Positions 1 through 32,000 of a stretch of DNA of 32,000 nucleotides are shown here, in pieces. The stretch is from Cereibacter sphaeroides 2.4.1 (GTDB lineage: Bacteria > Pseudomonadota > Alphaproteobacteria > Rhodobacterales > Rhodobacteraceae). Numbering within the stretch: position 1 is the first letter of the stretch; every line of letters starts with the position of its first letter. A program made the translations under genes and the position numbers. The stretch covers positions 1 through 32,000 of the forward strand of contig NC_007489.1 in the NCBI RefSeq assembly GCF_000012905.2. The letters run 5' to 3'. The notes below the pieces were generated by a model. It searched no databases, was not told where the DNA came from, and saw only the letters and a list, made by a program, of their open reading frames with translations.

Positions 1-43
1 AGGGACGGGGCCGGCGGGGGCGGAACGCTCCGGGTCCGCACGG

Positions 44-1423
44 TCATTCCGCCGCGATGTCGGGAGGCTTCGCCGTCCCGTCCGCCCGCTGCCTGGCGCG
101 GCGGGCCAGTTTCGAATTCCAGCCGTCGTTCCGCCGACCCGTCGGCTCGTAGACTGTGCGCTGCCGGCCGACGCGGCTCACGCGCGGGGGTTGGCTTTCC
201 TGCAGGCTCCTCGCCAGCGCCAGGACGTCGCTGAGCCGCTTGTTCGCGGTGATGGCCGCGTGGGTGACATGCTGCTGCTCGGGATCGAAGCTGCGGTAGG
301 GGAGCGAGATGCCTTTCCATCGAGCTTCAAAACGTCCGTCCGGGAAGGCGTAGGTGTCGACGTATTTCCCCACGATGCCGCGCGTGAGGTCGCTTTCCTC
401 CAGCAGGATCCGCCGGTGCTCGTAGTGTGAAGGTGAGCTGGTTCCCGACGTAGCGCTGGTCGCGCCAGCACAGGATGTCGGCCAGCCGGTCCGGGGGCAG
501 GTTCAGCGGCCGGTGCCGGTCGTCCGGCCGGGCAGGCACCCTGGCGAACTGCGCGTTGTGCCGCTCGATGAAGCCGGGCAGGAAGGCGTTCCCGGCCTCC
601 ATGTCGCTGATGCCTGCAAGCCGCATCTCCTTGACCAGCCGGTCGTCTGCAAGGTGCGGTTCGCCCGCTCGACCCGGCCCTTGGCCTGCGAGGAGTTGGC
701 GCAGAGGATCTCGATGTTCAACTCGGCCAGCGCCCGGCCGAACTGCGTCATGCCATGGCCGGTCCGCGCGTCCTGCCTCGCCACGCGGAAGACCGAATGC
801 TTGTCGGAGTAGAAAGCCGTGGGCCTGCCGTGCCGCGTCAGGTAGCACTCCAGCGCCGCGAAATAGGCGAAGGTGCTCTCGGAGGGCACGAAGCGCATCT
901 CCATCAGCCGGCTCGTCGCGTCGTCGATGAAGACGAGCAGCGTGCAGGCTGGTGCGCGATCCTCGAACCAATGATGATCGGACCCGTCTATCTGAACCAG
1001 TTCGCCCAGGTGCTCGCGCCGCAGCCGCGGCTGGTGAAACCTCCGGCGCTGAGGACGCGACAGCCAGAGCCCATCCTCGACCATCCACTTCCGCAGCGTC
1101 TCCCGCGACACATGCAGGCCGTCGCGCTCGGCCAGCTTCTCGGCCGCGAGCGTGGGGCCGAAATCGACGTAGGTCTCCCGCACGAGGGCCAGCGCAAGGT
1201 CCCGCAATCCCGGCGAGAGGCGGTGGTTCGACGGTCGCCCGCGCAACCCGTGCCGCGTTGCCGCCGCGCCGTCCTCGCGCAACCGTCGCAGCAGACGCTG
1301 CACCTGACGCGGGCCGATCGCCAGCAGAACCGAGGCTTCCGTCGTCGTCATCCTCCGATCGAGCACCTTCGACAGGATCTCGATGCGGTTCAGTTCGCGC
1401 TCGCTCATCAGCACCCATCCCAT
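44..1423 (-). pseudogene. ISNCY-family-like DDE (rve/integrase-core) transposase, inactivated by two frameshifts
   Basis: Three minus-strand ORF pieces join into one protein. Frame 1 (1423 to ~640): MSERELNRIEILSKVLDRR (HTH), then VQIDGSDHHWFEDR, FIDDATSRL, YSDKHSVFRV, SSQAKGRVERANRTLQ. Frame 2 (~640 to ~426): DRLVKEMRLAGISDMEAGNAFLPGFIERHNAQF. Frame 3 (~426 to 44): YEHRRILLEESDLTRGIVGKYVDTYAFPDGRFEARWKG. The family call is from remembered similarity to ISNCY-type transposases. Confidence 0.8.
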
Positions 1424-1456
1424 GCCGCCGATCCTCCATTGTCCCGACAGGAAGAG

Positions 1457-1498
1457 GCGACAGTTCTACTTTGCTTGGATGCGACAATTCTACTTTGC
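1457..1498. repeat. Two 18-nt direct repeats (gcgacaGttctactttgc / gcgacaAttctactttgc) 24 bp apart in the IS terminal region
   Basis: Read directly at 1457-1474 and 1481-1498, one mismatch. They sit just upstream of the transposase start, as expected for subterminal transposase-binding repeats. Confidence 0.7.
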
Positions 1499-1784
1499 GC
1501 TTACAACCGTCGAGACGATAATCCAAATTATGTAAGGATTCATGGTGCCGGAGAGCCGTTGCGCGGCATCCTCACGTGGCGAGGAGCTTCAGGTCTGGAG
1601 AAGATTTTCTATCTGAACACCGGTCGGCCGGAAGTCGTCAACGTTCCCTGTCACCATGACGGCACCTTGTATCGAGCAGATACATCAGAACTCGACGTCT
1701 CGAGGAGCCACTTTGGCACGTTCCGGGTTCTCACCGGGTTCATCCATTATTGAACAAGACCGCCGGAGCCTGAGCTGCCGATGG

Positions 1785-2156
1785 TCAGCAGCCGCCGTAG
1801 TTCTTTCTTCCGCTCGCGGTGATCGTGTAAGTCCCACCCCGTGGCCCGACGTGACAGTAGCTAGACGAGCCATAGGAGGTCGATCGGTAGCGCGGGTAGC
1901 TCGGCTGCCTATCGAGCCACTCGCATGCCAAACCGTCCCCGTCCCGGTCCAAGCCGTGGGGATCGACAGCAGGACCGCCAGCTTGACGATAGAAGCGTTG
2001 CGCCGAGGCAGTGCTATCGAAGTCACTGCAGTCTACGTCGCCGTATTGAGCAGCCGTGGCGGAAGTTTGAGCGCCGTACAGGGAGGCCCTGTTCTCCCCA
2101 GGAGATCCACATCCTATCGGAAGGATCAGCAGTATCAGGCAAAGGCGGCTGCGCAT
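1785..2156 (-). CDS. Excalibur calcium-binding domain lipoprotein
   Basis: 123 aa. Signal peptide with lipobox (LILPIGC). Excalibur signature CSDFDSTASAQRFYRQAGGPAVDPHGLDRDGDGLACEW (DxDxDGxxCE). Confidence 0.8.
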   Translation of the reverse strand: MRSRLCLILLILPIGCGSPGENRASLYGAQTSATAAQYGDVDCSDFDSTASAQRFYRQAGGPAVDPHGLDRDGDGLACEWLDRQPSYPRYRSTSYGSSSYCHVGPRGGTYTITASGRKNYGGC

Positions 2157-2475
2157 TACAGACCTCTATGATGAAACGATGGAGGCTACCTTCCCAACAG
2201 CGAAATTGCCTGCGGCAAACCACCTCGCCACTCAACATGCGGGACCCGCCGGCACAAATGTCGCAGCACTTCGACCGTCGGGCCTGTGTGCGTCCGGCTC
2301 ACCAGGCCGCTATCCATCGTGGGCTTGCCGCGGGCCTAATAACCTTCGCGACAGTGATCCGGTGATGGCGCCATAATACCGCTCCATTTGTCGCGGCAAT
2401 ATGCAATTGACTCTTCGGATTGCGCCACGCACTCGTATTGGAGTATTCGTGACATCTTGCGTTATGGGTTGATCG

Positions 2476-2976
2476 ATGTTCCACTTCCGCCTATCTTCCT
2501 GTATTCTCGCAGCCATTCTTCTCTCGTCCCCTGCAGAGGCGCAGACAGAAACCAAGATCGGTGACTGGTTCGTGATAGATCATTCCGGCCCAGCCGGCCT
2601 CAAGTGCATCGTTCAGAACGACGGTCCCAAAGGATCCATCGGCTTCGTTCATACGATCAAGGAAGGCACTGTACTGTCCATCCTTGACAATCAAAATGTG
2701 AACAATCCGTTCGACGGACAGAAGCAGTTCGAAGTGACGTTAAAGGTCGGCCTTGAGACCTACCAAGCCATGACGACGCAAGTCTATCGACATCTGGCAC
2801 GAATAGCTCTCCGCTGGCAGGCCGATGTCGTCATGGGCATGATCGCGGATGGCGGTCAGCGCGGAGATGTGCTGACGATCCCCTATCCGGGGCACACTTA
2901 CCCCATCCAGGGCTCAAGAGAAGCGTTCCGCGCCTTTAGAACCTGCATCACCCGGAATGCGGTCAGCCCCTTCTGA
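2476..2976 (+). CDS. Secreted hypothetical protein (possibly IalB-like)
   Basis: 166 aa. N-terminal signal peptide (ILAAILLSSPAEAQ). Lies in a lower-GC patch. Conserved-looking Cys near each end (LKCIV ... FRTCI), reminiscent of invasion-associated-locus-B-type periplasmic proteins. The family call is weak. Confidence 0.55.
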   Translation: MFHFRLSSCILAAILLSSPAEAQTETKIGDWFVIDHSGPAGLKCIVQNDGPKGSIGFVHTIKEGTVLSILDNQNVNNPFDGQKQFEVTLKVGLETYQAMTTQVYRHLARIALRWQADVVMGMIADGGQRGDVLTIPYPGHTYPIQGSREAFRAFRTCITRNAVSPF

Positions 2977-3045
2977 CCGCGGCGAGTTCCAGCACGATCT
3001 AAGCTGCAAGCCATAATAGTTCGGTTCCATCTTAGCGTCCCCGGG

Positions 3046-4455
3046 CTATCCAGAGTTCGTCTCGAGGGTCATCCGCATCAAGGTCAGCTCAAGCTTCCGC
3101 AAGCCTCGCTCCAGCAGATCCCGCGCCGCAGCGGGGGTTTCGGCCTCGACATAGAGCCGCATTTCCGGCGCATTGCCCGAGGGGCGGATGTGGACGATCC
3201 GTCCGGACGCGCAGGTCGCACGCAGACCGTCGGTACGATCGAGGCTGCGGATCTCCTCGCCGAGGATCGCCAGAAATCCTGCAAGCTCCTCAGGACTGGC
3301 CCCGAACTCCGCAACCAGCGCCTGGGCCTTCCCGTCCGGCACGCCCTCGAGCCGGTCGGCGGCCGTGAAGCGGGCCGGCTCGCGCCCGACCAGCGCGGCC
3401 AGCCCGCCGGCCGCCTGCGCGAGAGACAGCGGAGCCAGGAGCGGCAACAGGCTGTCCCGTGTCGGAAGTTGCGGCAGAGGACCTTCAAGGTGCGCGTCGA
3501 ACCCCAGCAGGAAGCCGCCGTTTGCCTCGTAGCCCACGCTGCGGCCCCCAGCCTCTTCCATGGCCGCGATGACGAAGGGCGAGCCGATCCGCGTCCGGAT
3601 CACCCGCCGGAACCGACCTCCCGCCTCGACGCCGGTGTTGGAACTGACCGGGGTGACCACCGTTTCGGCCCCGACCAGCGCCGCGGTGATCTGCCCCAAC
3701 AGGTCGCCCGGGACGATCTGTCCGCAGGCATCGGCCAGAAGCGGGCGATCCCCATCCCCGTCGGTCGAGATCAGGGCATCGAGGCGATGTTCGGCAGTCC
3801 AGGCCTTGATCCGGGCGCGCACCCCCTCCGGTACCGCCTCGGTGTCGACCGGGACGAACGCGGTCGAGCGGCCGAGTTCCACCACCGCCGCAGCACCCAG
3901 GGCACGCAGGGCGGCAAGCAGCAGGTCCCGACTGACTGCGCTGTGGCTCCAGACCCCGATGCGCAGGCCCGTCAGGGCTTCTGGCCCGAAGGCCGTGACG
4001 TAGCGGTGGACCCAGGCCTCGCCTGCGCTCGCATCGCAGGCGAGAGGCGCCGGCGGCGTCCGGGGCGGCAACGGCTCGCCGAGGCCCGACAGGATGGCGG
4101 CTTCGTCCGCCTTGGAAATCTCGCCGCCCGGACCATAGAACTTCAATCCGTTGCGGTCGGCGGGGATATGGCTGCCGGTCACCATCACCGCGCGCGCGCC
4201 TGCCCGCCTCGCGGCCAGCGCCAGCGCCGGCGTGGGCAGCGCTCCGCAATCGGTCACAGGAACACCCGCATGACGGGCCGCCTCCGCCACCACCCCGGCC
4301 AGGGCGGGCGAGGAGGGTCGCAGGTCGTGCCCCAGGTAAAGCCCTGCGCCCTGCGGACAGGCCCGCAGGAAGGCCCTGACATAAGCCGAGACCAGATCCG
4401 GCGTCAGCTCCGTCACCAGGCCGCGCAGGCCGCTCGTTCCGAACCTCGGCGCCAT
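3046..4455 (-). CDS. Phosphomannomutase/phosphoglucomutase (alpha-D-phosphohexomutase family)
   Basis: Motifs GTSGLRG, active-site loop TGSHIPADRNGLKF, metal loop DGDGDRPLL. Start chosen at MAPRFGTSGLRG (ATG 4453-4455), one nt after the manC stop (TGA 4457-4459). The track ORF extends to 4518. Confidence 0.85.
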   Translation of the reverse strand: MAPRFGTSGLRGLVTELTPDLVSAYVRAFLRACPQGAGLYLGHDLRPSSPALAGVVAEAARHAGVPVTDCGALPTPALALAARRAGARAVMVTGSHIPADRNGLKFYGPGGEISKADEAAILSGLGEPLPPRTPPAPLACDASAGEAWVHRYVTAFGPEALTGLRIGVWSHSAVSRDLLLAALRALGAAAVVELGRSTAFVPVDTEAVPEGVRARIKAWTAEHRLDALISTDGDGDRPLLADACGQIVPGDLLGQITAALVGAETVVTPVSSNTGVEAGGRFRRVIRTRIGSPFVIAAMEEAGGRSVGYEANGGFLLGFDAHLEGPLPQLPTRDSLLPLLAPLSLAQAAGGLAALVGREPARFTAADRLEGVPDGKAQALVAEFGASPEELAGFLAILGEEIRSLDRTDGLRATCASGRIVHIRPSGNAPEMRLYVEAETPAAARDLLERGLRKLELTLMRMTLETNSG

Positions 4456-4456
4456 C

Positions 4457-5884
4457 TCAGCCCCTCGCCCCCTGGCCGCGGGCATAGACATCCTCGTAGC
4501 GGGTGATGTCGTCCTCACCGAGATAGCTCCCGGTCTGGACCTCGATCAGCTCCATCGGCACCTTTCCGGGGTTCTCCAGCCGATGCCGCGCGCCGAGGGG
4601 GATATAGACCGACTGGTTCTCGGTCATGAGGTGGACATCGGCATCGATCGTGACCCGGGCAGTGCCTCGAACCACGATCCAGTGCTCGGAGCGGTGGAGA
4701 TGGCTCTGCAACGACAGCGCGCCCCCTGGATGGACCACGATCCGCTTGACCTGGAAGCGCTCGCCGAGCGCCAGCGTCTCGAAGAAGCCCCAGGGGCGGC
4801 GGTCGCGCAGGAAGCTCTCGGCCTGACGCGCGCCCTTTGCCTTCAGCGCCTCGACCGCCTGCTTCACCTCCTGCGCGCGCGAGCGCTCGGCGACCAGAAC
4901 CGCATCCTTCATCGCCACGGCGATGATGTTGTCGAGCCCGATGCCCACGAGTTCCACCCCCTCGCTGTCCGCACGCAGGAGCGCGTTGCGGCAGTCGATG
5001 GCGGTGGCCCCGCCGGAAAGGCTCACACCCTGCCCGTCTGTGCCCATCTCGAGCGCGACGGCATCCCAGCCGCCGAGATCGTTCCAGCTCCCCCGGAAGG
5101 GCACGACCGACAGATTGCGTGTCCGTTCCATCACCGCGTAGTCGATCGAGATCGGCTCGGCCTCTGCCCATGGCTGCGGATCGAGGCGGAGAAAGCCCAA
5201 GTCCGGAACCGCGCCCTCGACAGCTCTGCGCACCGGCGCAAGAAGCGCGGGCGCGTGCTCTTCGAAAGTCGCGAGAATGGTCCGGGCCGAGAAGAGGAAG
5301 ATCCCGGAATTCCAAAGAAAGCCTCCGCTGGCCAGCATCTCCTCAGCCCGGTCGAGGTCGGGTTTCTCGACGAACCGCCGGAGCGGGACTGCGGCGCCAT
5401 CTTCCGCCCCGTCGAGTTCCAGCCAGCCATAGCCGGTCTCCGCGCGTGTCGGCACGATGCCGAAGGTGACGATCCGGCCCGCGCGGGCCGCAGGCACCCC
5501 CTGCATCACGGCCGCCCGGAAGGCCGCAGGATCGGCGATCGCATGGTCCGAGGGCGCCACGACCATCAAGGCCTCGGGATCGCCGGCCGCGACATGGAGT
5601 GCCGCGGCCAGAATGGCAGGTGCGGTGTTGCGCGGCTCGGGCTCGATCAGGATGGTGCCAGGGTCAATGCCCGCCTCCGCAAGCTGCTCGGTCACCACGA
5701 AGCGGAAGTCCGAGCCGGTGACGATCACCGGCCGACCGAAGCCCGGCCCCGAGAGCCGCCGGGCCGAGGCCGCGAAAAGGCTGTGCTCTCCGAGGATCGA
5801 CGCGAACTGCTTGGGGTATCCCTTGCGCGACAGCGGCCAGAGCCGCGTGCCCGAGCCTCCACAGAGAAGGACCTGCGTGATCAT
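4457..5884 (-). CDS. manC: Bifunctional mannose-1-phosphate guanylyltransferase / mannose-6-phosphate isomerase (type II PMI, cupin C-terminus)
   Basis: N-terminal nucleotidyltransferase motif LLCGGSGTRLWPLSR. C-terminal cupin motifs (QSHLHRSEHWIVVRGTA, GARHRLENPG). Start at MITQVLL (ATG at 5882-5884) with GGAGAA about 9 nt upstream. The track ORF extends to 5926. Confidence 0.9.
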   Translation of the reverse strand: MITQVLLCGGSGTRLWPLSRKGYPKQFASILGEHSLFAASARRLSGPGFGRPVIVTGSDFRFVVTEQLAEAGIDPGTILIEPEPRNTAPAILAAALHVAAGDPEALMVVAPSDHAIADPAAFRAAVMQGVPAARAGRIVTFGIVPTRAETGYGWLELDGAEDGAAVPLRRFVEKPDLDRAEEMLASGGFLWNSGIFLFSARTILATFEEHAPALLAPVRRAVEGAVPDLGFLRLDPQPWAEAEPISIDYAVMERTRNLSVVPFRGSWNDLGGWDAVALEMGTDGQGVSLSGGATAIDCRNALLRADSEGVELVGIGLDNIIAVAMKDAVLVAERSRAQEVKQAVEALKAKGARQAESFLRDRRPWGFFETLALGERFQVKRIVVHPGGALSLQSHLHRSEHWIVVRGTARVTIDADVHLMTENQSVYIPLGARHRLENPGKVPMELIEVQTGSYLGEDDITRYEDVYARGQGARG

Positions 5885-6368
5885 GATGATGAGTTCTCCA
5901 TTCTTGTGCGAGAAGGGCTGCGGCAAGCCCCTGCCTGCCCCCAGGCTTTCGGCGAAGCCTGTCAGTGACGGCCCTCCAGACGGGGATCCCGCCCGCGGCC
6001 GCTCGCCTCCGCCGGAACCCTGGATGGTCTCGAGCGGGCGTTTGTGAACGTCCCTGCTGGAGGGACCTCGAAATCCGTAAAATCAGTGACCCCCGGCCGC
6101 TCGGCGGTCAGGGGGGCCGGAGAGACTGCGCCGCCCTCGAGCGCGCCGAACCGGTTCTCCCAACCAGTTCCGATGAAGAAACCGGATGCGGATCGGACGT
6201 CCCGGAAAGCAGGTAGCCGCTCCCTGCCCCCTTGGGGCCTTGTGAAGCACTGGTTTCAGATGATTTCCGGTGGCAGGACGGGAAATGCGGAATAGTACCG
6301 GTCCGCGCGGCAATGACCCGGAGGGCCGGCGGAGATGTCCCTCATCCTCAGGAGATGCCCCCCGGGGC

Positions 6369-7613
6369 TCAGAAGGACCTGGTCAGGTTGACGCCGATCC
6401 GGGCGCCGCGGCCGAAGCCCACCCTGTCCAACTCGAACCCCTGGTAGGCCACCAGCGCCTCGAGCGTCATGGCCTCGAACCGTCTGGTCAGGCCGATGTG
6501 GGCCATCACCCCGGAAACCCGTTCCGAACTCAGGCGGTGGTCTGGCAGGTCCGCATCGTTGATGACGTAGTGACCGATGCCCCAGTTCCAGTCTCCTCCT
6601 GCCAGGCGGTGGCTGACGCGCATCTCGATCGCCCGGCCATCGCCATCGATGGCGGCTCCCATCACGGTGCCGAAATTGACGTAAGGGTGCTTGCTGTTGG
6701 CATAGGCGGTGCCGGCGCCGCAGAAGCCGTTTGTCGACCGACCGATCCGGGTGTCGATCCCCTCCAGCGTGACGCGGGTCGGAGCCCCAGCGACTGTTCC
6801 CTCGAATTCGGCGCCCGCCAGGGTCATGAAACAGGAGGGCAACCCGCCGGCCTCGTCCTCGCCGATCGCCTGCAGGTAGACCCGGGCAGGCAGAACCGCC
6901 TCAGGCAGTCGGTAGGACAGGCCGAGCCCCGCCATCTGGTTGATCGAGGCGCTGTCGCCTTCGTTCGTGTCGCCCACAAGCGCGTCGAAGAACCCGTCTA
7001 GCGCGCTCGACGACGAAGTCCGGTCCCATTGCGCCGTCCGGACCAGTTCGGCCTCGAACCCCTCGAACGGCCGTATCGTCAGGCGCGCTCCGACAATGCC
7101 GGTATGACTGTGGTCATCCGGGGATGTGGCACCCACGAAGATCTCGCCGTCCCACGGCCCGATCCAGGCCAGAAGCGGCGAGGCGAAGGCGCTCGGCTCT
7201 GTCTTTGACAGGTAGACCGAGGGGAACGGCCGGGCGTTCCCCGACAGGATCAGCGAGGTATGCCGGGAGGGCGACCAGTGTCGCTCGATCGCGCCGACCC
7301 CCAGGGTCCAGGAGCCGAAGCGGCGCTCCAGGAAGCTGCCGTCAAGGCGAAGCCCCTCCCCGTCCGGCTCGGCCGATATCATGATCCTGTACCGGGCATC
7401 ATCGGTTGCGCCGCCATGGGAGAGGCGGAGGATGCCGCGATCGCCCCAGCCCAGAATCTCGCGCTGGCCGAGGAAAGGATCGGTCATCACGCCGAAGTCG
7501 ATGCGAGAGGCGGTGGGTTCCGCCAGGGCCGAGCTTGCCATGAAGAGGGCCAGGAACGCTGCCGGGAGGAGCCCTCCCGGGTTGTTCTTTCCGATGCGCA
7601 TGAAATGCCTCAC
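6369..7613 (-). CDS. wzi: Capsule assembly Wzi-family outer-membrane protein
   Basis: 414 aa. Signal peptide (AAFLALFMASSALAEP). Wzi-like segment ERHWSPSRHTSLILSGNARPFPSVYL. Beta-rich, with C-terminal ...GVNLTRSF (terminal Phe). Located next to manC/pmm. Confidence 0.7.
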   Translation of the reverse strand: MRHFMRIGKNNPGGLLPAAFLALFMASSALAEPTASRIDFGVMTDPFLGQREILGWGDRGILRLSHGGATDDARYRIMISAEPDGEGLRLDGSFLERRFGSWTLGVGAIERHWSPSRHTSLILSGNARPFPSVYLSKTEPSAFASPLLAWIGPWDGEIFVGATSPDDHSHTGIVGARLTIRPFEGFEAELVRTAQWDRTSSSSALDGFFDALVGDTNEGDSASINQMAGLGLSYRLPEAVLPARVYLQAIGEDEAGGLPSCFMTLAGAEFEGTVAGAPTRVTLEGIDTRIGRSTNGFCGAGTAYANSKHPYVNFGTVMGAAIDGDGRAIEMRVSHRLAGGDWNWGIGHYVINDADLPDHRLSSERVSGVMAHIGLTRRFEAMTLEALVAYQGFELDRVGFGRGARIGVNLTRSF

Positions 7614-8154
7614 TTGAACCTGACGGGTGACACAGAGGGAAGATGGCTGCCGGAGTTGGAGCCTGTCGTCGCAGCGCGGGCGGATGCCGCCCCATGGGCT
7701 TCACGGGCCATGGCCGGGGGTTTGCTCGTCGATGTCCGGAAAGTCGCTCGTGCGTCCGCAGGGCGGTGCGCCATGGCTGCCGCACGGGACTTGGCCCGTA
7801 GGCTGGCCCGTCCGCATCAGGCTCCCGGGCCCTGCGGCATGACTTTTATCGCTCCCCTGGCAGGCTGCCAAGCGGCCGAGCCCCCTGCCATGCCCTGTCC
7901 GCTGCCCTAAGGCGACGTGCGGGGCCCGTTGCATTTGCGAAAAGGCGGCGCGTGAGAGCCGCAGGCCGGGCCATTACCGGATCGGCCTCTTCTTCGGAAT
8001 ATTGCCGATACACGAAAGTTGCGCAAAAGCCCGTGGAATTATCTTAAGGCGAGTGACGGAATGTCCCACTGGCCGGAGGCGATTTTAATGGCAAAAATGA
8101 AGCCCATGCCGCACTCATCACAACCCTGACTGGTCTCCATCATTCGGAGCTCGA

Positions 8155-8469
8155 ATGTATCATACCAAGCTTAAAGACCTGTCCCTCGAAGAGCTGAAAG
8201 AACTTCGGGTCGAAATAGCTCAGGCCATTACGGCCCAGGAAAGACATTGCAAGCAGGAGGCGCTGGAGCAGCTGCAAGCAAAGGCGCGCCAACTCGGGTT
8301 CAACCTGGAGGAACTTGCCCCTGCGATGCAGCGCGGGCAGGTCGGTGCCATGCTGCGATACGCCAATCCTGCAAACCCCGGGGAAGTCTGGCGCGGCCGT
8401 GGCCGCAAGCCACGCTGGTTCACGCAAGCCATGGCCGCCGGCAAGTCGCCCGAGGAACTCCAGATCTGA
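8155..8469 (+). CDS. H-NS family nucleoid-associated protein (HvrA/Spb type), paralog 1
   Basis: 104 aa. N-terminal coiled-coil (LSLEELKELRVEIAQAI). C-terminal H-NS DNA-binding motif YANPANPGEVWRGRGRKPRWF, ending ..PEELQI. Confidence 0.85.
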   Translation: MYHTKLKDLSLEELKELRVEIAQAITAQERHCKQEALEQLQAKARQLGFNLEELAPAMQRGQVGAMLRYANPANPGEVWRGRGRKPRWFTQAMAAGKSPEELQI

Positions 8470-9068
8470 GAGGGGCCCGGTCCCGCAGGAAACCCGAACG
8501 CATGGCGGCCCTCGCCTGACGCCCACCGCTGGTGTGCAGGCGCCCTGCCCGTCAGAAGACAGGAGAGATGATCCTGCCTGCTTCGGACCATCCGCGCGGC
8601 AGCAGGAGCCGGATCTTCGGCACCCGCGCCAAGGGCTCACACATCTTCGACGCCTGACCGGGTGGTTTCGGGCACAGGATCGAGAGGCATGCGAGAGGAT
8701 GATCGCGGCCGGCGCGGGAAGACCGGCCATGCGGTAATGCCGCGCCTTCGGCCGTTGCTCCGGTCCCGGATCTCGCCGCACTCGTCAAGAGGGGCAAGCG
8801 CCTGGCAGAAGGGGCGCTCGCATTACAAAAGTTTTCCGGAAACCCCGGAGCCGACCGATCCGGAATTTCGGAAAGGCAGGCTGGTTTTCCGGATAACCGG
8901 ATCTTTCCGATGGTCGCTCCCTGCGTGCCGCACGAATACCTGGAACCCAGCAAGGCTCGCACCGAAGGGAAGCATCGGTGATCGGCACGAACCTCGCCCG
9001 CAGGCAATTTGCAAGTCGGCTTCGACAGGATTACGAAGAGAGAAAATCGGCCCCTGAAGGAGCAAGAA

Positions 9069-9386
9069 ATGCCCAACCTCGAACTTGACGGCTTGTCCAT
9101 CAAAGAACTGAAAAACCTGCAGACCCAGGTTGCCAAGGCGATCTCGACCTTCGAGGAGCGCCGCAGGAAGGAGGCGTTGAGCGAACTGGAGGAAAAAGCC
9201 CGCGAGCTCGGCTTCAGCCTTTCTGAACTGACCGGCACCGCCCTCACCCGTCAGCGGGCAGGCGCCGCGCCCAAATATGCCAACCCGGACCAGCCCGAGC
9301 AGACCTGGTCGGGCCGCGGCCGCAAGCCGCACTGGTTCGTGGAGGCACTCGCAGCCGGAAAGACCGCCGAGGACCTCCAGATATGA
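9069..9386 (+). CDS. H-NS family nucleoid-associated protein (HvrA/Spb type), paralog 2
   Basis: 105 aa starting at MPNLELDGLSIKELKNLQ (ATG 9069, GGAG 8-11 nt upstream). Motif YANPDQPEQTWSGRGRKPHWF, ending ..AEDLQI. The track ORF begins at 9009. Confidence 0.85.
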   Translation: MPNLELDGLSIKELKNLQTQVAKAISTFEERRRKEALSELEEKARELGFSLSELTGTALTRQRAGAAPKYANPDQPEQTWSGRGRKPHWFVEALAAGKTAEDLQI

Positions 9387-9405
9387 CGGCCCCCGGAGGT
9401 TCTCC

Positions 9406-9490
9406 GGCAGTTTTGCCGGGGAACCCCGTATTACCGGGCCGGGAAGAGGAAACTCTACCCGTGGCCCGATAAACAGGTTGAGGCGGAGCA
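9406..9490. repeat. ~85-nt repeated element, copy A (starts 20 nt after the hns paralog 2 stop)
   Basis: ggcagttttgccggggaaccccgtattaccgggccgggaagaggaaactctacccgtggcccgataaacaggttgaggcggagca. Aligns by hand with 10381-10465 in the same orientation, about a dozen mismatches and no gaps. Confidence 0.8.
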
Positions 9491-9658
9491 CCGCAGTCTT
9501 TCCGGACGTCTCGTGAGCACAGAAGGCGCCCCGAGCGCTTGTCGGCGAGGTTCAGGAATACCTGCAGGCCGCCGCAACCCGGGACAAAGCGGTGGCCTGC
9601 GACCGACCGCTCGGACTGGCCCCCCGCTTCCTGGCAAGGCAGGCGACCCGCCTGATCC

Positions 9659-10183
9659 TCAGGGCGTGAGTTCCGAGGCATAGACCACGTTGCCAGCTCT
9701 CTCGGTGATCGCGACGTAGCAGGCATCCTCGCGAGGCGGGCGCTGCTTGCCTGCGAGTTTCTGCAGGACTTCGGCCGGAACCTTGGCACGGTCGCACTTG
9801 GGCAGCTCGACAACACTGTAGCCTCGGGACGCGAGGCATCTTGCGAAATATGTGGCACGCAATTCGGAATTTGCGTCATAGGTATATGTCTGGCCGCCGT
9901 AGGTCTGTCCTCCGGTGGTCTGACATTGCACGGAATATCCGGTATTATAGCAGCTGGTCTGAGTAGGCGTCGTGTAGCTCGGCGTAGTGCCGATCCGGGT
10001 TTCCTGGGGGACCCCCCGCGCTGCGGCAACCTCGCATTCGAAGTAATCCGTATCGGTTTGAGAGACCGAACCATCGCTCCTGAAAAGATAGACATCTGTG
10101 GTGGCCTCGCAGGCCCCCACCAAACAGAAGGCGGAAACCGCCAGAAGGTGGCGCTTTCGGGTCAGAATATTGTTCATGGTCAC
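9659..10183 (-). CDS. Hypothetical lipoprotein
   Basis: 174 aa. Signal peptide with lipobox (AFCLVGAC). Thr/Gly/Tyr/Cys-rich mature part. GC visibly lower than the flanks. Bracketed by the two copies of the 85-nt element. Confidence 0.65.
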   Translation of the reverse strand: MTMNNILTRKRHLLAVSAFCLVGACEATTDVYLFRSDGSVSQTDTDYFECEVAAARGVPQETRIGTTPSYTTPTQTSCYNTGYSVQCQTTGGQTYGGQTYTYDANSELRATYFARCLASRGYSVVELPKCDRAKVPAEVLQKLAGKQRPPREDACYVAITERAGNVVYASELTP

Positions 10184-10380
10184 TTCGCAGGATTGCTGGG
10201 AGTTCGGACTTCACGCCGCCGTGATACTCCTCAGTCGTCGGGGCCGCCATAGAAAAACAGTCTGAGCCGGGAGGCCGAACCAAGGAAATATCAAGCCACG
10301 AACTTGAAGCGCCTCCAAACCTCGGGCCTCCGGTTCGCATAAGCTGGTGACGGCTCCCAAGCATTCGCCGGGGGTTTATC

Positions 10381-10465
10381 GGCCATTTTGTCAGGGAACC
10401 CGGTATTATCGAGCCGGGAAGAGGAAACTGCACCCTTGGCCCGATAAACAGGCTGAGGCGGAACA
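10381..10465. repeat. ~85-nt repeated element, copy B
   Basis: ggccattttgtcagggaacccggtattatcgagccgggaagaggaaactgcacccttggcccgataaacaggctgaggcggaaca. Same orientation as copy A. The preceding tgacggctccc resembles the stop codon plus flank of hns paralog 2 (tgacggccccc). Confidence 0.8.
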
Positions 10466-10738
10466 ACATCCTCCGCTCGAAGCCATCCAAAGCGTAGGTC
10501 GGCGTAAGCCGAGCCGCCCCGCGCTCCGCGAAAAGCAGGCGGATTAGCAGATGCTGTACGGGCGAGCGGACGAAGGAGGAGCGTCTTTCTTCTTCCGGTT
10601 CCCAGGCCGCTACGCATGCTCCGTGCGACGATCCAACGTGACATGCAGGCCTTCCACGCACACCAAAGAGCATGCCTTCGCTCGAAGGTTTTCTTGTTCG
10701 GAGCTCGGCGGATAACCGATCAAGGGCGCGGATCTGGA

Positions 10739-11194
10739 ATGACAGCAAGGGTACTCGTTCATGCTTTTTCGGTCGCCATGTGGCCACGGTCAGTAGTGCC
10801 CACGCCCACTTTCGCACCCGCCTTCGTGGCCTGCCTGATTGCGGTCTTTTCGGGGTGTGCAACCGTTACCAGGGGTTCCGAAGACGTCCTGGAAATCGAA
10901 ACGAAGCCCGCCGGCGCCCAGGTGCAGACCAGCAATGGCATGAGCTGTCTGACCACGCCTTGCGCGCTGAAGATGAAGCGCAAGTCCGAGATCGTCGTCG
11001 ACATCAACAAGACCGGGTGCAAGCCTGTGAGAGTGAATGTCACGCATCGGACGGCCGGCGGTGGCAGCGCCGCGATTGCCGGAAACATTCTGGTGGGCGG
11101 GATCATCGGCCTGGGTGTCGACGCAGCGACCGGCGCCTCCCAGGAGCTGGTACCCAACCCCGTAAAGGTGGAGCTGGAATGTCGTCGGCGATAG
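10739..11194 (+). CDS. PEGA-domain-like lipoprotein
   Basis: 151 aa from MTARVLV. Lipobox IAVFSGC. PEGA-like stretch LEIETKPAGAQVQTSNG. Gly-rich hydrophobic C-terminal segment (IAGNILVGGIIGLGVDAATG). The track ORF starts at 10616. Confidence 0.6.
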   Translation: MTARVLVHAFSVAMWPRSVVPTPTFAPAFVACLIAVFSGCATVTRGSEDVLEIETKPAGAQVQTSNGMSCLTTPCALKMKRKSEIVVDINKTGCKPVRVNVTHRTAGGGSAAIAGNILVGGIIGLGVDAATGASQELVPNPVKVELECRRR

Positions 11195-11821
11195 CAGGGC
11201 GAAGGTGGATCGCTCGTCGGCAGGAAACATGATGTTGGCGGTGACAGTCCCCTTCGATCCGATCGGATGTCGCCTCCAGAGCTTCGGTGGATGACCTTGA
11301 AGCCGCCACGGGGAGCGCGGGAGAAGCCGGCGGGCTCCAGATAGCGCTGCCCAGCCCTGACCACAGCCGCCTCCGGGCTTCGGGAAAGGACAAGGCCGAG
11401 AAGGCGGGGCTCGAGGTGAAGGCCCAGAGCAGGACGAAATGCAAAGCGCAGCATTGAGAGGGCCGAACAGGCAGGCGGCGAACATCCTCCCCGGATGAGC
11501 CGCCGGGGGCGGGAGGGGCACTCCTTCCGCCTCGACTTGACGCAAGGCTGGACAAATACCCGGAAGCTCCCGCCTTTCCGGAAAGAGTAAGGTTCAGAAC
11601 CGTGGATCGTGCGTGGCCGCAAAGCTGCCATCCAACTGCAGCAGGTCCGGATCGTTGGCTGTCGCGAGGCCGAAAATCGCGGCCCTCTCGTCACCATGGC
11701 TCAGCTGCGCGTCGAGGGTGCCGGTCGTCTCGAAGAAGGTCAGCGTGAACCGCGAGTGCCTTGCCCTTCTCTTGGCGTCTTCGCCAATATGTATGTCCTC
11801 CGCCGTCGAGGGCACGTCAAC

Positions 11822-11887
11822 TTGGCGTTCACGCCAACTTTCTTGTCTTGGACACCTCGCGCACTGTAGGCTTGGCGTTAACGCCAT
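11822..11887. promoter_or_regulatory. Two palindromic operator candidates upstream of hipB
   Basis: TTGGCGTTCACGCCAA at 11822-11837 (perfect 7-bp arms, 2-nt spacer) and TTGGCGTTAACGCCAT at 11872-11887. Centres are 50 bp apart. The second site ends 18 nt before the hipB ATG, with GGAGG in between. Confidence 0.6.
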
Positions 11888-11905
11888 TACGGCAGGAGGC
11901 GCACC

Positions 11906-12166
11906 ATGGCTTGCAGCCGCGAACAGGATGACGAGCTGGACCTGCTGCGCCGGCGGCAGCTTCTTGACGCCTCCGACCTTGGAGGGGTGATCCGTTTGCG
12001 CCGCGAGCGGCTCGGCATCGCGCAGTTCGAACTGGCATCCTTGGCCGGCATCGATCCCGGAAACCTCTCGAAGATCGAGCGTGGGAGCCGCCGCTCCCAT
12101 CTCGACACATATCTCAAGCTGTGCGGCATTCTCGGCATCGATCTCTTCGCCGAGGCGCGCTCATGA
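11906..12166 (+). CDS. hipB: HipB-type antitoxin, XRE-family HTH regulator
   Basis: 86 aa. HTH region LRRERLGIAQFELASLAGIDPGNLSKIERG. Its stop overlaps the hipA start (ATGA at 12163-12166). Confidence 0.85.
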   Translation: MACSREQDDELDLLRRRQLLDASDLGGVIRLRRERLGIAQFELASLAGIDPGNLSKIERGSRRSHLDTYLKLCGILGIDLFAEARS

Positions 12167-13518
12167 GGATGGACGTCTGGATGGAAGGGAGAGATACGCC
12201 CGTGGGCGTGCTGACCCGCTCGGAAGACAAGAGTCTGTCGTTCGTCTACGCCGGCGACATCGCGCCCGAGCACCGGATCTCGATGTCGTTGCCGATCACC
12301 TCGGAGCCATACAGCGATGCCGATTGCAGGGGCTATTTCGCGAACCTCCTGTTCGAGGGGCCGCAACTCGAACGGGTTCTCGATGGCTTCGGTCTCGACC
12401 GTGGCGACATCGGTGCGCTCCTGTGGCACCTCGGGGCAGACTGCCCGGGCGCCATCTCGATCACCCCCGAGGGCACGGGGCCCGGCAAGATGCCAGGAAG
12501 GTTCCCCGAGGACTACGAACGGCTTTCGGAGGCCCGGCTCCATCAGATCGTCCTGTCGCTGCATCGGCACCGCCGCATGCCCGAGGGAGAGCGCAACCCG
12601 TCACCCGTCGCGGGCGTTCAGGGCAAGATCGCCTGCCTCATGCTCGAGGGGGCGGTCTGGCTGCCCAAGGGCGGCTCCCGCGCACCAACAACACATATTC
12701 TGAAAGTGTCTCCGCACTTCGATCCTGACGTCACACGCCAGGAGACGATCTTGCTCCAGATTGCCTCCGAGATCGGGATCGATGCCGCCGAGACTCGGGA
12801 TCTCGTCTTCGATGTTGGGGGCACGCACATCAACGCGCTCCTGTCGACGCGCTTCGACCGCGATATCGAGATCGCAGAGGGGGCAGGAACAATTCGTCGC
12901 CGACACGCCGAGGACTTCTGCCAGGCGCTCGGTCTGCCACCGAGCCTGAAATACGAGCGCGATGCAGTGGATCCGCATCGCCGTTTCTCGGCCGCCGCCG
13001 TGAATGTCATCGCGGCACAGACGACGGTGCCGGCCCTGGTGACGAGGGATTTTCTGGCACAAACGATCTTCAACCTGCTCGTGGGCAACACGGACAACCA
13101 CGGCAAGAACACGTCGCTTCTCTACCGCGGACGGACGGTCCTCCTGGCGCCGCTTTACGATGTGGCGCCGGTGTTCATGGACAGGCGCGTGACGCACGAA
13201 TTCGCCTTCAGGCATGGCAGCGCGCGCTTCGCCGAGGACTTCGATGTCGATGCCCTGCGAGGGCTGCTGTCCGATCTCGGCTTCGGAAAGCCGCCCGTCG
13301 AGCGGGCGATGAAGCAGATCCAGCAGCTTGCGAAAAGGATATCCGAGCTCTCGGCCCGCCACGCCCCCAAGGGCCTTGTCGATGGTCTCCATGCCCAGGC
13401 GCGCGTGCTCGAGGATGCGCTCGATGTCGACTTCGGTCTTGAAGAACGAGATTACTACGACCGCGTCGTCAGAGATGAGGCGATCGAGGCAGCGGGTGGA
13501 TGGGGTACGTTAAGCTGA
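12163..13518 (+). CDS. hipA: HipA-family serine/threonine kinase toxin
   Basis: 451 aa from MRMDVWMEG. HipA N-terminal coupling region (LSFVYAGD..., CRGYFANLLFEG). Kinase catalytic motif LLVGNTDNHGKNTSLLY followed by LAPLYDV. Confidence 0.9.
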   Translation: MRMDVWMEGRDTPVGVLTRSEDKSLSFVYAGDIAPEHRISMSLPITSEPYSDADCRGYFANLLFEGPQLERVLDGFGLDRGDIGALLWHLGADCPGAISITPEGTGPGKMPGRFPEDYERLSEARLHQIVLSLHRHRRMPEGERNPSPVAGVQGKIACLMLEGAVWLPKGGSRAPTTHILKVSPHFDPDVTRQETILLQIASEIGIDAAETRDLVFDVGGTHINALLSTRFDRDIEIAEGAGTIRRRHAEDFCQALGLPPSLKYERDAVDPHRRFSAAAVNVIAAQTTVPALVTRDFLAQTIFNLLVGNTDNHGKNTSLLYRGRTVLLAPLYDVAPVFMDRRVTHEFAFRHGSARFAEDFDVDALRGLLSDLGFGKPPVERAMKQIQQLAKRISELSARHAPKGLVDGLHAQARVLEDALDVDFGLEERDYYDRVVRDEAIEAAGGWGTLS

Positions 13519-13733
13519 CGATAGCCCCCCCGAGCAGCTCACTTCATCGGTCCCGGAGCATCCGCCTCAGCCCTTGCGCCGACGTCAGAACGTCTGCCCA
13601 CAGCAGGCTGCCTGCGGCGCATTGAGCGCGGGTTCTCTGACGTCAAGCGGAACTCCGCCCGAAAAGCGCTCTCTTATGGCTACCTTATAGCCGCCAGCCG
13701 ACGAAGGAGACGATTGTCGCGCCCTGGCCTCCC

Positions 13734-14153
13734 GTGACACATGACCCCATGATTGGGGATCTGTTGACAGTGAGCTACCGGAGCCGCGTGTGCCTTGCCG
13801 ATCCGGTGGCGGATCTCCTCGGCATCGTTCAGGCGAGCCGGGTCAGAAACCTGCGGCTCGGCATCACGGGGATCCTGCTCTACAACGGCTTTCATTTTGT
13901 GCAAACGATCGAGGGCCCGCAGAACGCCTGCCGGGAGCTGTTCGCGAGGATCTCGGAAGATCCTCGCCATTCCGACATCGTCGCCTTCGGCGTGAGAAAA
14001 ATAGAAAGACGACGGTTTCCGGACTGGTCCATGCGCCTGATCTCGCGGGCGGAACTGCTCGAGACCATGCCCGAGTTGCGGTTGCTCGATCTGAAGGAGC
14101 CTCAGGACATCGAACGGCTTCACGGCAGGGTGCTGGTGGAGCTCTCGTATTGA
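13734..14153 (+). CDS. Short BLUF-domain blue-light photoreceptor (BlrB-like)
   Basis: 139 aa. BLUF pattern: LTVSYRSRV, RVRNLRLGITGILLYNGFHFVQTIEGP, DPRHSDIV, FPDWSM. The start could also be the Met at 13749. Confidence 0.85.
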   Translation: MTHDPMIGDLLTVSYRSRVCLADPVADLLGIVQASRVRNLRLGITGILLYNGFHFVQTIEGPQNACRELFARISEDPRHSDIVAFGVRKIERRRFPDWSMRLISRAELLETMPELRLLDLKEPQDIERLHGRVLVELSY

Positions 14154-14238
14154 GCCGCGGGATCCGCCCAGGAGAGATCGCGGGTCCTTGAAATCCAAAC
14201 GGGCCGGGAGCTTCCCCCCGGCCGCAGCTTTCCGAGCT

Positions 14239-14560
14239 TCAGGCCGCGCCAGGCCGCTGGAAGCTCGCATCGAGCTCATCGTGCCTGTCCGCCAGATCGA
14301 AGTTGAAGCCCTGCCCCGGGCGCACCACGCGAAGCGCGGGCTTCGATGCCCGAAGATCATCCTGCGATCCGCTGCTCGGCGCCCCGGGCCCCTGCCCCTC
14401 CTCGGCGCGGAAGAAGGCGACCGCTTCCTTCAGCTGCTCGGCTTCGAGCGAAAGCTGGCTCGCACCGCTCGCCAATGCCTCGGCGGCAGTGGTGTTCTGC
14501 TGTGTCACCTGATCGAGCTGCTGGATCGCCAGAGATTGCCCGGACAGGCCGGGAATGGCT
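14239..14560 (-). pseudogene. 3' remnant of a methyl-accepting chemotaxis protein gene
   Basis: The minus-strand frame reads ...GQSLAIQQLDQVTQQNTTAAEALASGASQLSLEAEQLKEAVAFFRA..., which is the end of an MCP signalling domain. An acidic tail follows (NFDLADRHDELDASF). An in-frame stop at 14608-14610 lies just upstream, there is no upstream MCP sequence, and only a GTG is available as a start. Confidence 0.7.
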
Positions 14561-14779
14561 CCAGGCAGCCGCGGCCACGCGATTTTCGATATCAGGAGTG
14601 CTCGGCATCAAACGAGGCACGAGTTTCACTCCGAAGCGACAGCTCGTATGAAGGCCGCTTTATTTCGGAAGATCGGTATTGCCGTCGGCTTCGAGCGGTT
14701 GAGATGGGGACGAGCACAACAGGCTGACGCAGGCTCCGTGGAATGCTCTCCTTCCAGAGGCGGATGGCATTCCGGCCCA

Positions 14780-15135
14780 TGGCGGGCTCACATTTCATTC
14801 TGACCATGCTTAGCCACGAATAGATCTCCCATTGATAAAAAAATCTGCGGCCGCCCCGCAGGTGAAAGAAAGGGCTCGCGCTCACGGAGAGCGGTTCTAT
14901 AATCTGATCCCGTCAAGCGTGAATTGCGCAGGGCGGAGATGTATTTTGGCGCTCCAAGGATAATGATGGTTATCTTCAGATAACGCGCGCGCTTCAATAT
15001 AAACACTCACTTTTTCCTGCGACTCCATTTATAATCTTTGGAAACCCGATATTGAATCATATTGATGGTCGGCAAATTTTCGCTTGTAACTGAATTCCGG
15101 TATTCATACCGAATTCCAATCAAGGGAGATCAAAG
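14780..15135 (+). promoter_or_regulatory. AT-rich upstream regulatory region of the 15136 operon
   Basis: Clearly the most AT-rich stretch of the window. TATAAT hexamers at 14898-14903 and 15030-15035. Inverted repeat GTTATCT-tc-AGATAAC at 14969-14984. Inverted repeat GAATTCCGGTAT-tc-ATACCGAATTC at 15092-15116 (one bulge). RBS AAGGGAG at 15122-15128. Confidence 0.5.
14837..14861 (-). terminator. Candidate intrinsic terminator on the minus strand
   Basis: Plus strand reads AAAAAAA-tc-CTGCGG-ccgcc-CCGCAG. On the minus strand this is a 6-bp GC stem with a 5-nt loop followed by a U7 tract. No annotated minus-strand gene ends here. Confidence 0.4.
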
Positions 15136-15645
15136 ATGAAGCAATATGCGAAGATCGCGCTGCTCGGATCCGTCGTCGGCTTTGCGCCGCTGGCTGCGGC
15201 TGCGGCAGACTCTGTGGCCGTGGCTCTGAGCGCCAGTTTCGAACCGGTCTACACCTACGCGGACGATCTCACCTTCACGGGCACCGGCACCGTTGCGGGT
15301 CAGACCATCACCGTCACCGGCGAAACGGACGATGCACTCGGCCCTTGGCTGGGGCACAGTCACGACTTCGAAGGCACCGGCTCGACCCAGGATCAGGAGA
15401 TCACGGTGACCGGGACCGCCTCGGGGACGATGTATGAGGGCCAGGCTCTGAGCTCGCTGAGCGTTGCGGCCGGTATCGGCGCCAGCGCGGCCGCCACCGC
15501 GACCTCGACCCAAGGGGCGACGAGCGCCAGCGCGGCCGCGACCCTCGACGGCAACCCGATCATCATCGAGACCGACTTCGACGGCCGCTCGAACGCCTAC
15601 GAATCCGAAATCGTGATCATGGCCGCGGACCGCCGCCCCCGCTGA
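15136..15645 (+). CDS. Secreted Thr/Gly/Ala-rich hypothetical protein
   Basis: 169 aa. Good RBS. Signal peptide (ALLGSVVGFAPLAAAAADS). Reiterated strings TFTGTGTVAGQTITVTGET and QEITVTGTASGT. Ala/Ser/Thr-rich low-complexity segment. No family recognised. Confidence 0.7.
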   Translation: MKQYAKIALLGSVVGFAPLAAAAADSVAVALSASFEPVYTYADDLTFTGTGTVAGQTITVTGETDDALGPWLGHSHDFEGTGSTQDQEITVTGTASGTMYEGQALSSLSVAAGIGASAAATATSTQGATSASAAATLDGNPIIIETDFDGRSNAYESEIVIMAADRRPR

Positions 15646-15666
15646 GCCAGCTTCTGCACCCAGGTG

Positions 15667-15688
15667 CCCCGCGCGTCATCGCGCGGGG
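15667..15688 (+). promoter_or_regulatory. Intercistronic GC stem-loop (9-bp perfect stem, 4-nt loop), no U tract
   Basis: ccccgcgcg-tcat-cgcgcgggg. Lies 22 nt after the stop of the 15136 gene and 74 nt before the start of the 15762 gene. Confidence 0.6.
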
Positions 15689-15761
15689 TGCCGCAGTTCC
15701 AGCAATACAGGCGTCCGAATGCCCCGCCTTCGGCATCGCTCACTCCAGAGGATGATGCGGC

Positions 15762-17840
15762 ATGTTTCTTCAACGTCTCACCCTGACCCTCTCGGTGTCG
15801 GCTCTGGCGCTGGCCGCGAGCCTTGCCCGGGCCGACGACAAGGCCGTCATCGTCGAGGGCACGGTGGAGAAGACGGCCCCGACCGTGACCGCACCCGAGC
15901 GAAATCCCGCCTCGGGACGGGTCGTTCCCCTGACCGGCCGCTTCGTGCTCAACGATGAATATTTCGACTACGGACAGGGCCCGAAATTTTCGGCGCTCTC
16001 CCTGGCAGGCTCCTCCCGCGAATGGGACCTCGAGATCTCGGGCACACATCCGATCCATCAGTCCGTCCATGAGACGGTCAGCGAGCAGCTCTATCTGCGC
16101 GAACAGGAAGGTTGGTACTTCCAGCTGCGCAACGTCGACCGCCGCCGCACCACCAAGGTCACCCGGCGCGAAGCGGTGGACATCTACGGCTTCCAGCTCG
16201 ACCTGACCGTCACCGGGGGGTGCTTCTTTCCAGAATCCGCACCCGGCACCTACTGCACCTACACGCCGTCCGTCGCAGTCGACCCTGACAGCATCAACCC
16301 CGACACCCTCATCCCCGGCGCCTTCATCTTCGGCGAGGACACCGGCGCCGTGATCTCGCAGGAGACGCATGAGGCCCTGAAAGCCGAAGGCTTCCAGCGC
16401 GGCCTCGACGGCGGCGATGAAACCGTCGGCGTCTCCCTGTCCGTGCCGAACTCCGGATACGAGGCCAGCGAAAGCCGCTCGAACCTGAATTCGGTGGAGC
16501 GCTACGAGTCCGTGGACAAGCGCATCATGGGCGGGCTCTACAAGTTCCGCCAGGTGCTCAGCAGCAACAGCACCATGGCCTCCCTCGCCCGCACCACCCG
16601 TGGCCTCGTCTTCCTCGACGCAAACGAATGGACCGACAAGGCCGCCGCCACGCAGCTTCTCGCCTGGCTGCTGCCCTCCGCGCGCGCGCCCCTGCAGGCC
16701 ACCGATCGGAACGCCCGCCTGAGCATCGGCAACAACCTCTTTCTGGCAGCCAACAACACCCGCCTTCCCGCGGACAGCTTCACAGCCTACCACGCGGGCG
16801 TGGGCTATGTGGACCATCCCAAAAAGCGCGTGAGATCCGCAGCCGACACCCCCAGATCCGTCTTCAACAGCTTCTGGATGGGCTTTTCGCCGGTGCGCGA
16901 CATCACGACCGGATCCAGCTCGCGGCTGCAGGTGACCGGTCCGCGGGAGAGCCTGCTCGAGAACGGCTATGCCTTCTCGCAGGGGGGCATCGATACCGCC
17001 CTCGCAAGCGAGACCGCAATCTACGTCGTGGACCAGATCAGCGAGCAGATCGCACAGATCGAACTCGCCAACATCGACGATCTCTTCATCCAGTCCGGCC
17101 TCGATCTCACGCGGCAGGACGCCATGGCCATCTACACGACCACCGAGGAGTCGCGGTACAAATATGTCCCGCATCTCGCCTTCTCCGGAAACGTCACCTC
17201 AGGGACAAGCGTCTCCCGCTATTATGCCGGCGCCATCCTCGGCGACGAGACGAACGCCTATGTGGGCTTCGATCATTCCTACACCGGCCTGAACGGGTTC
17301 TCGTTCTACCTCCTCGGCGAGCATTACACCCATCCCGACCGGGACTATTTCAGCAAGGTCGAGGCGCGCATCAGCAAGGCCGTGCAGCTGCGAAACGGCG
17401 CGAAGCTGTCCTTCGGCGTCAGCGCCGCCGAGGAACTCGATCGGGCGCCCGCCCAGCAGGAGAGCGTCACGCTGAACGACAACGACCGGACGCTCGACGT
17501 TGCGATGTCCTACCGGACGCCCAAGGGCCTGACCTACAGCCTGAGCCACCGGCTCGTTCAGGCCGAGGACGGGGATGACGCCGAAAGCACCTCCGTCGGG
17601 TTCAGCTACAGGGCGTCGGACGACTGGTCCTTCACCGCGCAGATCACGCCGACGTCGACCGAAGATGCCTATATCGCGGCTCGCGCCGGATTCTCCTGGC
17701 GCCAGTCCGGCCGCCCCGGGTCTCCCGTCCTCGGCGTGCAATGGGCCTCCATCAGATACGACTACGGCGAGGATCAATTCGGCAACGACCTGCGGGACCG
17801 CGAGGATACCCTCCTCGTGTCCTACAAGATGAGCTTCTGA
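15762..17840 (+). CDS. Large outer-membrane beta-barrel protein, family unknown
   Basis: 692 aa. AGAGGA 9 nt upstream of the ATG. Signal peptide (LSVSALALAASLARADD). The C-terminal ~250 aa show an alternating beta-strand pattern and end DTLLVSYKMSF (terminal Phe, an OM-barrel signature). Third-codon-position G/C bias supports this frame over the antisense 525-aa ORF. Confidence 0.75.
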   Translation: MFLQRLTLTLSVSALALAASLARADDKAVIVEGTVEKTAPTVTAPERNPASGRVVPLTGRFVLNDEYFDYGQGPKFSALSLAGSSREWDLEISGTHPIHQSVHETVSEQLYLREQEGWYFQLRNVDRRRTTKVTRREAVDIYGFQLDLTVTGGCFFPESAPGTYCTYTPSVAVDPDSINPDTLIPGAFIFGEDTGAVISQETHEALKAEGFQRGLDGGDETVGVSLSVPNSGYEASESRSNLNSVERYESVDKRIMGGLYKFRQVLSSNSTMASLARTTRGLVFLDANEWTDKAAATQLLAWLLPSARAPLQATDRNARLSIGNNLFLAANNTRLPADSFTAYHAGVGYVDHPKKRVRSAADTPRSVFNSFWMGFSPVRDITTGSSSRLQVTGPRESLLENGYAFSQGGIDTALASETAIYVVDQISEQIAQIELANIDDLFIQSGLDLTRQDAMAIYTTTEESRYKYVPHLAFSGNVTSGTSVSRYYAGAILGDETNAYVGFDHSYTGLNGFSFYLLGEHYTHPDRDYFSKVEARISKAVQLRNGAKLSFGVSAAEELDRAPAQQESVTLNDNDRTLDVAMSYRTPKGLTYSLSHRLVQAEDGDDAESTSVGFSYRASDDWSFTAQITPTSTEDAYIAARAGFSWRQSGRPGSPVLGVQWASIRYDYGEDQFGNDLRDREDTLLVSYKMSF

Positions 17841-17857
17841 GGGATGGAGGAAGAAAG

Positions 17858-18229
17858 ATGTTGAGCTCCCGCATGGCCCGCTCCGCTCTGGCCGGACTGG
17901 CCCTCATGGCGTCTGCAGGCCTCGTGGCGGCCGATCCCGTGCCCCCCGGCTCCTCCGGCGTGCGGCTCGTCGTGATCGGAGAGGGCGCCTTCGGTTCCGA
18001 CAGCTTCAGGATGACCGGCCTGAACCTCGTCCATGGATCGGGCGACGGAGGAGCGCAGTTCGACTCCAGCCTCGACGGCCTCCAGTGGTCCTGCGACGGC
18101 GACGACTGCAACACGCGATCCGCAAGCTACGCAGGGATCGAGGACTGGAGCGTCGTGCAGACCGTGCGGGCCTGCAGAGAGGCCGATTGCGCCTTCTCCT
18201 CCGATATCCGGCTCCAGGGCACTGAGTAA
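17858..18229 (+). CDS. Small secreted Cys-containing hypothetical protein
   Basis: 123 aa from MLSSRMARSALAGLALMASAGLVAADP. RBS GGAGGAAG upstream. Starts 17 nt after the barrel gene stop. Four Cys (WSCDGDDC ... ACREADC). The track ORF starts at 17741. Confidence 0.65.
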   Translation: MLSSRMARSALAGLALMASAGLVAADPVPPGSSGVRLVVIGEGAFGSDSFRMTGLNLVHGSGDGGAQFDSSLDGLQWSCDGDDCNTRSASYAGIEDWSVVQTVRACREADCAFSSDIRLQGTE

Positions 18230-18359
18230 GGGCCGCCTCCCTGCCGGATTTTGATCCCCGATCGGGGTGAGAAGGGGCTGAAGAGCGCCACCTCAACGCC
18301 CCCTGCTCGCCATCTCCGTGCGATGGGGAAGGGGTGCGGTGCCTTCCCAACCTCCCGCC

Positions 18360-18833
18360 TCAATGGACGAGGCAGGAGGTGATGGCGGAGGAATTCTTCA
18401 GCGAAACGGGGATTTCGGTGTCATCGCCGAAGCGGACGGACATGGCTCGACCCGAAGCGATGGCGGTGATCACGCGGTCATAGGCAGCACGCTGGGCAGG
18501 GCTCTCCTTCCAGGAGGAGTGGAAGGCCATACGCGTGGTGCCGCGGGTTGCACTGAAAGTGATCGGGGCATCGGTGAGGATCGTGCCATCGATCATGATC
18601 CGGCCCGTGCCGGTGCCGACATGGTTGCCCTTGAGGTCGATGTCGAGGGAGCTGCCGATGGTCGAGCAGCCGTAACCGATGCCGAAGTCGGCGTCATGCT
18701 CGCCGTAGCCGCCTTCGAACTGGGCCATCGGGGCGGTGGCGTGGAACCATTCCTCCCCGGCCTGAGCGCCGGTGGCGGAAGCTGCGAGGCAGGGCGCGAA
18801 AAGGCAGACGGTAAGCGCACGGAAAATATTCAT
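18360..18833 (-). CDS. Secreted hypothetical protein
   Basis: 157 aa. Signal peptide (LTVCLFAPCLAASATGAQA). Beta-rich, ends ...NSSAITSCLVH. Convergent with the preceding operon. Confidence 0.6.
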   Translation of the reverse strand: MNIFRALTVCLFAPCLAASATGAQAGEEWFHATAPMAQFEGGYGEHDADFGIGYGCSTIGSSLDIDLKGNHVGTGTGRIMIDGTILTDAPITFSATRGTTRMAFHSSWKESPAQRAAYDRVITAIASGRAMSVRFGDDTEIPVSLKNSSAITSCLVH

Positions 18834-19451
18834 GAAAATCTCCGGAATGTCGGTCGTTCTGTCGCCAGCCGCAGCCTGTGCGGCGCCGGCCCGGCGGTCA
18901 GGCAGGCACCGGTTCGGGGAAGGTGAGGAGCGGGCACAGCCGGATCAAGACAGGCCCCTGCGGGAGAGGAGCGGCAGGTCGCCGCACGGGCGGAAGGGGG
19001 TTCGGATCGGCCGCGATGGCCGCCTCATGGCCCGTGCCGGGCATTGCCGCGATCAAGCTCCGATCAGGAGAAGGCGCGCGACCGCGCGACGGAGTGCCTC
19101 CGGCTGAGGCACCCCGCTTTCCTCCCAGACCGGTCAGACCTCTTGAGAGGGCCGGCCTGTATCCGGCCAGACGCCGCCTCATCCCTTTCCATCAGGCCTC
19201 TTCTCCCCGGGAAGAAGCCACTCGATCTCCCTCTCGTCGAAGGCGTCCGCGTCGAAGGCGGACACGTCGTCCGGCAACGCCGCCTTCAGGAGGCGGTCCG
19301 GCTTCGGACGCAGGATGGGACTTGGGGCCTTGCCCTGCAATGCAGCCGCCTTATCCGCGGGGATCCAGCCCCGCGGCCGGACTTTGAAGTTGCTTCACCC
19401 CTTCCGATGTTTCAGGCTCGGGGCAACGGGCCTATCGTAAACGGGGGTGTC

Positions 19452-20072
19452 ATGAGGAAATTCGTATCGATTGCCATCACGGCCCTCGTCCTGTCGACAA
19501 TGGGCGCGGCCGCTCAGTCCATCAGTGCGGCGGAGATCGCCAAGATGGTCGACCAGCGAATGAACGATCTCAATCCCTATCAGGCACTGCTCAACGACCC
19601 GGATCCCGCCCGCGCTCAGGCGGCAATGCAGATCATGCTCGAGAGCGGAGATGCAGATCTGACGCGGATGGCGCTGGAATACGGCCTGCTTTCTCCCAAT
19701 CCGACGGTCAAGCGGCTGGCCCTCGAAAGCTGGCTGTCTACGGGTCCTGTCCTGTCCATTCGGTTCGACGGAACGAAGGTGCAGGCCAAGGATTTCCCGT
19801 CCAGGGTCAAGAACTACTGGAACGGAAACGTCAGCGACGGGATCGGATACTGGCGCGTGGGCGTCGGAAAATACCTTCCGGATCTCAAATGCTTCAGCAA
19901 CACAGACAGGGCCGACCGATGCTTCATCACCGTCAATGGTGACGGCGTGTTCCTCACACCGGAAGCCCTGAACGGGCGCGCCGTCATCACGGACACAGGG
20001 CAGCTGGAAGGCACCGGCGCCTTGTACGGGATCGAGGAGCCGGTTTCCTTCTCCATTCGCCTGCTCGACTGA
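19452..20072 (+). CDS. Secreted hypothetical protein (helical-repeat N-terminus, beta-rich C-terminus)
   Basis: 206 aa from MRKFVSIAITALVLSTMGAAAQS. HEAT-like segment DPDPARAQAAMQIMLESGDADLTRMALEYGLLSPNPTVKRLALESW. The track ORF (from 19044) has an Arg/Pro-rich, non-protein-like N-terminus. Confidence 0.6.
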   Translation: MRKFVSIAITALVLSTMGAAAQSISAAEIAKMVDQRMNDLNPYQALLNDPDPARAQAAMQIMLESGDADLTRMALEYGLLSPNPTVKRLALESWLSTGPVLSIRFDGTKVQAKDFPSRVKNYWNGNVSDGIGYWRVGVGKYLPDLKCFSNTDRADRCFITVNGDGVFLTPEALNGRAVITDTGQLEGTGALYGIEEPVSFSIRLLD

Positions 20073-20087
20073 GAGGCTCTCGACGGC

Positions 20088-21155
20088 TCATTGCGCCACG
20101 ACGCTGTCGATCGCAATGTCGCCGCTCGACCAGGCATTGAGCACGATGACCTGAAGGGCGCGGATGTTGCGAGGCGCAAGCAGGCCCGTATCGAAAACTC
20201 CGTCCCGTCCCATTTCGCCACGCGTCCACTCGCGGAAGTTGCGCCCGTCGGCCTCGAGCGACCAGTTCAGAATGATCCGCTTGGGCATGGTCCGGCCTTC
20301 GGACGGCGTCGAACGCAGGACCACCCGCGAGACCGGGGCCGTCTCCTCAAGCCTGAGCACGAAGGACATCCGGGCCGCCGGCGAGAAGACGAACTGCCCC
20401 CCGCCCAACATGTTTTCCGGCGCAAAGCGCGGATTGACCGGCGGCATGGTCGCGGCCTCGAAGACAAGCGGCAAAGCTCCTTCAGCCGCCGGCGCCGGCG
20501 TGACGGGCTCGTCCGGCTCCGGTGGCACATAGGCACCCGCCTGCTCGCTGAGATAGCGCCGGACATGGATCAGTATCTCTCCCGATCGAATGAACGTGGC
20601 GCGTGACGTGTCGTTCGACGTGACCGCCATGCCCAGCGGCTTGCCATCGACGAACAGGAAGGCCCCCGACGTGCCCTGGGCGATGGTGTTCTGGCCGCCC
20701 GCCAGTTCGGCATCGAAAGTCAGATAATTCCGGTTCCCGATGCGAAGCGCCGTTCGCTCCTCCTCGCCGGCCGGCGTCAGGCGATGCAGATAGCCCATGG
20801 CCGCATTCAGCGACTGCGGCGTTTCCTCGAGATCGTCCAGCCTCGCCGGACAGCGGCTGTCGAGGGCGCTGCCCCCCACGCCAACGGCCAGGTCGATCTC
20901 CGGCCAGAAGGGGGCAATCGTGGTCGCTGAGCTCGTCACCACAGGCGCCGAGGTCATGATGCTGACCTTCGGATAGAGGCCTGCCACATGCTTCGGCATA
21001 AGGACATAGCAGCGTCCCTCATATCCGAACATCCAGCCGAAGCCATGCTCCCCTTCGCCGTTTCGGACCGAGACCGTTTGGGAATGCGCCAGGGCAGGAT
21101 AGACTGCAACGATCATGCTCAGAATCGCTGACACTCTCATGAGACGTCCTGGCAT
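20088..21155 (-). CDS. Secreted trypsin-like (S1-type) serine protease with C-terminal discoidin/galactose-binding-like domain
   Basis: Signal peptide MRVSAILSMIVAVYPALAHS. Candidate triad in H-D-S order: CYVLMPKHV, EIDLAVGV, GTSGAFLFVDGKPLGMAV. The C-terminal ~130 aa are beta-sandwich-like (RVVLRS...RALQVIVLNAWSSGDIAIDSV). Start at 21155 or 21140; the track ORF extends to 21299. Confidence 0.6.
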   Translation of the reverse strand: MPGRLMRVSAILSMIVAVYPALAHSQTVSVRNGEGEHGFGWMFGYEGRCYVLMPKHVAGLYPKVSIMTSAPVVTSSATTIAPFWPEIDLAVGVGGSALDSRCPARLDDLEETPQSLNAAMGYLHRLTPAGEEERTALRIGNRNYLTFDAELAGGQNTIAQGTSGAFLFVDGKPLGMAVTSNDTSRATFIRSGEILIHVRRYLSEQAGAYVPPEPDEPVTPAPAAEGALPLVFEAATMPPVNPRFAPENMLGGGQFVFSPAARMSFVLRLEETAPVSRVVLRSTPSEGRTMPKRIILNWSLEADGRNFREWTRGEMGRDGVFDTGLLAPRNIRALQVIVLNAWSSGDIAIDSVVAQ

Positions 21156-21852
21156 TTTCCCCTCATTGGCTGTGCTGCTGACGGTTCTGCAGCTGCCTGC
21201 ACCGGCATTTGCGGATGGCAGGCCCATGTTTGCATTGAATGAGCAGGGCTTCCAGGAATTCGTCCGCGATGGCGCTCTGATATCCGGCGCAGTCGTCATG
21301 GGCGTTCAATTCCACCGAATGGCCAAGGACGTACCGGCACTTTCAGCTTATGTACCCGCCGAATGGAGAGGGGATCGGCTCTGTCTGAGGGTCGTCTCCT
21401 CGAATGGCTTCTATCAGGGCATAGCCCCCTACGATGTGCCATCCGACTGGTCAGGAGGATTCGCCGATCTGGATTTCCCGATCAAGGCGAGACACGGACC
21501 GATGTTGAAAGGCCTCTCGGAAGGCGACCTGAGCATCCTGCTTGCGAAGGGAGAATGCGAAGGATCGGCCACACCCGTGGCCTCGGTCGCCTATTGGGAC
21601 GCGGAGACCTCCGACCAGGTGGACCTCATGCTGAATTCGTTTCGGGCGGATCTGGTCTATGCCTATGTCGAAGGGCGGGACACTCCGGTCAAATGCGAGA
21701 AACTGGACGAAGAGGACGCAACGACCTTCGACACCAGATGCCCGATCGAATTGAAGAGCCCCGCTGGCCCGAGAACGATCGAGACATACCGCATCGTCGG
21801 CGGCAAACCGTCACCCGCCGCATCGATCGTGATCTGGTTTCCTGACCCTTGA
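21139..21852 (+). CDS. Secreted hypothetical protein
   Basis: 237 aa from MRRPGIFPSLAVLLTVLQLPAPAFADG. Several Cys. Its 5' end overlaps the 5' end of the divergent protease gene. The track ORF starts at 21115. Confidence 0.55.
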   Translation: MRRPGIFPSLAVLLTVLQLPAPAFADGRPMFALNEQGFQEFVRDGALISGAVVMGVQFHRMAKDVPALSAYVPAEWRGDRLCLRVVSSNGFYQGIAPYDVPSDWSGGFADLDFPIKARHGPMLKGLSEGDLSILLAKGECEGSATPVASVAYWDAETSDQVDLMLNSFRADLVYAYVEGRDTPVKCEKLDEEDATTFDTRCPIELKSPAGPRTIETYRIVGGKPSPAASIVIWFPDP

Positions 21853-22943
21853 AGACGGAACGGCCGCCAGAGCCCCGCTCCCGGAACGGCTTCAGGATGG
21901 GCGCCGAGCCGGTGCTTCGCCTCGTGACTGCAAGCGCGATCGTGATTGCAGGTCTGACCGGACTGATCCTTTTCCTCTCCGCCTCGAGCGAGCGCAGCTA
22001 CAGCATCGCAGCCAGGACCTTGGGAGCGGAGTTGACCTTCAAGGGACAATCCAACGATTGGCTCCTTGAAAAGGTCGACATCTGCAAGATGCGTGGACCG
22101 GAGGACATGCGCCTTCCCGCCCCCGGAGACGACCGGCGCTGTCCCGAGACGCTCTACGAAGTCCTTCCGCAGGCGGAGACCGTCCTGCACTGGCCGCCGG
22201 ACACCAGGATCGGGATCAGGCACGAACCTTCGGGCGATCTGATCTTCATCGTCCTGTCGGCAAACGTACCCGATCTGCCGGAGGGCTCCCTCGTCATGGT
22301 CCCGGCCGAGGCCTGGCAGACCCATGGCGCGCTGGCCTTTCAGGCCGAGGTCCGCATCGGTGGCCTGATGGCCACCGGAAGCGAGGACTATCTGATGGAG
22401 GGAAGATGGGAAGCCCGGCAAAGCGGGATCGCCGCCTCCTTGCGCGCCAATGTCGCCGAAGTGGTCGGCTCGGGCGCCCTGTCGCTCGGCACGACGGTCG
22501 AGCTCATCGATACACGCGACACTGCGGCCGGAATTGTCAGTTTCGGCCATGTCACGCCGACGGTCTCGCGCGACGAGCGGGGCTTCGATATCGAGCTTCT
22601 TTCCGAGCGTGGCTCCGTAGCGCTTCGGGTATGGCATTTCGGCCTGCAGGAGCCGACCATCTTCCGGCCGGACTGGATGGATGTCGTCTCATCCAGCCCC
22701 ATACTGGTTGCCCTGGGCCCGCTCGTGGCGCTGGTGGCAGGTCTTGTCGAACTCATGGTCAAGGTCCGCGCAGGGGGCAGGCCCGTCCCTGCATCGCCAG
22801 CCCCCGACCCTTCCGTCCCCGAAACCGGACAGTCCGTGCGCCTCCGCAAATCCGGAAAATCGAAGGCCAGGCAGAATTCTGCGGCGCGCCCGTATCGCAA
22901 GACCTCTTCCAGGCCGGCTCGAAGGAGGCGTTCATCGCCCTAG
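21849..22943 (+). CDS. Membrane protein with two TM segments flanking a ~250-aa periplasmic domain and a basic C-terminal tail
   Basis: TM1 LVTASAIVIAGLTGLILFLSA. TM2 ILVALGPLVALVAGLVELMV. Tail rich in R/K/S/P. A TTG at 21849 overlaps the upstream stop; an alternative ATG is at 21897. Confidence 0.55.
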   Translation: MKTERPPEPRSRNGFRMGAEPVLRLVTASAIVIAGLTGLILFLSASSERSYSIAARTLGAELTFKGQSNDWLLEKVDICKMRGPEDMRLPAPGDDRRCPETLYEVLPQAETVLHWPPDTRIGIRHEPSGDLIFIVLSANVPDLPEGSLVMVPAEAWQTHGALAFQAEVRIGGLMATGSEDYLMEGRWEARQSGIAASLRANVAEVVGSGALSLGTTVELIDTRDTAAGIVSFGHVTPTVSRDERGFDIELLSERGSVALRVWHFGLQEPTIFRPDWMDVVSSSPILVALGPLVALVAGLVELMVKVRAGGRPVPASPAPDPSVPETGQSVRLRKSGKSKARQNSAARPYRKTSSRPARRRRSSP

Positions 22944-23210
22944 CCCCGCCCTGCCGCAAGCCGAGCCGGGGAAGACGGCGCGCCACCTTCTGCAGCATTC
23001 GCGCGGCGCGGCGAGCCGGGACTTCCTCCGGAGGAGCCCCCGTCTTGCCCGATGCTTCCGCCGGTCCCACGCGGATCAATAGCCTCCACTTCCTGCGACA
23101 AAAGCGCCCGCCGCGGTCCGAAAAATCCGTGCTAGCACTGGGCGCGAAGCCGCGGTCGAGACCACCGGCAGGCAGGTCCGGCCGGCAGCTGTTCATGTTG
23201 GGACGGAACA

Positions 23211-23603
23211 ATGAGGCACTGGATACTTCCCCTCTCCGGGATCCTGCTCGCCCTGCCCGTGCAGAGTTTTGCGGGCTGCTTGTCCTGCGATGACATCGTC
23301 CACCTGGGCCTGCCGGAGCAGGCCTGCTTCAGGACGCTCTTCGAGCAGGAGGGACTGCCGTCACAGGACGGTGCGCCCCACAGATACGATCTGTCGCGCT
23401 GCCTCGAGAGCCGGGCGAGCCTCGAGCGCGGCGGACTGGTCACCATGCCCGATCTGACCGGTGCGATTGCCGCAGCCTCCGGGATCAGGCACGAGAAGAG
23501 GGTCTATGTCCTCGATTATCCCTATGCCTCCTGCCTTGTCACGATCATCACCGGCATGCGCGGGCGCGCCGGAACGGTCGATCTGACCCGACTTTGTCCC
23601 TGA
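23211..23603 (+). CDS. Small exported protein, probable lipoprotein
   Basis: 130 aa. Signal peptide with a lipobox-like SFAGC. Seven Cys in total. Confidence 0.55.
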   Translation: MRHWILPLSGILLALPVQSFAGCLSCDDIVHLGLPEQACFRTLFEQEGLPSQDGAPHRYDLSRCLESRASLERGGLVTMPDLTGAIAAASGIRHEKRVYVLDYPYASCLVTIITGMRGRAGTVDLTRLCP

Positions 23604-23610
23604 GACGTCG

Positions 23611-24192
23611 ATGTTCGTCCCCCGCCTGACCCTGAAATGGATGGGACTGGCCGGCAGCCTCGTCAAAGGTGCCGCAGGACTTGCTGCGGCAGGATCCTTG
23701 TTTCTTGCCGCGGTCGAATATGCCGATCAGGGAAAGGCCGCACGCGCCGCCGAAACGATCCGGCTGATCGACCGGTGGGAGGAGACGACGAGCGGTGTTC
23801 TCACCGCCTATCGGAGCCTCGGCCAAAGATTGACCCTGGCGCTCGCGGAGCGAACTCCCGCCCTCGACGGCACGCGCCCGCCCGAAGAGCTCGCAGCCCT
23901 GCTCGTGGCGGACGTTCTCCAGCAGGAAGGTGCCGCCGACGAATTCGAAAGGATCGTCTATTTCTTCACCAGGCTCGAACTCTGCATCGAGGCCACGCTC
24001 TGCGACGAGCATACCGCAGCCATCTTCTTCTCCGACACGGTCGATACCTTCATGAAGAACTTCCGCAGCGCGGTTCTGGAACGCCGCAGATCCGACCCGC
24101 ATTTCGGTTCAGAAATCCGGAAACTCCAGATCCGGCTCAACCGCTCCGCCGCAGGCCAGGACGCGTTCGACCCCGACAGGCCTCTTCCGTAG
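23611..24192 (+). CDS. Membrane-anchored hypothetical protein
   Basis: 193 aa. N-terminal TM (AAGLAAAGSLFLAAV) followed by a helical domain. Starts 7 nt after the upstream stop. A vague resemblance to DUF4760-type proteins is not trusted. Confidence 0.5.
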   Translation: MFVPRLTLKWMGLAGSLVKGAAGLAAAGSLFLAAVEYADQGKAARAAETIRLIDRWEETTSGVLTAYRSLGQRLTLALAERTPALDGTRPPEELAALLVADVLQQEGAADEFERIVYFFTRLELCIEATLCDEHTAAIFFSDTVDTFMKNFRSAVLERRRSDPHFGSEIRKLQIRLNRSAAGQDAFDPDRPLP

Positions 24193-24207
24193 GGCGGGGT
24201 ACATGTG

Positions 24208-25656
24208 ATGCAGCCCCTGATCGCGAACATCGTCCAGCATCTCGGGGGGACACGCCTGTTTCGCCTGCTCCTGGTAGCCCTCGCCCTTCAGGCCGTGCTC
24301 GCCGCTCCCGCCGCCGCAGCCCGGCTGGCGCTCGTCGTGGGGATCGACGCCTACGCACATGTGCCCCGCCTGCAGAAAGCAGTGAACGACGCAGGTGCCG
24401 TGGCAGGAGCCCTGACGCAGGCCGGCTTCGAAACCGTGCTGCTCACCGATACCGACCAGCTCCAGCTCATGGAGGGGGTGACCGCCTTTGCCGCCAGACT
24501 GCGGCCGGGCGACGAGGCCGTCTTCTTCTTCGCCGGCCATGGCGTCGAGATCGCCGGGCAGAACTACCTGCTCCCTGCAGACGTGCCCGCCGTCACCTCC
24601 GGTCAGGAGCTCCTTCTCACCAGCCGCGCCCTCGAGATCGACACCCTGGTACAGGAGCTCCAGATACGCGGCACGAGAGTGACCCTGCTCATCCTCGATG
24701 CCTGCAGGGACAACCCGTTCCGCCGGCCCGGCGGGCGCGGGATCGGGGGCGCGCGGGGGCTGGCGCGGGTCGATGCGCCTGAGGGAAGCTTCATCCTGTT
24801 TTCTGCAGGCTCCGGCCAGACGGCTCTGGACCGCCTGGCCAACGACGAGGCTGCCCCGAACTCGGTCTTCACCCGCACCCTCCTGCCCTACCTCTCTGCG
24901 CCCGGTCTGGAAGTGCGCGAGATCTCGCAACGCGTGCGCTCCGACGTCCGCAAACTCGCGCTCACGGTTCAGCATGACCAGTTTCCCGCGGTCTACGACC
25001 AGCTGGACGGAAGCTTCGTGCTGATGCCCTCCAGCACCGCGGCCCCGCCGATGACGACGAGCGCGCCCGCCCCCGCCGTCGATCCCTGCGCTTCGGCCCG
25101 GCTCGACTGGCCGCTCGTCTCGGCCGTGCGAAGCGCCGCGGCCCTCGACGCCTTCGCGATGAGCCACGCCGACTGCCCCGTCTTCGCAGCCATGGCGCGC
25201 GAGATGCGCATGCAGATCGGCCTCCCATCCCCCCAACCGCAGCCGCTCGACCCTCCCCCGGCGCCTTCCCTGGAAGAGCGCGTGCGAGATTTCGTGGCCA
25301 GGATCGTGGCCGAATGGTCCTCGCCCAATGCGATCGCCCTGCCCCCGCTGGCCAGCTACTTCGCGCAAGACATGATCTACTACGGCAATCGCAAGACCAG
25401 AGCCCAGGTCGTGGCGGAAAAGACTGCCGTTGCGAAACGCTGGCCGGTCCGCGACTACCGCATCGAGGACGGCAGCCTCTTCGCCTCCTGCGCCGCCTCA
25501 CGCTGCGATGTCAGCGCGATCATCGACTGGCAGGCCTATGCGCCTGAGCGCAATGCCACGGCCTCCGGACGATCAAGCTACGAGGTGACCGTCGAAGACC
25601 TTCAAGGCACGCTCGTCGTCACCCGGGAGAACGGACAGACGATTCAGCGGAACTGA
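24208..25656 (+). CDS. Caspase-family (peptidase C14) protein with N-terminal signal/anchor and an uncharacterised C-terminal domain
   Basis: Hydrophobic N-terminus LFRLLLVALALQAVLAAPAAAA. Caspase core RLALVVGIDAY. Catalytic His context VFFFAGHG. Catalytic Cys context LLILDACRDNPF. Pro-rich linker, then a ~130-aa domain. A GTG at 24205 is an alternative start. Confidence 0.8.
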   Translation: MQPLIANIVQHLGGTRLFRLLLVALALQAVLAAPAAAARLALVVGIDAYAHVPRLQKAVNDAGAVAGALTQAGFETVLLTDTDQLQLMEGVTAFAARLRPGDEAVFFFAGHGVEIAGQNYLLPADVPAVTSGQELLLTSRALEIDTLVQELQIRGTRVTLLILDACRDNPFRRPGGRGIGGARGLARVDAPEGSFILFSAGSGQTALDRLANDEAAPNSVFTRTLLPYLSAPGLEVREISQRVRSDVRKLALTVQHDQFPAVYDQLDGSFVLMPSSTAAPPMTTSAPAPAVDPCASARLDWPLVSAVRSAAALDAFAMSHADCPVFAAMAREMRMQIGLPSPQPQPLDPPPAPSLEERVRDFVARIVAEWSSPNAIALPPLASYFAQDMIYYGNRKTRAQVVAEKTAVAKRWPVRDYRIEDGSLFASCAASRCDVSAIIDWQAYAPERNATASGRSSYEVTVEDLQGTLVVTRENGQTIQRN

Positions 25657-25773
25657 CGGCCGCGCCCGGTCGCACGGGGCCCCGGCCGCTCTCCGGTTTG
25701 ACGGTTTGGATCTTGCCTCTTCGCGAGGGAACGACAACAGAAGAGGGAGGAAAGAGGGAGGAAGCGGAACCGG
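25544..25773. repeat. Direct repeat R1 (last 113 nt of the caspase CDS plus 117 nt downstream)
   Basis: Aligns by hand with 28624-28843 in the same orientation. Contains a conserved stem-loop (cctcttc-17 nt-gaagagg, 25716-25746) and a 25-nt all-purine tract (25740-25764). Confidence 0.85.
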
Positions 25774-26070
25774 TCGCCGAGCGGTATGGGGCCGGTCTCG
25801 CCTCCTGACACCAGGGTGGTCTTCCGCTCCCAAGTCAGATGGCTGACTTCCGGATCGGCCGGATATTCGCCGGATCGGTGAGGAACATCCCGAGACTGCC
25901 CTTTGCACGCTCTCGCCGATCGAGCCGGGAGGTCCGCTGGCAAAGGCGCGTAGTCTGACCGGCTGCGCCGCCAGAGTTCGATCGACCTGCGGCCATGAGC
26001 CTGCTGGACGAGGGGCCTTGGACCGCATCAGGACTTTCCCGGGATTGCGATTTTCTTTGGAGAAATGCGG

Positions 26071-26421
26071 ATGCAACGGATTGCAATGCTGGGTGCGTTC
26101 CTTCTGATTGCCGATGCGGCCTTTGCTGGCTGCGTCGGCTCGGAGACGTTCCAGTCCTGTTGGGACGATGCCGGCAACAGCTACACGGTCAGCCGCTATG
26201 GGAACACGACCCATCTCGAGGGTTCCAACACCCGCACGGGCTCACGCTGGAGCCAGGAGAGCCAGACCCTTGGGAATACCACTTACCATCGAGGGCGTTC
26301 TGCCGATGGCGGAAACTGGAACATGACGCAGCAGTCGATCGGCGAATCGACCTTCTACAGCGGCCGCGACAGCGACGGGAAGGCGTTCAGCGGAGTTTGC
26401 GGCCCCTTCGGCTGCGACTGA
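26071..26421 (+). CDS. Small lipoprotein with Gly/Asn/Thr repeats framed by Cys pairs
   Basis: Signal peptide with lipobox (ADAAFAGC). Repeats of the type GNSYTVSRYGNTTHLEG, GNTTYHRG, GGNWNMTQQ. Ends GVCGPFGCD. GGAGA lies 7 nt before the ATG at 26071; the track ORF starts at 26065. Confidence 0.6.
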   Translation: MQRIAMLGAFLLIADAAFAGCVGSETFQSCWDDAGNSYTVSRYGNTTHLEGSNTRTGSRWSQESQTLGNTTYHRGRSADGGNWNMTQQSIGESTFYSGRDSDGKAFSGVCGPFGCD

Positions 26422-26519
26422 TCCTGGAGCGCAGGGCGCGTTCGGGCGATGCCAACTTTGGCCAGGACATCCCAGCACTCGAGCCGTGGCAAACGCCCCA
26501 TTTGCCGGCTGCAGCGCTC

Positions 26520-27608
26520 CTAGCGGATACGGAAACGCCAGGAGAGATCGAGGCCGACCTGCTGGTTGTCGAAAAGGTCGACACTCGATCGGGTGCGCAC
26601 ATATTGCACCGAAACATCGAGCACCGGCGTGATCTGACGGAAGAGGGCCACGCCGGTGCTCACATCGCTCTGGGCGATGCCGAACACCTGTCCGCCGCTG
26701 GCTCGGGACTGCCAGAGAGCGAGCCCGGTCACCGCGCCTGCCATGCGCCAGCGCAGGTCGGCAAAGACATCGAGCCGCTCGACGGTGCGGCCCTCCACGG
26801 CCTGTCCGACGCCTATGCCGAAGCGGGTGGCGAGGCCGGACCAGACCGAATGCCACTCAAGCCCCGCCCGTGGCTGACGGTACTCCGGCTGTCGGCGCTC
26901 GGTCAGGTCGAGGCGGATCTCATGATAGCTGTTCGGAGCGGTAAAGAGCCGGGCGAACTGGAGGGTGGCCTCGCGCTGCTCGTACTGACTGAGGCTGCGA
27001 TCGCTCTCGCGCTGGGTGAGGCAGAGGTCGAGAAAGCTCCAGCCCAGCAGGTGGTTGCGGCCGCATAGCTGAAGCCGCCGGTCGCGCCGCTCGTCACCGC
27101 TTTGCCGGGCGCGCGAGATGGTGCCATCCGCCTCGATCTGGAGAAACCGCCCGGATCCCCAGGCGAGACGTGCCTCGCTCTCGAAGAGGAGCCCGGCCGT
27201 GGCGCCGGATCTGGCAACATAGGCGGGATCGATCTCGAGCCAGCCCCCACCGAGCGCGATGCGCGAGCGGGCCAGCCCGCCGTTGAGGTTCGGCGACCAG
27301 CCCAGCGTCGGACTGAGCGATGCCTCCGTCCTCACCCAGCCGATCCCGCTCTCATGGTAGAACCCCTGGGCGATCATGTCTGCCTTCAGCGACAGGGTGC
27401 GGGCTATCGGGCTGGCCCCGTCGGCCAGCGCCCGGCCATGGGCCAGGATCCTCAGACGCTCGGAAACGACGAGATCACCGCTGCGCCCGAGGTCGTAGCT
27501 CTGGCTGCACGCGCCGCTCGGCGGAAGCGTCGCCGCCACCGCCAGTGCCAGCAGTCCCCGCCCGCGCAGCCGGAGCGGCCTGGCCGGTCCCCTTGTCCGG
27601 GTCATCAT
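26520..27608 (-). CDS. Outer-membrane beta-barrel protein, candidate Slam (DUF560-like surface lipoprotein assembly modifier)
   Basis: 362 aa. Arg-rich N-terminus plus signal peptide (LLALAVAATLPPSGAC). Beta-strand-rich, ends ...VDLFDNQQVGLDLSWRFRIR. Its start overlaps the stop of the upstream TbpB-like lipoprotein gene (ATGA). The family call rests mainly on this context. Confidence 0.5.
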   Translation of the reverse strand: MMTRTRGPARPLRLRGRGLLALAVAATLPPSGACSQSYDLGRSGDLVVSERLRILAHGRALADGASPIARTLSLKADMIAQGFYHESGIGWVRTEASLSPTLGWSPNLNGGLARSRIALGGGWLEIDPAYVARSGATAGLLFESEARLAWGSGRFLQIEADGTISRARQSGDERRDRRLQLCGRNHLLGWSFLDLCLTQRESDRSLSQYEQREATLQFARLFTAPNSYHEIRLDLTERRQPEYRQPRAGLEWHSVWSGLATRFGIGVGQAVEGRTVERLDVFADLRWRMAGAVTGLALWQSRASGGQVFGIAQSDVSTGVALFRQITPVLDVSVQYVRTRSSVDLFDNQQVGLDLSWRFRIR

Positions 27609-28492
27609 CGGTAGTTGAGCTGGCTGCCCCAGAAGATCCCATCCGAGTTCAGCCGCGCGCCATCGGCAGTGAAGACGCCCGAGGTCGTCATCTGCTCCTC
27701 CTGCCGGGTGAGGCTGGCCTCGTTGCCGCTGATGCTGCCGCGCAGATGGCCCTGGGCGGTCAGGATCTCGCCCCCCACCCGGGCGGTCTGGGTGATCGCG
27801 CCGCCGAAGGTGCCGGTAAGGATGTCGAAGGTCAGGTTCTCGGCCAGAATCTCGGTCTCGATGCGGGACGTCTCGTTGAGGCCGGTGCGCAGATGGATGG
27901 CTGCGGTGCCGGTATCGAAGTCGATGGTCAGGGCTTCGAGATCGCCCACGCCGGTCTGGACCTCGCCCCCATCGACTCTGGCATAGACCCGGAAGTCGCC
28001 GTTGCCGCGGAAGTAGTACTTGCCGCTCCCGATCGGGTTGCCGGCGCCATCGACGTTGTCGAAGGGGGCCTGGTCCGCGGTGAGCCGCAACACCTTCACG
28101 ACCTGCTCGTGGCCCTCGGCGTCCTTGTCGATCTGAGCGATGACCTCGACGAAGACCGAATTGGCGTAGGCGTTCTCCGCCTGCTCGATGAGGTTGCGAT
28201 AACCGGCCGGCGTGGCCGGGTTGGAATCGGCGAACTGGCCGAGCGCATCGTAATCCGCCCGGGTCGCGGCATTGTCGATGCGGACGCGGCTATAGCCGTT
28301 GTGGTCGGTCACGTAATGCTCGATCCCTTCGGTCACCACCTCGCGGCCGGTGAACTTCGGCTCGACGTTCTTTTCGCCGCTCCCACCCCCGCCGCAGGCG
28401 GTCAGGCCGCAGCAGATCAGGGTCCAGGCCAGCGACCGCAGCCGCTTTGACCACGGGCGGACCGCCGCACCCGGCGCACTCGTCAACATCAT
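27605..28492 (-). CDS. TbpB/fHbp-class surface lipoprotein candidate (C-terminal 8-stranded-barrel-type domain)
   Basis: 295 aa from MMLTSAPG (AAGGAG 7 nt upstream). Lipobox plus Gly linker LICCGLTACGGGGSGEK. C-terminal pattern GKYYFRGNGDF...LTIDFDTGTAAIHL...LTFDILTGTFGGAI...GHLRGSISGNEA...TTSGVFTADG...GIFWGSQ, typical of transferrin-binding-protein-like barrels. The track ORF extends to 28645. Confidence 0.65.
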   Translation of the reverse strand: MMLTSAPGAAVRPWSKRLRSLAWTLICCGLTACGGGGSGEKNVEPKFTGREVVTEGIEHYVTDHNGYSRVRIDNAATRADYDALGQFADSNPATPAGYRNLIEQAENAYANSVFVEVIAQIDKDAEGHEQVVKVLRLTADQAPFDNVDGAGNPIGSGKYYFRGNGDFRVYARVDGGEVQTGVGDLEALTIDFDTGTAAIHLRTGLNETSRIETEILAENLTFDILTGTFGGAITQTARVGGEILTAQGHLRGSISGNEASLTRQEEQMTTSGVFTADGARLNSDGIFWGSQLNYR

Positions 28493-28623
28493 GAACAACT
28501 CCTTCCCGCTCCTGAAGGCCTCGACGGGGCCAGTTTTAGCATGCTCGTCCGAAGGGAGGATGAGCATGGCCGAATTGGTAATTGGCTGACGCAATCGCGG
28601 CAATGTGCGCCCCTGTCTCAAGG

Positions 28624-28737
28624 CTTGAGCGCAGTGCCACGGCATCCGGACGATCGAGCTACGAGGTGACCGTCGAGGTCGTTCAAGGCGCGCTCGTCGT
28701 CACATGGGAGAACGGACGCACGCTTCAGCGGTACTGA
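28624..28737 (+). pseudogene. Orphan 3' fragment of a caspase-family paralog (coding part of repeat R2)
   Basis: In frame it reads LERSATASGRSSYEVTVEVVQGALVVTWENGRTLQRY-stop. The tail of the intact gene reads PERNATASGRSSYEVTVEDLQGTLVVTRENGQTIQRN-stop. No upstream caspase sequence is present. Confidence 0.75.
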
Positions 28738-28843
28738 CGGCCGCACGGGCTCGGGCCGCTTTCCGGTTTGACCGGTTTGGATCCTGCCTCTTCGCAAGGG
28801 AACGACAACAGAAGAGGGAGGAAGAAGGAGGAAGCGGAACCGG
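28624..28843. repeat. Direct repeat R2
   Basis: Copy of 25544-25773. Same stem-loop (28787-28817) and purine tract (28811-28834). One ~11-nt deletion after the stop codon relative to R1. Confidence 0.85.
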
Positions 28844-29054
28844 ACAAACCGGCAAAGCGCCCGACAGGACCGCCCCGCACCCCATCGCGGGCCGCAGACG
28901 GCGTCTGACCCGGCAGAGCCTGTTCGGCATGCCCGACAGGATGGCTGAGAACCGGCGGTCCGACATCCGGTGCTGGCAGTCTCTAACCTCCTGTTGTAGC
29001 TCCGAGAGCCGCCCGCGCACCAGGCTTTCGCGCCGCGGGCACCCGGTCCTGCCC

Positions 29055-29480
29055 TCAGGAGGAGCCTTCCCTGTTGAGAAGCTCCGCGATGCGCAGCGCC
29101 GTCTCGATCCGCACGTCCACATCGACGCGCAGATGCATCATCCGGGGATCACCGGAGGAGGGCGGGGACAGGGTGTAGGGCGGCGTGGAGGGGATCGGTT
29201 GCTCCCCGAGGGCCTCCAGGGACCGCTCGGACTCCCGTCGGAGCGCCGCGATCCCCGCCTCCAGCGGGTCTATCTCCCATGTCTCAACGCCGAACAGTTC
29301 GGCCAGAGCCAGCACTTTTTTGCGCGGTGGGCGCGTGAGGCCGCGACAGTACCGGTTGTAGGTGTCCCGGCTCATGCCCGCCCGGCGCGCCAGTTCCGCC
29401 TGGGACAGGCCGCTCCGCTCCGTCAGTTGCTGCAGGCGCCGCGACCAGACAGGCAGCGCCGCCCCCTCCTCGTCCATCAT
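29055..29480 (-). CDS. XRE-family (Cro/CI-type) HTH transcriptional regulator
   Basis: HTH segment LTERSGLSQAELARRAGMSRDTYNRYCRG. Start taken at MMDEEGAALPVW (29480) with AGAGGA 9 nt upstream. The track ORF extends to 29561. Confidence 0.7.
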   Translation of the reverse strand: MMDEEGAALPVWSRRLQQLTERSGLSQAELARRAGMSRDTYNRYCRGLTRPPRKKVLALAELFGVETWEIDPLEAGIAALRRESERSLEALGEQPIPSTPPYTLSPPSSGDPRMMHLRVDVDVRIETALRIAELLNREGSS

Positions 29481-29743
29481 CCTCTTTCGTCCTCTGCCAG
29501 CCCGCCGCCAGGCATGTCTCCAGTATGTCGTGAAACATGCCGCGTCAATCCGCGGCTTCATCGGACATATATGATTGATCCGCCAGTACCACGACCTGCG
29601 CCCCGTCGCCCGCCGAGAGCCGCTGAAACCATCGATTTTCGATCAAACCACTGATTTCACGTCGGAGTTTTCCACAGGAACACTCTCTCGACAGGGAAGC
29701 GGCGATTGACCGGCGCCCGGACGGCCACTTAAAATGCTCATAA

Positions 29744-30193
29744 ATGTCCGTTAACCGAGGAAGTGCCTTGCGGATCAAGATCGAACAGTCCAACGCAGCA
29801 GCCATCGAGAAGGCCATTTCGGCCGTGGCCGGCAAGAAGACCCGCTGCATCCATCAGGTCAGTGACGTGATCTGGGCCGCCCAGACGGCCGAGCGGAAGC
29901 TCGAGGAATTCGGCCTCCAGAAGACCTGCCGCGCAGGCGCCACAGCCCGGGCAAACCTCGCCGGACCGGGCAAGTCCTACGGCTACAGCCTCGAGGGCAC
30001 GAGCATCGCCCTCCAGCGTCTCGCGGCCGGCTGGTATCTCACCGACGTCACCCTGCAGCGGATCTACCCGGGCGGCCCGGAACGGATGGATATCCTCATC
30101 GACCCCTCGCAGATCGAAGCTGCCCTTCAGGCGAAGCTGCGCAACCTCCGGATCAGCGCGAGGACGCCCGCTCCGACCCAGGCCGCGGCCTGA
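29744..30193 (+). CDS. Hypothetical protein
   Basis: 149 aa. Divergent from the XRE gene. Third-position G/C bias is consistent with coding. No motif recognised. A TTG at 29768 preceded by GAGGAAG is an alternative start. Confidence 0.5.
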   Translation: MSVNRGSALRIKIEQSNAAAIEKAISAVAGKKTRCIHQVSDVIWAAQTAERKLEEFGLQKTCRAGATARANLAGPGKSYGYSLEGTSIALQRLAAGWYLTDVTLQRIYPGGPERMDILIDPSQIEAALQAKLRNLRISARTPAPTQAAA

Positions 30194-30330
30194 CAGAAGA
30201 GCTCGCGAGCCGCCGAAAACGCCCTTCCCCGAGCGCAGGCGGCTCGCGACGCAAACCAGCACGGCCATCGTGCCTGCGATCAACCCCCTGTTGCGCCCCC
30301 CGCGGCACAATCTCTCTTCAAGGAACAGAC

Positions 30331-31239
30331 ATGTCCACCCATTACGGTTCTTCCGGGCGGAGGCGGCCGAACGCCACTCCCGCGACCTTGCCTGCGCACC
30401 CTGCCATGCATCTGGAGGCCCGGCTGCAGGACCTCGACCGCCTTTGGCAGCGGCCGGACCGGGCGCTCCCTCCCGCAACGGCGCACCACTCCTCCACGGC
30501 CGCCCTGTCCGCAGCCCCCCTGTCGCATCTGCTGGCGTGCAATGACCTGGGTGCCGCCCTCTGCCAGCATTCCGACAAGCTGAGCCATGCCGATCTGCGT
30601 CTCGTGAGCGAAGATGCGGGCTCCCCGCCGCCCGGATCGGTGCAGCTGGACAAGGTTCCGCGCCGGGCCCCCCGGACGCTCTTCCATCTGCACGAATACG
30701 GGTTTCCGACAGATCTCTGGTCCTACCGCGAAGGGAACAACATTCGCTTCTTCGTGGCCGCCTACCGCAGCTTCCTGAACATCACGCTGCTGTTCTACTG
30801 GACCTGCCATCGGCTCGAGGACGGCAAGCTCGCCTGGTATCGTACGCCCCCGGCCCGGGAGAGGCTCTACGCCCTCGACCGGCTTCTCGCGGCCCCCGGC
30901 CAGCCGGTCGTCTTCTGCCTCGACGAAACGAGCCTTGCGGCGGCGGAACGCGCCTTCCCGGACCGCATCGCCACGACCGGAAGTCTCCGGAGCGACGGGG
31001 CCGGAAAACATTTCACGCCTCTTGCAGGCCGTGACGTGGTCATCATGGCCGGCCGGAAGCGACCCTGCCGGGCGGAGGTTCGAGAGATCCGGGAGGCCCT
31101 CATGACTGTCGGCTGCAGGGTCGCCGAAGACGTCCTGCCCGCCCGCGGCCCCCGCCGCGCAAGAAAAGCAGCCGCACAGAAGCCGTCCTCGCGAAGCGCC
31201 CTTCCCGGCGCAGGTCAACTCGCAAATTGCGACTCCTGA
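30331..31239 (+). CDS. Hypothetical protein with a degenerate Toprim-like (plasmid/phage primase-type) C-terminal region
   Basis: 302 aa with strong third-position G/C bias in this frame. The segment RLYALDRLLAAPGQPVVFCLDETSLAAAERAFPDRIATTGSLRSDGAGKHFTPLAGRDVVIMAGRKR parallels the remembered pattern PLYxLxxLLxxPxxPVxxVEGEKxAxAAxxxFPxxxxTTxxGGxxxxxxxDWxPLAGRxVVIWPDNDxxG. The acidic DxD position is replaced. Confidence 0.5.
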   Translation: MSTHYGSSGRRRPNATPATLPAHPAMHLEARLQDLDRLWQRPDRALPPATAHHSSTAALSAAPLSHLLACNDLGAALCQHSDKLSHADLRLVSEDAGSPPPGSVQLDKVPRRAPRTLFHLHEYGFPTDLWSYREGNNIRFFVAAYRSFLNITLLFYWTCHRLEDGKLAWYRTPPARERLYALDRLLAAPGQPVVFCLDETSLAAAERAFPDRIATTGSLRSDGAGKHFTPLAGRDVVIMAGRKRPCRAEVREIREALMTVGCRVAEDVLPARGPRRARKAAAQKPSSRSALPGAGQLANCDS

Positions 31240-31579
31240 GCCGGGCCATCCCCTCACCTGACGAGGCAGGAGGACAGGGGCTCGACGGCGCGCCCCGATC
31301 CCGGCGAGGAATCCGGGGGCCCGGCCGCCGAACCACCCCACAGGACGAGAGCGCGCCGGCTCTCGTCCATCCGGTGCTGGCAGGGCAGCCCCGGCCTGAC
31401 GGTTCGGCAGCCGGGGACGGCTTCGGCGGCTTCCGAGCCATGAACGCCCCGCCATGCTGCCAGTCGCGATCGCCTTGCCGAAGTCATTGCACAGGCAGAC
31501 CAGCCGGTCTCCCGGGCAGGGAAGAAGGCCCTGACGGCCGAGGTGCTGATCTTGCCCTGGCAAAGCCCGTAGTGAGCGG

Positions 31580-31598
31580 TATATACTACATGTATATA
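31580..31598. promoter_or_regulatory. Inverted repeat TATATAC-tacat-GTATATA, candidate vapBC promoter/operator
   Basis: Perfect 7-bp arms in an AT-rich island about 30 nt upstream of the vapB start. AbrB/SpoVT-type antitoxins usually autoregulate through such palindromes. Confidence 0.55.
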
Positions 31599-31627
31599 TC
31601 TTGGCGCGGTCGGATGGAGGTGCAGAG

Positions 31628-31858
31628 GTGGATCGGGGATCGGTCTTCATGAACAACCGGACACAGGCCATCCGCCTGCCAAAATCAGTTGCCTTGCCGG
31701 AAGGCACGCGGAGCGTCGACATCGTCCGGCTGGGCAGAGCCTGGCTCATCGTGCCGAGCCAGGACAGCTGGGCCCAATGGTTCGATGAGGTCTCTTCGAG
31801 TGAAGACTTCATGGAGCGCCGGAAGCAACCGGACGCCGATGAGCGCGACGATCTCTGA
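31628..31858 (+). CDS. vapB: VapB-type antitoxin (AbrB/SpoVT fold)
   Basis: 76 aa from a GTG at 31628 (GGAGG 7 nt upstream). N-terminus VDRGSVFMNNRTQAIRLPKSVALPEG...VDIVRLGRAWLIVP matches the SpoVT/AbrB antitoxin pattern. The stop overlaps the vapC start (TGATG). The track ORF starts at 31601. Confidence 0.8.
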   Translation: MDRGSVFMNNRTQAIRLPKSVALPEGTRSVDIVRLGRAWLIVPSQDSWAQWFDEVSSSEDFMERRKQPDADERDDL

Positions 31859-32000
31859 TGCTGCGCTACATGCTCGACACGAACATCCTGATCTACACGA
31901 TCAGGAACCGGCCCGGCGAGGTCAGGGCAAAGTTCGAGGCCCATCACGGGACCATGTGCATCTCGGCCGCAACCGCGATGGAACTGATATACGGTGCGCA
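31858..32000 (+). CDS. vapC: VapC-type PIN-domain toxin (partial, runs off the window)
   Basis: Not in the ORF track because there is no stop in the window. Reads MLRYMLDTNILIYTIRNRPGEVRAKFEAHHGTMCISAATAMELIYGA, with the characteristic MLDTN acidic motif. Confidence 0.8.
   Translation, partial: MLRYMLDTNILIYTIRNRPGEVRAKFEAHHGTMCISAATAMELIYGA

Follow-up and report, generated by a model that had tools for sequence, protein, structure and literature searches.

The window analysed here, a stretch of 32,000 nucleotides from the photosynthetic bacterium Cereibacter (Rhodobacter) sphaeroides 2.4.1, lies on a plasmid of about 105 kb and contains three open reading frames on the same strand, A, B and C, which we read as one self-contained envelope module (Table 1). 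The intergenic gaps are 116 nt (A-B) and 17 nt (B-C), and the strand, short spacing and product lengths are exactly as given in the original prediction, as is the end of B, DTLLVSYKMSF. A signal peptide had been claimed for each product, and this is borne out by reading of the sequences. Each N-terminus combines a basic n-region with a hydrophobic core and with a cleavage site of the AxA type that has Asp after it, and Sec cleavage is predicted between LAAAAA and DS in A, SLARA and DD in B, and GLVAA and DP in C. Neither a lipobox Cys nor a twin-arginine motif is present in these N-termini. None of A, B and C matched a family with a named function in Pfam, NCBIfam, PHROGs, PADLOC or PDB.

Table 1. 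Features of the A-B-C module and its surroundings (window coordinates).
Feature	Position	Strand	Basis or remark
Three-gene module A-B-C	15136-18229	+	ORF list
Gene A, 169-aa Sec-exported Ala/Thr/Gly/Ser-rich protein	15136-15645	+	ORF, RBS AAGGGAGA upstream
GC-rich stem-loop between A and B	15663-15692	+	Minimum-free-energy fold, RNAalifold
Gene B, 692-aa predicted outer-membrane beta-protein, DUF8396	15762-17840	+	ORF, Pfam tag, AlphaFold
Gene C, 123-aa Sec-exported Ser/Gly/Ala-rich protein, four Cys	17858-18229	+	ORF, GGAGGA RBS 7 nt upstream
AT-rich upstream (promoter/regulatory) region of the module	14800-15135	+	GC 0.455
Terminator-like site	14861-14845	-	Closes upstream convergent gene
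H-NS family gene	8155-8469		Annotated
H-NS family gene	9069-9386		Annotated

Ala makes up 18% of the product of A, Thr 12%, Gly 11% and Ser 9.5%; there is no Cys, and the mature protein is about 145 aa long. The product contains the repeat strings reported earlier (TGTGT, GQTITVTGET and DQEITVTGTA). Searches of Pfam, NCBIfam, PHROGs, PADLOC and PDB gave zero matches to A, and its AlphaFold model (pLDDT 33) is unusable. Three core segments are conserved among its orthologues: VAVALSASF, LSSLSVAAGIG and AYESEIVI. Between the first and second of these, the Cereibacter lineage and a related metagenomic locus (L004) have an inserted segment, within which the TVTG repeats sit in Cereibacter. The orthologue at locus L059 has nine collagen GXY triplets (Pfam Collagen E 5.6e-5; NCBIfam SclB-like E 9e-4) and that at L001 a heptad-like, coiled-coil-like LAALEVGLEDLEQFVDDEVERIEALI stretch. 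C is smaller still, with about 98 aa in the mature protein; the RefSeq start, at 17873, gives a product of 118 aa. Its Cys residues have CX4C spacing, twice, and it matches no family in Pfam, NCBIfam, PHROGs or PADLOC. Orthologues of C lie 17-40 nt 3' of B in loci of the alphaproteobacterial type, with more divergent equivalents at the same position in L066 and L067. They share the segment VRLVVIG.G, and ISISAGVG and PYETxVC are kept in the group L060/L070/L072/L074 and are imperfect in L059 and L003.

The AT-rich stretch 5' of A is, as had been noted, the GC minimum of the window at the 200, 300 and 500 bp scales. The GC content is 0.39 at 14941-15140, 0.447 at the 300-bp scale and 0.492 at the 500-bp scale (whole window 0.649), and a comparable drop 5' of gene A was found in all nine of the proteobacterial loci checked. 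No sigma-70 consensus site was found in the region upstream of A. The two H-NS family genes that were said to be near the module are annotated about 5.7-7 kb upstream of it, and in C. azotoformans plasmid pORIO1 an H-NS gene is located about 6 kb from the trio. The recurrent AT-rich upstream region and the H-NS gene on pORIO1 are suggestive but do not amount to evidence of silencing. H-NS silencing of the trio may be considered a candidate. Horizontal acquisition, which had also been proposed, is not supported as a recent event since the GC3 of A, B and C (0.83-0.85) is host-like, the same as that of the neighbouring wzi and manC. The patchy phyletic distribution of the module and its plasmid location at most hint at an older transfer.

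The stem-loop between A and B has an 8-bp stem (CCCCGCGC/GCGCGGGG) in the minimum-free-energy fold. A 13-pair stem is retained by RNAalifold across the window, the C. johrii locus (L010) and the C. azotoformans-type locus (L062), and three of its pairs have changed on both sides, that is, in a compensatory manner. There is no T-run 3' of the hairpin, and on this account an mRNA-processing or stability element, or a partial attenuator, is a more likely role for it than full termination. Hairpins after the first gene occur in operons that over-produce the product of that gene, such as pap/fim and Rhodobacter puf. By comparison with these, the A-B hairpin suggests unequal expression of the two genes.

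B is predicted to be a large, essentially all-beta outer-membrane protein. It ends in VSYKMSF, with hydrophobic residues at alternate positions and Phe as the last residue. The AlphaFold model (pLDDT 81.5, pTM 0.73) has beta strands throughout residues 57-692, 391 residues of this range being strand, and the number of strands is estimated, from the DSSP string rather than from coordinates, at about 24-26. A single all-beta prediction from residue 57 thus takes the place of the separate N-terminal domain of about 400 aa that had been suggested to precede the barrel. Three non-strand insertions are present in the model (154-223, 285-339 and 398-441). Conservation peaks in the first two insertions and in the central strands, where the invariant C154, C165-T-Y-T-P, NNLFLAANNTRLP, W372xGxSP and RYYAG are clustered, and is lowest in the last 170 residues, which form regular hairpins. 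Both Cys of B are invariant across the family. This peak in the insertions would be expected if they form a functional gate or binding site.

Is B then the barrel of an orphan operon, as the original prediction had it? It is in the sense that no functionally named family is matched: neither profiles nor Foldseek place it in a known outer-membrane architecture, be it porin, usher, TpsB, LptD, secretin or TonB receptor. It is not in the sense that B belongs to DUF8396 (PF28436), widespread in filamentous cyanobacteria. The precomputed tag for this domain is on the window B and 17 other homologues (18/18), and in B and all the first-round homologues (n=18) it spans the whole conserved length; the 2025 Pfam copy that was searched does not include the PF28436 model. 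DUF8396 is a domain of unknown function for which no name, structure or paper was found. Its Pfam definition does not include the partner genes A and C. Foldseek with the B model returned only generic large barrels, at TM 0.16-0.26 though with a probability of 1.00 to many of them. The matches include TonB-dependent receptors, LptD, MtrB and PapC/FimD, all of them barrels with a protein or plug inside.

With 173 clusters among 1.84 billion representatives, mostly from filamentous cyanobacteria, the B family is rare. The trio is a real, co-conserved three-gene unit. An A orthologue lies directly 5' of B in every proteobacterial locus with upstream sequence included, and the order A-B-C is retained in about ten distinct proteobacterial loci whose neighbours beyond the trio differ. 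The two sequence-based findings that would have spoken against the original prediction, a known family for B and a lack of co-conservation, were thus not made. The trio is found in the window, C. johrii (L010), C. azotoformans pORIO1 (L062/L088) and the metagenomic loci L004, L059, L060, L001-3, L068-71 and L073/74; in L066/67 the trio is present with divergent A and C. Across the trio loci the identity of B is 35-45%, gaps are 17-150 nt, GC ranges from 0.51 to 0.67 and all other neighbours have changed.

In cyanobacteria, 24 of the 31 loci with full flanks have a different small exported Ala/Gly-rich protein, in one to three paralogues, no more than 4 kb from B, and a gammaproteobacterial MAG has two tandem copies of a 110-aa small protein. 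Homology among proteobacterial A, C and the cyanobacterial small protein was not demonstrable (hhalign probability <9%; iterated HMMs do not merge), so that a 'universal partner' of B is defined by position and composition alone. In 16 of 31 complete cyanobacterial loci, a modular DUF4347-(cadherin/PPC/propeller/NIDO)-RTX adhesin is encoded between the small gene and B, and this coupling fits a surface-display role. An ECF sigma factor and two-component regulators are the other recurrent neighbours.

Several known systems resemble the module in part. Like two-partner secretion (type Vb), it has a dedicated outer-membrane barrel gene adjoining that of a Sec-exported substrate, a candidate substrate with a conserved recognition part and a variable displayed part, and no ATPase or inner-membrane component. 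Unlike that system, B is without POTRA domains and the ShlB/Omp85-type 16-strand barrel, being predicted to have far more strands, A is without a TPS domain, and the order is substrate, barrel, second small protein; no POTRA, ShlB/Bac_surface_Ag or TPS match was found in B or A at E <= 1 in Pfam and NCBIfam (0/18 members). With the chaperone-usher systems (24-strand PapC/FimD) it shares a very large barrel into which an internal element is inserted, small subunits that are exported by Sec and encoded upstream, and a hairpin 3' of the major-subunit gene, and the alternating hydrophobic strand SVAVALSASF at the mature N-terminus of A is reminiscent of a donor strand. However, there was no fimbrial usher match (PF00577) in Pfam for the 18 members, Foldseek TM to PapC/FimD was 0.19-0.23, no chaperone-like gene is in or beside the trio at any locus examined, and no pilin or Ig fold was detected by profile and PDB searches.

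LptD-LptE and MtrB-MtrA likewise have a barrel of roughly 26 strands encoded with a small possible lumen partner. Foldseek TM to B is 0.16-0.21 for this pair of systems (0.16-0.19 for LptD), and neither A nor C is a lipoprotein or a cytochrome. B has no OstA jellyroll/LptD domain (Pfam, NCBIfam) and no MtrB_PioB match (Pfam), A and C have no lipobox, and CXXCH is absent from C and from the Cys-free A. TonB-dependent receptors are the best Foldseek matches of B by E-value (TM 0.19-0.25, identity 7-10%), and no PF07715 or PF00593 match was found at E <= 1 in Pfam for the 18 members. Similarity to the YadA_anchor domain of trimeric autotransporters was below threshold in 4 of 18 members (best E 0.0029; window B 11.4 bits against a cut-off of 22.7) and is generic beta-hairpin similarity. 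Curli (CsgA/CsgB-CsgG) and Fap share with the module a small, Cys-free, Ala/Gly/Ser/Thr-rich Sec-exported subunit, here A, small proteins of a major-like and a minor-like type encoded next to a dedicated outer-membrane channel, and monomers that cannot be confidently folded. They differ in that B is a predicted monomeric giant barrel rather than a lipoprotein nonamer (CsgG) or a trimeric 12-strand barrel (FapF), and in that A has no regular amyloid repeat bar two TVTG units. No Curlin repeat, CsgG or FapF match was found in A, B, C or the cyanobacterial small proteins (Pfam, NCBIfam).

How might the module work? We infer all of its transport, docking, stoichiometry and surface-exposure steps. 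A and C would be the cognate small proteins of B and would reach the periplasm via Sec. The three insertions of B, the first two of them conserved, probably fold into or over the lumen, and B would most likely serve as a dedicated translocation and anchoring pore. A would be produced in excess over B, enter or cross it and then be held or assembled at the cell surface, with its three conserved short beta-segments docking to B and its lineage-variable segment (TVTG repeats, collagen-like triplets or a coiled-coil-like stretch, by lineage) as the displayed part. C may be a minor second partner acting as adaptor, cap or plug. That A and C have in B an outer-membrane pore or anchor of their own is, in our view, plausible, at a little short of an even chance. 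The fibrous variable parts of the A orthologues are typical of surface-displayed proteins and count for this reading; together with the A-B hairpin they lend indirect support to the original idea of an abundant small subunit with its own barrel. Counted against the reading are the pLDDT of 33 for A, the lack of demonstrable homology among the small partners, a strand number and barrel closure taken from the DSSP string, and the Foldseek TM of 0.16-0.26. A further point against export of A through B is that the module has no gene for a periplasmic chaperone, no POTRA domain and no energy source, so that the means of keeping A unfolded and of moving it are left without explanation.

Small partners beside a giant barrel would fit a 1:1 lumen plug, as in LptE, equally well. 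A and/or C may reside permanently in the lumen of B in a stable complex like LptD-LptE or MtrB-MtrA, which would be a gated channel or insertase for other cargo, with A and C as structural subunits and not substrates. To our knowledge, a plug or partner protein is invariably present in barrels with an estimated 22 or more strands, and the large strand number of B favours such an arrangement for this reason. It is also favoured by the small size of A and C and their strict adjacency to B, by the presence of LptD-LptE, the MtrB sheath and plugged TonB receptors among the best Foldseek matches, and by the location of the most conserved parts of B in internal insertions, which are possible plug contacts. 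Yet A and C are not lipoproteins, as LptE is, and have no haem motifs, as MtrA does. The collagen-like and coiled-coil-like extensions of A orthologues would not fit a lumen, and neither the two to three tandem small-protein paralogues in cyanobacteria and the gammaproteobacterial MAG nor the unequal expression suggested by the hairpin agrees with a fixed pair. We consider such a plugged complex rather unlikely.

It is improbable that B instead exports or anchors a capsule, cellulose or slime, with A and C as accessory periplasmic or surface proteins. The window trio does have a wzi-family gene and phosphomannomutase and GDP-mannose genes at a distance of 7.5 kb, and on pORIO1 the trio and a bcsA-bcsB-GH8 cellulose synthase operon, with no obvious outer-membrane BcsC barrel in the stretch seen, are divergent. 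In addition, the named cyanobacterial hosts of B in the genome scan are mostly filamentous genera, and filamentous cyanobacteria are generally known for abundant slime. But the two Cereibacter replicons do not have the same polysaccharide genes, such genes are not beside the trio in L001, L004, L059, L060 or L066, the cyanobacterial loci have the recurrent adhesins and regulators in place of them, and co-conservation with B is not seen for any glycosyltransferase or Wza/Wzc-type gene. Still less credence is due to an ordinary substrate-specific porin flanked by unrelated small periplasmic proteins, with no functional module. Its attraction is in the standard beta-signal-like motif at the end of B and in database labels, 'Beta-barrel porin 2' for the C. 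johrii homologue (UniRef) and 'opacity protein-like surface antigen' for another (JGI). Against this, gene order and short gaps are kept despite the divergence of B and of GC content described above, no Pfam porin model matched any of the 18 members scanned even at E = 1, and B, at 692 aa and with conserved insertions inside it, greatly exceeds diffusion porins in size.

On the sequence evidence, the A-B-C unit probably serves in export to the cell surface or in anchoring there, as a device that has not been described before. Many filamentous cyanobacteria have it in altered form, the barrel being kept with a different small partner and often coupled to a DUF4347-cadherin-RTX adhesin.

Genes A, B and C are each present as an intact open reading frame on one strand of the window, as the original prediction had described (Table), and all three carry the RefSeq label 'hypothetical protein'. 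The region 14600-18400 is matched at 100% identity by the plasmid of about 105-107 kb of Cereibacter (Rhodobacter) sphaeroides 2.4.1 and its derivatives; window coordinates equal those of this sequence in our locus collection (L008) plus 599. As read from the sequence, the three products begin with signal peptides that have a basic n-region, a hydrophobic core and an AxA|D cleavage site, and neither a lipobox nor a twin-arginine motif is present in these N-termini. Protein A is rich in Ala, Thr, Gly and Ser, is free of Cys and contains the strings TGTGT, GQTITVTGET and DQEITVTGTA.

Table. Coordinates of the trio, of other genes in the window and of a cyanobacterial DUF8396 locus (L036)
Feature	Coordinates	Strand	Remarks
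Surface-polysaccharide set	3046-7601	-	Plasmid gene set
Phosphomannomutase	3046-4455	-	
Mannose-1-phosphate guanylyltransferase/isomerase	4457-5884	-	
Wzi-family capsule-assembly outer-membrane protein	6369-7601	-	
H-NS family paralogues	8155-8469, 9069-9386	+	~600 bp apart
Stand-alone BLUF blue-light sensor	13749-14153		E 7e-26
Fragment annotated 'chemotaxis protein'	14239-14508	-	89 aa; resembles C-terminal remnant of methyl-accepting protein
Gene A	15136-15645	+	ORF, 169 aa
Gene B	15762-17840	+	ORF, 692 aa; C-terminus ...VSYKMSF
Gene C	17858-18229	+	ORF, 123 aa, four Cys; GGAGGA ribosome-binding site 7 nt before ATG
Caspase-family protein (Peptidase_C14)	24208-25656		E 4e-26; interrupts Pfam-less run
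Gene annotated 'viral aspartic protease'	27605-28492		Interrupts Pfam-less run
L036, sigma factor	776-1999		
L036, small protein	2545-2958		
L036, adhesin	3137-4978		
L036, DUF8396	5482-7974		

None of the three proteins has a significant match in Pfam (2025 copy), NCBIfam, PHROGs or PADLOC. PDB sequence searches with B alone and with profiles of B and of the A orthologues returned no match, and a Pfam scan of all 18 homologues of B yielded nothing beyond sub-threshold YadA_anchor matches. B and these 18 homologues are tagged PF28436 (DUF8396) in a large protein database, so that B is a member of this recently defined domain of unknown function. The literature searches found no mention of DUF8396, PF28436 or the RefSeq accessions, and nothing relevant on DUF4347, a domain of cyanobacterial proteins encoded beside B. 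When 1.84 billion representative proteins were searched with a profile, 173 clusters only were recovered, all of DUF8396 proteins, either full-length or in fragments. Scanning one genome per species gave 49 loci, 47 in cyanobacteria and one each in C. johrii and an uncultured gammaproteobacterium, in proportions that are approximate because the scan was seeded on a single conserved motif. The cyanobacterial hosts are nearly all filamentous (Microcoleus, Nostoc, Nodularia, Planktothrix, Arthrospira and Trichodesmium, and further Okeania, Symploca, Coleofasciculus, Lyngbya, Tychonema and Scytonema). Among 72,556 plasmid records, only Cereibacter plasmids carry B.

B had originally been described as a barrel preceded by a domain of some 400 residues of unfamiliar type. 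The AlphaFold2 model (mean pLDDT 81.5, pTM 0.73; 18-sequence alignment) bears out a large predicted beta-protein outside the known barrel families, but replaces the two-part division with a single all-beta chain that has conserved internal insertions. Residues 1-56, the signal peptide and linker, are disordered in the model and residues 57-692 are almost wholly beta, with about 24-26 strands as estimated by splitting long DSSP runs, not from coordinates. The final ~210 residues are a regular series of 12 hairpin strands, each about 12 residues long; the N-terminal half has longer strands, broken by non-strand insertions at 154-223, 285-339 and 398-441. Family-invariant residues are concentrated in the insertions at 154-223 and 285-339 and in the central strands; among them are RYYAG, WxGxSP, the NNLFLAANNTRLP helix and the C154/C165 pair within CTYTP. 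Conservation is lowest in the C-terminal hairpins. Foldseek comparison of the model with the PDB returned large barrels only (TonB-dependent receptors, LptD, MtrB, PapC/FimD and OccK), at a probability of ~1, TM of 0.16-0.26 and identity of 7-10%, with no specific relative among them. No known barrel family claims B.

The cyanobacterial DUF8396 proteins (for example P0010, P0012, P0018, P0030 and P0046 of the protein database, and L030:2440-6972) have 100-850 extra N-terminal residues of low complexity, which are rich in Pro, Ser, Thr, Ala and Gln or, in L030, are acidic DDIVETDDISET repeats. The proteobacterial proteins are without this extension. Some cyanobacterial members end in PANPFDP and a coiled tail.

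In every proteobacterial locus with enough sequence, an A-family gene is directly 5' of B and a C-family gene is 17-40 nt 3' of it. This holds for the window, C. johrii (L010), C. azotoformans pORIO1 (L062/L088) and the metagenomic loci L004/L064, L059, L060/61, L001-3, L068-71, L072 and L073/74; A and C are recognisable, though more divergent, in L066 and L067. Among the A-B-C loci, B identity is 35-80% and locus GC 0.51-0.67. No gene outside the trio was found to be common to the proteobacterial loci, and the boundaries of the module are therefore those of A-B-C. In the gammaproteobacterial type (L011, L063), B is preceded by two A-like genes in tandem, each of 110 aa, and followed by a different exported protein of ~207 aa. 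Two A orthologues are extended at the C-terminus: that at L059:2115-2678 has a fibrous addition of nine collagen-like GXY triplets (GPAGPAGPAGADGAVGPQGAPGAQGAPG), and in that at L001:7220-7855 an acidic, heptad-like stretch is added, with a Cys-pair domain after it. The 875-aa database protein P0042 comprises an A-like domain (11-138), a signal-peptide-like segment (…SSALLALSGGPAHA|QD) and DUF8396 (205-875). It was not taken as evidence of a true A-B fusion, since the signal-peptide-like segment is kept between the parts and the likeliest explanation is a pair of adjacent genes read as a single frame.

The cyanobacterial loci have partners of their own. A distinct exported Ala/Gly-rich protein of ~135 aa, with the consensus GEGGxAGxAAFTV...VTGVAVSAAVGKxxAAA...NSAxAxGxAG, is encoded within 4 kb of B in 24 of the 31 loci with complete flanks, and is present in most metagenomic cyanobacterial loci as well; the Nostocales often have 2-3 paralogues. 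In 16 of the 31, the gene of a modular adhesin-type protein separates the small gene from B; this protein starts with DUF4347, continues with a variable set of cadherin, PPC, beta-propeller or NIDO modules and finishes in RTX repeats. That DUF4347 is conserved on otherwise variable RTX adhesins beside the DUF8396 barrel suggests an anchoring relationship. In Microcoleus-type loci the small protein, adhesin and DUF8396 set comes after an ECF-type sigma factor that is much extended at its C-terminus. The order small protein, DUF4347-RTX adhesin, DUF8396 recurs at L015, L016, L017, L029, L031, L036, L038, L040 and others. A link to oscillin was dropped: the adhesin beside B in Arthrospira PCC 7345 (DUF4347/ELW-repeat/RTX, its sequence partly masked) could not be equated with the oscillin homologue NIES39_A01430 (PMC2853384, PMC11632167).

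Are the small proteins related to one another? Pairwise hhalign comparisons of A, C and the cyanobacterial small protein gave probabilities of at most 9%, and iterated HMM searches never merged the three families; homology among them is therefore not claimed. In each comparison that used a second A alignment, the top local match was the motif SVSVAAxG / ISISAGVG / GVAVAAAVG, which lies at a similar distance from the N-terminus in the small-protein families. A and C have in common an N-terminal strand, the SVSVAAxG-type motif and, at the C-terminus, an AYETxVSF / PYETxVC-type strand; the cyanobacterial protein has the first two of these elements. This likeness of motif and layout is taken as a lead and no more. 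Designer 'Pizza' propellers, the sole PDB matches of the cyanobacterial small-protein profile, were rejected as compositional, with no single stretch above threshold. The AlphaFold model of A reached a pLDDT of 33 (11 sequences).

The 116-nt A-B spacer holds a GC-rich stem-loop at 15663-15692, without a T-run after it. The C. johrii and C. azotoformans-type loci keep this stem-loop, three of its pairs being altered on both sides. Hairpins are features of pilus operons and of the Rhodobacter puf operon, and by analogy with these the A-B hairpin suggests that A may be made in excess of B or C. As had been predicted, the operon follows an AT-rich stretch: nowhere in the window is GC lower than in the 200-500 bp preceding A (0.39 at 14941-15140 versus 0.649 overall). 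Each of the nine proteobacterial loci checked has such a stretch 5' of A, where GC falls by 4-25 points, so it is a property of the module and not of the window plasmid. A promoter scan found no sigma-70 consensus promoter upstream of A. Within the leader (14700-15140), ATAATGATGGT and ATATTGATGGT are direct repeats 99 nt apart, and ACTGAATTCC and ACCGAATTCC are 19 nt apart, just ahead of the ribosome-binding site; these repeats could be binding sites for a regulator.

The operon had also been thought to be horizontally acquired and silenced by H-NS. Recent acquisition has no compositional sign, since GC3 of A, B and C (0.83, 0.85 and 0.85) equals that of the neighbouring wzi-like gene (0.84) and manC (0.85). 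What argues for an older transfer is the patchy distribution together with the location on a plasmid. The two H-NS family genes are indeed near the operon (Table), and the sequence ahead of each is relatively AT-rich (GC 0.49-0.55 near 7981 and 8821). On pORIO1 (L088, the same as L062), an H-NS family gene (17227-17544) is ~6 kb from the trio, echoing the window. This gene and the conserved AT-rich leader keep alive the idea that H-NS may silence the module.

The remaining neighbours are varied. An HTH regulator and a HipA-domain kinase form a toxin-antitoxin-like pair within 11906-14508 (HipA_C E 1e-35). Beyond C, 18360-28492 is a 10-kb run without Pfam match, of at least 10 open reading frames, several with signal peptides (e.g. 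18360-18833 (-) and 19452-20072), broken only by the caspase-family gene and the gene annotated 'viral aspartic protease' (Table). No counterparts of 18360-18833, 19452-20072 and 20088-21116, the three nearest genes and the only ones compared, were found at the DUF8396 loci included in that comparison. On pORIO1 (L088 1-7473) a bcsA-bcsB-GH8 cellulose synthase operon runs divergently from the trio, and no outer-membrane BcsC barrel is obvious by it within the stretch seen.

What might B do for its partners? We tentatively propose, with somewhat less than even confidence, that B is an outer-membrane pore dedicated to translocating and anchoring its Sec-exported partners. On this view the main substrate would be A, over-produced and either displayed at the surface or assembled, with C as a minor adaptor, cap or plug. 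This proposal draws on the exclusive co-conservation, on the near-universal occurrence of one to three small partners and on the variable, fibrous regions of A orthologues, together with the A-B hairpin and the cyanobacterial adhesin linkage. Its main rival, a static barrel-plug complex like LptDE or MtrAB, we consider somewhat unlikely. A role in exopolysaccharide is quite improbable: its sole hints are the neighbours wzi/manBC in the window and bcsAB-GH8 on pORIO1, and these differ between the two plasmids. The conserved A-B-C gene order contradicts the reading of B as a plain porin whose neighbours are there by chance, which is highly improbable.

As a barrel with a cognate partner, the trio can be likened to two-partner secretion, ushers and LptDE, but by every membership test it falls outside them. 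A bolder extension of the pore proposal, which we regard as unlikely, is that DUF8396 and its small partner(s) constitute an unrecognised outer-membrane protein-export and surface-anchoring pathway, a new secretion-system type common to filamentous cyanobacteria and a few proteobacteria. Such a pathway would be independent of Omp85/POTRA, ushers, secretins and CsgG. In cyanobacteria, DUF4347-RTX adhesins and small Ala/Gly-rich proteins would be anchored or assembled into a surface fibril layer for adhesion or gliding; in Cereibacter, the TVTG-repeat protein A would be displayed.

The B family is catalogued but uncharacterised, and no earlier description was found of the obligatory small partners that go with it, or of its linkage to adhesins in cyanobacteria. 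Deletion, localisation and cryo-EM are straightforward, as the module is plasmid-borne in a genetically tractable strain, C. sphaeroides 2.4.1. Should B be a dedicated pore or anchor, it would add to the short list of outer-membrane export devices a new architecture without POTRA domain, chaperone or lipoprotein. An LptDE-like plugged channel would still be a new giant-barrel family with obligatory partners. The pore or anchor would also give a first functional handle on DUF8396, which is conserved in many ecologically important filamentous cyanobacteria, among them Microcoleus, Nostoc, Planktothrix, Arthrospira and Trichodesmium. There it is adjoined by large RTX adhesins, a setting that bears on the question of how surface fibrils are attached in filamentous cyanobacteria.

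Follow-up and report, generated by a model that had tools for sequence, protein, structure and literature searches.

A candidate Slam-like barrel and lipoprotein cassette beside a caspase-gene tail in plasmid d of Cereibacter sphaeroides 2.4.1

Organisation of the locus

What is the role of an outer-membrane protein and a lipoprotein that are encoded together between two copies of the 3' end of a caspase-family gene, and how did they come to be there? The question is raised by plasmid d of Cereibacter sphaeroides 2.4.1, analysed here in a window of 32,000 nucleotides. The answer that appears rather probable is a plasmid-borne cassette of ~2.5 kb that carries a Slam-like pair with a cargo linked to cellulose or biofilm and that replaced a caspase paralog.

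The cassette has the three-gene layout claimed in an earlier note on this DNA. The forward strand encodes a small lipoprotein of 118 aa (26065–26421) with the lipobox FAGC and internal repeats of the GN(S/T)T..G type. The reverse strand encodes a lipoprotein of 295 aa from the RefSeq start (27605–28492), the candidate surface cargo, and an outer-membrane protein of 362 aa (26520–27608), the candidate translocon; the putative promoter region and 5' leader of the lipoprotein gene occupy 28493–28627 on the same strand. The ATGA stop/start overlap of the two reverse-strand genes, also claimed before, is present at 27605–27608 and is consistent with their translational coupling. The cassette is flanked by the gene of an XRE-family helix-turn-helix regulator (29055–29561, reverse strand; Pfam HTH_31 and HTH_3). 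The 118-aa lipoprotein, which has no Pfam or NCBIfam match, is conserved at 82–83% in loci L007 and L008 only and accompanies the pair only in the Cereibacter plasmid copies.

The lipoprotein

The 295-aa protein displays the lipobox LTAC followed by a GGGGSG linker, as previously read, with hardly any variation at the lipobox cysteine among 39 homologues. Its AF2 model (pLDDT 85.8) has a predicted handle and an 8-stranded barrel of the TbpB/HpuA/fHbp type; in fact, the 17 best PDB matches in Foldseek are all HpuA, TbpB or fHbp (E 2e-6 to 6e-3, probability 0.96 to 1.00), the best values being 2.1e-6 for HpuA and 1e-5 for the TbpB lobes, with a TM-score of 0.50 against the TbpB C-lobe. The matches to Slam cargo, known examples of which are of the TbpB, HpuA, fHbp, NilC or HphA type, cover both handle and barrel, with much lower scores for YceI, PsbO and OmpX-type barrels.

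The only Pfam match is HphA_C, with 15.9–16.2 bits against a cut-off of 31 in two of the 39 family members; PF01298, PF08794 and PF22829 have no match above the curated threshold, sequence searches of the PDB give none, and hhalign against the single TbpB_B_D-positive neighbours of distant barrels described below reaches a probability of just 41–48%. The earlier assignment to a TbpB/fHbp type therefore holds for the fold, since the top structural matches are all Slam cargo, but not for the profile, which is below threshold even for HphA_C. The N-terminal part, earlier described as free of recognisable motifs and hence with a new ligand, is not an idiosyncratic ligand domain: the N-terminal half contains the family's longest conserved motifs.

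The barrel protein and its family

The AF2 model of the 362-aa protein (pLDDT 93.9, pTM 0.86) is composed of a signal peptide, three helices (residues 33–46, 50–62 and 68–80) forming an N-domain of ~50 aa in all, and a 14-stranded barrel (residues 90–361); the outer-membrane barrel suspected from the sequence and the two folds expected for the pair are all predicted. The invariant residues are N107, N109, G111, C182 and C196. The Foldseek matches of the model are outer-membrane barrels, mainly generic porins, with the best TM-scores for OmpG (0.53) and CymA (0.46), both 14-stranded, and the barrel profile has zero matches among PDB sequences. The protein is named 'lipocalin' at NCBI. Similarity to the synthase-dependent exopolysaccharide porins, which have 16–18 strands, was looked for and not found: the barrel has 14 strands, and the BcsC, PgaA, AlgE and PelB barrels are all missing from the top 50 Foldseek matches.

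An exhaustive profile search recovers 322 representatives of the family at E <= 1e-3, and the 150 listed of them are mostly 330–375 aa long, with no protein of DUF560 size (450–500 aa). PF04575 (DUF560), the Slam profile whose match had been anticipated, has no hit at E <= 1 in the 362-aa protein or in any of 74 diverse family members. Neither NCBIfam models nor a TPR Pfam model match the 362-aa protein or the 74 members, the latter in agreement with the earlier reading of no evident TPR region; a few family members have weak Porin_4 or OMP_b-brl matches. Standard domain models thus miss the barrel family, and the ~350-aa barrel is not filed as Slam because PF04575 matches none of the 74 members; membership of the Slam family is unsupported by profiles. 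Many Rhodobacteraceae are already on record as having canonical DUF560 proteins (PMC5449769 supplement; PMC12282271), which contradicts the earlier statement that Slam is described mainly in host-adapted beta- and gamma-proteobacteria.

Pairing of the two genes

In 29 of 30 genome loci the barrel gene lies next to the lipoprotein gene in the same orientation, often overlapping it, and in the thirtieth the contig stops at the lipoprotein; the pairing persists across roughly 35–100% identity. The pair, the core of the cassette, is an obligate two-gene outer-membrane module conserved across Rhodobacterales. More distant barrels have recognisable partners: the neighbouring lipoprotein matches TbpB_B_D (PF01298) with 34.1 bits against a cut-off of 26 at L040 and with 20.5 bits at L043, where the genes overlap by 4 nt, and the two neighbours of the barrel in a Ketogulonicigenium vulgare plasmid reach 32.1 and 16.4 bits. 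Matches above the cut-off occur in the barrel-neighbour lipoproteins of L040 and L078, and no bcs gene is among the called genes of the TbpB_B_D-paired loci. Since distant members of the family adjoin TbpB_B_D lipoproteins, the barrel most likely works like Slam. In particular, the lipoprotein would be exported by Sec, lipidated and delivered to the outer membrane by Lol, and the barrel would then translocate it to the outside of the cell in the manner of Slam (type 11 secretion).

Linkage with cellulose synthesis

The pair lies within 10 kb of bcs genes in 18 of 26 non-Cereibacter loci, a linkage that is new with respect to the earlier note. These loci contain bcsA, bcsB and bcsZ (GH8) with a BcsK-like TPR gene of 450–500 aa and often a diguanylate cyclase; at L012, L016, L017, L030 and L060 the order bcsABZ-TPR-lipoprotein-barrel forms one operon with overlapping genes, and a Gemmobacter plasmid carries the pair near bcsA, bcsB and GH8 according to the PGAP annotation. 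The reverse link is weak, the pair being found at 3 of ~13 metagenome loci anchored on BcsK that had sufficient flanks, and no bcs gene is present within the 32 kb around the copy described here or near the other Cereibacter copies. Given a frequent forward link (18/26) and a weak reverse one (3/~13), the pair would seem to be accessory to cellulose production rather than a universal component. Because it is located in or beside bcs genes in most other Rhodobacterales, we infer that at the cell surface the cargo probably binds, anchors or otherwise acts on cellulose or the biofilm matrix.

A more ambitious and rather doubtful proposal is that the ~350-aa barrels constitute a compact, DUF560-invisible branch of Slam-like proteins and that the Rhodobacterales pair works in BcsK-type cellulose secretion; if so, the pair would either anchor or organise the glucan at the cell surface or belong to the long-sought outer-membrane exit of BcsC-less systems.

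The operon context also suggests a different role, in which the barrel itself would be the cellulose exit of BcsK-type (type III) systems without BcsC and the lipoprotein a periplasm-facing accessory, as AlgK is with AlgE and PelC with PelB. The pair is inside overlapping bcsA-bcsB-bcsZ-TPR operons in several genera and convergent with or near them in many more, and a CymA-like pore of 14 strands lets oligosaccharides through. Moreover, BcsK systems have no known porin (review, PMC8892547), and the assignment of PF04575 to some PgaA homologues hints that exopolysaccharide porins and T11SS barrels are related (PMC8406197). We regard this role as unlikely: the pair occurs at just 3 of the ~13 BcsK-anchored loci, BcsC, PgaA and AlgE are outside the top 50 structural matches, the distant barrels are paired with TbpB_B_D lipoproteins at loci with no bcs among the called genes, and the copies in Cereibacter have no bcs linkage. 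In addition, known synthase-dependent porins have 16–18 strands instead of 14.

Even less probable is an ordinary small-solute porin accompanied by a periplasmic or inner-leaflet binding lipoprotein, with a generic TbpB-like fold and no protein translocation. The generic porins among the structural matches, the weak Porin_4 or OMP_b-brl matches of a few members and the NCBI name of the barrel are compatible with it, but the best matches of the lipoprotein are specifically Slam cargo over handle and barrel, with YceI, PsbO and OmpX-type proteins far below, and the strict, coupled pairing across roughly 35–100% identity together with the TbpB_B_D partners is the signature of a cargo and its translocon (PMC5449769).

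The repeats and the origin of the cassette

The position of the pair in plasmid d is best considered from the intact caspase-family (Peptidase_C14) gene upstream (24205–25656, forward strand; Pfam PF00656, E 4.4e-26), annotated in RefSeq as "caspase family protein" at 24208–25656. Repeat copy A (25542–25775, forward strand) has as its coding part the final 113 nt of this gene and continues for ~119 nt downstream of it, while copy B (28623–28845, forward strand) contains the last 37 codons and stop of a caspase paralog (28624–28737) and the 3' flank. The direct repeat reported before, with an indel of ~11 nt, is borne out: the copies are 85.4% identical over 233 aligned columns (BLAST, E ~1e-72), and the 3' non-coding parts are ~92% identical, with one 11-nt indel and two 1-nt indels. 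The coding parts differ at 14 of 114 nt (87.7% identity), close to the estimate of about 15 mismatches; the differences are evenly spread over the codon positions (5/4/5), 9 of the 13 differing codons are non-synonymous and 9 of 37 residues change. Copy B keeps the caspase reading frame and the stop codon, and both tail peptides are exactly those quoted earlier. In the 60 nt 5' of the repeat the two copies share 21 positions and are unrelated.

The repeat is no multi-copy element, with exactly two copies in the window and two in every one of seven PLSDB records, all of the same C. sphaeroides 2.4.1 plasmid, and it is absent at the other Cereibacter loci bearing the cassette, in line with the earlier view of a gene tail and not a generic repeat. 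These data support copy B as a truncated caspase-gene tail. In blastn, homology with the L007 and L008 plasmids stops at 28627 and with that of L009 at 28623, and L007 and L009 show the same breakpoint when compared with each other. The stretch 28493–28627 is the last one in common with the plasmids of C. azotoformans and Rhodobacter sp. NSM and so places the cassette edge there, with copy B starting at most 4 nt from it. The C. azotoformans plasmid also has a homologue of the XRE regulator (78% DNA identity) close to the cassette, though differently arranged, and the relative looked for, in which the XRE gene would come right after the caspase gene with no cassette between them, was not found.

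In plasmid d the cassette would have taken the place of most of a second caspase-family paralog, whose last 37 codons and 3' flank would remain as copy B. Of the paralog origin put forward earlier, the truncated tail at the edge of the shared DNA stands, and the cassette may plausibly have been captured through recombination of caspase paralogs. The hallmarks of a transposon or integrative element are absent: no transposase, integrase or recombinase lies between the repeats, no terminal inverted repeats were found and the flanking repeats are 220–234 nt long and 14% diverged. Islands integrate at tRNA genes or at the 3' ends of genes, and site-specific integration at a single caspase gene, with the repeats as attL/attR and a surrogate tail supplied by the cassette, would fit direct repeats that bracket foreign DNA, one completing the intact gene and the other a displaced tail with frame and stop kept, but it is scarcely probable given the lack of a recombination enzyme and of inverted ends, the ~86% identity with no long identical core beyond ~25 nt, the ~290 nt of unrelated DNA between copy A and the cassette, and the presence of the cassette in other plasmids with no copy of the tail sequence, so that it carries no surrogate tail.

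Comparison with known systems

Among described secretion systems, the type III (BcsK-type) cellulose system is similar in that the pair is found within or adjoining bcsA, bcsB, bcsZ and the TPR gene at 18 of 26 loci, but the described Bcs subunits do not include the pair, which is absent near most of the BcsK loci sampled. With the exporters of synthase-dependent exopolysaccharides that are split into TPR lipoprotein and porin (AlgK-AlgE, PelC-PelB, PgaA and BcsC) the pair shares a barrel and a lipoprotein placed distally in a synthase operon, after a TPR protein; in contrast, the barrel has 14 strands where theirs have 16–18, and the lipoprotein has a TbpB-like beta fold and not the TPR structure of AlgK or the ring-forming alpha/beta structure of PelC.

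The differences from Slam regard the barrel and its surroundings. Classical Slams are ~490 aa long whereas the barrel family is of ~350 aa, PF04575 is unmatched in the 74 members, and the N-domain is modelled with three helices instead of the multi-TPR domain of Slam. Every Slam found by Hooda et al. has a TPR N-domain (PMC5449769). The context of the pair is cellulose synthesis and c-di-GMP, unlike the metal or haem uptake of Slam loci, and also unlike the DUF1194/thyX locus of the marine cluster 3 T11SS (PMC12282271). The likeness to Slam/T11SS concerns the pair as a whole: the genes are adjacent and often overlapping, the cargo lipoprotein has in the model a Gly-rich tether, a handle and a C-terminal 8-stranded barrel, the partner is predicted by AF2 as a 14-stranded outer-membrane barrel after a helical periplasmic segment, and distant members of the family are paired with bona fide TbpB_B_D proteins.

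The Lipoprotein and Its Fold

Two findings are of added value: an unrecognised family of compact barrels whose partners are TbpB-type lipoproteins, and the link of this pair to type III cellulose operons. In plasmid d of Cereibacter sphaeroides 2.4.1, the pair consists of a 295-aa lipoprotein (27605-28492, minus strand) and a 362-aa outer-membrane barrel (26520-27608, minus strand), whose gene layout, ATGA overlap (27605-27608) and LTAC-GGGGSG lipobox are all as the earlier note described them. The assignment of the lipoprotein to the TbpB type made in that note is supported at the level of the fold but not of Pfam membership, the sole Pfam match being HphA_C at 16 bits, below the cut-off of 31; sequence searches of NCBIfam and PDB, with the single sequence or the family profile, returned nothing. 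The AlphaFold2 model obtained from a 39-sequence alignment (pLDDT 85.8, pTM 0.79) has a C-terminal domain predicted to be all-beta, and the 17 best Foldseek matches in the PDB are all cargo of Slam, the outer-membrane protein of type 11 secretion (T11SS), namely HpuA, TbpB lobes and fHbp, which argues for a TbpB-type fold. In particular, meningococcal HpuA was matched with an E value of 2.1e-6 and the TbpB lobes with about 1e-5; the TM-score against the isolated TbpB C-lobe is 0.50, and the unrelated 8-stranded barrels YceI, PsbO and OmpX are found far below the Slam cargo. The profile-to-sequence comparison by hhalign with single neighbours positive for TbpB_B_D is weak (41-48% probability). 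The same alignment of 39 sequences shows a Gly-rich linker after a nearly invariant lipobox cysteine, and the longest conserved motifs, PAGYRNLI, IEVIAQ and LRLTADQxPF, are all located in the N-terminal half.

A word-indexed search gave 50 homologues of the lipoprotein, of which those with a named source all belong to Paracoccaceae or Roseobacteraceae. Most of them bear the RefSeq name "viral aspartic protease", and barrel homologues (NZ_CP015292.1 and relatives) are called "lipocalin"; both look like propagated misnomers, since tblastn found no phage homologue of the lipoprotein, no protease or lipocalin domain is present in Pfam or NCBIfam searches and the predicted folds give no support to either name.

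The Barrel Family

The 362-aa barrel has no match in Pfam, NCBIfam or PDB sequences, and its family profile likewise has none in the PDB; when 1.84 billion representative proteins were searched exhaustively with the profile, 322 relatives were recovered at E <= 1e-3, mostly of 330-375 aa among the 150 listed. The Slam profile PF04575 (DUF560) matches none of 74 diverse family members, a few of which show weak Porin_4, OMP_b-brl or Omp85 matches, and a word-indexed search with the 74-sequence alignment at E <= 10 returned close relatives only and no borderline DUF560 proteins. The AlphaFold2 model from these 74 sequences (pLDDT 93.9, pTM 0.86) predicts a signal peptide, three helices (residues 33-80) and 14 long strands (90-361); C182 and C196 are invariant, and so are three residues of the loop that follows strand 1 (N107, N109 and G111). 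Foldseek places the model among generic outer-membrane barrels, the best TM-scores being those of OmpG (0.53) and CymA (0.46), both 14-stranded, with BcsC, PgaA and AlgE outside the top 50 matches. The Slam identity proposed in the earlier note is partly supported, the pair being Slam-like in architecture and partnership but no DUF560 member by sequence, and the note's view of Slam as mainly a system of host-adapted beta- and gamma-proteobacteria did not hold, Slam systems being already known in Rhodobacteraceae.

Pairing of Lipoprotein and Barrel

Genome loci were collected with the lipoprotein alignment, and the barrel alignment is devoid of a conserved 7-10-mer. A barrel homologue follows the lipoprotein on the same strand in 29 of the 30 genome loci, the remaining contig stopping at the lipoprotein gene, and the two genes often overlap. 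The very distant barrel members found by profile search only, with 21-26% identity to the window protein, each adjoin a gene for a Gly-linker lipoprotein. Among the loci carrying relatives of the pair, the neighbour of the barrel matches TbpB_B_D at 34.1 bits, above the Pfam cut-off, in L040, reaches 20.5 bits and has a 4-nt overlap with the barrel gene in L043, and begins with LTSGC-GGGGGG in L044; the barrel on a Ketogulonicigenium vulgare plasmid comes after two proteins with TbpB_B_D matches of 32.1 and 16.4 bits, one of which RefSeq names "transferrin-binding protein-like solute binding protein". That barrels throughout the family keep company with the canonical cargo domain of Slam is the strongest evidence for a probable Slam-like function of the barrel, despite the failure of the sequence test for family membership.

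On the metagenome contig of L044 (156-3703) the pair lies directly after a 408-aa protein with weak matches to phage-integrase SAM-like domains and a 139-aa ORF, and another integrase gene is found 3 kb from this distant pair; such neighbours suggest that the pair may travel on integrative elements in some lineages.

Link to Cellulose-Synthase Loci

Cellulose-synthase genes occur within 10 kb of the pair in 18 of the 26 non-Cereibacter loci and comprise bcsA, bcsB, the GH8 gene bcsZ and a gene for a 450-500-aa TPR protein, whose position and repeats led us to regard it as BcsK-like. Five loci (L012, L016, L017, L030 and, from a metagenome, L060), representing at least four genera, have all six genes on one strand as bcsA-bcsB-bcsZ-TPR-lipoprotein-barrel; in the three best resolved of them, genes overlap. 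Paracoccus is among the cases in which pair and bcs operon converge, with a diguanylate cyclase gene ahead of the pair. On a Gemmobacter plasmid the pair is accompanied by a cyclase, an EAL protein and, in the PGAP annotation, bcsA, bcsB and GH8 genes.

According to a review (PMC8892547), BcsK-type cellulose systems have no known porin or outer-membrane partner, and nearby genes supply none. The pair, which adjoins such operons at the loci described, was considered as their universal missing porin; this was rejected because it is absent near most BcsK-anchored loci, the reverse test finding it in only 3 of about 13 TPR-anchored metagenome loci with adequate flanks. Together with the Cereibacter copies unlinked to bcs (the window copy, other plasmid copies and the chromosome-2 copy of WS8N), this leads us to read the pair as an accessory of cellulose and biofilm biology in part of the order and not as a universal Bcs component. 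A literature search found no paper tying T11SS to cellulose.

The Cassette and the Caspase Remnant

The DNA that plasmid d has in common with C. azotoformans plasmids extends over 26100-28627 (85-87% identity) and that in common with Rhodobacter sp. NSM over 26310-28623; the plasmids of these two organisms also have the same breakpoint between themselves, ~130 bp ahead of the start codon of the lipoprotein gene. Small lipoprotein, barrel, lipoprotein and leader therefore form a discrete module of ~2.5 kb found in different contexts. The small lipoprotein (118 aa; 26065-26421, plus strand; lipobox FAGC, C-terminal CGPFGCD) has no match in Pfam or NCBIfam, contains three or four loose internal repeats (GNSYTVSRYGNTTH..., GNTTYHRG..., ESTFYSG...) and accompanies the pair in Cereibacter plasmids only, being truncated in Rhodobacter sp. 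NSM. Neither a transposase or integrase gene nor terminal repeats were found for the cassette, whose ends show only chance-level inverted or direct matches.

The direct repeat reported to bracket the cassette, 25542-25775 (the 3' end of the intact caspase-family gene plus flank) and 28623-28845 (the remnant), was confirmed by a repeat finder and MAFFT alignment, with 85.4% identity over 233 columns (BLAST E about 1e-72). Over the 114 nt of coding sequence there are 14 mismatches (88% identity); the remnant retains frame and stop codon, and both peptides are exactly those quoted earlier, differing at 9 of 37 residues. The mismatches are spread over the codon positions (5/4/5), and of the 13 codons that differ, 9 change the amino acid, so that purifying selection between the copies is not apparent. 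The 60 nt upstream of each copy are unrelated (21/60 identical). As the earlier note expected, the repeat is no dispersed element, with two copies in the window and two in each of seven PLSDB records, all of which are the ~105-kb plasmid of strain 2.4.1 and its derivatives; it is absent from the other loci bearing the cassette. The window itself was identified as plasmid d of strain 2.4.1. The cassette edge abuts the first base of the remnant within 4 nt, which fits the cassette having replaced most of a second caspase paralog in plasmid d, a mechanism that we infer; among the relatives available, none has the caspase gene adjoining the XRE gene. The repeat is a minor point, recording how a plasmid cassette would have displaced a gene.

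The non-coding 3' flank of the repeat (25657-25775 and 28738-28845; about 92% identity, one 11-nt indel) is conserved at least as well as the coding part; within it, a purine-rich run (GGAGGAA) comes after an inverted repeat of 7 bp (CCTCTTC...GAAGAGG). An Rfam search of this flank gave no match, promoter and terminator searches gave nothing convincing, and folding against shuffled controls showed no excess for the first copy (z = +1.0) and a modest one for the second (z = -2.2). The caspase-family gene itself encodes a hydrophobic or signal segment at the N-terminus and is preceded by two small genes, whose products are a predicted lipoprotein of 130 aa (lipobox FAGC) and a protein of 193 aa with a weak DUF4760 match; these features together (23211-25656) suggest a caspase operon located in the envelope.

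Other Features of the Window

H-NS family genes occur in tandem at 8155-8469 and 9069-9386, and one copy of a second direct repeat (98 nt, 84% identity; 9393-9490 and 10368-10465) begins 7 nt past the stop codon of the latter gene; it may be what is left of another H-NS duplication. The window also encodes an ISNCY transposase (47-1423), a surface-polysaccharide set of phosphomannomutase, mannose-1-phosphate guanylyltransferase/isomerase and Wzi-family capsule assembly protein (3046-7601), a BLUF-domain protein (13749-14153) and two toxin-antitoxin pairs, an HTH regulator with a HipA-domain protein (11906-13518) and VapB-VapC (31628-32000).

Significance and Comparison with Slam Systems

To our knowledge, Slam/T11SS biology rests almost wholly on DUF560 searches and on pathogens that scavenge metal or haem; if there is another barrel family, comprising at least 322 sequence clusters and alike in architecture and cargo type, surveys based on DUF560 would undercount such systems. 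R. sphaeroides is the structural model organism for BcsA-BcsB and has a BcsK-type cellulose system; strain 2.4.1 has the plasmid copy of the pair and the related strain WS8N a chromosome-2 copy. Co-encoded with bcsABZ-bcsK in many Rhodobacterales, the pair is a concrete and genetically testable candidate for an outer-membrane partner. In the published description of Slam (PMC5449769), a helical N-domain in the periplasm precedes a barrel of 14 strands. The predicted architecture agrees in both respects, but its N-domain is minimal. The compact barrel, if its function is confirmed, would provide mechanistic studies with a minimal translocon nearly devoid of a TPR domain.
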